From: Myxococcales bacterium
GTDB lineage: Bacteria > Myxococcota_A > UBA9042
DNA length: 40,671 bases
Reading direction: 5' to 3'
Assembly: GCA_037441385.1 (NCBI GenBank)
Contig: JBBISH010000053.1
Location: 1-40,671 of the forward strand
The notes beneath the pieces are model-generated. The model made no database searches, was not told where the DNA came from, and was given only the letters and a program-made list of their open reading frames with translations. Of the stretch, positions 1 to 40,671 are shown one piece after another. The first letter of the stretch is position 1. The number at the start of each line of letters is the position of its first letter. Made by a program: the position numbers and the translations under genes.

Positions 1-38
<38 letters not shown>

Positions 39-82
39 ATTCCGCCCAAAAGATGTCAAGTGTCAATACCTGACCCTCTCGC

Positions 83-1078
83 CTACCCGACCACATCCGG
101 CCGTTCCTGCAGCTCCCGCGAAATCGCCCGGAAAAACGGCGCGGCGATGAACAGCCGCACCACGATGAAGCTAGCGATATACAACGTAGAAAACCCGTCG
201 ATGGTCGCGACCGCGGGCAGCCCGGCCGCCACGAACGGTCCGTAGAAGCTACGCATCAGCACTTGGGTCGAGCCAAAACCCGAGACACTGATTGGAATCG
301 TGCCCACCACGGTCAGAATCGGCACCGCCACAAAGATGCGGCCCCAGGTGGGGTTCAGGCCAAACGCCGCCATCTGCGCATAGGTAGTCGCCGCGTACAC
401 CACGATCAGCACCGCCCGCAAGCCCAAGCCGGCCAGCATCTGTCGCGGACCCAGCGACGAGATCGGCCGCAACGGCGCAAACTGCCGCAGTTTGTTCAGC
501 AGCGGGTGCTCCAGCTTGGACTGCAGCAGCAACGCCGTGACCAGCGCCCCGCCAAACACCGCCGCGGCCACCATCTTCAGCCAGGCCTGCAAGGCCGGAT
601 ACGGCCCAAAGAAATCCGGCGCGAGCCACACACCCACCATCGCCATCGCCGTCACCGCCAGCAGGTCGATGTACGACAGCGTGGCCATCGCCCCGGCCGC
701 CTCCAGGTACGGCACGCCCTTGCGCCGCCCGACCAAGTAGGCCATCCCCAGCGCCGCGGCGTGGTAGTTCACAATGTTCAGCAGGTACGAGGCGCCCTTG
801 ATCGGCAGAATCGAGCGCAGCTTGACCGGCTCTGGGTTGCCGCGGTGGCCCAGAGTCGCGCCGATCAGCCATGTGACGCACCAGCTGTCGTACACCCAGG
901 TCGTCAGGGCGATCCCCACCGCCGTGCCGGCGAACAGCCACAGGTTGGCTTGGCGGATCGCGGCCAACACCTTGGGCAAGTCCGTGGAGGCGACGAAATA
1001 CGCCACCAGGACCACCGCGATCGCCGGCAGGGCCCAGCGGCGCAGGGGGTTCTTCCGCGTCGGCTGTCGGTCGGGCAT
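83..1078 (-). CDS. Lysylphosphatidylglycerol synthase TM-domain (flippase-like, YbhN/UPF0104) membrane protein
   Basis: Multiple hydrophobic helices with family-like C-terminal 'IPISVSGFG'. ATG at 1078 (MPDRQPTRK) avoids overlap with the divergent rsmB. Confidence 0.7.
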   Translation of the reverse strand: MPDRQPTRKNPLRRWALPAIAVVLVAYFVASTDLPKVLAAIRQANLWLFAGTAVGIALTTWVYDSWCVTWLIGATLGHRGNPEPVKLRSILPIKGASYLLNIVNYHAAALGMAYLVGRRKGVPYLEAAGAMATLSYIDLLAVTAMAMVGVWLAPDFFGPYPALQAWLKMVAAAVFGGALVTALLLQSKLEHPLLNKLRQFAPLRPISSLGPRQMLAGLGLRAVLIVVYAATTYAQMAAFGLNPTWGRIFVAVPILTVVGTIPISVSGFGSTQVLMRSFYGPFVAAGLPAVATIDGFSTLYIASFIVVRLFIAAPFFRAISRELQERPDVVG

Positions 1079-1140
1079 GATGGCGAGCTCGGCGGGCGGC
1101 ACAGACGCGCCCCGACGCACGGATACCACAGGAGCATTCA

Positions 1141-2478
1141 ATGCGCGAGAGCAAGCCAACCCGAAGCGGGCCGCGCCGCGAGCCGGCGACCGGGGCCGTG
1201 CTGCGCGAGCGGGCCCTGCGGGCGCTGCTCGCTGTGGACTTGCAGGAGCTGGGCAGCCAGGCCGCCCTGAACCAGGCTCTGGCGGCCGAGCCGCCGCTGC
1301 CGCCGAACGACCGCCGCCTGTGCACCGAGCTGGTCTACGGCGTCTTGCGCCGCCAGCGCGCCCTGGACCGCTGGATCGCGCCGGCCTGCCAGCGCGGCCT
1401 GTACGACATGGCGCCAGCGGTACTGGTCGCCCTGCGGCTGGGCGCCTATCAACTCTGCGAGCTGCAACGAGTTCCAGCCTATGCCGCCGTGGACGCCACC
1501 GTCGAGGCCTGCAAGACCACGCCCGAATTCCCAGCCAAAGCGCTCGGTTTTGTGCACGCCGTCCTGCGGCAGCTGGCCCGCCAGAGCGCCGAAGGCCACC
1601 TGCCGGACCGCGACGATCTGCCGCCCTGGATCGATCAGCGCGTGGCCGATCTGGCGCGCGACCTGCAACTGGACACGGACGCGCTCCGCCAGGCCTTTCA
1701 GGGGATGGCGCCCCTGCACCTGCACGCCCTGACTCCCCATGGCTTTGCTGGCCTACGCAAAAGCGGCATCCCGTTGGTCGATCTGACGGTCCCGGGCACT
1801 GTGCAGGCCCCGGCAGAGGCCCTGCACCATCCTGATTTTGCCAAACATTTTGTCGCCCAAGACGCCGCCAGCGCCGCGATCACCGAGTGGCTGGAGCCGC
1901 GACCCGGGCAAGCGGTGCTGGAGGTGGCGGCAGGGCGCGGCGTCAAATCGGCGTGCATGGCCGCGGCGGGTGCACAGGTCACCGCCCTGGACCTGGCGCC
2001 GGCCAAACTTGCCGAGGCCTCCGAGCTTGCGCGGCAGTTGGGATCGCCGCTGCACCAGACGTTGGCGGCCGACGCGACCCAACCACTGCCCTTGGGGGAT
2101 GCGCAGTTCGACGCCGTGCTGGTCGACGCGCCCTGCAGCGGCCTGGGCACTCTGCGCCGGCGGCCCGAGATCCGCCACCGCCGCCGCGCCGCCGATCTGG
2201 TGGGTCTGGCGCAGATCCAAGATCAAATCGCCGATCAAGCGGCCCGCCATGTCCGCCCAGGCGGCACCTTGCTCCTCGCCACGTGCTCGATCGCCGCCGA
2301 GGAGGGCCCGCAGTGGTGCCAGCGCTTCATGATCAAGCACCCGGAATTCAAGCTAGATCCCGGGGTGCTCCCGTGGCTGCAGCCGCTGCTGACCGGCCCT
2401 GGATGGCTCCGCACGCACCCGCTACAAGACGGCATGGACGGCTTCTTTGCCGCCCGCCTGCGCCGCGACGCAAAATAA
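1141..2478 (+). CDS. rsmB: 16S rRNA m5C967 methyltransferase RsmB/Sun (NusB-like N-domain plus SAM-dependent MTase)
   Basis: 'DRRLCTELVYGVLRRQRALD' and 'LRLGAYQL' (NusB-like); 'QDAAS', 'FDAVLVDAPCSGLGTLRRRPEIR', 'ATCS', 'DGFFAARL'. Confidence 0.9.
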   Translation: MRESKPTRSGPRREPATGAVLRERALRALLAVDLQELGSQAALNQALAAEPPLPPNDRRLCTELVYGVLRRQRALDRWIAPACQRGLYDMAPAVLVALRLGAYQLCELQRVPAYAAVDATVEACKTTPEFPAKALGFVHAVLRQLARQSAEGHLPDRDDLPPWIDQRVADLARDLQLDTDALRQAFQGMAPLHLHALTPHGFAGLRKSGIPLVDLTVPGTVQAPAEALHHPDFAKHFVAQDAASAAITEWLEPRPGQAVLEVAAGRGVKSACMAAAGAQVTALDLAPAKLAEASELARQLGSPLHQTLAADATQPLPLGDAQFDAVLVDAPCSGLGTLRRRPEIRHRRRAADLVGLAQIQDQIADQAARHVRPGGTLLLATCSIAAEEGPQWCQRFMIKHPEFKLDPGVLPWLQPLLTGPGWLRTHPLQDGMDGFFAARLRRDAK

Positions 2479-2565
2479 TTCGAACAATTTTTCGCCGGAG
2501 CCGCGGCAAAAGTTGCCGCCGGATCGATCACCAAGTTGGGCACCGCGTTGCCCAGCAAGGAAGCC

Positions 2566-3567
2566 ATGATCGTTTCGGACGAAGCCACAGCAGCCAACAT
2601 CCCTGGATTCTTGCCGATCTGGCAGCAAGCACGCCGTGCGGGCTGGCACCACAGCCTGGCTGTGCGCGGGCGTTGGCCCCAAGCGACCGCCATCGCCGTG
2701 ATCGGTAGCCGCAACGCCGGCCGCGAGCAACTCCGCTGGGCGCACTGGTGCGGGCAGGTCTTGGCCGAGGCGGGCGCTTGTGTGGTCAGCGGCGGCGCAC
2801 TGGGCGTGGACTGCGCTGCGTTGAAGGGCGCCCTGGACGGCGGCGGCGAGCCCCTGGCGATCCTGCCGGCGCCCCCAGAACGGCCGATTCCGCCTCAGCA
2901 TGCGCCGGTCTACGCGCAGATCCTCCAGGCGGGCGGTGGCGTGGTGGGCCTGGCCGATGTGGGGTCGAGCTTGCCGCTGTGGGCCTTCTTGCGGCGCAAC
3001 AAGCTCATCGCGGCCACGGTGCAGGGCGTGATCGTGGTCTGCGGCGAGCAACCGAGCGGGACCGCCAAGGCGGTGAACTCCGCGATCGGACTGGGTCTGC
3101 CGGTGGCCTGCCCGCGGTGGTCCGAGCCGTCGCCACGGCGAGCGCTGAACGAATACCTGCTGCAACATCAAGCGCATCTCCTCACCACTGCCGAGGATCT
3201 GCGCGACTGGCTCCAGGCCGTCGCCCAAGGAGAGGCAGCTCGGCCGGACTCGGCGCACCCGCCGCGGACCGTGGCCCCCCGTGCGGTGCGGCGGCCCCAA
3301 GTCACGCCCCATATGGTTGACTCCGAGCCGCTGCCACGGCAAAGCTACCGGCCCGGCGCGGCGTCCATGCAGCCGCCCGCCGGTTTGGATCCCGACCAGC
3401 ACGCGCTTTGGCAGTGGCTGGCGCAAGAGGATCGCAGTGATTTTGAGGGCATGGTCGCGGCTCTGCCCCTGGGGCGGCCGCGGCTGGGCGCAGCGGTGCT
3501 GGGGCTGACCCTAGCGGGCTACCTGCGGCAAGGCAGCGATGGCTGCTACGCCCTGACAGTCGGCTAG
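2566..3567 (+). CDS. dprA: DNA-processing protein DprA/Smf
   Basis: 'IAVIGSRNA', 'VVSGGALGVD', 'FLRRNKLIA', 'SGT' and a winged-helix-like C-terminal tail; adjacent to topA (conserved linkage). ATG 2566 follows AAGGAAG; alternative TTG at 2536. Confidence 0.85.
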   Translation: MIVSDEATAANIPGFLPIWQQARRAGWHHSLAVRGRWPQATAIAVIGSRNAGREQLRWAHWCGQVLAEAGACVVSGGALGVDCAALKGALDGGGEPLAILPAPPERPIPPQHAPVYAQILQAGGGVVGLADVGSSLPLWAFLRRNKLIAATVQGVIVVCGEQPSGTAKAVNSAIGLGLPVACPRWSEPSPRRALNEYLLQHQAHLLTTAEDLRDWLQAVAQGEAARPDSAHPPRTVAPRAVRRPQVTPHMVDSEPLPRQSYRPGAASMQPPAGLDPDQHALWQWLAQEDRSDFEGMVAALPLGRPRLGAAVLGLTLAGYLRQGSDGCYALTVG

Positions 3568-3587
3568 ACGAGCAGCAAACCAGGGCC

Positions 3588-6500
3588 GTGGCAGCAGAAG
3601 AGGACGGGATGGTCAAGGCGCAAGCGACAGGCGAAAAGCAAGATACCAAGCGAGGTTCGGGCACATCCAAGTCCGCGGCCCCGCTGCGCACACTGGTGAT
3701 CGTCGAATCGCCCACCAAGGCCAATACGATCCGCAAATACCTGGGCGACGGCTACGAGGTCGAGGCCTCGGTCGGCCACGTGCGCGATCTGGTCGAGCGC
3801 AAGACCGATTTGCCCGAGGGCGACCCGCGCCGCGATCAAAAATGGGTCAAGTACGGCGTCAACATCGACAACGGCTTTGTCGAGCTGGAGGAAGCGTACA
3901 TCGTCCCGCCCGAAAAGCAGCGCCAGGTCACGGCCTTGCGTCAGCAGCTCAAGAAGTGCGACCAGCTCTTTCTGGCGACCGACGATGATCGCGAGGGCGA
4001 GGCGATCTCGTGGCACTTGCTGCAGGTGCTGCAACCCAAGGTGCCGGTACAGCGCCTGGTGTTTCACGAAATTACGCGCGAGGCGATCCGCGACGCCGTG
4101 GAGCACCCGCGCGCGCTGAACGAGCACCTGGTGTCGGCCCAGCGCACCCGCCGCGTGGTCGACCGGCTGTACGGCTGGGACGTGTCCGAGCTGTTGTGGC
4201 GCAAGATCAAGCCGGGCTTGTCGGCCGGCCGGGTGCAGTCCGTGGCCCTGCGCATGCTGGTCCAGCGCGAGCGCGAGCGGATGGCGTTCGTCTCGGCCGA
4301 TTGGTCCAGTGTCCACGCCAACTTGCTGCACAAGGGCGACGGCTTCGAGGCCACGCTGCTGCAAGTCGCGGGCAAGCGCGTGGCCAACGGCCGCGACTTC
4401 GATGCCACCACCGGCCAGCGCAAAGGCGATGCGGTCCACTTGGATCAGGCGGCGGCGCAGGCCCTGGTGCAGCGGCTGCGTGGCCAGATGATCCAGGTCA
4501 GCCAGATCGAGAAGAAGCCGCAGACCATGCGGCCCGCACCGCCGTTTACCACGTCGACGCTGCAGCAAGAAGCCAACCGCAAGCTGCGCTGGCCGGCCCG
4601 CCAGACCATGCAAGTGGCTCAGCGGCTTTACGAAAACGGCTTCATCACCTACATGCGTACCGACTCGGTCAACCTGTCGGATCAAGCGGTAGGCGCCGCC
4701 CGCAACCTGATCCGCGATCAGTACGGCGCCGCCTACCTGCCCGAAAAGCCGCGCCGCTACCAGACCAAGGTGGCCAATGCCCAAGAGGCCCACGAGGCGA
4801 TCCGTCCCGCCGGCACCGAGTTTCCCTCGCTGACCGACGTCGCCCGCGCCGTGGGTCAAGACGAGGCCAAGCTCTACGAGCTGATCTGGAAGCGCACCGT
4901 CGCCAGCCAGATGGCGGACGCGCTGCTGGAGCAGACCTCGGCGGACCTGAAGGTGCTGGACTGCTTGCTGCGCGCCACCGGCCGCGTCACTCGCTTCGCC
5001 GGCTACCTCAAGGCGTATGTCGAAGGGTCCGACGATCCCGAGCAGGCTCTGGCCGACCGCGACGCCGAGCTGCCGGCGCTGGCGGTGGGCGACCGGCCCG
5101 CCTGGGGCAATCCGGACTTGCGGGCCGAGAGCCACACGACTCAGCCGCCGGCGCGCCTGAACGACGCGACCCTGGTGCGGGCCCTGGAAGAGGCCGGCAT
5201 CGGCCGCCCGTCGACCTACGCGGCGATTCTGCAGAACTTGCTCGACAAGGAATACTGCTTCCGCCGCGGTCAGGCGCTGGTGCCCACCTTCATGGGCATC
5301 GCCGTGGTTACGCTGCTCGAAAACCACATGCCGCACTTGGTCGACTACGCCTTTACGGCCAAGATGGAGCAGCGGCTGGACAAGATCGCCAGCGGCGAAG
5401 ACGACTTCTCGAATTACCTCAAGGGTTTTTACATCGACGGTATCGTCGCCGGCGGCCACAAGGTACCCGGCCTGCGCTCGCTGCTGGCCGAGGTGAAGGA
5501 CCGCATCGATCCGGCTCTGGCCAGCGCCATCCCGGTCGGCACGGACGACGAGGGCACGCCGGTGCAGGTCCGCATCGGGCGTTACGGCACCTTCGTCAAA
5601 ATCGGCGAGCGCACCGCGAACGTGCCCGACACCGACGCGCCCGACGAGATGACAGTCGCCCGCGCCCAACAGCTGGTGGAGCAAAAGGCCAAGGGCGACG
5701 CGCCGATGGGCTTCGATCCCGAGTCGGGCCGGCCGGTCTTCTTGCGCAACGGCCGCTTTGGCTGGTACCTGCAGCTGGGGGCGGCCGACGAGCCGGCCGA
5801 GAGCAAGAAGAACTCAAGCCTTTCCAAGGGCATGGAGCCGGGCCAGGTCGACCTGACGCTGGCCCTGCGGCAGCTGCAGTTGCCGCGGACCCTGGGCAAG
5901 GACGGCGCCGATCGCGAGATCACCGCCCATGCCGGCCGCTACGGCGACTACGTGCAGCGCGGCGACGACCGCCGCAACCTGCCGCCTGGGCGCTGGGCCA
6001 TCGACGTGACCTTGGCCGAGGCCGTGGCGCTGCTGGACAAGCCGCGCGGGGCCCTGGGCCGCGAACACCTGGTCGATCTGGGTACGCTGGCGGATGGAAC
6101 CGTGGTCGGGCTGTGGAGCGGCCGCTACGGCCTGTACGTCACGGACGGCACTCGCAACGCCACGGTCAAGGTGCCGCTACCCGGCGGTGCCAAGCCCGAG
6201 GAAATGAGCGTAGAGGCGGCGGTCGCACTGCTGGACGCGGTCGCTGCCGCCAAGGCCGGCCGCGAACTGGGCCTGGACCCCGAGTCGGGGCAGATGGTGC
6301 GGGTGCTGGACGGGCGCTTTGGCCCCTACGTGACCAATGGCGCGCTCAACGCCAGCCTGGCGCGCGGCACCCTCGCGACCGACCTGACGCTAGAGGGCGC
6401 CCTGGACCGCCTGCGCCACTTTGGCAAACCGGCCAAGGCCAAGAAGGGCAAGGGCGCGGCCAAGAAGACGACCGCTAAGGCCGAAGCGCCGGCCAAGAAG

Positions 6501-6680
6501 ACCGCGACGGCTGCCAAGTCCACGACCACCAAGGCCGCCAAGCCGGCTGCGGCCAAGAAAGCGCCCGCCAAGAAGGCCGCTGCCGCCCAAGCGCCGGCCG
6601 CCAAGCCTGCGCCCGAACCAACGCCCGCGCCGCTGCCCAAAAGCAAGACTGGCATCATCCGTCGCAAGGCTGCCAGCTAG
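3588..6680 (+). CDS. topA: DNA topoisomerase I (type IA) with C-terminal GR[YF]G repeats and a Lys/Ala-rich tail
   Basis: 'LVIVESPTKA', 'ATDDDREGEAISWHL', 'SAGRVQS', catalytic 'GFITYMRTDS', 'AQEAHEAIRP', 'GIGRPSTYA'. Alternative start ATG 3609. Confidence 0.97.
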   Translation: MAAEEDGMVKAQATGEKQDTKRGSGTSKSAAPLRTLVIVESPTKANTIRKYLGDGYEVEASVGHVRDLVERKTDLPEGDPRRDQKWVKYGVNIDNGFVELEEAYIVPPEKQRQVTALRQQLKKCDQLFLATDDDREGEAISWHLLQVLQPKVPVQRLVFHEITREAIRDAVEHPRALNEHLVSAQRTRRVVDRLYGWDVSELLWRKIKPGLSAGRVQSVALRMLVQRERERMAFVSADWSSVHANLLHKGDGFEATLLQVAGKRVANGRDFDATTGQRKGDAVHLDQAAAQALVQRLRGQMIQVSQIEKKPQTMRPAPPFTTSTLQQEANRKLRWPARQTMQVAQRLYENGFITYMRTDSVNLSDQAVGAARNLIRDQYGAAYLPEKPRRYQTKVANAQEAHEAIRPAGTEFPSLTDVARAVGQDEAKLYELIWKRTVASQMADALLEQTSADLKVLDCLLRATGRVTRFAGYLKAYVEGSDDPEQALADRDAELPALAVGDRPAWGNPDLRAESHTTQPPARLNDATLVRALEEAGIGRPSTYAAILQNLLDKEYCFRRGQALVPTFMGIAVVTLLENHMPHLVDYAFTAKMEQRLDKIASGEDDFSNYLKGFYIDGIVAGGHKVPGLRSLLAEVKDRIDPALASAIPVGTDDEGTPVQVRIGRYGTFVKIGERTANVPDTDAPDEMTVARAQQLVEQKAKGDAPMGFDPESGRPVFLRNGRFGWYLQLGAADEPAESKKNSSLSKGMEPGQVDLTLALRQLQLPRTLGKDGADREITAHAGRYGDYVQRGDDRRNLPPGRWAIDVTLAEAVALLDKPRGALGREHLVDLGTLADGTVVGLWSGRYGLYVTDGTRNATVKVPLPGGAKPEEMSVEAAVALLDAVAAAKAGRELGLDPESGQMVRVLDGRFGPYVTNGALNASLARGTLATDLTLEGALDRLRHFGKPAKAKKGKGAAKKTTAKAEAPAKKTATAAKSTTTKAAKPAAAKKAPAKKAAAAQAPAAKPAPEPTPAPLPKSKTGIIRRKAAS

Positions 6681-6740
6681 AGACGCGACCAATTCCTGAT
6701 CGTTTGTTCAGCAATTGCCGCTTCTGGCGGCGTCTCTAGC
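6676..6740. repeat. Imperfect palindrome between convergent genes, overlapping the topA stop
   Basis: GCTAGAGACGC (6676-6686) / GCGTCTCTAGC (6730-6740) is a perfect 11-bp IR; inner arm CAATTCCTGA / TCAGCAATTG has one mismatch. Confidence 0.7.
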
Positions 6741-6868
6741 CCCAGGTGGGCGCAAGCGAGCGCCTGCAGCGACTCGCCGCGCCGAATTCAAGGGTTCGCA
6801 GGTGCGGAGGAAGTCTTCATTGATCGGCTCTCTGGAGCCCCGCGGCGATGCAGCCTGACCGGGCTACG

Positions 6869-8080
6869 CTAATCGCACCCGGCCGCTGACGACAACGCAG
6901 GTGTGATGGCTACCAAGGCGCCATAGTGGTCCGACAGACGCACGGACACGGCCTTGCTTTGGACTTGGATCGACACCGGCGCATCGAACAAGCGGGCGGT
7001 CTGGACGGTCGCGCCCGACCAGGGCGACAGCAACAAGATGTGGTCGATCACGTGGTTGTTGCCATCGGTGACCAGCGGGTTCTCGGCGCACCAGGTGCAC
7101 AGCGGCTTGGCGGCCGCCACGTAGGGCGCTTGTAAGCCGGCATCCAGGTACTTCTTGAAGTTGTTGCCAAACTCGGCCTTGATGTCGGTGCCAGCCACGT
7201 CCGGTCCACAGTTCATGTCGCCCAGGATGACCGCGCGCTCGCTGCCGGCCTTCTGCTTGGCCCAGGCGATCAACTGCTCGATCTGCTTGGCCTGCTCCTG
7301 CTCCCAGCCGCCAAACTTGCCGCTGTAGGCCACACTCCCCAGGCCGGCGGTCAAATGGGTGCAGAACACGTGGGTTCGCGCTGCGGCGCTGCCCGCGGAG
7401 GCTGGCGCTCGGGTCGCGGCGTGCAGCACCACCCGCTTGTTCAAGAACGACTCGAACTCCAGCATCTCGGGGTTTTCGAGCTGTGTCTTGCTGAGCAGTA
7501 TCACGCCATTGCGGCCGCCAAAGGCATACGAGGCCGAGCTCAGGGCACACGCCTGAAAAATGTCGCCGATGCTGTTGAGGCCGATGTTCGACGCCAGGCA
7601 GGTTTTGCAAGTGGGCGAGGCCGCATCGTATTCCTTGGAACAGTTGGACAGGGCGCAGTCGGCCAGCGAGTCCGTGATGGTGCTGCAGTGCGCCTCGACA
7701 CAGGTCTTGAGCGCGGTCGCGTCCGTCTCGGTACAGGCCGCCGGCCCGCCCACGCCCTGGTCGGAGGTCTTGACGGAATAGCTGTACGGGAACGCGGTCT
7801 TGGCCGTCTGGGTGATCAGGGTCACGTCGTCGTCGAGCCACACCTCTTGCAGGCACAGCACGTCGGTGTCGGCCTTGGCGATGGCATCGGCCAGCAGCTG
7901 CCGCCGCTCCTTGGCATAGCCGACAAAGTTGTAGGCTAGGCCGGTGTTGTAGGTGGCAAAGCGGAGGGGCAACATCGCTGCGCCGCCGCCCGACGAGCAC
8001 TCGGTGCCGCACGCCAGCAACGGCAGAATCAGAAAGCAAATCAAGGCGATGACAGGCGCTCTGGGTAGACGGGATGCCAT
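6869..8080 (-). CDS. Endonuclease/exonuclease/phosphatase (EEP) family lipoprotein
   Basis: Lipobox 'LLAC'; 'ATYN', 'DVLCLQEVW', 'CTHL', 'ILGDMN', 'IDHIL', 'SDHYG'; GGAGGAG SD before ATG 8080. Confidence 0.85.
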   Translation of the reverse strand: MASRLPRAPVIALICFLILPLLACGTECSSGGGAAMLPLRFATYNTGLAYNFVGYAKERRQLLADAIAKADTDVLCLQEVWLDDDVTLITQTAKTAFPYSYSVKTSDQGVGGPAACTETDATALKTCVEAHCSTITDSLADCALSNCSKEYDAASPTCKTCLASNIGLNSIGDIFQACALSSASYAFGGRNGVILLSKTQLENPEMLEFESFLNKRVVLHAATRAPASAGSAAARTHVFCTHLTAGLGSVAYSGKFGGWEQEQAKQIEQLIAWAKQKAGSERAVILGDMNCGPDVAGTDIKAEFGNNFKKYLDAGLQAPYVAAAKPLCTWCAENPLVTDGNNHVIDHILLLSPWSGATVQTARLFDAPVSIQVQSKAVSVRLSDHYGALVAITPALSSAAGCD

Positions 8081-8160
8081 GGCTCCTCCGCGCGAATAGG
8101 ATGGGCGCACCAGTGGCTCACGGGCACCCAGCAATAGGGCCAGCAAGGGTGGCGACGCAG

Positions 8161-8394
8161 CTACTTGGGCGCCTGCTTGCGGTGCACCAGATCCGAGGCG
8201 ATGGCGTCGGCAATGGTGGCGCTCAGCAGTTCGCGCATGTCCTGCTTGGACGGCGGCTCGCCATCGGGGTCCAGGCGCACCGAGTGGGCACGGTGGCCGT
8301 TGTACAGGCGGTAGATCGCGCCATCCACTTCCCAGCGGGCACCCGGAATTGCACTGATGGCGCGCGCCATTTCAGACTGAATGAAGGCCTTCAT
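8161..8394 (-). CDS. Small hypothetical protein (77 aa)
   Basis: ATG at 8394 with purine-rich GGGAAAG upstream; protein-like composition; fills the gap between two genes. Confidence 0.55.
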   Translation of the reverse strand: MKAFIQSEMARAISAIPGARWEVDGAIYRLYNGHRAHSVRLDPDGEPPSKQDMRELLSATIADAIASDLVHRKQAPK

Positions 8395-8518
8395 TTTGCT
8401 TTCCCACTGCGACTTGCGCAGGATCCTACCGCCGTGCCCGCCTGCTACCTTGCACTGGCAACCCGCGGCCGTCAATAGCAGTTTGAGCCACCGCGCAACC
8501 TTGCGCCCGGGAGAGACG

Positions 8519-9427
8519 ATGAGCACTGAGCTGCCGCAAGACCTTCACTCTGCGGCCTATTTTGGCGATCAGCGCGACCATTGGTGGCACGCCGACTTCG
8601 TCGCGCTGTGCGTGGCCCGCCTGGGTATCGGCCGCGTCGAGCAGGTTCTGGACGCCGGCTGCGGCGTGGGCCACTGGGGCCGGGTCCTGTTGCCGCACCT
8701 GCCGCACGCCCACCTGACCGGCGTGGATCGCGAGCCGCGCTGGGTGCAAGAAGCCCAGACGCGCGCAGGGGAATTGGCCCCGCGGTGCACGTACCAGATC
8801 GCCGACGTGGCGAGCTTGCCGTTTGCCGACGCGAGCTTTGACCTGGTCACTGCCCAGACCGTCCTCATCCACGTGGCGGATCCGGCCGCGGTCCTGGGCG
8901 AGTGGCTGCGGGTGCTGCGGCCGGGCGGCACGCTGCTGCTGGCCGAGCCCAACAACCTGAGCGGCACCATGAGCGTAGGCGGTGTGCGCCACCGCGAGCC
9001 GATCGAGCAGCGGTTGGATTTGGTGCGGCTGCAGATGGCCGTTGAACGCGGCAAAAAGGCTTTGGGCGAGGGCGACAACAGCTTGGCCGACCTGCTGCCC
9101 GGCCTGCTCCGCGATGCGGGCTTGAACGCGATCCGCTGCTGGATCAATGACCGCGCGCCGATGGTGGTGCCGCCGTACGCCCCCACCGATCAACACCTGA
9201 TGATCCAAGACTTTTTGGACATGGACGAGCGCGGCTGGTGGGGCTGGAGCCGTGCCGACGTCGAGCGCTACTACCGCGCGTCAGGGCAGCCCGCGGCTGA
9301 ATTCGAGCGTCTGTGGGCCGTCGCTCGACAAGCCATGGCCGGGGACGCGGCGGCCATGCGCGCGGGCCAGTTCTCAGCGGCGTGGGGCAGCCTGCACTAC
9401 CTGTTCGCGGCGACCAAGCCGGCCTAG
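8519..9427 (+). CDS. Class I SAM-dependent methyltransferase
   Basis: 'VLDAGCGVG', 'LTGVD', 'LPFADASFDLV', 'RVLRPGG'; GGGAGAG upstream of ATG 8519. Confidence 0.9.
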   Translation: MSTELPQDLHSAAYFGDQRDHWWHADFVALCVARLGIGRVEQVLDAGCGVGHWGRVLLPHLPHAHLTGVDREPRWVQEAQTRAGELAPRCTYQIADVASLPFADASFDLVTAQTVLIHVADPAAVLGEWLRVLRPGGTLLLAEPNNLSGTMSVGGVRHREPIEQRLDLVRLQMAVERGKKALGEGDNSLADLLPGLLRDAGLNAIRCWINDRAPMVVPPYAPTDQHLMIQDFLDMDERGWWGWSRADVERYYRASGQPAAEFERLWAVARQAMAGDAAAMRAGQFSAAWGSLHYLFAATKPA

Positions 9428-9442
9428 CGCGCCAGAGCGCCG

Positions 9443-10498
9443 CTATTTCGCCTTGTACTGAACCACCACCTTCGACCCAGGCTTGGGCGGGTGGACAAAG
9501 GTCATGGTCTGGCCCTTCAGCGTCCAGGTCAGCGTCGGATCCTCTGGCGTGACCGTGACTTTCACCGTATCAGGCTGCGGCATGGCGCTGAGGACCGCCA
9601 CCTTGATGCCTTCGCGCACGCGCTGGCCGATGCTGGTCAGGGTGGGGCCGTAGTCGGGCGCGCAGATGCTGCCGACCGTACCGCCCGATTTTGTCGCAAA
9701 TTCATTCAGGAGCGTGCCGTAGTGCGCGCCAATCGTCGACGCCGTCGCCAGGCAAGCCTTGTCGCCCGGGATGACGATCAAGCCAAAGCCCGTCATCGCT
9801 TTTTGCGCACCAAAGGCCTTGTCGACCGCGGCGCGCACCTGAAGGTAGGTATCGGCGCTGCTCCCACCGTCGCTGGCCTCGTCCTCGTTGCTCAAGATGA
9901 TGACGACCAAGTCGGCGTCGGCGCGGAAGAAACCCGCGTTGTCGGTCGCGCGCCGGTCGATGGCTTCGATGGTCGCCCGCAACGGCCGCTCGTCGGTCGA
10001 AGGGCAGACGTCGCCACAACTCCAAGTCTCTTCGCGGACGATGGTGTCGGCAAACAGTTTGGTGGCGTTGGCCGTGGTCGGGGTCAGGATGCGATGGTGG
10101 CTGGCGTCGAACTCGAGCAGCCGGCCCTTGAGGCCGTACTTGCCATCCGACACGTCCGTGGTCGTGACCCCGATCTGCCAGTCGATCTTGGCCAGGCTCC
10201 CCAAGAAAGTTTGCAGGCGTTCCGCCAGCTTTTCTTGGGCGTTGCGCATCGAGTCCGAATTGTCGTCGATGAACAACACGTCCACTCGGGCGCGCGTCTC
10301 GAACTCATCGTAGATGAACGTGTCCTGGGTGCGGCCGTCGGGCAACTTCACGGTGCTTTGCGCCGTCGTCGTGGCCAATTGTTGGTTTTCGCCAGGCATG
10401 CCGTCGGTGCAACTCCAACTCGTCGCCAGCGCCAGCGCGGTGCACCACCCCCAAACCCGCCTGCCGCGACCCTTGGCCCCGGCTATCCCAACGTTCAT
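9443..10498 (-). CDS. Exported/lipo-protein with VWA-like domain
   Basis: Hydrophobic N-terminus ending 'SWSC'; 'VDVLFIDDNSDSM', 'WQIGVTTTD', 'VIILSNEDE', 'GSIC..DY'; GGAGG SD before ATG 10498. Confidence 0.75.
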   Translation of the reverse strand: MNVGIAGAKGRGRRVWGWCTALALATSWSCTDGMPGENQQLATTTAQSTVKLPDGRTQDTFIYDEFETRARVDVLFIDDNSDSMRNAQEKLAERLQTFLGSLAKIDWQIGVTTTDVSDGKYGLKGRLLEFDASHHRILTPTTANATKLFADTIVREETWSCGDVCPSTDERPLRATIEAIDRRATDNAGFFRADADLVVIILSNEDEASDGGSSADTYLQVRAAVDKAFGAQKAMTGFGLIVIPGDKACLATASTIGAHYGTLLNEFATKSGGTVGSICAPDYGPTLTSIGQRVREGIKVAVLSAMPQPDTVKVTVTPEDPTLTWTLKGQTMTFVHPPKPGSKVVVQYKAK

Positions 10499-10627
10499 GT
10501 CGACCTCCGTGCGCGGTAGGTTGCCGGCGCGCGGCAATTGGTTCTCCCCTTGGCTCCGATCGGTAGGGGATCAAGAGCCACGGCGCGGACTGCTCCGGCG
10601 ACCGGTCCGACGTGGGCCAATTCGCGA

Positions 10628-12304
10628 TCAGTACAACTTCGCCAAGGTTGCGCCTGCGTAGTAGTGTAGCAGGATTTCCTCAAACTTCTGCCCCGCCTTG
10701 GCCCGCGCCACCGCGCCCGTCTGGTCCATGCCAACGCCATGGCCAAAACCGGCACCCACAAAGGTCCAAGACTGCGGCACGCCATCCTTGCTGGGCCCAG
10801 CTTTGATCAGGACTAGCGACGACCGCAGCCCCTTGGGACCGTGCGAGCCGCCCAGGGCGTCGCGGATCCGCAGTTCGCCTTCGACCTTGATCACACTGCC
10901 GTCGCTTTGCAGCACGTCCAGGGCGATCACCCGGCCCGAGACACCGCGCCGCACCACCGTCAGGGCCTTGACCGGCTTCTGCACACCAAAGCGCTTGAGC
11001 TGACCGGCCAGCTCGTCGGCGCTGCGCTCGGTCCGCCAACGGCAGGCCTCGGCGTTCAGGCCCGAGGCTGCAGCCCAGCTCGAATCCTTGCCTTCCAGCA
11101 GCTGCCGCACCGCGTCTTCGCTCGGGCCGCCCGCCAGCACGTCTTGAGCCCCTGCCACCACATCGGCGCGCCCGCGCAGCGCCGGCTGCGGCCGCCCCGG
11201 CCACACCAGCTCGTTGTTTTCGGTGTGGCCGCCCGAAACCGCGTGGTAGTAGGCGTCGACGAGCCGCCCCTCGCTGTCGACCAGCACCTGCCCGCGTGTG
11301 TCCTGCACGGCCTGGGCAATCCGCGGACTCACCCGCTCCAGCCCGCGGTAGGCCTGGCAGTGCACTTCGGAGCAAATCGCAAAGGGGTCCGTGGCGTGGC
11401 GCGTCCCCACCTTGGCCAGCATGTCCGTGCGGGCCGCCACCGCTTGAGCGCGCAGGGCCGCGTCGGGGGCCGAGTGAAAAATCTCGGACGCCACCACGCC
11501 TTCCAGCACGTTCTCCAAGTCCGCCTCGTTTACCACCTCTAGCCCTTGCCGCCCCGCGACCACGTAGACTCGCCCCGGCAGATCCAGCTCACTGCGCCCG
11601 CCCTTGCGGAGCCCCGTCACCGTGAGCGCCGCCGCCTTGCCCGACGGACGCTGCGCCTCGAACCACAGCACATCGCGGGCATGGACTTCTACGCTCGAAC
11701 CTCCCCGCTCGCGCAGTACCAACTCGGCGCTGGGCGGGGCCGCCACCACTTGCTGGAGCCCCAGGTCCACGTTGAAATGCCGGCCGATCTCTTGCGCTTT
11801 GGCCGCCGCGGCTTCGGCGTCGGCAAACTCCTGGTCCAAGCATAGCAGCGTTTGGCGGGTGTCGAACATGCGCCCGGCCAGGCTGTAGGTGGTGCCTGTG
11901 CCTTGGGCGACCACGGCAAAACCCCGCTCTTTCCAGGTCGTTTTTTGGGCGCGTAGGGTCTCGAAGTCCCACGCGGGCGCTTGGGCCAGGACCACAAAAT
12001 GCTTGACTTCTCCCGGTTTGGCCGCTGTCGCGGTCAGCTCGATGGCGCGCCCCGGCGGCAGACGGATGTCGACTTGGCCGTCGCCCGTCCCCAGCACGCG
12101 CAAGCCCGTGCCCGCGCTGATTTCCACGTGATCTTGGGCCGACAGCACGCTGAGGGGCAACAGGGGCTTGCCGCCGTCGCCGACCCGCAGCACGTCGCGG
12201 TACAGGCTGGCAGCGCGGTCGTCGTGGCCCAGCGGGTCGGCCCACACAGGCGCAGCGACAAGCAGGAACCCAAGAAACAGCAAGGCAAAGCGGCGCGGCG
12301 ACAC
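10628..12304 (-). CDS. SpoIID/LytB-domain peptidoglycan hydrolase, exported
   Basis: Signal peptide (VWA-D); 'LEGVVASE', 'ALRAQAVAART', 'HCQAYRG', 'YYHAVSGGHTE', 'GAGFGHGVGMDQTGA', 'ILLHYY'. Confidence 0.9.
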   Translation of the reverse strand: MSPRRFALLFLGFLLVAAPVWADPLGHDDRAASLYRDVLRVGDGGKPLLPLSVLSAQDHVEISAGTGLRVLGTGDGQVDIRLPPGRAIELTATAAKPGEVKHFVVLAQAPAWDFETLRAQKTTWKERGFAVVAQGTGTTYSLAGRMFDTRQTLLCLDQEFADAEAAAAKAQEIGRHFNVDLGLQQVVAAPPSAELVLRERGGSSVEVHARDVLWFEAQRPSGKAAALTVTGLRKGGRSELDLPGRVYVVAGRQGLEVVNEADLENVLEGVVASEIFHSAPDAALRAQAVAARTDMLAKVGTRHATDPFAICSEVHCQAYRGLERVSPRIAQAVQDTRGQVLVDSEGRLVDAYYHAVSGGHTENNELVWPGRPQPALRGRADVVAGAQDVLAGGPSEDAVRQLLEGKDSSWAAASGLNAEACRWRTERSADELAGQLKRFGVQKPVKALTVVRRGVSGRVIALDVLQSDGSVIKVEGELRIRDALGGSHGPKGLRSSLVLIKAGPSKDGVPQSWTFVGAGFGHGVGMDQTGAVARAKAGQKFEEILLHYYAGATLAKLY

Positions 12305-12401
12305 GGCGATCCGGGCTGCCCGACGCGGCGGGCGATCGCGCGCGAGTTAACGCATAACCCGGCGGTTTGTCCAGTTGCTGGCCGGTGACCGCCGACGCGG
12401 A

Positions 12402-12430
12402 TTGACGGCTTTGGGCGCCCCGCGTAGCCT
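12402..12430 (+). promoter_or_regulatory. Putative sigma70 promoter TTGACG-N17-TAGCCT; predicted +1 at or near ATG 12437 (leaderless)
   Basis: -35 at 12402-12407, 17-nt spacer, -10 at 12425-12430, then 6 nt before the ATG; no SD present. Confidence 0.6.
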
Positions 12431-12436
12431 GCCGGC

Positions 12437-14824
12437 ATGGCACGCACCGGTATTTCTGGACTTCCGCCCAATCGCCCGGTCGAAACGGCGCTGACCTATT
12501 TGCCCGGCATCTCGCGCTCGCGGGCCAAGTCGCTCCTGGCCGACGCGCGCATCGACCCGGATCTGTCCACCGACGAGCTCAGCGAGCTGCAAGTCGATCT
12601 GCTGCGCAACCTGATCCGCGCCGAGTTGGGCGCTCCGGCCGAGGCCAACGCACCCGTCCCCGATCGGCCGTGGCTCGCTGGCGCTGGCGCCGACCTGCAG
12701 CCCTACCTGGATCGCGTTCGCGCCATGCTGCAGCGCTATCTGGTCGTGTTGCGGCCGTGGGACCGCTCGACCGACGACGCCTCGCGCAACCCTCTGCCCG
12801 CCGGTGCCGCGCAAACCCTGGATACCACGTGCATGCGCTGCCTGCGCGGCGAGGCGCTGGACCCCGAGAAGGTGGCCTTCGTCGACCGCATGGAGGCGCG
12901 CCTGGCGGTGCGCTACGACGATCTGACCCCGGCTAGCGAAGCGGCGCAGCGGTTCGACGAACTGCGGGTGGTGTTCGGCCTGAGCGACCTGGAGTGCGAC
13001 CTGCTCTGGCTGCTGCTCGCGCCCGAGATCGCGCCGGAATTCCTTTGGCTTTACAGGGCATTATGGCGCGACACCGCCCGCGTCGCCTGGCCCGAGGACT
13101 TCTTGCAGCACGCCGCCGATCCGTTTGCCGTGCGCGGCAAGGCGGTGCTCGCGGCGGTGGCCGCCACGGCGACGCTGGTGCGGTACGGCTTGGTGTCGGC
13201 TTCGGGCGACCTGGCCACCGGGCTGCGCTACCGGTCCGGTGCCTTTGTTCCCGGGCACTTGCTTGGCCTGCCGATCCGCTTGGACGACGTGCGCGGCCTG
13301 CTCTACCACCCGCACGGCGACTCTGATCCAGGCGACCGGTCGGCCACGCCGATGGCGCCCAGTCTGCGCGACGCCTTGACGCGCGGCTTCCGCAGCGGCC
13401 GGCGCTTCTTGGTCCTGGGCCCCGAGCGGGCGGGGGCCTTGGGGATCGCCCGGCAAGCGTTGGATACCTTTGGCGAAGGCCTGCTCGAAGTGCGCCTGGA
13501 CGTGCTGCTGGCGAACGGCAGCCTGGAGCAGGTGGGGCAGGTGCTGGGCCGGGCCCGGCTGGTGCGCGCCGGGGTGTTCTTCAGCGAAGTGCAGTCGATG
13601 GACGCGGGCGAGCACGGCGCCGAGCGCTTGGCGGCGCTGGTGCAATTGCTGCAACCCGAGACGACCACGATGTTCTTCCACGCGCGGGCGTCGCGGCGGA
13701 CCGAGGACCAAAAGCTCTCGCCCCGTGCACACTTGGCCCTGCTCCGCGAGCTGGGCTGCCTGGAACTGCCCACCGCACCGCCCAGCATCGACGAGCGCCG
13801 CGACCTGTGGCGCCAGCGCCTGACGGGCCGGATGGCCGACCGCGACGTGGACGACACGGTGCAGACGGTCAGCGTGTTCAAATTCGGCGTGGACGAGATC
13901 GACCTGACCATCAACCTGGCCCAGGCGGTGTCGCGGCAGCGCGGCCTGGCCGCCACGGTGCACTTGACCGATGTCGAGCGCGCCGTCCGCGACGTGGCGA
14001 GCTCGCGGCTGTCGGGCCTGGCCACCCGCATCAACGTGCGCGGCCGCTGGGAAAACACCATCTTGCCCGACGATACCCGTGACACCCTGCGCGAGATGGT
14101 GCGCTTTGGCAAACACGCCGGCTTTGTCCTGGACGAACTGGGCTACGGCCGCACCATGGGCTATGGGCGGGCATTGACCGCCATGTTTTCGGGCCCTTCG
14201 GGCACGGGCAAGACGCTGTGCGCCGGCCTGGTGGCGCGCGACCTGGGCCTGGAGCTGTTCCGCGTCGACCTGGCCAGCGTGGTCAGCAAGTACATCGGCG
14301 AGACCGAAGAGCGCCTGAGCAAGCTGTTCGACGCCAGCCAAGACGCTGGCATCGCGCTGCTTTTTGACGAGGCCGATTCATTGTTCGCCAAGCGCACCGA
14401 TGTGCAAAGCTCGGTGGACCGCTACGCCAACCTGGAAGTCAACTACTTGCTGCAGCGCCTGGAAGATTTTGACGGCGTGGTCATCTTGACCACCAACAAC
14501 CCGGAAAGCATCGACAACGCCTTCTTGCGCCGCATCCGCTTCAAGCCCAGCTTCCCGGCGCCCGAAAAGTCCGAACGCGAGCGGCTGTGGTCCGTGATGA
14601 TCCCCGCCGATGCGCCGCGCGAGCTCGACTTGAAATTCAAGGACCTGGCCGCCGACTACGAACTGACCGGCGGTCAGATCCAAAACGCGGTGATCCGCGC
14701 GGCGGTGTGGGCGGCCGAAGAGACCAAACCCATCAGCTACACGCACTTGGCCCGGGCCGCCGAGCGCGAATACAAGGACGCCGGCCGCGTGGTGCGGCAG
14801 TACGCAGACGATCCGGCGAGCTAG
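12437..14824 (+). CDS. AAA+ ATPase (Pvc15/Afp15-like) with an N-terminal ribosomal protein S13-like H2TH domain
   Basis: Walker A 'GPSGTGKT', Walker B 'LLFDEAD', 'KRTDVQSSVDRYANLEVNYLLQRLEDFDGVVILTTN', 'AFLRRIRF', 'LTGGQIQN'. Degenerate first AAA module ('LGPERAGA'); 'FGLSDLECDLLWLLLAPE' winged-helix-like segment. Residues 1-60 resemble S13. Confidence 0.9.
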   Translation: MARTGISGLPPNRPVETALTYLPGISRSRAKSLLADARIDPDLSTDELSELQVDLLRNLIRAELGAPAEANAPVPDRPWLAGAGADLQPYLDRVRAMLQRYLVVLRPWDRSTDDASRNPLPAGAAQTLDTTCMRCLRGEALDPEKVAFVDRMEARLAVRYDDLTPASEAAQRFDELRVVFGLSDLECDLLWLLLAPEIAPEFLWLYRALWRDTARVAWPEDFLQHAADPFAVRGKAVLAAVAATATLVRYGLVSASGDLATGLRYRSGAFVPGHLLGLPIRLDDVRGLLYHPHGDSDPGDRSATPMAPSLRDALTRGFRSGRRFLVLGPERAGALGIARQALDTFGEGLLEVRLDVLLANGSLEQVGQVLGRARLVRAGVFFSEVQSMDAGEHGAERLAALVQLLQPETTTMFFHARASRRTEDQKLSPRAHLALLRELGCLELPTAPPSIDERRDLWRQRLTGRMADRDVDDTVQTVSVFKFGVDEIDLTINLAQAVSRQRGLAATVHLTDVERAVRDVASSRLSGLATRINVRGRWENTILPDDTRDTLREMVRFGKHAGFVLDELGYGRTMGYGRALTAMFSGPSGTGKTLCAGLVARDLGLELFRVDLASVVSKYIGETEERLSKLFDASQDAGIALLFDEADSLFAKRTDVQSSVDRYANLEVNYLLQRLEDFDGVVILTTNNPESIDNAFLRRIRFKPSFPAPEKSERERLWSVMIPADAPRELDLKFKDLAADYELTGGQIQNAVIRAAVWAAEETKPISYTHLARAAEREYKDAGRVVRQYADDPAS

Positions 14825-14846
14825 CCTGGCCGCAACAGAGGACGCA

Positions 14847-15116
14847 ATGGAGAAGACTACGTTCATGGCCATCTTGGCGATCATCGTCGAAGGCTTCGAG
14901 GATCCGAATTTCAAGGCAGAGTTTGCCAAGGCCAAGGCCAGCGGCGACGTGCCGGCCATGATGGCGCTGCCGATGGCCATTCAAGAGCGCGCCTTTGGCG
15001 CCCACGGCCTGGACGCCGCTAGCGGTTCGGCCAAGTTCAAGGAAGCGGGCCGCAGCTACGGGCTGGATCCCGACGTGGCGCCGTGGTTGGCGCGCATGAA
15101 GGCGGCGCTGGGCTGA
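14847..15116 (+). CDS. Small helical protein (89 aa) resembling eukaryotic protein C10 (C12orf57/GRCC10)
   Basis: GAGGA SD and GC-rich third codon positions support the CDS. The C10 similarity is a by-eye alignment to a recalled sequence. Confidence 0.7.
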   Translation: MEKTTFMAILAIIVEGFEDPNFKAEFAKAKASGDVPAMMALPMAIQERAFGAHGLDAASGSAKFKEAGRSYGLDPDVAPWLARMKAALG

Positions 15117-15124
15117 GCTGCAAC

Positions 15125-15314
15125 GCCGGCAACGCGACCAAAATCCACCCGCGAAATTGGCCCTGGCCGTCGATTTGGGATGCAAATCAAGGCGCAAGGA
15201 GCGGAGCGACTGAGGCGACCTAGAGGTCGCCGCAGGGAGAGTAGTGACGCAGCAAGGCCGAGTTGCGCCCAAAGCGGCGGATCGGGGGCGGGCGGTTTCG
15301 TTGACAGTGCCGGC
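15125..15314. repeat. ~190-bp imperfect palindromic element (MITE/REP-like)
   Basis: Central hairpin GGCGACC-TAGA-GGTCGCC (15214-15231); arms CCGTCGATTTGGG / CCCAAAGCGGCGG (11/13); ends GCCGGCA / TGCCGGC. Confidence 0.65.
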
Positions 15315-15329
15315 CCCCGCGCATACGCT
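15301..15329 (+). promoter_or_regulatory. Putative sigma70 promoter TTGACA-N17-TACGCT
   Basis: Perfect -35, 17-nt spacer and TAnnnT -10; ATG 15337 lies 7 nt downstream. Confidence 0.65.
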
Positions 15330-15336
15330 TTGAGGG

Positions 15337-16623
15337 ATGGTCGGCCCCAAGCCCAATCTGCCTGCCTTTTTATCGCCCGCACCGGCGCAAGCCCCTGCGA
15401 CCAGACTGCAGACCATGCGCAAGACTTTTGCCCGCCAGATCGCCTGGTTCACCATCCTGGCATTTGGCATGGCGACGGCGCTGGCCGGCTGCGGCGGCGG
15501 TTTGTCCGACGTGACGTTGGGCAAGCCCGTACCCGAGGTGGCGACCCCGGCCCGCTACTCCGCGGCCCTGCGGCTGGCGGCCCTGGCCCGGGTCGAAGCC
15601 CGCGGCGGAGCCGACGAAGTGGCCGCCGAACACTTCCGCGCCGCCTACCGCAAATACCCCGACGTCAGCTTCCTCATCGGCTACGCGCGCAGCGCCGAGC
15701 GCGCCAAGCTGTATGCCGAAGCCCACGACGCCCTGCGCCGCGCGCTGAGCCACGAACTGACCGCCGAAGAACGGGGCCAGCTGGAAGCCGAGGTCGCGCG
15801 TCTGGCGCCGCTGGTGCCACCGGGTCTGGTGCGGGTGGCCCTGCAGGTCGCGCCCGAAGGCACTCGCGTGGAGTTGACCCGCCAACAACCCGGCGAGTCT
15901 GCGGGCGATCCGCGCAAGAACAGCAAGCGCGCCGCCGACCGCATCGCCCTGGGCACCGGTTGGCTGTACTTGGCGCCGGGCTCGTATGCCGTCTACAGCG
16001 CCTCCAAGGGCTACCAAAGCGATCTGCGAACCCTGCAGGTCACGGCCGAGAGCGCGGACCTCATGGCGATCGCCCTGGCGGCCGAAGACGCGGCGCCGCA
16101 GCTGGTTGACACGACCCGCCCCAAGACCAAGACGCCAGACCACGTCGAGCCCGACGTCAAGCAGCCCGATCAGGGGCCGGTGGTCGAGTTCGAGGACCGG
16201 CCCAAAGTCCGCCGCAGCCCGCTGCATACGCTGGGTCCCGTGGTGCTGAGCGCGCTGGGCGTGTTGGCGGTGGGCGCCGGTGGCTACTTCGGTTGGCAGG
16301 CGAGCCAAAACGCGTCCCTGGCCAACGACTTGTCCAAGGGGTCGGCGTCTTACCAGAGTCAGTTCGATACCTACCATCAAGCGGTGTTGGACAACGCCAA
16401 CCTGGCCAACTACGCCTTTATCGGCGGTGGCGCGCTGGTGGCACTGGGGTCGCTGTGGTGGCTGCTGGCGCCCTCGGCCAAGGCCACGCAAGCCGTCGCG
16501 TCGCCCGCAGAGGGGCCTGCAGCTGCGGGCCATTCCAGCTGGCCAACGCTGAGCCTGCCGCAAGTGGGCCTGTCGCCGGTTGGCACCTCCCCGCTCGGGG
16601 TGTCGTTGCAGTGGCCGCTATGA
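15337..16623 (+). CDS. TPR/PEGA-like exported membrane protein (myxobacterial type)
   Basis: Lipobox 'LAGC'; TPR-like helices 'AAEHFRAAY...AEAHDALRRAL'; PEGA-like 'VAPEGTRVEL...LAPGSYAVYSASKGY'; two C-terminal hydrophobic segments. Alternative start ATG 15415. Confidence 0.75.
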   Translation: MVGPKPNLPAFLSPAPAQAPATRLQTMRKTFARQIAWFTILAFGMATALAGCGGGLSDVTLGKPVPEVATPARYSAALRLAALARVEARGGADEVAAEHFRAAYRKYPDVSFLIGYARSAERAKLYAEAHDALRRALSHELTAEERGQLEAEVARLAPLVPPGLVRVALQVAPEGTRVELTRQQPGESAGDPRKNSKRAADRIALGTGWLYLAPGSYAVYSASKGYQSDLRTLQVTAESADLMAIALAAEDAAPQLVDTTRPKTKTPDHVEPDVKQPDQGPVVEFEDRPKVRRSPLHTLGPVVLSALGVLAVGAGGYFGWQASQNASLANDLSKGSASYQSQFDTYHQAVLDNANLANYAFIGGGALVALGSLWWLLAPSAKATQAVASPAEGPAAAGHSSWPTLSLPQVGLSPVGTSPLGVSLQWPL

Positions 16624-16663
16624 TTTGGACTTCGCACTCGTTTTGCCTGCGTGAGGCTCGCCC

Positions 16664-19600
16664 ATGACCCCGATGCGCCCAGTTTCTCCGACGCGCACCG
16701 CTCGGCCCTTCCCGCCGCGAACGCCGTGGTTGCTTGCCGCCTGCGCGTGGCTTGCCGTCGCCCTGGGCGGCTGCACCGTCACCCTGAACGAGCAGCAGGG
16801 CATCGACCCCTGCACCCCCAACCCTTGCCAAACCAAGGGGGTCTGCAACGGCTGGACCGGCACCTGCTCGGTCAAAAATGGCGCGGCCGTGTGCGGCACG
16901 TGGACCTGGAACAGCAAGAAGATCGCCGCCCCCAAGGGCGCCGACGGCAAGACGCTGACCAAGCCCGCCGGCTACGAGGCCAGCGAGGCCACCTGCGACG
17001 GCAAAGACAACGACTGCGACGGCCAGACCGACGAAGCGATCATCGGCACCCCAAGCAAAGTCTGCTTGACGCAAGGCGTCTGTGCCGGCGCCACCATCGG
17101 CGCGCTCTGTGTGGGCGGCCAGTATTTCTGCTCGTACGCTGCCGTACCCAGCTACCAAGTGACCGAAACGACCTGCGACGGCCTGGACAACGACTGCGAC
17201 GGCCAGACCGACGAAGAGGTGGTGCCCAAGTTTGGCGACTGCAAACGGCAAGGCGTGTGCGCGGGCCTCGCCGCCCCGACCTGCGCGGCCGGCAAGTGGG
17301 ACTGCGGCTACACCGCGCTGGGCCTGGAGTACGAAGTCAGCGAGACCAAGTGCGACGGCAAGGACAACGACTGCGATGGCACGGTCGACGCCAGCCTGGG
17401 CACCGCCGCCCTGCCCGCGGGCGAGAGCTGCAAGTCGGCCGGCGTGTGCGGCAAAGACGTGGCCATCGTCTGCCAAGCCGGTGCACCCACATGCAGCTAC
17501 GCCAACGTCAAAGGTTTTGAGACGATCGAGACCAGTTGCGACGGCCAAGACAACGACTGCGATGGCAAGACTGACAATTTTGCCGGCAGCTCGGTGCCCC
17601 TGACCAGCGCCGACTTGGCCGACTGCTTGAACAAGGGCCAATGCAGCAAGGGCGGCGTGCAAAAAGTGTGCACCGCCGGACAGTTCGCGTGCAATTACGC
17701 AGGCGTGGCGGGCTACGAGGCCAGCGAAACCAGCTGCGACGGCAAAGACAACGACTGCAACGGGACCGTGGACGACGTCACGCAAAAGCCGGCGACGTCG
17801 GCCTGTGGCACGCTGGGCGTCTGCGCGGGCGGCGCCCAGACCTGCAGCGGCAACCTGTGGTCGTGCGACTGGGCGGCGCTGGCCAGCAAAGGCTACGAAC
17901 CCTTTGAACAGACCTGCGACGGCAAAGACAACGACTGCGACGGCCAGACCGACGAAAGCGTGGCGCCCGCCAGCGCAGGCTGCAAGTCCCTGGGTCAATG
18001 CGGCTGGGGCGTGGCCGTCACGTGCAGCAGCGGCAAGGCCACCTGCGACTACAGCCACGTGGCGCTGTACCAAGACAACACCGAGACGTTGTGCGATGGC
18101 TTTGACAACGACTGCGACGGCCAGACCGACGAGCCTGAGAGCCTGGACGGCAGCAAAAGCGGCTGCTTGCTTGGCGTATGCGCCGGCAAGGCGAGCGCCG
18201 TGTGCACCTCGGGCGGCTGGAAGTGCGACACCGCGGGCGTGAGCAAGTACGAGGTCAGCGAAACCCTGTGCGACGGCCTGGACAACGACTGCGACGGCTT
18301 GACCGACGAGGGCTTGAGCGATCCTGGTTCGTGCCCCACCGCGGGTGTCTGCGCCACGGGCGTGGTGGCGGCCTGCGTGGGCGGCAAGTACCTGTGCAGC
18401 TTTGCTGGCGTGGCCGGTTACGAAGCCGTGGAGCAGACTTGCGACGGCAAAGACAACGACTGCGACGGCAAGGTCGACGTGGGCGTCTGCCCCTCGGGCT
18501 CGACCTGCTCGGCGGACGCCCAGTGCTTGGGCGGCGTGTGCATGGCGGTCGCCGGCAGCACCACCAAGGTGTGTGGCTCCAACGCCAAGCAATGCGCGTC
18601 GCTCAATACCAGCACTGGCAAGGTCGAAGTCGTGGACGACGGCGGCGGCGTGTGCGCGTCGAGCGAGACCATCCGCACTTGCAGCGGCGGCGTCTTGGGC
18701 GCGGTCGCGGCCTGCCCCAAAGACAAGCCCGTGTGCGGCGCCGGCATGTGCGCCATTTGCGTGCCGGGCGCCAAGTTCTGCGACCCCAGCGACGCGTCCA
18801 AGGTGAGCCAATGCGGCAGCGACGGCATGACCTACGTGGCCGCCGGATCGTGCCAGACCGGAGAAAAGTGCGCGGGCAACGGCGATTGCGTGCCCCTGGC
18901 CGACCAAGCCATGATCGACGCCGGCACCCCGGTGGCCGGCTACGACGCGGTGGCCCTGAGCGGCGGCGGCGTGGCGCTGGCCTGGATCACGGATAGCGGC
19001 GACCTGCGCGTGCGCATCTACGACGCCAAGGGCGCGCCGGCGGGCGCCAGCAGTGTCGCCCACGGCAGCTTGGCCCCGGTCAAGGGCACGATTCCGGCCA
19101 TCGCCGGGCTGGGCACGGGCTTCGCCGTGGCCTGGACCACCACGGGCACGGGCCAGGACATCGCCCTGGCGCGCTTTGACGCGACCGGCAAGCCCGACGG
19201 CGCGCCGATCATCGCCAACGATGTGGTCGAAGGCGATCAACGCCAGCCGGCCCTGGCGGCGCGCGGCACCGGCCTGTCGCTGGTGTACGCGGGCGAGAAC
19301 ATCGATCCGCAGCCCGGCCTGGGCGTGGCGGTGCGGCAGTTCGACAATGCCGGCGCGGCGGTCGACGTGGCCACCGTGGTCAACGTAGACACCACCCTGC
19401 AAGACGCGGTGCTGGACGATCAGGATTCGCCCGCGATCTTCTGCCGGAGCACGGGCGAATGCGGCGTGACGTGGACCCATCACCCGACCAGCACCGGCAA
19501 GCCCCGCGTGCGCGCCCGCTTGCTGAACGCCGCCAACAAGGCCAGCGGCAACACCGTGACCATCAGCGCCGGTGCCCAGGTGGGCGCGGCCAGCCAGGCG

Positions 19601-20026
19601 CAGCAAGCCGGTACGCTGGTGTTTACCGGAACCAAGTGGCTGTTTGCCTGGCAGGGCGAGGGCTTGGAGTCCGGCGTCAGCGGTTTTGGCATCGGCATGC
19701 GCTACTTGGACAGCAGCTTCAAGCTGGTCAACAACAACCAGCCGACCCTGGGCAACTTGACCAAAGAAGGCAACCAGGGCCAGCCGTACCTGCGGGCGCG
19801 CAATGGCGGCGCAGCACTGGTGTTCAGCGTGCCGGGTTTTGGGTCGATCCTCGACGTCACGGAACTGGGCGCACCGCTGAGCACGACCGAGACGGCGTTC
19901 GCCGCGGGCGCGTCGCCGGCGGGCTACCTGTCGGCCAAGCTGCTCGTCCTGGCCGACGGCAAGCAGCTGCTCCTGTTCTTGAAGGACAGCGGCGGTCCCG
20001 CCGAGATCCGTAGCCTTTTCCGTTAG
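16664..20026 (+). CDS. Large Cys-rich lipoprotein with nine CDGxDNDC[DN]G (MopE-like putative metal-binding) repeats and a beta-rich C-terminal domain
   Basis: Lipobox 'LGGC'; nine E-x-x-CDGxDNDC[DN]GxxD units at ~16994-18478; Cys-poor C-terminus with 'FAVAW', 'IALARFD', 'QPALA'. Confidence 0.88.
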   Translation: MTPMRPVSPTRTARPFPPRTPWLLAACAWLAVALGGCTVTLNEQQGIDPCTPNPCQTKGVCNGWTGTCSVKNGAAVCGTWTWNSKKIAAPKGADGKTLTKPAGYEASEATCDGKDNDCDGQTDEAIIGTPSKVCLTQGVCAGATIGALCVGGQYFCSYAAVPSYQVTETTCDGLDNDCDGQTDEEVVPKFGDCKRQGVCAGLAAPTCAAGKWDCGYTALGLEYEVSETKCDGKDNDCDGTVDASLGTAALPAGESCKSAGVCGKDVAIVCQAGAPTCSYANVKGFETIETSCDGQDNDCDGKTDNFAGSSVPLTSADLADCLNKGQCSKGGVQKVCTAGQFACNYAGVAGYEASETSCDGKDNDCNGTVDDVTQKPATSACGTLGVCAGGAQTCSGNLWSCDWAALASKGYEPFEQTCDGKDNDCDGQTDESVAPASAGCKSLGQCGWGVAVTCSSGKATCDYSHVALYQDNTETLCDGFDNDCDGQTDEPESLDGSKSGCLLGVCAGKASAVCTSGGWKCDTAGVSKYEVSETLCDGLDNDCDGLTDEGLSDPGSCPTAGVCATGVVAACVGGKYLCSFAGVAGYEAVEQTCDGKDNDCDGKVDVGVCPSGSTCSADAQCLGGVCMAVAGSTTKVCGSNAKQCASLNTSTGKVEVVDDGGGVCASSETIRTCSGGVLGAVAACPKDKPVCGAGMCAICVPGAKFCDPSDASKVSQCGSDGMTYVAAGSCQTGEKCAGNGDCVPLADQAMIDAGTPVAGYDAVALSGGGVALAWITDSGDLRVRIYDAKGAPAGASSVAHGSLAPVKGTIPAIAGLGTGFAVAWTTTGTGQDIALARFDATGKPDGAPIIANDVVEGDQRQPALAARGTGLSLVYAGENIDPQPGLGVAVRQFDNAGAAVDVATVVNVDTTLQDAVLDDQDSPAIFCRSTGECGVTWTHHPTSTGKPRVRARLLNAANKASGNTVTISAGAQVGAASQAQQAGTLVFTGTKWLFAWQGEGLESGVSGFGIGMRYLDSSFKLVNNNQPTLGNLTKEGNQGQPYLRARNGGAALVFSVPGFGSILDVTELGAPLSTTETAFAAGASPAGYLSAKLLVLADGKQLLLFLKDSGGPAEIRSLFR

Positions 20027-20045
20027 TTCGAATCAGGCAAAATTC

Positions 20046-20073
20046 TTGCCGATCGTCGCGATCGGGCTACGCT
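20046..20073 (+). promoter_or_regulatory. Possible sigma70 promoter TTGCCG-N16-TACGCT upstream of mpl
   Basis: Hexamers at 20046-20051 and 20068-20073 with a 16-nt spacer. Confidence 0.35.
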
Positions 20074-20110
20074 GCCGCTGCTGACCCATGTTCAGCGCGC
20101 AGGACGCCCC

Positions 20111-21658
20111 ATGTCGTTTGTTCCCGGACCCGCCGAGCGCGTACCCGAGCCGCGTCCCGCCGTGGACTACAGCCGCGTCAAGAAAGTCCACCTCATTGGC
20201 ATTGGCGGCTCGGCGATGGGCAATTTCGCTGGGATGTTGCAGGCCAAGGGCCTGGAGGTGCGCGGCTCCGACGCTGGCGTGTTCGACCCGATGCGCGCCA
20301 ACCTGCTGCGCTGGAACATCCCGTTTGTAGAGGGCTATGCAGCCGAGAACCTGAGCTGGAATCCTGACTTGGTCGTGGTCGGCAACGTCACCCGCCGCGA
20401 CAATCCCGAGGCGGTGGCGCTGCGCGAGCGCGGGCTGCCGTACTGCTCGTTCCCCGAGGCGCTGGGCGAGTGGATCCTGCCCGGTCGCATCCCCACCGTC
20501 ATCGCCGGCACCCACGGCAAGACCACCACCACTAGCCTGACGGCGTGGCTACTGGAATCGGCGGGCTTGGCGCCCGGTCTGCTGGTGGGCGGCGTGCCCA
20601 AGAACTTGGGGACCTCGTTCCGTCTGGGCGAGGGCAAGCCCTTTGTCATCGAGGGCGACGAATACGACACCGCCTATTACGACAAGCGCCCGAAATTCGT
20701 CCACTATCGCCCGCACCACGGCGTGCTGACGTCGGTCGAATTCGATCACGCCGACATCTACCCCGATTTTGCGGCGGTGCAGCGCGCCTTTGCGCTGTAC
20801 GCCTCGCTGTTTCCGGCCGATGGTCTGCTGGTGGCGTGGGGCGAAGACGAAAACGTGACCGCCGTGCTCGATCGCTGCCCAGGCCGGGTTATCCGCTATG
20901 GTTTCCAGCATGTGGCGGTCCCGTGCGCCGACGAGGGGCTGCCGCTGGACGTGGAGATCAAGCTGCTGGGCGTGGACCACCGCGGGGCGCAGTTCGAGCT
21001 GTATCGTGGCTTGGCGGCGCCGCTGCAGGGCCGCGATCCGCTGCCGCAGTTTGGCCCGGGCCAACGGATCGGCCGCTTCGAGTCCCCCATGGCCGGCAAG
21101 CACAACGTGCTGAACGCCTGCGCGGCGCTGTGCCTGGCCCTGGACCTGGGCGCCAGCGTGGCGCAGCTGCAGGTGGCGATCGCGGCGTTCCTGGGCGTCA
21201 AGAAGCGCCAGGAAGTGCGCGGGATCGTGGCCGGTGTCACGGTCATCGACGACTATGCCCACCACCCGACCGCGGTCAAAGAGACCGTGGCGGCCATCCA
21301 CGCCATGTACCCCGGCCGGCGCCTGTGGGCGGTGTTCGAGGCGGAGTCCAACACCTCGCGCCGCAAGGTGTTCGAAGACGTGTACCCGGATGCCTTTACC
21401 GGCGCCGATCAGGTGGTCCTGTGCTCGCCGCTGCACAAAGAGAGCGACAAGCTGCGCGCCGACGAGATCATGGACGCCGACCTGGTGTGCCGCCGCATCA
21501 CCGCCAAGGGCGTGCCGGCGCGCTTCATCCCGCAGGTGCCCGACATCGTGGACGTTCTGGCCCGCGAGCTGCGCGAGGGCGACGTGGTGCTGGGCATGAG
21601 CGGCCGCGACTTCCAGGGCCTGCACGGGCAGCTTCTGGGCAAGCTGGAGCAGCGGTAG
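20111..21658 (+). CDS. mpl: Murein tripeptide ligase Mpl (MurC family)
   Basis: 'HLIGIGGSAMG', 'IAGTHGKTTT', Mpl-type 'FVIEGDEYDTAYYDKRPKFVHYRP', 'EFDHADIY', 'DDYAHHPTA'. Confidence 0.85.
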   Translation: MSFVPGPAERVPEPRPAVDYSRVKKVHLIGIGGSAMGNFAGMLQAKGLEVRGSDAGVFDPMRANLLRWNIPFVEGYAAENLSWNPDLVVVGNVTRRDNPEAVALRERGLPYCSFPEALGEWILPGRIPTVIAGTHGKTTTTSLTAWLLESAGLAPGLLVGGVPKNLGTSFRLGEGKPFVIEGDEYDTAYYDKRPKFVHYRPHHGVLTSVEFDHADIYPDFAAVQRAFALYASLFPADGLLVAWGEDENVTAVLDRCPGRVIRYGFQHVAVPCADEGLPLDVEIKLLGVDHRGAQFELYRGLAAPLQGRDPLPQFGPGQRIGRFESPMAGKHNVLNACAALCLALDLGASVAQLQVAIAAFLGVKKRQEVRGIVAGVTVIDDYAHHPTAVKETVAAIHAMYPGRRLWAVFEAESNTSRRKVFEDVYPDAFTGADQVVLCSPLHKESDKLRADEIMDADLVCRRITAKGVPARFIPQVPDIVDVLARELREGDVVLGMSGRDFQGLHGQLLGKLEQR

Positions 21659-21749
21659 CCGCGAAATCGAAGCACTGTAATTTCAGCAAGTAGAAATTGC
21701 CCCCCAAGCACCTGCGTAAGCATCCGCGCAAAGATCAAGGGGCGCTTGG

Positions 21750-23444
21750 CTACTGCCCACAGACCTTCTTGGTCTTGATGTCGAAGGCCGCGTCCAGACT
21801 CTGCAGCAAGGCCGAAGGGTCGCTGGCGTCGGCCCCCAGCAGCTTGCCGCCGCCCGAAATCGCCAAGCTGGCCGAGCCACTGATGTCGGCAGCCGCGGTA
21901 GAACCCGAGATGTCGACGACGATGACCTTGACCGAGAAGGGCTTGCCATCGGGCGAGCGCAGCACGTTGTTGGCCATGTTGGTGGCCTTGACGCCAATGC
22001 CAGGCCGCGGGTCGGGCACGCACAACCCATCGCAAAACGCGGCTTGGCCGGCGCTGGCGTCGGGCAGACACGGGGTCAAGCCCTTGCTGCAGAAGTAGCC
22101 GGTGATGGTCTCTGGCGGCAGGCACAAGGTGTTGGCGGTGCACTTGCCGCCTTTGGCGCAGTCCGAGTCCTGGATGCAGTTGATGTAGGTGCCTTTGTCG
22201 CTCTTGCAGTTCTTGACGTTTTGGCAGGTCGTCCCGCCCACGCAGTCGTCGTCGCTTTGGCAGAACAGGCCGCTGGACAGCCGTTTGGCCTGCACCCAGG
22301 GCGCAAAGTAGCTGTTGCTGTTGTCCTCGCCGCCGTCGGTGAACATGACCACTACGGTCTCGCGGCATGAGCGGTTGGGGTCCACGCACTTGCCCTGCTG
22401 GCAGACGTAGTTGATGTTCTGGCAGCTGTCGTCGTCGCTGCAGGGCTTGCCGTCGATGATGACGCGGTTGCGGATGTACTCGCCCAGGTAGAACAGGGTC
22501 TTGCCTAGCGGCGTCGACCCGTCGGGCCGCAGCTCGGGGTTGACCGGCGTGGTCATGCTCTCTTTGCCGTCCATCCACAGGAGCATCGCGTCCTTGACGC
22601 TGGTCACGTTGGCCGTAGGGAAGGGCACGCACTGAATCTGCGACAGGCCCGACCAGTACCACAGCGGCGCTGAGTCGCCGATGGCCTGATCGCCCTTGTC
22701 ACCGGTGATCTGCTCGTTGCCGCTGTAGTGACCCGAGCTGCACGACAGGTACGAGCCCGAGGACGAACTGGTCTGCGGAAAGCGGAACAGCGCCATGCGC
22801 ATGGTGGTTTCGTCGATCTTGGCCAAGGCCTGCTTGAAGACGTACTTGGAGACGCCCATGCGCGTGCAGCCGCCGGCAAATTTGGGATCGACGTACTCGC
22901 AATCGGGCCATTGGTCGTAGTTGCCGCTGCACTTGGTCGCGCCGCCGATCTTGACGTCGTCGGACATCGAACCCGAGGTGTCGAATGCGATGATCAAGTT
23001 GGCCGCCACGGGCTTGCACTGCCCCGACATGCACGTGGTGCCCGGGAAGCAGTTGCTGATCGAGTAGCCGTTGCCCTTGCTCAGGCAGGTCTTGAGCTTG
23101 GGGCCCTCGCAGGTTTTGGCGCCCGGCGTGCACGAAACGGCGCTGACGTCGGCCGCAGCGTCGATGGCCACCCCGTCGGCGGCGGAAGCATCCGCGTCGG
23201 GCGCGGCAGTATCGGAAAGCGACGCGCTGTCGGCTTCGGTGGCCCCTGCACTGCTGTCGGCCACGGCGTCGAGTGCCCCGGCCGAGGCTTCGGCAGCCAG
23301 ATCCGCGGCGCTGTCTTCAGCAGGTTGGCCGTCGCTCGCGTCGGCCCCGGCGGCCTGGTTCGGCGTGCTGGCAGGTGCGCTACAACTACCGGCGGCAGCG
23401 GCCAAAAGAGCAGCCCTGACCACGCTACGAGTCCAAACTTGCAT
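21750..23444 (-). CDS. Cys-rich VWA-domain lipoprotein
   Basis: Lipobox 'AGSC'; Ala/Asp/Ser-rich linker; MIDAS residues 'FDTSGSM', 'GSTPLG', 'MFTDG'; many Cys. Confidence 0.8.
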   Translation of the reverse strand: MQVWTRSVVRAALLAAAAGSCSAPASTPNQAAGADASDGQPAEDSAADLAAEASAGALDAVADSSAGATEADSASLSDTAAPDADASAADGVAIDAAADVSAVSCTPGAKTCEGPKLKTCLSKGNGYSISNCFPGTTCMSGQCKPVAANLIIAFDTSGSMSDDVKIGGATKCSGNYDQWPDCEYVDPKFAGGCTRMGVSKYVFKQALAKIDETTMRMALFRFPQTSSSSGSYLSCSSGHYSGNEQITGDKGDQAIGDSAPLWYWSGLSQIQCVPFPTANVTSVKDAMLLWMDGKESMTTPVNPELRPDGSTPLGKTLFYLGEYIRNRVIIDGKPCSDDDSCQNINYVCQQGKCVDPNRSCRETVVVMFTDGGEDNSNSYFAPWVQAKRLSSGLFCQSDDDCVGGTTCQNVKNCKSDKGTYINCIQDSDCAKGGKCTANTLCLPPETITGYFCSKGLTPCLPDASAGQAAFCDGLCVPDPRPGIGVKATNMANNVLRSPDGKPFSVKVIVVDISGSTAAADISGSASLAISGGGKLLGADASDPSALLQSLDAAFDIKTKKVCGQ

Positions 23445-23560
23445 CGCGAGACCGCTTGCGCGAGACCACACGCGCTGCGCCAGCCTATCAGAAAAATGCC
23501 AGCGGCGCAGCGCGGTAGGGAGCACTCCCCACCAGACTGCGCCGCCAGCGTGGTCAGGAA

Positions 23561-25588
23561 CTACTTGGTCGGAGCCGGGGCCGGAGCCGGAGCCGGGGCG
23601 ACCGCAGCCGGGGGCTCAGCACCGCCGGGGGCGGGCATCGGCGCCGCACCGCCGCGCGAAGCTTCGATGCCCGACTTGATCAGGTCGACCGGCAGGTCGA
23701 AGCCACACGCGAACGACTTGACGCGGTTGCCGCAAGCGAACAACACCGCCTTGTCGCCGGGGATGTTGATCGTCGGGGGCACGATCGCCTTGAACGCGGC
23801 CAGGGCCGCGCCGGGGTTCACGTAGACGACCGTGGCGCCGTCCTTGGTGCCCACGGCCGCCTTGTAGGCGGGGGCGTCGCTCAGGCCGCCAGCCTTGGCC
23901 ATCGCCGCTGCCTTCGCCTTCTCGAGCGCGCTGGGACCAAAGGCGAAGCTGAGCTTGGCCTTGCCCGCGCAGATCGCCATGGCCAGCTTCTCGCCCATCA
24001 GGGCCTTGGCCTGGGCGGAATCCGGGGGCATCTTGGTGTAGTCCAGGGTCGCGTCCAGCACGTCGCAGGCCACATCGCCTTCGGTGGTGCTGTTGGTGGT
24101 CAGCTTGATGCCCTTGTCGGCGGCGATGCCGTTGATCAGGGTGATGGTGGGCTCGAGCTTGCCGTCCTTCAGGGTCTGCTCAAACGCAGCCATGACCTTC
24201 TCGCCCTGCTCGTCCTTGGCGCCCTTGGCCGCCTGCTCTTCCTTGGCCATCTTCATGACCTGGCTCAGGATGCCGACGATCACGCGCTTGCCGACCTTCA
24301 TCGCGGCCGTGCCGTCGTTCGTGCCCACCGCCACCAGCATGCCCAGAGCGGCCGGGCCGTCGGGGTACACGCCCACGGCGCTGTTGCCGTCTTGCAGCTT
24401 GGCCAGTTCCTTCATGTCGGCGGCCATGGCGTCAAAGGTCGCCTGGTCCATCTTGAAGGCTTCCTTGATCAGCACGAGCGACTCGTCCATCTGCTCCATG
24501 CTGGCGGCCGGGTCGGCCGAGGCGGCAACCGAGAAGTACGAGTTGGCGGGCAGCAGGTTGGCGATCGTCGCGGTGGTGCGGCCCTTGCCGGCGGCCAGCT
24601 GCTTGGCGAACTTGCTGCCGTCCTTGGCCTGCATGCGGAATTCGACGCGCATGTTGCTGGGATCCGCACCAACCAACAGCTCAAAGCGGGTGGCGTCGGT
24701 CAGCCAGGTGCGGATCATCTTCATGTACATGCCCATCGCCTTGGAGTTCAGCTGCGGATTGGCGCCCGCGCCCTCTTGCGACTTGGCTTCGATCATCGCC
24801 ATGAACTGATCGACTTCGGCCTTGCGCGACTTGACCAGCTCGTCGATCGCGATGCCCATGTAGGCCACCGCGGGGACGTCGACCTTGGCCAGATTCTCAG
24901 CAAAACCCTTGATCTTGCCGTAGCGGTCCTTGTCCATGACCGTGATGACCGTGTAGTCCTTGATGAAGTCGAAGTAGACCTTCTCGCCCTTGGGGGTGGT
25001 CAGCAGGGCCTCGTGGCCCTCGGCCTCGGCGGCGACCTTGGCGCCAGCGGCCTTGAGCGCGCCCACCGCGGCGTCCTTGCCGGTGACGGGCAGGAGCAGG
25101 AACACGCCCGAGGCGACTTCCATCGGGTTAGGCGGCGTGCCGGGAGCGGCCGCGGCGTGCTGATCATGGAAGCCGATGTGCAGCGGCTTGCTCATGTCGA
25201 ACCAGGCGATGTCCTTGACGCCAGCCTGAGCCATCACGGCCGTGATCTGCTGAGTGGCCTGGGTGCGCAGACCGCCGCCCGGAGGCAGCAGGCCCAGACG
25301 GCCGCCCACGCCTTCGATGGCGTCGAACATGCCGTTGTAGCTCTTGAACGACAGCCAGGCGACCACAGCCTCGGCGCCCGCCAGCTCGATGTCGGGCTGG
25401 GCAGGGGCAGCCGCCGGTGCGGGCGCAGCCTTCTCGTCGACCTTGACGGCCTCGTCTTTCTTGGCGGGCTCGGCCGCCGCCGCAGCAGCAGGCTTGGCCT
25501 CTTCTTTCTTCTTGCAGCCGGCCGGGACCACCAAGGCTCCACACAGAGCCACGGACGCCGCCGCCGCGATGAAACGATTCTGGAACAT
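23561..25588 (-). CDS. Large hypothetical lipoprotein
   Basis: 'LVVPAGC-KKKEE' lipobox; Ala/Pro-rich termini; strongly GC3-biased codons; GAGG upstream of ATG 25588. Confidence 0.85.
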   Translation of the reverse strand: MFQNRFIAAAASVALCGALVVPAGCKKKEEAKPAAAAAAEPAKKDEAVKVDEKAAPAPAAAPAQPDIELAGAEAVVAWLSFKSYNGMFDAIEGVGGRLGLLPPGGGLRTQATQQITAVMAQAGVKDIAWFDMSKPLHIGFHDQHAAAAPGTPPNPMEVASGVFLLLPVTGKDAAVGALKAAGAKVAAEAEGHEALLTTPKGEKVYFDFIKDYTVITVMDKDRYGKIKGFAENLAKVDVPAVAYMGIAIDELVKSRKAEVDQFMAMIEAKSQEGAGANPQLNSKAMGMYMKMIRTWLTDATRFELLVGADPSNMRVEFRMQAKDGSKFAKQLAAGKGRTTATIANLLPANSYFSVAASADPAASMEQMDESLVLIKEAFKMDQATFDAMAADMKELAKLQDGNSAVGVYPDGPAALGMLVAVGTNDGTAAMKVGKRVIVGILSQVMKMAKEEQAAKGAKDEQGEKVMAAFEQTLKDGKLEPTITLINGIAADKGIKLTTNSTTEGDVACDVLDATLDYTKMPPDSAQAKALMGEKLAMAICAGKAKLSFAFGPSALEKAKAAAMAKAGGLSDAPAYKAAVGTKDGATVVYVNPGAALAAFKAIVPPTINIPGDKAVLFACGNRVKSFACGFDLPVDLIKSGIEASRGGAAPMPAPGGAEPPAAVAPAPAPAPAPTK

Positions 25589-25695
25589 AGCTGGCCTCGC
25601 GAAGGAGTTGGGCTGCAGACACCTGTCCGCACACCGTGAGGCGTGACCTGTGGACCGCCGGGGCGTGCGCACAGGGCCGCTTCAGAGGGCGCGGG

Positions 25696-25724
25696 AGTAT
25701 AGGCACAAAATTTCGTGGTGGCAA
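25696..25724 (-). promoter_or_regulatory. Putative sigma70 promoter TTGCCA-N17-TATACT for the 25588 lipoprotein gene
   Basis: Minus strand reads TTGCCA ccacgaaattttgtgcc TATACT; both hexamers match consensus at 5/6. Confidence 0.65.
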
Positions 25725-25791
25725 CTGGGCTTTTCAGCGGACCCGCTGCATTCCGTCACCGTTGCGCCACGTCGGGCGGGGCGCAGCGGTC

Positions 25792-25928
25792 CTACGGGCT
25801 CCGCACGGATCGGCACGAAAACTGCGCCAATTCCTTGGGGACAGAGCGAGATCTCCGCCTAATTCTCGCCGGTTGCAGACCGGATCAGAGAAACCATACA
25901 GGCGCGAATCAGACGGGGTTCGAATCAG
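25792..25928 (+). repeat. Dispersed 137-bp structured element, copy A
   Basis: Aligns without gaps to the reverse complement of 39067-39203 (90/137 identical by hand count); conserved IR CT[AG]ATTCTCGCC...GGCG[CT]GAATCAG. Confidence 0.8.
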
Positions 25929-27346
25929 ATGCGCAGCAGGCTCTGCGCCGACCACCCCAAAGCACGTCGCTGCAGAGCGGTCTCGATCACGGCGAGGCGC
26001 GAGGGCGGCGGATCGGGCTCGGCCAGATAGCCCAGGGCGGCGGCCAACACCCGCTCGCGGTGGGGGTTGCCCGACAGGGCCTGGAAGTCGTCGATCGCCG
26101 CGGCCATCACTGCGATCGCCCGCGCGGCTTCGACCGCCGGCCATCCGCGGTCGGCCAGCGCTGCCTCGCGCAATTGGCTGCAAAGGGGCTGCTCGGGCAA
26201 GACCAGCAAAAAGTAGGCGCGCAAGTGGGCGATCGCCGCAGTCCCGCGGCCCGCATGAAGATGGCTGACAATCTTAGCAATTTCTGGCCCGTGATCCCAG
26301 GTCTGCGGCACTTGCGCCGCCTCGGGCAGATCGCCGGTTTGGCCCTTGGGGCGATCCAACGGAGCGGCGGCGGCGACCAAGGCGGCGGCGAACAGCAGCA
26401 GTTCCAGCCACGCCGCGGGCGCCACCAGTGGCTGCAGCTGCCGGGTCGCCGACGCCAAAATCAGCAGTTGCGCCACGGTCGCGCTGGTCTCGACCACCGT
26501 CGAGTCGCTCTGCCACCGGCGATCGCAGCGAAGCAGCCGCTCGGCCGCCGCCATGCACACCCCTTGTGCCAGCAGTTCGTGCGGAATGCCGACTTCCGCA
26601 GCGCGCAAGCAGGCTTTCAAAGCCTGGTCCACGGTCCCGTCGACCAAGTGCGGGCGGAATTTGGGCTCGACAAAAGCCCGCGCCTTGGCAGGGTCGCGCA
26701 GGTGGGCGATCTCGGCCAGGCGCGAACGCAGCGGCACGATCTTGGCCTGAATCTGCTGGGTAATGGGGTCGCCTTGGGGCAACGCGCCCAGGCCGGCGGC
26801 CAGCAGCGGCAGGTGGCGGGTCGCGGCCGCCTCGCCCAGCTCCGTCGCCAGGTCGGCAAACTTGGCCGCGGCAATAGCGGCGACGCCCAAATCACCTGGA
26901 TTGGAGCAAGCTTGCGCCAGGAGGTCGGGCAGGCTCGCCGCCGTCGCCGGCAGTGCGACCGCTTGCTCGCCCCATGTCGCCAGCCGCTCGCTCACCAGTT
27001 GCGCCGCCAGCAACCACGGGGCCGCCGCCCGCTCGCCGCCTAGCTCCGCGGCCAGCCGGGCGCAGTCGGCCACCGCCCACAGCACCGGATCGCCCAGCAG
27101 CACCGGCTTGCGCAGCACGACCTGCAAAATGGCGTCGGCCAGTTGCGGGCCGTTTGCGCCCTGCTCCCAGGCGGCCGCCACGGCGCCAGCTAGCTCAGCC
27201 GGCGGCAGCGCCCCCAGCCAGCTTGCCACTTCAGTCACCTGCGGCACCTGGGCCGTGGCAAAGCCAAGCGTATCGCGGCCCAGCGCGTCGCGGGGCGGCA
27301 TCGGGCTGCTGGGCAAGGGGGGACGCGAGCGGACCGCACTGCGCAT
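25925..27346 (-). CDS. Hypothetical all-helical protein
   Basis: 473-aa Ala/Leu-rich ORF 28 nt downstream of, and co-oriented with, the sigma54 regulator; start uncertain. Confidence 0.7.
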   Translation of the reverse strand: MRSAVRSRPPLPSSPMPPRDALGRDTLGFATAQVPQVTEVASWLGALPPAELAGAVAAAWEQGANGPQLADAILQVVLRKPVLLGDPVLWAVADCARLAAELGGERAAAPWLLAAQLVSERLATWGEQAVALPATAASLPDLLAQACSNPGDLGVAAIAAAKFADLATELGEAAATRHLPLLAAGLGALPQGDPITQQIQAKIVPLRSRLAEIAHLRDPAKARAFVEPKFRPHLVDGTVDQALKACLRAAEVGIPHELLAQGVCMAAAERLLRCDRRWQSDSTVVETSATVAQLLILASATRQLQPLVAPAAWLELLLFAAALVAAAAPLDRPKGQTGDLPEAAQVPQTWDHGPEIAKIVSHLHAGRGTAAIAHLRAYFLLVLPEQPLCSQLREAALADRGWPAVEAARAIAVMAAAIDDFQALSGNPHRERVLAAALGYLAEPDPPPSRLAVIETALQRRALGWSAQSLLRI

Positions 27347-27374
27347 GATGGCTCCTCTTTTGGCTGTGCTTGGG

Positions 27375-28742
27375 CTACTTCTTGTCGTCTTGTTCGCCCA
27401 AGCGGCGGTACAGGGTGCGCACAGCGATGCCCAACAGCGCCGCCGCGCGCCGTTTGTCGCCGCCGGTCAAACGCAAGGTCTCGGCGATCGCCATTCGCTC
27501 GATCTCTTCCAGGGGCGTGCCCGCAGCAAAGCGAATTTCGCTGCTCCCGCCTTCGCTGCGGGCCACCCGGTCGGGCAGGTCGCTGGGCAAGATGGTCTCG
27601 CCGCGGGCCAGAACCACGGCGCGCTCCATGGCATTTTCCAGCTCGCGGACATTGCCGGGCCACGCATACGACTGCAGGGCCGCCATCGCCTCGTGCGACA
27701 GGGCCAAGCTGGCCTTGCCATTTTGCAGGGCGAAGCGCCGCAAGAAGTATTGCGCAAGGCTGGTGACATCGTCAGCGCGCTGACGCAACGGCGGTAATTC
27801 GATGGTGATGACCGCCAAGCGGTAGTAGAGATCGGCGCGGAACCGGCCGGCCTCGACTTCCGCCTCCAGATCGCGATTCGTTGCGGCCAGCAGGCGCACC
27901 TCCACGCGTTGAGGCAGTGCACCGCCGACCCGCTGCACTTCGCCTTCTTGCAGCACGCGCAACAGCTTGGCCTGCAAACCAAGCGGAAGGTCGGCGATTT
28001 CGTCAAGCAACAGCGTGCCTTGCTCGGCAAGCTGAAATTGGCCGGGCTTGCTGGCCACCGCGCCGGTGAACGCGCCCTTCTCGTGGCCGAACAGCTCGCT
28101 TTCCATCAAACTTTCGGGAATCGCCGCGCAATTGACCGCCACGAAGGGGCCCTTGCGACCGCTCAGGCGGTGGATGGCGCGGGCGAACACCTCTTTGCCC
28201 GTACCGGACTCGCCCTGCAGCAGCACAGTCGTGCGCGCCGGCGCCACTTGTTGGACCAGATCGATGGCCCGGCGTACCACGGGGCTGGTGCCGATGAGAT
28301 CGCGGCTGCGGCCGGCCCGCGCCAACTCGTCGCGCAACTCTTCGTTTTCGCGACGCAACGCCGAGCGCTCGAGCGCTCGCGTCACCGATCGGACGACCTC
28401 GGCGCGCCGCAACGGCTTGGTCAAAAAGTCGTAGGCGCCCTGCTTCATCGCCGCCACGGCCGTTTCGACGGTCCCGTAGGCGGTCATCACGATCACCGCC
28501 GTCGCTGGGCTCGAGGTCTGGGCCGCCTGCAGCAGCTCGATGCCGTCCACCCCCGGCATCATCAGGTCGGTGAGGAGCACGGCCACCCGCGACTTGCGCA
28601 GCAGCGTCAGCACGTGGCGACCGTCGGTGGCAACTTCGCACGCCAGGCCCTCGCGCTGCAAAATCTTTTGCAGACTCGAAGCATTGGCGGCGTCATCGTC
28701 CACCACCACCACCAACGGCTGGTGGGGCTGGGGCGGCGGCAT
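27375..28742 (-). CDS. Sigma54-dependent response regulator (NtrC/AtoC family: REC-AAA-HTH)
   Basis: 'VVDDD', 'TDLMMPG', 'GESGTGKE', 'ELFGHEKGAFTGA', 'LDEI', 'FRADLYYRL', 'WPGNVRELEN', Fis-type HTH 'AAALLGIAVRTLYRRL'. Start could lie up to 28784. Confidence 0.95.
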   Translation of the reverse strand: MPPPQPHQPLVVVVDDDAANASSLQKILQREGLACEVATDGRHVLTLLRKSRVAVLLTDLMMPGVDGIELLQAAQTSSPATAVIVMTAYGTVETAVAAMKQGAYDFLTKPLRRAEVVRSVTRALERSALRRENEELRDELARAGRSRDLIGTSPVVRRAIDLVQQVAPARTTVLLQGESGTGKEVFARAIHRLSGRKGPFVAVNCAAIPESLMESELFGHEKGAFTGAVASKPGQFQLAEQGTLLLDEIADLPLGLQAKLLRVLQEGEVQRVGGALPQRVEVRLLAATNRDLEAEVEAGRFRADLYYRLAVITIELPPLRQRADDVTSLAQYFLRRFALQNGKASLALSHEAMAALQSYAWPGNVRELENAMERAVVLARGETILPSDLPDRVARSEGGSSEIRFAAGTPLEEIERMAIAETLRLTGGDKRRAAALLGIAVRTLYRRLGEQDDKK

Positions 28743-28864
28743 TTCGGCGGGGCTGGTCAGGAGGACCTCCTGGAAGCACCTCAAGTACGGCGCTTATGCA
28801 CGTGCTGCAACACCGCGACGGCGCGAAAATGACCAGGGAGGCCGGCGTGGCCGCGAAATCGACG

Positions 28865-28928
28865 ACTTGGGCCGGCAGCGCCGCTGCAATGCCTACTTGG
28901 GCCGGCAGCGCCGCTGTTATGCCTACTT
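28865..28928. repeat. 30-bp tandem duplication at the rne 3' end
   Basis: ACTTGGGCCGGCAGCGCCGCTG(CA/TT)ATGCCT twice (28865-28894, 28895-28924), followed by ACTT. Confidence 0.9.
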
Positions 28929-31802
28929 TGGGGTGCGCAAGTCGATCACGAAACGCTTGGAAACGCTTGGCTTCTCGCTGGGCGCTGCCACCGGCGGCAG
29001 GGCTGGCGGGGCCGCGACCTCGGCCACCGGAGCCTGCTCGCCCAAGACCTTGGCGATCTCAGCCTGCATCAGCAGGCGCGCGTCCACGGCTTCTTCGGCC
29101 GGAGCGGGCTCTGCCGTCTGAGCCGCGATCACCGGCGGGTGCATCGGCAGGGCGACCTCAATCCGTGCGGTGGCCTCGGGGTCGTCGTCGACCGCGGCAG
29201 TGGCGGCCTCGACCGGTGCCGTTGGCTCGGCCGCTGCGACTTGCTCCGCAGGCTCCATCTGGGCCGTAGGCTCGCTCGCCGTCTGCGTTTCCGCAGGCTC
29301 GGACGCAGCTTCGGCGACCTGGGCAAGCTGGGCCGGGTCGGCGGCTACCTCGCCCGCAGCAGTTGCCGTCTCGGCCGCCTCGGCGCCGGCACCGTCGTCG
29401 TCTTCGGTGTCCGCGCCCTCGTTGGCCAGATTCGCTTCACCGCGATCGGCGCCCCCACCACGGCGGCGACGGCGACGGCGGCGGCGCCCCTCGCTGCTGT
29501 TGGCCTCGCCTGCGGCGTCGTCCGCCCCGGCCGGAGCCTCGGCCTTGGTGGGCGCAGCTTCGGCAGCTTCGACCGCGGGCCGAAGCTCAGCCTTGGCGGC
29601 ATCGATCTTGGCCGTCTCTGCGACTTCGGAGGGCTTTTCGCTGTTCCGCTCGCCGCGCTCCCCGCGCTCGGGTCGTTCGCCGCGCTCGGGGCGCTCACTG
29701 CGCTCGGGTCGTTCGCCGCGCTCGGGCCGCTCACCGCGCTCAGGCCGGTCGGCGCGGGCCTCCTGCCGATTCTCACGCGGTTCGCGCGGCTCGCGGCCGT
29801 CGCGCCGATCGCGGCGATCACGGCGATCGCGGTCCGGCCGGCGCTCGCGCCCCTCAGAAGGCGTCTCCGCCGCGGCGGTTTCGCTCTCGGCCGCCGGTTT
29901 GGCGGCGGGCTTGGGCGCGGTCAGGGCCGCGGTAGGCTCGGGCGCCGGGATGACGCGCGGAGGCTGCGGCGCCGGGCCCATGCCGAACAAGCCCTTGAAC
30001 CAGGCCATGATCCCACGCGGCGGCGGCGCGTCTTCCACTTCCACGTCCACGATCTGACTCGGCGCGGCGGCCACCGGCTCTTGGGCGGCCACCTCGGCGG
30101 CGTGGCTGGCGGTGCGGCGCGGCTGGCGGGCCGGAGCCTCGCTCTCGATCGGCGCCATCGCCCGAACTTCCTTGTAGATCTCGGTGTAGTCCACCTTGGC
30201 GCCGCGCTTGGCTACGGCGGCCTCGATGGCCATCTTGGTCTCTTCGCGGTGGATCAGGTGATTGCGCACCAAGTCCATCTCTTGCGTCACGCGCAGGAGC
30301 TTCTGGCGGTCGGCGCGCTCGGCGCCGTTTTCCACAGGGATTTCCTCCAGGTGCTCGATGATGACCTGGGTGGATGGCATGTCCTGCACCGGGATCACTT
30401 CGATGGTCAGGTGGTACTGCTTCTCCACCCCGGCCAGCTCGGCGCGCCGCGCATTGAGCAGGTAGCGGGCGCTGGCCGCCGGCACCGTGGCGATGATGTA
30501 CTTGACGCGCTTTTGCGAGACCAGCTCGTAGATACGGCGCAGCACGCTCATCGCCACGGACTCGAACGAGCGCATGCGCCCCGTGCCCGAGCAGTGGACG
30601 CAGGCATCAAAAGTGCCCTTGTTCACGCTGGATTTGATGCGCTGGCGGCTCATCTCGAGCAGGCCGAATTCGCTGATGTGGCCCAGCTTGGTGCGCGCCT
30701 TGTCGTTCTTGAAGGCGTCTTTCAGGGCCTGTTCGACCTCGCGCACGTACTTCTTTTCGCGCATGTCGATGAAGTCGATGACCACGAGGCCGCCCATGTC
30801 GCGCAGCATCAGCTGGCGGGCGATCTCCTCGGCGGCCTCGATGTTGGTGGCGCGCGCGGTCTCTTCGATGTCTTTTTCTTTGACGCGACCCGAGTTGACG
30901 TCGATCGCCACCATCGCCTCGGTCTGGTCGATGACGATCGAGCCACCGGACGGCAGGTAGACCTGACGGGCGAACACGTCCTCGACCTTGCCTTCGATGC
31001 CGTAGCGGGCAAACAGCGGCATGTCGCCGGCGTAGCGCTGCACATGCGCCAGGCTGCGCGGCATCAGAACCGAAAGGAATTCTTGGACTTCGTGCAGGGT
31101 CTCGTCGTCGTCGATGACCAGCTCGTCGATGTCCTTGGTAAAGTAGTCGCGCACGAACCGCACGGCCAGGCTGCGCTCGGCGTACAGCAGGGTCGGACCC
31201 TTGGACTCATCGAATTTCTTGGTGATCGACTCCCACTGCCGGGTCAGGTACAGCAGGTCCTTGGCCAGCTCGGTCTCGGTCGCGGTCTCGCCGGCGGTGC
31301 GGACGATCAGGCCAAAGCCGTCCGGGACCTTCATGGTCTCGGTCAGCTTCTTGATGCGATCGCGGGCTTCGTCGCTCAGCTTGCGCGACACCCCCGCCTT
31401 GTCCTTGTCGCTCTCTGGAATCAGCACCAGGTAGCGGCCGGGCAGCGAGATGAAGGTCGACAAGGTCGCGCCCTTTTGGCCGATCTCGTCGCGCACCACC
31501 TGCACCAAGACCTCTTGGCGGGCCTTGATCAGCTCCTGGATCGGCGCTTTTTTGTCGTCGTTCTTGGCGCGCAGCTTGGGGTGGATCTCGCCCACCGGCA
31601 AGAAGCCCTGCTTGTCGTTGCCAAAATCGACAAAGGCCGACTGCAGCGACGGTTCGACCCGGGCGACCTGGGCGCGATAGATATTGCCTTTGCAGGTGTT
31701 GCGAGCGACGGGCTCGATCTCTAGATGGACGAGCTGGCCGTCTTCGATGACTGCGGCGCGCGACTCGTCGCGGTCGACACTGATAAGCATACGCTTGGAC
31801 AT
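28923..31802 (-). CDS. rne: Ribonuclease E (Rne/Rng family with long disordered C-terminus)
   Basis: 'KGNIYRAQVARVEPSLQSAFVDFG', 'SLPGRYLVL', 'LPSGGSIVIDQTEAMVAIDVNSG', 'GGLVVIDFIDM', Zn-link 'CVHC'; Arg- and Glu-rich CTD; GGAG SD before ATG 31802. Confidence 0.95.
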   Translation of the reverse strand: MSKRMLISVDRDESRAAVIEDGQLVHLEIEPVARNTCKGNIYRAQVARVEPSLQSAFVDFGNDKQGFLPVGEIHPKLRAKNDDKKAPIQELIKARQEVLVQVVRDEIGQKGATLSTFISLPGRYLVLIPESDKDKAGVSRKLSDEARDRIKKLTETMKVPDGFGLIVRTAGETATETELAKDLLYLTRQWESITKKFDESKGPTLLYAERSLAVRFVRDYFTKDIDELVIDDDETLHEVQEFLSVLMPRSLAHVQRYAGDMPLFARYGIEGKVEDVFARQVYLPSGGSIVIDQTEAMVAIDVNSGRVKEKDIEETARATNIEAAEEIARQLMLRDMGGLVVIDFIDMREKKYVREVEQALKDAFKNDKARTKLGHISEFGLLEMSRQRIKSSVNKGTFDACVHCSGTGRMRSFESVAMSVLRRIYELVSQKRVKYIIATVPAASARYLLNARRAELAGVEKQYHLTIEVIPVQDMPSTQVIIEHLEEIPVENGAERADRQKLLRVTQEMDLVRNHLIHREETKMAIEAAVAKRGAKVDYTEIYKEVRAMAPIESEAPARQPRRTASHAAEVAAQEPVAAAPSQIVDVEVEDAPPPRGIMAWFKGLFGMGPAPQPPRVIPAPEPTAALTAPKPAAKPAAESETAAAETPSEGRERRPDRDRRDRRDRRDGREPREPRENRQEARADRPERGERPERGERPERSERPERGERPERGERGERNSEKPSEVAETAKIDAAKAELRPAVEAAEAAPTKAEAPAGADDAAGEANSSEGRRRRRRRRRGGGADRGEANLANEGADTEDDDGAGAEAAETATAAGEVAADPAQLAQVAEAASEPAETQTASEPTAQMEPAEQVAAAEPTAPVEAATAAVDDDPEATARIEVALPMHPPVIAAQTAEPAPAEEAVDARLLMQAEIAKVLGEQAPVAEVAAPPALPPVAAPSEKPSVSKRFVIDLRTPK

Positions 31803-32476
31803 CGGATACTCCGACGCCGCGGCGCACGCAACCGCAGCAAAGGGCCCGCGCAAGTGTCCGTACTGCCGCCCGTCACCCTTGTGACCTGGCGGACAGCGCG
31901 GTGGCGCAAGCCTCGCGTGTGGGGTCGCAATCGGCACTCCGCCTTCGCATACGTCTTGCGGCGGCGCGCCAGCGGGCGAGCTGCACCTACCCAGTCCAGC
32001 GGGCCGAGCAGGCCAAGGCCGCCGAGCCACAGGACCAGGTTCATCAAGAAGTACTTGGGGTACGGAGATTCCCAGGAGCGCGGTGGCCGCAGAGCTTCGT
32101 GCCGGTCACTTGGGTCGGAGGCGGTCGAATCTGCAGGGCACACCCGCTCCCCAAGGGGCGTGGCGCTGGCGCACATCGACGGCACCCGTGCGCGCGTCGG
32201 CAGTCTGCCGGACAGCTTCGCAGGGGTGACTTGCCCAAAGACCATGTTGGCTTCGAAGTTCCGCGCGGCCTTCGCCGTCGCATCTGCAAGCTGCATCCCG
32301 GCTGCGTGCGCGCCGGTTGCGCTTGGGTTGTCGACCGGTCCGCCAGCCCGGCACAACCCAGGGGCCGCGCCAGACTGCCGAATCATTCAGTTGCAGCGTC
32401 GCGCTGGACCGGAAGAACCGTCTACGCCTCGCGCTGCGCGACAGGACGCGCCCGGCGACCTGCCATCAACCCAGCT

Positions 32477-32505
32477 AGCGTAGGGGTGGCTTGGCGCAGA
32501 GTCAA
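32477..32505 (-). promoter_or_regulatory. Putative sigma70 promoter TTGACT-N17-TACGCT pointing toward rne
   Basis: Minus strand reads TTGACT ctgcgccaagccacccc TACGCT. Confidence 0.6.
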
Positions 32506-32559
32506 GCAGGTGGGGCCCGGGCGCCCCAGATCAGATCGCAGGTTTGGCGGCAGCGCGGA

Positions 32560-33282
32560 CTACTTGGCCACCAAGGCCAGCCGCTGGATGTACGGCGCGT
32601 CGTCCTCAGTCAGGATCTTGAGGATCTGCGCGTGCTTGCGCCGCTTGATTTCGCCCATCACCGCCCGACCCTTGTGGAAGGTGCCCGCAAAAGCCAGCGC
32701 GGCCGCTTGCAGCGCCTCGGGACCATCGCAAGCCTGCACGGCGATGTGCTTTTCGGCCACTTCTTGGCCGCCCAGGCGCCGGCCCGACAGGTAGATGTCG
32801 TCGAGCAGCCACGCCGGGACTGCGCGCTGCACGATCGCCAACATGCCGGGCAAGAACGGGATGTTGACGTCGACCTCGGGGAAACAGAAGAAGCCGCGAT
32901 CGCTGCGCATCAGGCGGTAGTCGCAGGCGCAGGCCAGGATCGCGCCGCCGCCAAACGCGTGGCCGCCGATCGCCGCGATGACCGGGGTGGGGAAGGTGAG
33001 GACGCGCGCGTAGACGTCGTTCAGGCCGCGCAGGAAGCCGCGGACTTCGTCGTGGCGGGCGCGGTCGGCGGTGGCGGCGCCGATCCAGTTGAGATCGATG
33101 CCCAGCGACCAGTTCTTGGCGTCGCTGGACGTAAGGACCACGGCGTGCACCTCAGCATCGGCCTCGACCGCGGCCATGGTGGCCAAGAACTCGGCGACAA
33201 AGGTGGGGTTGTGGCGATTCTCGCCGTTGTCGAACGAAACGACCGCGACGCTGCCCTGGCGGCTCCAACTCACTACAGACAT
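32560..33282 (-). CDS. Enoyl-CoA hydratase/isomerase family protein (delta3,delta2-isomerase-like)
   Basis: 'ENRHN', 'WSLGIDL', 'PVIAAIGGHAFGGGAILACACDYRLMRSDRGFFCFPEV'. Confidence 0.9.
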   Translation of the reverse strand: MSVVSWSRQGSVAVVSFDNGENRHNPTFVAEFLATMAAVEADAEVHAVVLTSSDAKNWSLGIDLNWIGAATADRARHDEVRGFLRGLNDVYARVLTFPTPVIAAIGGHAFGGGAILACACDYRLMRSDRGFFCFPEVDVNIPFLPGMLAIVQRAVPAWLLDDIYLSGRRLGGQEVAEKHIAVQACDGPEALQAAALAFAGTFHKGRAVMGEIKRRKHAQILKILTEDDAPYIQRLALVAK

Positions 33283-33306
33283 GGCATGACCTATTGAAAA
33301 TAGAGA

Positions 33307-34257
33307 CTATTTGCAGGTATTGAACTTGGGCGCGGCGCACAGCCCGGCGTCGCAGGCCAGCCCCGAGCGGCACGGCGGGTTGCCGCCAGTGCTGCAGGCT
33401 TCGCCCAAGTCGGGGACCAAGTGGCACGTGCCCACGCCACCTTGTAGGTCGCCGCAGGCCAAGCCAAAGCCGCACTTGACGAACTCGCCGCCAATGAAGT
33501 TGCAGCTCTCGCCTTCGCCCGCGGACTTGAAGGCCGTGCATAGTTCCTTTTGATCGTGGCAGTAGGCGCCTGCGCCGCTGTCGCAATTCTTGGTGCCCAA
33601 GTCGCACTTGCTGCCCAGGGCCGCGGGGCCCGCGCACTTGCCGCTCTGGCAGGTGGCTGGGGCGATGCAGACGTGGCTATCGTCGCACTTTTCGCCAATG
33701 GCCACGCGCTCTTTGCAGACCTTGACCGATTGAGTGGCTTCGCACTTGGCGCTGCCTTCGCAGTCAGCGTCGCTGGCGCATTGCCCGCCCACGGCCGCGC
33801 GGACGACGCACGTGCCGCAGGCGCTGCCGGGCTGGCCACCGGTGATTCGGCAGCGTGTGCTGGCGCATTGGCTGTCGTCGGCGCAGACCGCCGCGACCGG
33901 CAGGCTGCCGGCTTTGGGCTGGCAGGCCGCCAAAGTGTCCAGGATCTGAATGTCGGTGCAGGCCGAGCTGGAAATGGCGGCGGCGCAGGCGTTGACGCTG
34001 CTGGCGCTGGCGCCGGTGCCAGGGGCCTTCAACTTGGCCAGGCACACCGCGGCGCGGCGGGCGGTGCAGTTGGCCTGCGTGCCCCAGTTCGAGGTCAGGG
34101 TGTACGGGGCACACTTTTGCAGAGCCGCACAAGTCTGTACGGCCAGACTGTTGCAGGCCGCGACGGCGGGATCGACCGAACTCTCGCTGGCGCAACCGAA
34201 CAAAGTGGCGCCGACCAAGCAAGCGGCGGCCACGCTCAACCCAAGAAAATACTTCAT
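33307..34257 (-). CDS. Cys-rich lipoprotein
   Basis: Lipobox 'LFGC'; repeated G-x-x-C...C...C modules. Confidence 0.8.
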   Translation of the reverse strand: MKYFLGLSVAAACLVGATLFGCASESSVDPAVAACNSLAVQTCAALQKCAPYTLTSNWGTQANCTARRAAVCLAKLKAPGTGASASSVNACAAAISSSACTDIQILDTLAACQPKAGSLPVAAVCADDSQCASTRCRITGGQPGSACGTCVVRAAVGGQCASDADCEGSAKCEATQSVKVCKERVAIGEKCDDSHVCIAPATCQSGKCAGPAALGSKCDLGTKNCDSGAGAYCHDQKELCTAFKSAGEGESCNFIGGEFVKCGFGLACGDLQGGVGTCHLVPDLGEACSTGGNPPCRSGLACDAGLCAAPKFNTCK

Positions 34258-34302
34258 GCAGTCCCGCCCGAGCCGCAGCAGATTGCGCGCCGGTTTGGGA
34301 TT

Positions 34303-35226
34303 CTACGCTACCCCGCCAAATCCCAAAACCAGGTCGCGGCGGCCGCGCTTGTCGTATTTGCGGCTGCGCTCGAACACGCCTTCTTGCTCCTGGTTCTTTG
34401 GATTGGTGGTATTGCCCTCGATGGTGGTGATGGTGCCGTCGCCGTTGACCGACTTGACGATGCCAACGTGGTCGGGGCTGCCGTCGCCGTCCCAGTCAAA
34501 GAACACCAGATCGCCCGGCTCGGGGTTGGCGTGGCCCTTCCAGCGGCCCTGGCGCTTGAGTTGCTGCACAAACGTGGGGCAGTACGGAGCGTTGGTGTCC
34601 TTGCCGGCCTGCGAGTAGACCCACGACACAAAGTCGGCGCACCACGGCTCGGGGCCGCGGCCAAAGGCCTGCTGGTACTTGGTGGCGCCGCCGCGGTTGT
34701 GGCCGCGCTCGAGCGTGCCGACCTGCGAGCCGGCGACGCGCAAGATCTCTTCGCGCATGGCGGCCTCATCGCGCGGGTTGGCGCCGGGACGCCGCGGCGC
34801 TTGGTTGTCGCCGCCACGCCCGCCGCCGGCCGGAGGCGCGGCCGGTCGACGCTGCCGCGGGGCACCGTAGCGGCTAGGGTCCAGGTCGGAGCCGGTCTTG
34901 TCGCGCAGCGCCGTCCAGGTCTTGGGCCCGACGATGCCGTCAGCGTCCAGGCCGCGGCGTACCTGGAACTGCACCACGGCGCCGTGGGTGGCCGGGCCGA
35001 AGATGCCGTCGATCGGGCCGGGCGACAGGCCGGTCTTCTCTAAAAGCATCTGCAGCATACGGACTTCGGGCCCTTCGCTGCCGCGACGGATCATCGACGG
35101 AAGGTGCGCTGGCGCTGGGGCCCCGGCCTCTTGACCTTGGGGTGCGCCACCACCAGGTCGAACCTGCTGCTGGGGAACCCTCGACTGTTGCTGTTGCTGA
35201 GGGGCACGTTGGGCGGCAGCGGGCAT
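34303..35226 (-). CDS. Peptidoglycan-binding (PG_binding_1) plus CHAP-domain hydrolase
   Basis: 'IRRGSEGPEVRMLQ...GPIDGIFGPATHGAVVQFQ...DGIVGPKTW'; CHAP motifs 'PWCADFVSWV', 'PGDLVFFDW', 'DHVGIV', 'TIEGNT'. Confidence 0.9.
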   Translation of the reverse strand: MPAAAQRAPQQQQQSRVPQQQVRPGGGAPQGQEAGAPAPAHLPSMIRRGSEGPEVRMLQMLLEKTGLSPGPIDGIFGPATHGAVVQFQVRRGLDADGIVGPKTWTALRDKTGSDLDPSRYGAPRQRRPAAPPAGGGRGGDNQAPRRPGANPRDEAAMREEILRVAGSQVGTLERGHNRGGATKYQQAFGRGPEPWCADFVSWVYSQAGKDTNAPYCPTFVQQLKRQGRWKGHANPEPGDLVFFDWDGDGSPDHVGIVKSVNGDGTITTIEGNTTNPKNQEQEGVFERSRKYDKRGRRDLVLGFGGVA

Positions 35227-35450
35227 GGCGTCCTACAGGGCCGCACGGGCGGCCACCTTCTAGAGGTAACCGGTCGCAGGAGGGCCGTCAAACCACCGGC
35301 CCAATCCGATGCGTTGAGTTGGGGCGCACAGACCCCAGTCGCGACGATGACGCCGGCATGACCGCAACTTGCTGCGCCGAACTCGCGGCGGCGGCCCAGA
35401 GCGGCTACTTTGTCGCGCCGGTCCAGGCCCGGCAGCCCAAGGCACGCGCG

Positions 35451-37622
35451 ATGAACACCCAAGATCAACCCGGCCACGATCACGAAATCCAAAGCAACGA
35501 CACGATGTTGCGCAACGAGCTGCGATCCATGCTCTCGCCGCGCACGGTGGCGGTGATCGGCGCTTCGCGGCGGCGCGGCACCATTGGCGGCGAGCTGCTG
35601 CACAACCTACTGAGCCACTCGTTTGCGGGGGCGGTGTATCCCATCAATCCGCAAGTCAAGGCGGTGCAAGGGGTTCGCGCCTGGCCGAGCGTAGAAGAGG
35701 TGCCCGACGACATCGACCTGGCGGTGATCGCGGTGCCGGCGGCCCAGGTCCGCGCCGAGGTTGAAGCCTGCGGTCGCAAGGGCGTCAAGAGCCTGGTCGT
35801 GATCACGGCGGGCTTTGGCGAGCTGGGCGGCAAGGGCAAGGCGCTGCAAGACGATCTGGTGGGGCTGGTGCGGCAACACGGCATGCGGATGGTGGGCCCC
35901 AATTGCCTGGGCATCCAGAACCGCGACCCCGAAGTGGGGCTGAATGCAACGTTTTCGCCAGCGTGGCCGCCGCCGGGCGGGGTGGCGATCGCCTCGCAGT
36001 CGGGCGCCCTGGGGCAGGCGATCTTGGAGCACGCCCGCGATCTGGGCCTGGGCGTTCACCAATTCGTCAGCATGGGCAACAAAGCCGACCTGTCGGGCAA
36101 CGATCTGCTGGCCTACTGGGGTGAAGATCCGGCGGTCAAGGTGATCCTGCTGTACCTGGAGTCGTTTGGAAATCCCAAGCGCTTCCAAGAGATTGCCAAA
36201 CGCACCTCGCGCAGCAAGCCGATCTTGATGGTCAAAGCCGGCCGCAGCGAGGCGGGAGCGCAGGCCGCGTCGTCGCACACGGGCGCGATGGCGGGCCTGG
36301 ACGTGGCCGTGGACGCGCTGCTGGGCCAGGCAGGCGTGCTGCGCGCCGACACGCTGGAGCAACTGTTCGACTTGGCGATGCTTTTGGCCAACCAGCCGCT
36401 GCCACGCGGCCGGCGCCTGGCGATCCTGACGAACGCGGGCGGTCCGGGGATCATGGCCACCGATGCCTGTGCTGCCCAAGGCCTGCTGATCCCGCCGCTG
36501 TGCGAAGCGACCAAGGCGGGGCTGCGCTCATTCCTGCCGCCCGAGGCGAGCGTGCGCAACCCGGTGGACATGATCGCGTCGGCCTCGGCCGAAGGCTACC
36601 GCCAGGCCGTGCAATTGCTGTGTGCCGATCCAGACATCGACGCCGTGCTGGCGATCTTCGTCCCGCCGATCGTGACGGACGCGACCGCGGTGGCCGACGC
36701 GATCCGCGAAGGCGCGGCCGGCTCGCAAAAGCCTGTGGTGACGTGCTTTTTGGGCAAGCACGGTGTGCCCGAGGCGCTGCGTTCCCTGCGGGCGGGCAAC
36801 ATTCCGTCGTACGCGTTCCCCGAGTCGGCGGCGATCGCCCTGGCCCACGCGGCTCGCTATGCCCAGTGGCTGCAGCGGCCCGCGGGCAAGCCGGGCACCC
36901 TGCCCGCTGCGGTGTTGGCGCAGGCTCGCGAGGTGATTGCGGGCGCCAAGGGCGAGTGGCTCTCGGGCGACGAGGTGCGGCAACTCCTTGTGGCGGTAGG
37001 CATTTCTGTCCTACCCGAGCGGAGCGTGCCCTCTGGCAACGCGCGGGTCGAGGCGGTGGTCGCGGCCGCGCACTCGGTAGGGATGCCCGTGGCGCTGAAG
37101 ATCCAATCGAGCACCATCACCCACAAAAGCGACGTGGGCGGCGTGGTGATCGGCCTGGACAACCCCGAGGAAGTGCGCCGCGCCATGGAGCAAATGCGCC
37201 ACCGCCTGAGCGAACTGGACAAGCTGGCCCAGGTGGAAGGCTGGCTGGTGCAGGCGATGGCCCCGCAGGGCGTGGAATGTCTGGTGGGGGCGACGCGCGA
37301 CCCCGTGTTCGGCCCCCTGGTGGCGTTTGGCTCGGGTGGCGTCGCAGTCGAAGTGTGGCGCGACGTGGCGTTTCGCCTGGCGCCGCTCGACGACGTGGAC
37401 GCGGCCGAGCTGCTGAGCAGTATCCGCGGCGCCAAGCTGCTGAACGGCTTCCGCGGGGCACCGCCAGCGGATCGGGCGGCCCTGATCGACGTGCTGCTCA
37501 AGGTGGGGCAGTTGGTGGATCAGATCCCCGAGATCGCCGAATTGGACCTGAATCCGCTGCTCGCGCTGGCGCCCGGTCAGGGCGTGCTGGCGGTGGACGC
37601 GCGGGTTCGCGTGGCCAGATAG
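35451..37622 (+). CDS. Acetate/acyl-CoA ligase (ADP-forming), fused alpha-beta type
   Basis: 'VAVIGAS', 'RMVGPNCLG', 'SQSGALG', 'SMGNKADL', phospho-His 'ASSHTG', 'TNAGGPG', 'NPVDM', ATP-grasp 'HKSDVGGV', 'DLNP'; no GNAT domain seen. Start approximate. Confidence 0.9.
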   Translation: MNTQDQPGHDHEIQSNDTMLRNELRSMLSPRTVAVIGASRRRGTIGGELLHNLLSHSFAGAVYPINPQVKAVQGVRAWPSVEEVPDDIDLAVIAVPAAQVRAEVEACGRKGVKSLVVITAGFGELGGKGKALQDDLVGLVRQHGMRMVGPNCLGIQNRDPEVGLNATFSPAWPPPGGVAIASQSGALGQAILEHARDLGLGVHQFVSMGNKADLSGNDLLAYWGEDPAVKVILLYLESFGNPKRFQEIAKRTSRSKPILMVKAGRSEAGAQAASSHTGAMAGLDVAVDALLGQAGVLRADTLEQLFDLAMLLANQPLPRGRRLAILTNAGGPGIMATDACAAQGLLIPPLCEATKAGLRSFLPPEASVRNPVDMIASASAEGYRQAVQLLCADPDIDAVLAIFVPPIVTDATAVADAIREGAAGSQKPVVTCFLGKHGVPEALRSLRAGNIPSYAFPESAAIALAHAARYAQWLQRPAGKPGTLPAAVLAQAREVIAGAKGEWLSGDEVRQLLVAVGISVLPERSVPSGNARVEAVVAAAHSVGMPVALKIQSSTITHKSDVGGVVIGLDNPEEVRRAMEQMRHRLSELDKLAQVEGWLVQAMAPQGVECLVGATRDPVFGPLVAFGSGGVAVEVWRDVAFRLAPLDDVDAAELLSSIRGAKLLNGFRGAPPADRAALIDVLLKVGQLVDQIPEIAELDLNPLLALAPGQGVLAVDARVRVAR

Positions 37623-37628
37623 CCCAAG

Positions 37629-39002
37629 CTACGTGCGCGGCACCACTCGGCAGATGGCGACCTTGAGGTAGCGCCCCTCGGCGTGGGCCGGCGCGGTGGG
37701 GTGATCGGGAGCGGCGCTGCGCAGCTCGACCAATTGCACAGCCACACCAGCCTGTTGCGCGGCCTGTCCCAGCGTGCGCAGGAACAGCTCGGGCTCGACC
37801 AGACCCGAGCACGAGCACGATACCAGCCAGCCACCGGGGCGCACGGCCTGCATCGCCACCGCGTTCAGGGCCGTGTACTTGCGCTGGGCTTGCTCAACGG
37901 CCGCGGCGCGGGTGGCGTACTTGGGCGGATCGACGATGACGAGATCCGGGCGGTCTGCTTCGTCGAGCCCGGCCAAGTTGCGCAACACCAGCACGGCGTC
38001 GTTGCACTGGACTTCCAGGTCGACTTTGTTCATGGCTCCGTGCTGCAGCGTAAGATCCACCGCCTTTTGCGACGCATCGACACACAACACCCGCTTGGCG
38101 CCGGCGCGGGCCGCGTGCAGCCCAAAACCGCCCGCGTGGCAAAACGCGTCGACCACAAAGCGCCCCGGCGCCAACTGCGCGACGCGGGCATGGTTGTCGC
38201 GCTGATCACAGTACATGCCCGTCTTCTGACCGCCGGCGGGCTCGACCAGCAACTGCAGACCGTTGTGCAAGACCGCGACCCGCTCGGGCACTTGGCCGTG
38301 CTCTTCGCTGGCGCCGCCGACCAGGCCTTCGGACGGGTGGATATCGGCCGGCACCCGCACCAACACCCAGGAGCAGCCCAAGGCCTGCAGCTCGCGGACG
38401 ATCGTCGCGCGCAGGTTCCAGGCGCCGGCGGTCGAGATCTGCAGCACCGCACCGTCGCCAAAACGGTCGGCCGTAGCGCCGGGCAGCCAGTCGCCTTCGC
38501 TGTTGACCAGGCGAAACGCGGTGGTCGCCGGACCGGGCAACCCCAAGTCGCGCCGCAGCGCCGCCGCGGATTGCACGCGCTGGGCGGCCAGTTCGTCCAG
38601 GGCCGGGAAGTCGAGCGGCTCTAGACCATCGCTGCCCATGGCCAGAATGCGCACCGCGATCTGGCTGTTCTTGTTCCAATAGCCGGCGCCCAAGTAGCGG
38701 GCGTGCTGGTCGAACAGCGCGCACGGGCTGCCCGGCAGGTCGCTGGCGCCCGGCCCCGCAACCACGTGGGCGAGCGCCCCAGAAAACACCCACGGGTGGC
38801 CGGCCAGCGGCGGTGTGGCCGTGCCCGGTCGCAACACCAGCGAGGTCACCCCGGGCCAGGTCGGCAGGCGCTCGGGCGCCGGCGGAGTAGGCAACTGTGG
38901 ACGCCCCTTGGCTTTGTGGGCCGGGGGTCCGCGGCGATCGTCTGGGGCGTGAGCGGGCCGTCCGGCGGGCGAATGGGGGCGAGAATCGGTGGGGCGGGCC
39001 AT
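37629..39002 (-). CDS. rlmI: Class I SAM-dependent rRNA methyltransferase, RlmI (23S m5C1962) family
   Basis: PUA-like 'GHPWVFSG', 'RLVNSEGDWLPG', 'GQKTGMYCDQRDN', 'DAFCHAGGFG', 'VDPPKY', 'SCSCS', 'PDHP...EGRYLK'. Confidence 0.85.
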   Translation of the reverse strand: MARPTDSRPHSPAGRPAHAPDDRRGPPAHKAKGRPQLPTPPAPERLPTWPGVTSLVLRPGTATPPLAGHPWVFSGALAHVVAGPGASDLPGSPCALFDQHARYLGAGYWNKNSQIAVRILAMGSDGLEPLDFPALDELAAQRVQSAAALRRDLGLPGPATTAFRLVNSEGDWLPGATADRFGDGAVLQISTAGAWNLRATIVRELQALGCSWVLVRVPADIHPSEGLVGGASEEHGQVPERVAVLHNGLQLLVEPAGGQKTGMYCDQRDNHARVAQLAPGRFVVDAFCHAGGFGLHAARAGAKRVLCVDASQKAVDLTLQHGAMNKVDLEVQCNDAVLVLRNLAGLDEADRPDLVIVDPPKYATRAAAVEQAQRKYTALNAVAMQAVRPGGWLVSCSCSGLVEPELFLRTLGQAAQQAGVAVQLVELRSAAPDHPTAPAHAEGRYLKVAICRVVPRT

Positions 39003-39066
39003 ACGGGTTCCTGGGGCCGCCAGCGGGCGGCGGTGCAAGTCTGCGGGCGGCGGCCGCAACTTTCAA

Positions 39067-39203
39067 CTCATATGCACCCCACCTGATTCACGCCTGTACG
39101 GCTCTAAGGACCCGTTGCGCAACTGGCGAGAATCAGGCCGAGACCCCGGTTCGCGCCCGGAGAAATGCCTGAAATTTCGATGCGATTCGGACGGAACTGG
39201 TAT
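39067..39203 (-). repeat. Dispersed 137-bp structured element, copy B
   Basis: Reverse complement aligns to 25792-25928; contains the 13-bp IR CCTGATTCACGCC / GGCGAGAATCAGG with one mismatch. Confidence 0.8.
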
Positions 39204-39241
39204 AACTTGAAGATCGGCGTGCGGCGGAGCATCCTGAAGGC

Positions 39242-40671
39242 ATGCCACACCGCCCAGCGCGTCCGTCCATTCGCTTCCGCCGCCGTGTCCCGTGGCTGGC
39301 GTTCGTCCTGGCGGCGAGCACAGCCTTGACCTTGTTGCCACTGCCGGCGCACGCCGCCGATGCAGATGGCGACGGCCTCAATGATGCTTGGGAAATCAGC
39401 TACTTTGGCAACCTGAGCCAAGGCGCGGCCGGCGATCCAGACGCCGACGGCCTGACCAACGCCGCAGAAGCCGCAGCCGGCACGGATCCCACCTTGAAGG
39501 ACACGGACGGCGACGGGTTGAGCGACTACGACGAGATCAACCCCAAGAATGGGGCGCCGCCGACCAATCCGACGCTGGCCGACACCGACGGCGACTTCTT
39601 GTCGGACTACAACGAAGTGGCCAAGTTCAAGACCAACCCCACCAAGGTCGACAGCGACGGCGACGGGTTGCCGGACAACGTGGAGCTGCAGGTCACCAAG
39701 ACCAATCCGCTGCAAGTGGACTCGGACAATGGATTTTCGGACGACGGCGCCGAGGTGCTGATCGACGGCACCAACCCAAACGACCCCAGCGACGACAAGA
39801 AGGACTCGGACGGCGACGGGCTCGCGGATTGGGCCGAACTCAATGTCTATGGTACCAATCGCTTTGCCAAAGACAGCGACGAAGACGCGGTGGAAGACGG
39901 CGACGAAGTGCTCAAGCACAAAACGAACCCGACCAAAGCCGACACCGACAGCGACGGGCTGAAAGACGGCCAAGAGATCCTGTCTACACTGACCGATCCC
40001 CTGCTGGCCGACACCGACGGCGACGGCTTGGCCGACGGCGCGGAAGTGCTGACGTACAAGACGGATCCGCTCTTGGTGGACACGGACTGGGACACCCTGT
40101 CGGATGGCGATGAGGTCAATCTGTACGGCTCGTCGCCGCTGCTGGCCGACACCGACGGCGGCGGCGTGCTCGATCCCGTGGAGATCGCCGAGAACAGCAA
40201 CCCCAAGCTGGCCAAGGACGACGTGGGTAAGGATCAGGATGGCGATGGCCTCTCGACCACCTACGAGCTGACGGTGACCAAGACCAACCCCAACGACGCC
40301 GACAGCGACGGCGACCAGCTCAGCGACGGCCAAGAAGCCTTTCCGCTAGCCGATCACTTGGTGACCAAGCCCACCGACGCCGACACCGACGACGATGGCG
40401 TGCTGGATGGCTGGGAAAAAGGCGTCAGCAAAGATGGCAAGCCGTCCAACGTGACGGGCGGCACTTCGCCCGTGCTCTTCGACACCGACGGCGATGGCTT
40501 GGGCGATGGTTTGGAAGGGGGCCTGACTGCTCCACAGATTTCGGCCAAACAGCCGGCAGCGACCGCGCAACCCTTTGTGGGGGATAGTGATCCCAGCTCG
40601 ACCACCGACCCGCTGTTGGCCGATACCGACGGCGATGGCCTAAGCGACGGCCAAGAAGACGTGAACCACAA
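39242..40671 (+). CDS. Secreted protein with tandem DxDGDGLxD (TSP3-like Ca-binding) repeats; runs off the window end and is absent from the ORF track
   Basis: Translated by hand: MPHRPARPSIRFRRRVPWLAFVLAASTALTLLPLPAHA-ADADGDGLNDAWE...; about 17 D-[TS]-D-G-D-G-L-x-D-like units; no stop found. Confidence 0.9.
   Translation, partial: MPHRPARPSIRFRRRVPWLAFVLAASTALTLLPLPAHAADADGDGLNDAWEISYFGNLSQGAAGDPDADGLTNAAEAAAGTDPTLKDTDGDGLSDYDEINPKNGAPPTNPTLADTDGDFLSDYNEVAKFKTNPTKVDSDGDGLPDNVELQVTKTNPLQVDSDNGFSDDGAEVLIDGTNPNDPSDDKKDSDGDGLADWAELNVYGTNRFAKDSDEDAVEDGDEVLKHKTNPTKADTDSDGLKDGQEILSTLTDPLLADTDGDGLADGAEVLTYKTDPLLVDTDWDTLSDGDEVNLYGSSPLLADTDGGGVLDPVEIAENSNPKLAKDDVGKDQDGDGLSTTYELTVTKTNPNDADSDGDQLSDGQEAFPLADHLVTKPTDADTDDDGVLDGWEKGVSKDGKPSNVTGGTSPVLFDTDGDGLGDGLEGGLTAPQISAKQPAATAQPFVGDSDPSSTTDPLLADTDGDGLSDGQEDVNH

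Follow-up and report, generated by a model that had tools for sequence, protein, structure and literature searches.

Eukaryotic ribosome biogenesis and quality control rely on the AAA+ unfoldases Rix7/NVL, Drg1/Afg2, Rea1 and Cdc48, among which Rix7, Drg1/Afg2 and NVL are ribosome-biogenesis unfoldases, and to our knowledge no bacterial equivalent of these ribosome-directed machines is known. [quoted passage not shown] Many of the contacts with rRNA and tRNA come from the S13 tail. A two-ring layout has also been described for the eCIS cargo-loading ATPase Pvc15, with a WH-like N domain, a deviant D1 and an active D2 that carries an RR finger and a Walker B of the form “(F/L)FDEAD” (PMC11495950).

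Here we describe a two-ring ATPase with a dead D1 that carries an N-terminal uS13 module, is found in one family and has a co-distributed 89-aa partner gene; the module appears to have joined an eCIS/Pvc15-like body late. Such a conserved, S13-tipped protein suggests that bacteria may have a motor directed to ribosomes or RNA.

A uS13 module at the N-terminus of an AAA+ ATPase

The ATPase gene lies at positions 12437..14824 (+ strand) of the window, the whole 40,671-nt stretch of DNA analyzed here, and encodes 795 aa. Its open frame (798 aa) opens just three codons upstream of the ATG, so Met1 is well defined. The first-pass annotation, made from the sequence alone, had assigned 12437-12625 (aa 1-63) to an S13 N-terminal domain on the strength of a gapless hand alignment to E. 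coli S13 from Met1, with 23 of 57 residues identical. BLASTP against S13 of E. coli K-12 reproduced this alignment closely (23/58 identical, 40%, 0 gaps, starting at Met1, E 1e-12), and profile searches confirmed a uS13 N-terminal (H2TH) module joined in frame to an AAA+ ATPase, placed by us at 12437..12622 (aa 1-62). The expected Pfam match was recovered: Ribosomal_S13 (PF00416) aligns aa 9-62 to profile positions 7-60 of 128, scoring 26.9 bits (E 7.3e-6) when the full-length protein is searched and 32.2 bits (E 1.6e-7), above the cutoff of 31, when aa 1-75 are searched alone. The NCBIfam model uS13_bact (TIGR03631) matched the ATPase at E 9.4e-9, with 35.7 bits against a cutoff of 130.45. 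The basic C-terminal tail of S13, noted earlier as missing, is indeed absent, because the PF00416 match stops at profile position 60 of 128. The Ala/Pro linker described as leading in frame into the ATPase also stood: aa 63-80 (12623..12676) form an Ala/Pro/Gly/Asp-rich segment of about 18 aa that varies in both sequence and length among orthologs and has a pLDDT below 50 at residues 66-81.

The module is 35-45% identical to 42 diverse S13s. With phmmer, 62 distinct PDB sequences matched at E<=1, and all 60 matches listed are uS13. A profile built from 20 orthologous modules had 940 matches at E<=1e-3 among 1.84 billion proteins; the best 150 of these are the family's own fragments, followed by S13-length proteins at 1e-10 to 1e-6. 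The predicted model of the module has helices at residues 15-19, 27-37 and 50-64 (pLDDT ~80-85), and the best 50 Foldseek matches to it are all uS13, with rmsd values of 0.6-0.8 A over 52-54 columns (0.6 A over 54 for the best). With E values up to 10 allowed, the module still had no match to the Fpg-type H2TH (PF06831), H2TH_5 or HhH families.

Position for position, the module is homologous to uS13 from Met1 through the N-terminal three-helix H2TH domain. Residues conserved in true S13s and kept here are M1 A2 R3, L9 P10, E16, L19 T20 Y21, G24, R27, A30, L34, I39 D40 P41 D42, L48 and R57, so that the conservation reaches the extreme N-terminus. Unlike uS13, the module lacks the C-terminal extended basic tail and sits inside a 795-aa ORF, not in a free-standing protein of ~115-125 aa in an rpsM-rpsK cluster. 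It also differs in the hairpin, where an invariant Ser (G26S) takes the place of the hairpin glycine in S13's GIG and LPG that of IYG, changes that make the motif look closer to a generic helix-hairpin-helix. We considered whether the module is unusually acidic, and so not RNA-binding, and rejected this, since true S13 N-domains carry an equal net charge (+0.95, against +0.9 for the module). Mean column identity across 20 orthologs is 80% in the module and 68% over the whole protein, with 29 invariant positions in the module's 70 columns. By these measures the module is the most strongly constrained part of the protein other than D2, evidently under strong purifying selection.

As noted earlier, the gene lies outside any ribosomal operon; its neighbors are a SpoIID-like gene and the 89-aa gene. 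The intact rpsM thought to exist elsewhere was found beside rpsK on another contig of the source genome (121 aa, PF00416 115 bits over positions 1-128). The module and this resident S13 are 30% identical in the BLASTP alignment, and the module is not a recent copy of the resident rpsM. The S13 of the fusion-bearing family has itself changed at positions 20, 21, 27 and, mostly, 40 and 41; at these positions the module has retained the ancestral residues. The idea that this S13 is relaxed or divergent as a whole is unsupported, as its PF00416 scores (106-115 bits) are no lower than those of sister families (98-115 bits); its divergence is limited to specific N-domain positions. Changes in S13 at just the positions preserved in the module could mean that the cell tells the two copies apart.

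The ATPase body

By its motifs and predicted fold, the body is a two-ring Cdc48/p97-like AAA+ protein whose N domain contains a winged helix, whose D1 is catalytically dead and whose D2 keeps a full set of motifs. The helical and winged-helix N domain (12677..13336, aa 81-300) matches PF22977, a “WHD variant” family, at aa 91-258 (35 bits, above the cutoff of 27; E 1.5e-8); we found no paper on PF22977 among open-access papers and bioRxiv. An invariant helix, YLDRVRAMLQRYL, at aa 90-102 coincides with the start point of the sister-family homologs. D1 (13349..14056, aa ~305-540) is a degenerate AAA domain with a beta-alpha-beta core in the predicted model; its Walker A position reads GPERAGA, without Lys, and it has no DE Walker B in any of 25 aligned orthologs. 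It probably serves as a scaffold. The catalytic, classical-clade D2, with lid and stop codon (14057..14824, aa 541-795), matches PF00004 at aa 583-703 (E 7.4e-26), and its profile matches VCP-like ATPase (VAT) and Cdc48 at 1e-35 to 1e-34. Its GPSGTGKT, LLFDEAD, KYIG pore loop, TTN sensor-1 and RR arginine fingers are invariant in the 25 orthologs; every motif required for threading a polypeptide by ATP hydrolysis is intact.

The full predicted model (mean pLDDT 70.7) aligns by Foldseek over ~550 columns to the tandem-AAA proteins p97, Cdc48, Pex1/6, Rix7 and Drg1 (E 1e-12). Rix7, Drg1/Afg2 and NVL are among the nearest tandem-AAA folds with solved structures, and p97/Cdc48 score equally well. 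The D1-D2 tandem fold of the model is shared with Cdc48/p97/VCP, Rix7, Drg1/Afg2, NVL and MSMEG_0858, as are the classical-clade SRH, pore loop and arginine fingers of the Cdc48/p97 group. In contrast to that group, D1 has lost the Walker A Lys and the Walker B, and sequence identity is just ~18%; in place of the double-psi barrel of Cdc48, the N-terminal part consists of a winged helix and the S13 module.

A layout of WH-like N domain, deviant D1 and active D2, including the DEAD Walker B, is also given in the published description of Pvc15 (PMC11495950), with which the ATPase was compared by layout alone. S13-less paralogs of the body in the source genome lie near an eCIS_core/DUF4157 gene. 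The ATPase itself is outside any eCIS locus, with no eCIS structural gene among 25 ORFs tested across the window and with the Pvc16_N and sheath matches of the source genome on other contigs, and it differs from Pvc15/Afp15 in its extra S13 module, linker and dedicated 89-aa neighbor. Judged from these relationships, the S13 module appears to have been added late, at the N-terminus of an ATPase body of the eCIS/Pvc15-like type.

Over the D2 core, the best-scoring named AAA model is IetA of the anti-phage system IetAS (PADLOC E 2.5e-26; NF042959 E 2.9e-24), but NF042959 reaches 85.9 bits against a curated cutoff of 510 and its match is confined to aa ~540-775. No IetS-like serine protease adjoins the ATPase. 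Membership of a defense system was rejected, as no defense model matched beyond the generic AAA core.

Distribution within one family

The first-pass annotation had suggested a search for the architecture in other genomes, and of 36 further genomes from the family, 30 have a full-length ortholog and two more have one cut at a contig end. In a 301-genome sample of the phylum, the fusion was found solely in this family, in 21 of its 23 genomes. Nearly always present as one copy, the gene behaves like a core gene that is inherited vertically. Homologs in sister families consist of the body without the S13 module; these S13-less relatives start directly past the linker position, 8-26 aa upstream of the first conserved helix. 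One family genome, 94% complete, keeps the 89-aa gene and the downstream block and has no ATPase. A 37%-identical homolog from a Deltaproteobacteria-labelled MAG, a singleton cluster, has an N-terminal extension of similar length; the extension has no Pfam S13 match and aligns to the module profile by hhalign with probability 25% and E 7.5e-4, and this homolog was left out of the fusion counts.

As the source is a metagenome-assembled genome of 221 contigs, an assembly chimera or a mis-called start, with no real fusion protein, had to be considered. The same architecture recurs in 46 independent protein clusters and in over 30 genomes that were assembled separately. A Logan contig (8435 nt) covers 12300-13500 without a single difference, and the junction flagged earlier for checking is crossed in a second sample, whose contig piece 12591-12798 bridges module, linker and body. 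Together with the frame that opens three codons before the ATG and the strong purifying selection on the module, these observations effectively refute an artifact, which we regard as vanishingly improbable.

The first-pass annotation was aware of no described S13-AAA+ fusion. This holds for the literature, as no description of an S13-AAA+ fusion was found in open-access papers and bioRxiv, but not for databases: 30 of 46 full-length homolog clusters already bear a precomputed, machine-annotated PF00416 match, and JGI labels some homologs “ribosomal protein S13.” A 2024 review of extraribosomal r-protein functions mentions uS13 in passing.

Genomic neighborhood and the 89-aa gene

A gene for an 89-aa protein (“small89”) starts 22 nt past the ATPase stop codon (14847..15116, + strand). 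It adjoins the ATPase in 20 of 21 module-bearing loci and in all 13 long loci compared, in one of them inverted. The gene is single copy in the source genome and is present in 22 of the 23 other family genomes of the phylum sample; outside the family, we detected one marginal, partial match (E 3.8e-4) among 277 genomes. The phyletic range of small89 is thus that of the fusion, and no small89 was found near the S13-less relatives.

The two genes belong to a conserved block with a lipoprotein-like 428-aa protein (“p428”), a 1120-aa MopE-repeat protein and a Mur ligase, which is kept in 10 to 12 of 13 loci spanning genera. Housekeeping genes flanking the ATPase are purA, a 2-hydroxyacid dehydrogenase and the Mur ligase. 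No translation or rRNA gene is conserved beside the ATPase in the 13 loci compared; RsmB and RNase E/G genes are present in the window and are syntenic in other genera in none of the 13. The gap between small89 and p428 is ~220-300 nt, depending on the p428 start codon chosen, so the two need not be co-transcribed. A scan of 12250-15450 was uninformative, with no promoter-like sites and terminator-like sites solely inside the ORF, and a search for RNA datasets that contain 12300-13500 listed none. A predicted complex of the full ATPase with small89, run without controls, scored 0.00 and 0.01 against a mark of 0.32 and counts neither for nor against an interaction.

Possible functions of the S13-tipped ATPase

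We tentatively consider a handle for ribosomal particles or rRNA to be the most likely role of the module. In one family-level lineage, the body gained the globular H2TH domain of uS13, lacking the long basic tail, as its outermost N-terminal part, attached by a flexible linker of ~18 residues, and the existence of the body without S13 in sister families is what one would expect if a targeting domain had been recruited. By analogy with classical AAA+ N domains, which recruit substrates or adaptors, the hexamer would display six S13 modules, and these may dock the motor onto the normal partners of the S13 head domain. The docked motor could pull on a protein of the ribosomal particle, with S13-free 30S assembly intermediates or free 50S subunits as candidate targets. 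The ATPase would then be a bacterial ribosome-remodeling or quality-control machine, and the co-inherited 89-aa protein its putative cofactor or regulator. Several observations count against a ribosomal target: the lack of a conserved translation or rRNA gene beside the ATPase; the missing S13 tail; the altered hairpin with G26S; the S13-less paralogs near eCIS genes and the layout like that of Pvc15, itself unrelated to ribosomes; and the 94%-complete genome with small89 and no ATPase. A narrower version, which we hold to be doubtful, is that a Cdc48-like unfoldase uses its built-in r-protein domain as a placeholder or dock and represents the first bacterial ribosome-dedicated AAA+ machine. 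Its binding place would be the S13 site of a 30S head that is immature or damaged, or else the uL5/bL31 face of a free 50S subunit, and from there it would extract a protein or stalled chain, in functional analogy to eukaryotic Drg1, Rix7 or Cdc48-RQC.

The module could instead be a HhH/H2TH backbone binder that anchors the unfoldase on DNA or on non-ribosomal RNA, with the motor stripping or remodeling nucleic-acid-bound proteins and having no link to ribosomes. This seems unlikely, as the similarity is S13-specific and colinear from Met1 through helix 3, the generic H2TH and HhH families gave no match, and the PDB matches listed and best fold matches are all uS13. Loss of nucleic-acid binding is also conceivable, the module then being a protein-protein element or regulator (acting on small89, free uS19 or, by auto-inhibition, its own body) or an S13-mimic decoy that titrates a factor binding S13. 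The absence of the RNA-contacting tail fits such a role, as do the origin of small89 with the fusion, its adjacency to the ATPase and identical range, and its absence near S13-less relatives; the changes in the family's S13 where the module stays ancestral could reflect divided partners. Against this, the 94%-complete genome keeps small89 without the ATPase, and the rpsM scores indicate that S13 as a whole is unrelaxed. We consider a protein-binding or decoy role quite improbable.

The Pvc15-like layout, the retention of the block from ATPase to Mur ligase and the paralog near an eCIS_core protein would suit a helper in envelope or secretion processes, which unfolds or loads cargo as Pvc15 does, possibly p428 and the MopE-repeat protein, with the S13 module of minor importance. 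However, sheath, tube and baseplate genes are absent nearby, the small89-p428 gap does not require co-transcription, and no other N-terminal part of the protein is conserved as well as the module, a poor fit to a minor accessory; such a function is very unlikely.

Returning to the ribosome- or rRNA-directed handle, a conserved, vertically inherited Cdc48-like motor whose sole lineage-specific addition is the head-binding domain of S13 is a concrete candidate, open to testing, for a bacterial equivalent of the eukaryotic unfoldases. Even if the target is another nucleic acid or a protein, the fusion is a clean natural case of a ribosomal-protein domain as a targeting module. It offers a defined time of origin (one family), a co-born partner gene and S13-less sister proteins for comparison.

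Possible relatives of the 89-aa protein

A relationship of small89 to RtxH (E 0.01) was dismissed as noise. The Protein C10 family (PF14974) did not match the small89 of the window even at E up to 10. Two of seven small89 orthologs matched it nearly over their full length at E 0.006-0.015, which is sub-threshold. Across 61 genomes PF14974 had five matches, each to a small89 gene and each below the cutoff of 27 bits (16.8-19 bits). By Atlas features, small89 scored 0.93 to a cluster, 19% of whose members bear PF14974. It is possible, from these profile and feature scores, that small89 is a distant relative of Protein C10. The human member, C12orf57, is termed a protein of unknown function in one paper (PMC13478489). 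If confirmed, the link would give this eukaryotic family a prokaryotic genomic context.

A uS13 domain at the N-terminus of an AAA+ ATPase

The 795-aa ATPase ORF at 12437..14824 (forward strand) has an S13-like N-terminus, and its first residues match exactly those quoted in the first-pass annotation. The N-terminus is certain because the frame opens only three codons before the ATG. Pfam Ribosomal_S13 (PF00416) matches aa 9-62 (profile positions 7-60 of 128), with an E-value of 7.3e-6 for the whole protein. On aa 1-75 alone, where the annotation had predicted an S13 match for the N-terminal ~65 residues, the E-value is 1.6e-7, and the 32.2 bits exceed the gathering score of 31. The NCBIfam bacterial uS13 model matches at 9.4e-9. 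The gapless identity to E. coli S13 that had been counted by hand was reproduced by BLASTP against S13 from the annotated K-12 genome (23/58 identities, no gaps, from Met1, E 1e-12). A phmmer search of all PDB sequences with aa 1-75 found 62 distinct sequences at E<=1, and the 60 listed are all uS13 (best 3.1e-8). The Pfam Fpg-type H2TH and HhH families gave no match to the N-terminus at E up to 10, and NFACT_N overlaps it weakly (E 0.27). The captured H2TH module that had been proposed is thus identified as uS13 by Pfam, NCBIfam, BLASTP and PDB matches alike. Elsewhere in the source genome, a partial NFACT_N match (profile 305-421 of 456, 37 bits) lies within a 352-aa open frame at G000:C12:27885-28271 (locus L191).

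We built a profile from 20 orthologous modules and searched it against 1.84 billion representative proteins, which returned 940 matches at E<=1e-3. Among the 150 matches listed, fragments of the fusion's own family rank at the top, followed by S13-length proteins at 1e-10 to 1e-6. S13-family signature positions are kept in the module when compared with true S13s. Judged by sequence, the S13 likeness of the N-terminus is far beyond chance. No other N-terminal part of the protein is as conserved as the module: its mean column identity in the ortholog alignment is 80% vs 68% for the whole protein. The profile search also recovered P0202, a 219-aa predicted protein with a full S13 N-domain (PF00416 E 4e-16) and the start of a DEAD-box helicase domain, which could be a further S13-domain fusion or result from misassembly or faulty gene calling.

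Structural models place the same domain at the N-terminus. AlphaFold2 models of the full protein and of aa 1-310 (mean pLDDT 70.7 and 66.4) both have helices at residues 15-19, 27-37 and 50-64 (pLDDT about 80-85) and disorder at residues 66-81. The best 50 Foldseek matches of the aa 1-310 model were all uS13/S18 chains; with matches limited to about 55 of the 310 residues, the global E-values stay weak, at 0.014 or above. Locally, the module model superposes on uS13 chains 8cvo_N, 8buu_m and 8uu4_m at 0.6-0.8 A over 52-54 columns.

Distribution of the fusion

The fusion is not an artefact. One Logan contig of the probable source run covers 12300-13500 with 0 differences, and a second sample from that study yielded a contig piece (12591-12798) that joins module, linker and ATPase body. 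We surveyed the genomes of 60 relatives, 36 from the same family (f1) and 24 from 13 other families of the class. The architecture recurs as full-length orthologs starting at residue 1 in 30 of the 36 f1 genomes, and two more are cut by contig ends. No ortholog was found in f1 genomes G008 (61% complete), G026 (94%), G028 (83%) and G034 (67%). The 24 genomes of other families gave only paralog-level matches, starting at about residue 81 or later. In a phylum-wide search of 301 genomes with the module profile, matches of 120-144 bits within open frames of 599-902 aa occurred only in f1 (21/23 other f1 genomes and the source genome); every other match listed was in an rpsM-sized frame (122-184 aa) and scored 58 bits or less.

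The annotation knew of no described S13-AAA+ fusion. This holds for the open-access and bioRxiv literature, where we found no paper on one. The architecture is already in public databases, though machine-labelled only: in the protein collection there are 46 full-length clusters of 58-96% identity, drawn from MAGs with Myxococcales or Deltaproteobacteria labels, 30 of the clusters with a precomputed PF00416 match, and JGI calls some "ribosomal protein S13."

Architecture of the ATPase

The S13 domain (aa 1-62) is joined by a linker (aa 63-80), variable in length and sequence among orthologs, to a helical plus winged-helix region (aa 81-300; PF22977 at aa 91-258, E 1.5e-8). The AAA-like D1 (aa about 305-540) has GPERAGA as its Walker A, without the lysine, and lacks a DE Walker B in 25/25 aligned orthologs. 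D2 (aa 541-795) has invariant GPSGTGKT, LLFDEAD, the pore loop KYIG, the sensor-1 TTN and an RR finger. Foldseek aligned the full model over about 550 columns (E about 1e-12) with the tandem-AAA unfoldases p97/VCP, Cdc48, Pex1/6, Rix7, Drg1/Afg2, NVL and MSMEG_0858, and the fusion-family profile matches VAT and Cdc48 at 1e-35 to 1e-34. In PADLOC and NCBIfam nothing beyond the generic AAA core matched (IetA, TRIP13), with scores well short of the curated cutoffs. Bacteria and archaea widely encode relatives of the body. The protein combines an intact and conserved threading motor with an S13 head domain tethered to it; its layout is that of a polypeptide-threading motor that has a scaffold ring and, by analogy with its family, would be a hexamer.

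The source genome carries further S13-less copies of the body. Behind one of them (713 aa; L118, G000:C8:73000-92000) come another AAA gene (503 aa) and a GNAT gene, and an eCIS_core/DUF4157 protein is encoded close by on the other strand. Contig C198 carries Pvc16_N and sheath genes, and C29 a further sheath match. Given these genes and the paralog near eCIS_core, the genome probably also encodes a contractile injection system (eCIS). The fusion gene itself is outside any eCIS locus. It encodes a Cdc48-like, eCIS-type winged-helix (WHD)-AAA ATPase with a ribosomal-protein domain as a lineage-specific N-terminal module.

Origin of the module

The nearest S13-less homologs, from sister families (32-36% identity), start 8-26 residues before the invariant helix YLxRVRxLVQRYL (aa 90-102). 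Because they start just before this helix, module and linker are an N-terminal accretion on an existing WHD-D1-D2 protein. An intact rpsM is present elsewhere, adjoining rpsK on contig C2 (121 aa; PF00416 115 bits over profile 1-128). Judging by sequence identity, the module was not recently copied from this gene. It shares 23-32% (mean 28%, n=24) with the S13 N-domains of f1 itself, 31-44% (mean 36%, n=21) with same-class S13s of other families, 40% with E. coli K-12 S13 (n=1) and 35-45% (n=42) with S13s from the global search.

At positions 20 (T), 21 (Y), 27 (R), 40 (D) and 41 (P), the module has the residues that most S13s outside f1 share (S13s compared at L001:1462-1827 (-) and rpsM loci L146-L189). 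The S13s of f1 have R/Q at position 20, S at 21 and P at 27, and positions 40 and 41 are mostly changed. These are family-specific changes at normally conserved positions, with the module keeping ancestral-type residues at all five. Capture would either have predated these changes or have involved a foreign donor. We rejected degeneration of f1 S13 as a whole, as PF00416 scores are 106-115 bits vs 98-115 in sister families.

A Deltaproteobacteria-labelled MAG encodes two tandem WHD-AAA genes (L004:5695-10603). The first, 37% identical to the fusion, keeps a partial Walker A in D1 (GPSGTGA). Its N-terminus is extended by about 80 aa that are colinear with the module and resemble it only weakly (hhalign probability 25%), and Pfam gave no S13 match.

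Genomic context and a small partner gene

An 89-aa ORF (small89; 14847..15116) begins 22 nt after the ATPase. It adjoins the ATPase in 13/13 loci with 8-kb flanks (inverted in one) and in 20 of the 21 module-bearing loci that have short flanks; at the remaining one, L102, the downstream flank measures only about 90 nt. Single-copy in the source genome, it has the phyletic range of the fusion (22/23 other f1 genomes and the source genome). The 277 genomes outside f1 gave a single marginal match (E 3.8e-4), and no copy was found near S13-less relatives. The protein collection holds 24 clusters, all 88-90 aa and without a precomputed Pfam domain. In the ESM Atlas, small89 sits next to clusters tagged Protein C10 (PF14974; score 0.93, 230/256 shared features). 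PF14974 matches 2/7 orthologs nearly full-length and sub-threshold (E 0.006-0.015) and does not match the window's own copy. Across 61 genomes it has five matches only, each a small89 gene (16.8-19 bits vs a cutoff of 27). Possibly, small89 is distantly related, as a prokaryotic protein, to the largely eukaryotic C10 family, a lead rather than an assignment to it. PMC13478489 describes human C10 (C12orf57) as a small protein with five helices and of unknown function.

Two genomes depart from the single linked pair. G022 has two copies each of fusion and small89 (contigs G022:C101 and G022:C91), which could reflect duplication or mixed strains. In G026 (94% complete), contig C33 (L145) retains the gene order small89, 428-aa protein, MopE-repeat protein, and the S13-AAA gene was detected neither upstream of small89 nor elsewhere in the genome.

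Downstream of small89, a 428-aa lipoprotein-like protein, a 1120-aa MopE-repeat protein and a Mur ligase are kept in 10/13, 10/13 and 12/13 loci. Genes upstream of the fusion are conserved in 0/13; other genera have purA, 2-hydroxyacid dehydrogenase or Big_5/FtsX-MacB genes there. In the window this side holds a divergent SpoIID-domain gene (10628-12304, reverse strand) and a lipoprotein-like ORF (9443-10537, reverse strand) that partially matches CglD and a MIDAS-family adhesin of Bdellovibrio type (the latter at E 6e-37, well under the cutoff), neither beside the fusion in other genera (0/13 loci). Also in the window are consecutive genes for RsmB (16S rRNA m5C methyltransferase family), DprA and topoisomerase I and, further downstream, one for RNase E/G (1141-6680 and 28923-32030). 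None is syntenic with the fusion elsewhere, RNase E/G having weak matches in 3/13 loci at differing positions. The conserved neighbourhood (13 loci) contains no translation-related genes and gives a ribosome link no support.

Possible functions

The S13-AAA architecture comes as a surprise, has good support and lends itself to experiment. Since classical AAA+ proteins use their N-terminal domains to recruit substrates or adaptors, the most plausible role of the module would be to bring the motor to the S13 head domain's partners. Tentatively, the fusion may be a ribosome- or rRNA-directed remodeller, a link drawn from homology, and the targeting role suggested in the first-pass annotation seems reasonable. 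uS13 is described as a secondary assembly protein of the 30S head that is contacted by bL31 (PMC10931766), and as forming bridges B1a and B1b/c with H38 and uL5 (PMC4721500).

Other roles for the module appear less probable. It might be a generic nucleic-acid handle, a doubtful reading with which its HhH-like LPG(I/V)S motif is consistent. Slightly less likely is a protein-binding, regulatory or decoy function, for which small89 or uS19 would be possible partners. It is improbable that the fusion acts as an eCIS-like loader for the downstream envelope proteins.

At the end of the window, an ORF that runs off the contig (39242-40669, forward strand) contains bacterial TSP3 repeats (E 2e-45) and weakly matches the Ca-binding domain of binary-toxin B / protective-antigen-type proteins (E 1.4e-6).

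Follow-up and report, generated by a model that had tools for sequence, protein, structure and literature searches.

A family-restricted gene pair in Myxococcota encodes an Afp15/Pvc15-type AAA+ ATPase with a uS13-like domain and a candidate distant relative of protein C10

A pair of neighboring genes in the genome of a Myxococcales bacterium encodes an AAA+ ATPase built like those of extracellular contractile injection systems (eCIS), but carrying an additional domain related to ribosomal protein uS13, and a small helical protein that may be distantly related to eukaryotic protein C10. We found the pair in a 40,671-nucleotide stretch of contig JBBISH010000053.1 (assembly GCA_037441385.1, positions 1 to 40,671), which we call the window. 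Across the genomes sampled, the pair is core, single-copy, vertically inherited, and lineage-specific, with both genes limited to one Myxococcota family (f1). The explanation we tentatively prefer, and regard as quite possible, is that the two genes encode an autonomous, lineage-specific unfoldase that is recruited through a nucleic-acid- or ribosome-type N-terminal domain and uses the C10-like protein as a cofactor.

The ATPase gene (12437–14824, + strand; 795 aa) is supported by the ORF list, a profile search, and a structure model, and the small-protein gene (14847–15116, + strand; 89 aa) by its ORF, a model, and profiles. A preliminary description of this DNA had placed two co-oriented genes 22 nt apart, and both ORFs and the gap were confirmed; the spacer (14825–14846, + strand) contains a GAGGA ribosome-binding site (14838–14842) 4 nt before the second ATG. 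Upstream of the ATPase gene, we read from the sequence a predicted promoter (12402–12430, + strand) with a -35 element TTGACG (12402–12407), a 17-nt spacer, and a -10 element TAGCCT (12425–12430). The -10 element ends 6 nt upstream of the ATPase ATG and no Shine-Dalgarno sequence is present there, implying a leaderless mRNA. A TAnnnT hexamer likewise lies 6–8 nt upstream of the ATG in 12 of the 13 related loci with upstream sequence. The earlier claim that both genes lie behind one promoter was stated too firmly: a consensus promoter scan called 0 sites, and the elements given here were read by hand. We suggest that a conserved, leaderless-type promoter precedes the pair and that the unit is probably a leaderless two-gene operon. 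Six terminator-like sites from a consensus scan all fell inside the ATPase ORF and were disregarded.

The flanks matched the preliminary description on one side only. A divergent SpoIID gene (PF08486) is present at 10628–12304 of the window, as described; this neighbor is not kept in other genera, and the upstream genes are non-syntenic across genera. The neighborhood as a whole is of a housekeeping kind, including rsmB, dprA, topA, a Mur ligase, and RNase E/G. On the 3' side, the reported long palindrome did not hold up. We found an inverted repeat with 12-nt arms (92%; 15210–15235, no strand assigned), which may form a weak stem-loop and is not followed by a T-run, and the 220-nt spacer folds no better than shuffled sequences (z -1.8, with 13 of 200 shuffles equally good).

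The main body of the ATPase consists of a helical N domain with a winged helix and two AAA modules. The N domain (residues 88–275; 12698–13261, + strand), as found in eCIS ATPases, matches the winged-helix family PF22977 over residues 91–258 (35 bits against a cut-off of 27; E 1.5e-8) and is modeled mostly at block pLDDT 76–95, dipping to 48–67 around residues 101–130. In the first AAA module, D1 (residues 305–525; 13349–14011, + strand), 0 of 32 orthologues have the P-loop lysine of GK[ST], and Walker B shows no conserved DE. The second, D2 (residues 545–790; 14069–14806, + strand), has intact Walker A/B motifs (GPSGTGKT and DEAD), a KYIGE pore loop, and the motif DRYANLEVNYLLQRLE at residues 661–676; the AAA domain match from the profile search spans residues 583–703 (E 7e-26). 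Both modules show alpha/beta folds in the structure model. Judged by their motifs, D1 is dead and D2 is competent, which together with the winged-helix domain upholds the original assignment to the Afp15/Pvc15 type. Orthologues from 14 genera are 58–96% identical over their full length. We also considered a proteasome-docking HbYX motif at the C-terminus and rejected it, as the last residues of the orthologues are either ...VRxY[PA]D[ED] or an acidic tail and not HbYX.

Ahead of these domains lies a copy of the N-terminal (H2TH) domain of uS13 (residues 1–66; 12437–12634, + strand), tethered by a disordered linker (residues 67–81, pLDDT below 50). The family profiles matched it only below threshold, with PF00416 reaching 26.9 bits against a cut-off of 31 (residues 9–62, model positions 7–60 of 128) and TIGR03631 reaching 30 bits against a cut-off of 130. 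A PDB search with residues 1–88 returned 50 matches at E<=0.01, and all 50 were uS13 chains (best E 4.3e-8, ungapped), aligned collinearly from residue 1–9 onward. Residues 1–66 share 28% identity with the uS13 of the same genome, and roughly 100 genuine uS13 genes from other Myxococcota match them at 32–45% identity. Across 32 orthologue sequences, 18 positions in this segment are invariant, whereas BLASTP found the domain in 0 of 26 related ATPases, including five paralogues from the same genome and a Serratia eCIS ATPase. Because it is conserved in orthologues and absent from these relatives, we think the domain was added to the ATPase and selected as a recruitment module.

By alignment, then, residues 1–66 are a domain copy homologous to the N-domain of uS13 and not a ribosomal protein. 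The copy is collinear with uS13 and shares its Met-Ala-Arg start, but has no C-terminal tail and lies outside the ribosomal operon; the normal uS13 gene of this genome is on another contig, adjoining an ORF that we take to be uS11. Other protein families use the uS13-type fold to bind DNA, so the ribosome is only one option for what the domain might recognize. The suggestion of a possible role in ribosome or RNP remodeling draws on this uS13-like domain alone.

The small protein is modeled as five helices (pLDDT 95.1) and is folded from residue 3. The nearest ESM Atlas clusters carry the C10 family PF14974 (score 0.93, 230 of 256 features), in line with its earlier description as C10-like, but profile matches stayed below threshold. 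Of 89 members of the small-protein family, 23 had PF14974 as their best family at E<=1 (best E 4.5e-4), and the orthologue from one f1 genome, G011, scored 19 bits against a curated cut-off of 27 over model positions 2–84 of 103. The protein from the window had no match to PF14974 even at E<=10, and neither did any other protein of its genome at that threshold; searching 401 genomes of the phylum gave 3 weak matches, 0 of them above the cut-off, one being the G011 orthologue. A word-indexed profile search with the small-protein family returned 91 proteins of this same close-knit family and no C10 from eukaryotes, probably reflecting a limit of the word filter. We conclude that the small protein may be a distant, sub-threshold relative of eukaryotic protein C10. 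Human C10 (C12orf57) is described, in the available portions of PMC13478489 and PMC11838199, as a bundle of five helices with other proteins as binding partners, and the five-helix model of the small protein may correspond to this description; the small protein differs in being bacterial, operonic, and shorter than the 103-position PF14974 model. A mention of GRCC10 in a ribosome-collision preprint proved to be a remark on read filtering and irrelevant here.

A survey of gene neighborhoods supported the proposal that the two genes form a unit. Of 30 loci examined, 27 have them side by side on one strand, with intergenic gaps of 1–141 nt (median 18). The three exceptions comprise two loci cut off by the end of the contig and one true deletion. 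The small protein occurs in 27 of 28 f1 genomes, with no credible match in the other 372 genomes sampled from the phylum, and an ATPase orthologue occurs in 26 of the 28. In one f1 genome, G007, the ATPase gene is cleanly deleted and the small gene intact, and in another, G016, the small gene is inverted. Thus, the small protein may not depend strictly on the ATPase.

Could the ATPase nonetheless serve an injection system? The preliminary description had stressed that no injection genes lie nearby. That is true locally: none of the 23 window ORFs scanned belongs to a sheath, tube, or baseplate family, and genome searches for sheath, tube, and Pvc16_N, an eCIS marker, gave no match on the window's contig. 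As an argument it proves little, because checking the rest of the genome revealed eCIS genes on two other contigs (C29 and C198), at a locus without an ATPase. No ATPase homologue was found on the eCIS contigs of this genome or of 5 of 5 f1 genomes checked, and the eCIS locus of G011 is contiguous with no ATPase within it. Since these eCIS lack an ATPase of their own, some unlinked ATPase may serve them. The ATPase described here could be such a loader, an f1 version of Afp15/Pvc15 that acts away from the cluster, stabilizing cargo and threading it into the tube of a distant eCIS, with the C10-like protein as adaptor or cargo. Its winged-helix N domain, dead D1, active D2, and motif are those of a verified eCIS ATPase, and the layout is that given for Pvc15 in the available text of PMC11495950. 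Afp15 also belongs to the core of eCIS, being one of eight subunit types present in >85% of loci according to the part of PMC6899500 available. Pvc16_N is present in 79 of 107 genomes of the class and 33 of 37 of the order, the latter fitting a loader. Because it is found in every f1 genus, however, co-occurrence cannot separate an autonomous role from a loading role.

Several observations nevertheless make a loading role somewhat unlikely in our judgment. Pvc16_N is class-wide, and in 10 genomes checked from other families of the class, 0 had a D2 homologue on an eCIS contig, so the same type of eCIS exists without the gene pair. D2-module matches are instead scattered, at 2–13 per class genome checked. 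Other candidates for loading also exist, including a paralogue of the C133 type, which is 67–69% identical across four f1 genomes, and, in the genome described here, another pair of paralogues about 1.5 kb from a protein with an eCIS_core domain. The closest relatives outside f1 had no eCIS family within about 10 kb at any of 13 loci. We know of no role in loading for a uS13 domain. The small protein, being folded from residue 3, lacks the disordered N-terminal leader of PVC payloads described in the available text of PMC11495950. Finally, in G007, where the ATPase gene is deleted, two sheath genes and Baseplate_J remain, none of them interrupted by a stop codon. This evidence against loading is weak, as PVC particles assemble without Pvc15, again according to the text available (PMC11495950). 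We had considered that G007 lost the ATPase and its eCIS together, but rejected this; the missing Pvc16_N match reflects a contig edge, and sheath and Baseplate_J genes are present.

The N-terminal domains could instead direct the motor to DNA. The two modules that precede the motor, an H2TH-type uS13-like domain and a winged helix, are putative binders of nucleic acid and might both contact DNA; the motor would then remove a protein from DNA or unfold it there, with the small protein as regulator. Both topA and dprA are in the window. We doubt this reading and consider it quite unlikely, as the domain is closest to true uS13, to which it is 35–45% identical and with which it is collinear from residue 1, and not to the H2TH domains of DNA glycosylases or topoisomerases, the upstream genes change between genera, and no conserved DNA-enzyme partner lies nearby. 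A role in defense had also been raised, but an anti-phage or conflict system with an ATPase and effector in the manner of IetAS strikes us as very improbable: PADLOC IetA profiles match residues 538–775 (E 2.5e-26) and NCBIfam IteA scores 85.9 bits, far under its cut-off of 510, but these matches cover a generic AAA module with no full-length match, the partner is an 89-aa helical protein with no match in a PADLOC scan and not a protease, and a single-copy, vertically inherited, syntenic pair in a housekeeping neighborhood is unlike patchy defense islands.

We therefore return to an autonomous unfoldase and propose how it might work. The product of the first gene would assemble into a ring with Afp15/Pvc15 architecture, in which D2 would burn ATP and pull polypeptide through the KYIG pore loop and the degenerate D1 would likely scaffold the ring. 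The winged-helix N domain and the tethered copy of the uS13 N-domain would select the target, which might be an RNA-protein particle or a partner of uS13, such as the 30S head or uS19. The five-helix, C10-like product of the second gene would be a cofactor that serves the ATPase as adaptor or as regulator. Such a unit would work alone and not as a dedicated eCIS part, and the pair is probably not just a leftover component of an injection syringe. A bolder version, which we consider distinctly improbable, makes the ATPase a bacterial segregase that acts on ribosomes: its six tethered domains would mimic uS13 and bring the ring to the place occupied by uS13 or its partners (for example the 30S head, uS19, or B1 bridge partners). 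Once there, the motor would pull out or restructure one component of the ribosome, whether in assembly, in quality control, or in dormancy, and the C10-like protein would serve as its adaptor.

Researchers are studying Afp15-type ATPases and engineering them to load cargo into programmable injection systems. A branch that lies outside the injection cluster, carries a ribosomal-protein domain, and has a fixed small partner suggests that this family may do more than load syringes. The eCIS clusters without an ATPase found throughout the class, together with the scattered D2 matches in each genome, also bear on how these systems are loaded. The pair gives an operon context to a putative bacterial relative of the human disease protein C10 and prompts the question of whether the C10 fold binds an AAA+ ring. 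If the idea of a ribosome-directed segregase were true, C10-family proteins, the human disease protein C12orf57 among them, would be cofactors descended from AAA+ adaptors.

Among solved structures, the best matches to D2 are classical-clade AAA+ segregases (VAT, Cdc48/p97, Afg2/Drg1, and Rix7/NVL; E 2e-33 to 1e-25). These proteins form rings of tandem AAA modules that recruit through N-terminal domains, and several act on ribosomal particles; the CDC48/VAT family is marked by an N-terminal double-psi barrel domain and two active modules. However, only D2 aligns with them (residues 582–743); the N region is unrelated by sequence, D1 is dead in our ATPase, and the NCBIfam CDC48 model TIGR01243 reaches 73 bits against a cut-off of 802, over D2 only. 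With Afp15/Pvc15, the ATPase shares the PF22977 winged-helix N domain, the degenerate D1, the active D2, and the KY pore loop, consistent with the degenerate D1, competent D2, and aromatic pore loop of Pvc15 as described in the portion of PMC11495950 available. It differs from Afp15/Pvc15 in lying outside any eCIS cluster, in having an extra N-terminal uS13-like domain and a coupled C10-like gene, and in being found in one family only whereas eCIS are class-wide. Its D2 is 41.6% identical to that of an ATPase inside a Pfam-verified eCIS cluster on a Serratia marcescens plasmid. The Serratia ATPase contains the same two families (PF22977 winged helix and AAA), and its D2 motif reads DRHANIEVSYLLQRLE, so that the two ATPases have near-identical versions of DR[YH]AN[LI]EV[NS]YLLQRLE. 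The Afp15-type architecture and this near-identical motif point to an eCIS ancestry for the ATPase.

The ORF listing bears out the two co-oriented genes 22 nt apart that the preliminary description reported: a 795-aa ATPase frame (12437-14824, + strand) and an 89-aa frame for the small C10-like protein (14847-15116, + strand), the latter with GAGGA placed 4 nt ahead of its ATG. Across the order, the small gene was found in 34 of 37 genomes, in 24 of 24 high-quality genomes, and in all 14 genera, which make up one family. In 27 of 30 loci, its immediate upstream neighbour on that strand is the ATPase gene, with gaps of 1-141 nt (median 18); of the misses, two fall at contig edges and one is real. 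Run against 401 sampled genomes of the phylum, the profile of the small protein matched 27 of the 28 genomes of this family, with only two weak partial matches outside it. Orthologues of the ATPase N region (at least 60% identical) occur in 26 of the 28, and outside the family we found only relatives at 28-36% identity, mostly lacking residues 1-80.

There are exceptions. A clean ~2.4-kb deletion in genome G007 takes out the ATPase gene alone (locus L052, G007:C33, compared with L039, G003:C7), leaving ~80 nt, with the small gene and both flanks intact; it is a natural knockout of the ATPase. In G016, the small gene is inverted in place (7940-8194; L051, G016:C51) and convergent with the ATPase gene, and co-transcription of the pair is therefore not universal. 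G019 carries two complete pairs, and G021, which is 83% complete, is without both genes. In 12 of 13 related loci, a TAnnnT box sits 6-8 nt ahead of the ATPase ATG, with no ribosome-binding site; the window version (12402-12437) reads TTGACG, 17 nt, TAGCCT. We read the upstream element as a putative leaderless promoter; translation of the ATPase would then start on an mRNA without a leader.

The divergent upstream gene is indeed SpoIID (PF08486, 10628-12304), with a match in 0 of the 15 wider loci checked. The "long palindrome" said to bound the pair downstream proved to be only an inverted repeat with 12-nt arms (15210-15235), in a spacer whose folding does not surpass that of shuffled sequence (z -1.8). 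Downstream synteny, comprising a TPR/membrane protein, a MopE-repeat protein and a Mur ligase, is kept in the majority of wider loci checked. In the window, the first of these is a 428-aa protein (15337-16623) and the second a secreted protein of 1120 aa with Cys-rich MopE-type repeats (PF11617; 16664-20026). The remaining window is ordinary chromosome (rsmB, dprA, topA, a methyltransferase, a Mur ligase, a sigma-54 activator, RNase E/G, the MopE-repeat protein and others). It also holds three consecutive large ORFs on the - strand, at 21750-23525 (591 aa), 23561-25672 (703 aa) and 25925-27346 (473 aa), none of which matches a Pfam family at E<=1e-4.

An AlphaFold model of the ATPase built on 32 orthologues (mean pLDDT 73) divides it into a uS13-like domain (residues 1-66), a disordered linker (67-81), a helical N domain (88-275), and a first and second AAA module, D1 (305-525) and D2 (545-790). 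Pfam places a winged-helix variant (PF22977) at 91-258, above cut-off, AAA at 583-703, and Ribosomal_S13 at 9-62, just below cut-off. The P-loop lysine of D1 is present in 0 of 32 orthologues and its Walker B acidic pair is not conserved; judged by these motifs, D1 is dead. D2 carries GPSGTGKT, DEAD, a KYIGE pore loop and DRYANLEVNYLLQRLE.

At E<=0.01, residues 1-88 have 50 PDB matches, every one of them a uS13 chain (best E 4.3e-8), in ungapped alignments whose start falls among the first nine residues of each protein. Residues 1-66 are also matched, at 32-45% identity, by about 100 genuine uS13 genes from other Myxococcota, and the genome's own uS13, itself normal and on another contig, is 28% identical to the domain. 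We take the S13 signal, on these alignments, to be real homology. None of 26 related ATPases, a set that includes five own-genome paralogues, the closest relatives from other families and a Serratia protein, has a uS13-like domain (BLASTP, E<=0.01), and by this comparison the domain is a novel feature of this ATPase.

The small protein has no Pfam, NCBIfam or PADLOC match even at E<=10. Its family is tight and well conserved (24 close and 91 profile matches, at least 52% identical, 48-107 aa), and its model is a five-helix bundle (pLDDT 95.1). The nearest ESM Atlas clusters bear PF14974 (top score 0.93, 230 of 256 features); PF14974 is by far the commonest family among 89 members scanned singly (23, best E 4.5e-4; next family 3); and one orthologue aligns to PF14974 model positions 2-84 of 103 with 19 bits. 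These three weak lines agree in suggesting protein C10 as a relative, a distant one rather than a fellow member because no line attains the Pfam cut-off. Human C12orf57 is described as a five-helix bundle and predicted to bind ANKRD50 (PMC13478489), and its binding of CAMK4 is reported as shown (PMC11838199); the C10 fold thus seems to serve as a small module for binding proteins.

We tentatively favor an autonomous unfoldase, in which the added uS13-like domain, on its flexible tether, would direct the ring to its target, either an RNA-protein one or a partner of uS13, with the C10-like protein as a possible cofactor.

A doubtful alternative is that the ATPase acts in trans as a loader for an extracellular contractile injection system (eCIS). 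As first described, no sheath, tube or baseplate family occurs among the 23 window ORFs scanned. The genome does encode an eCIS elsewhere, with sheath, tube, CIS_tube, gp25, Baseplate_J and Tail_P2_I on contig C29, while the short contig C198 carries Pvc16_N and another sheath gene. G011 has these genes together in a single contiguous locus between a phosphoribosyltransferase and an FHA protein (L097, G011:C4:92000-111900), with no ATPase, and the eCIS contigs of the own genome and of five genomes of the family hold no ATPase homologue. Since Afp15 is given as one of eight subunit types in >85% of eCIS loci (PMC6899500), an unlinked ATPase could serve this one. However, four observations speak against the pair in that role. 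The eCIS marker is class-wide (79 of 107 genomes), and in 10 of 10 genomes from nine other families the marker's contig has no D2 homologue (E<=1e-25) close by or at all, contig extent being known for few; in the single-contig genome among them, the closest D2 homologue lies 918 kb away. Neither the uS13-tagged ATPase nor the C10-like gene is thus a fixed companion of this eCIS type, which occurs without them. Other candidates are a C133-type paralogue, conserved at 67-69% identity in four genomes, and a paralogue pair ~1.5 kb from an eCIS_core-domain protein, and outside the family, the nearest relatives have unrelated or unassigned genes as neighbours in 13 of 13 loci (gene calls from an ORF filter made for this analysis). 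G007, having lost the ATPase, still has two sheath genes and Baseplate_J, all free of stop codons, which is weak evidence because PVC particles are described as assembling without Pvc15 (PMC11495950).

The eCIS locus of the family has two sheath genes (~400 and ~600 aa) and two tube-family genes, and it lacks an ATPase. Several assemblies break directly behind the shorter of the sheath genes, a sign that a repeat may lie there. Two stand-alone tail-tube (PF06841) genes with identical scores of 131.7 bits (G000:C112:6863-7252 and G000:C14:41650-42039) lie far from the cluster among unrelated genes, and a third tube domain ends a 324-aa protein on C5. L056 (G000:C8:72500-92400) holds a pair of adjacent paralogous ATPases (one of 713 aa, the next of 503 aa and without Walker A) near a 533-aa eCIS_core (PF13699) protein, possibly as an effector-plus-loader island. 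In ten genomes of the class there are 2-13 matches each to the Afp15-type D2 module, double-AAA proteins possibly counting twice, and many of these ATPases adjoin large proteins without family assignment.

That the ATPase is a remodeller bound to DNA is rather unlikely. A defence system is very improbable, as the pair is syntenic and belongs to the core in single copy, and what PADLOC and NCBIfam match is the AAA module only.

Automated annotation already names both domains (e.g., 'AAA+-type ATPase/ribosomal protein S13'). Our literature searches found no published account of a uS13-ATPase fusion, of the pair, or of bacterial C10 relatives: PF14974/UPF0456/PF22977/GRCC10 gave, among the matches listed, GRCC10 only; S13-like/AAA+/H2TH gave nothing relevant by title or abstract start; and eCIS, AAA and Myxococc jointly gave unrelated work only. 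We conclude from sequence comparison that the ATPase is a variant of the known Afp15/Pvc15-type ATPases, with a uS13-like fusion and a partner gene that we did not find described. It has the same layout as that published for Pvc15, in which D1 is deficient, D2 is active and the N domain has a DNA-binding-like fold (PMC11495950). In a Serratia marcescens plasmid eCIS cluster (tube, CIS_tube, spike protein, gp25, spike tip, Pvc16_N), the ATPase lacks the uS13-like domain (BLASTP, E<=0.01), but like the window ATPase it combines PF22977 with AAA, and its D2, with the motif DRHANIEVSYLLQRLE, is 41.6% identical to the window D2.
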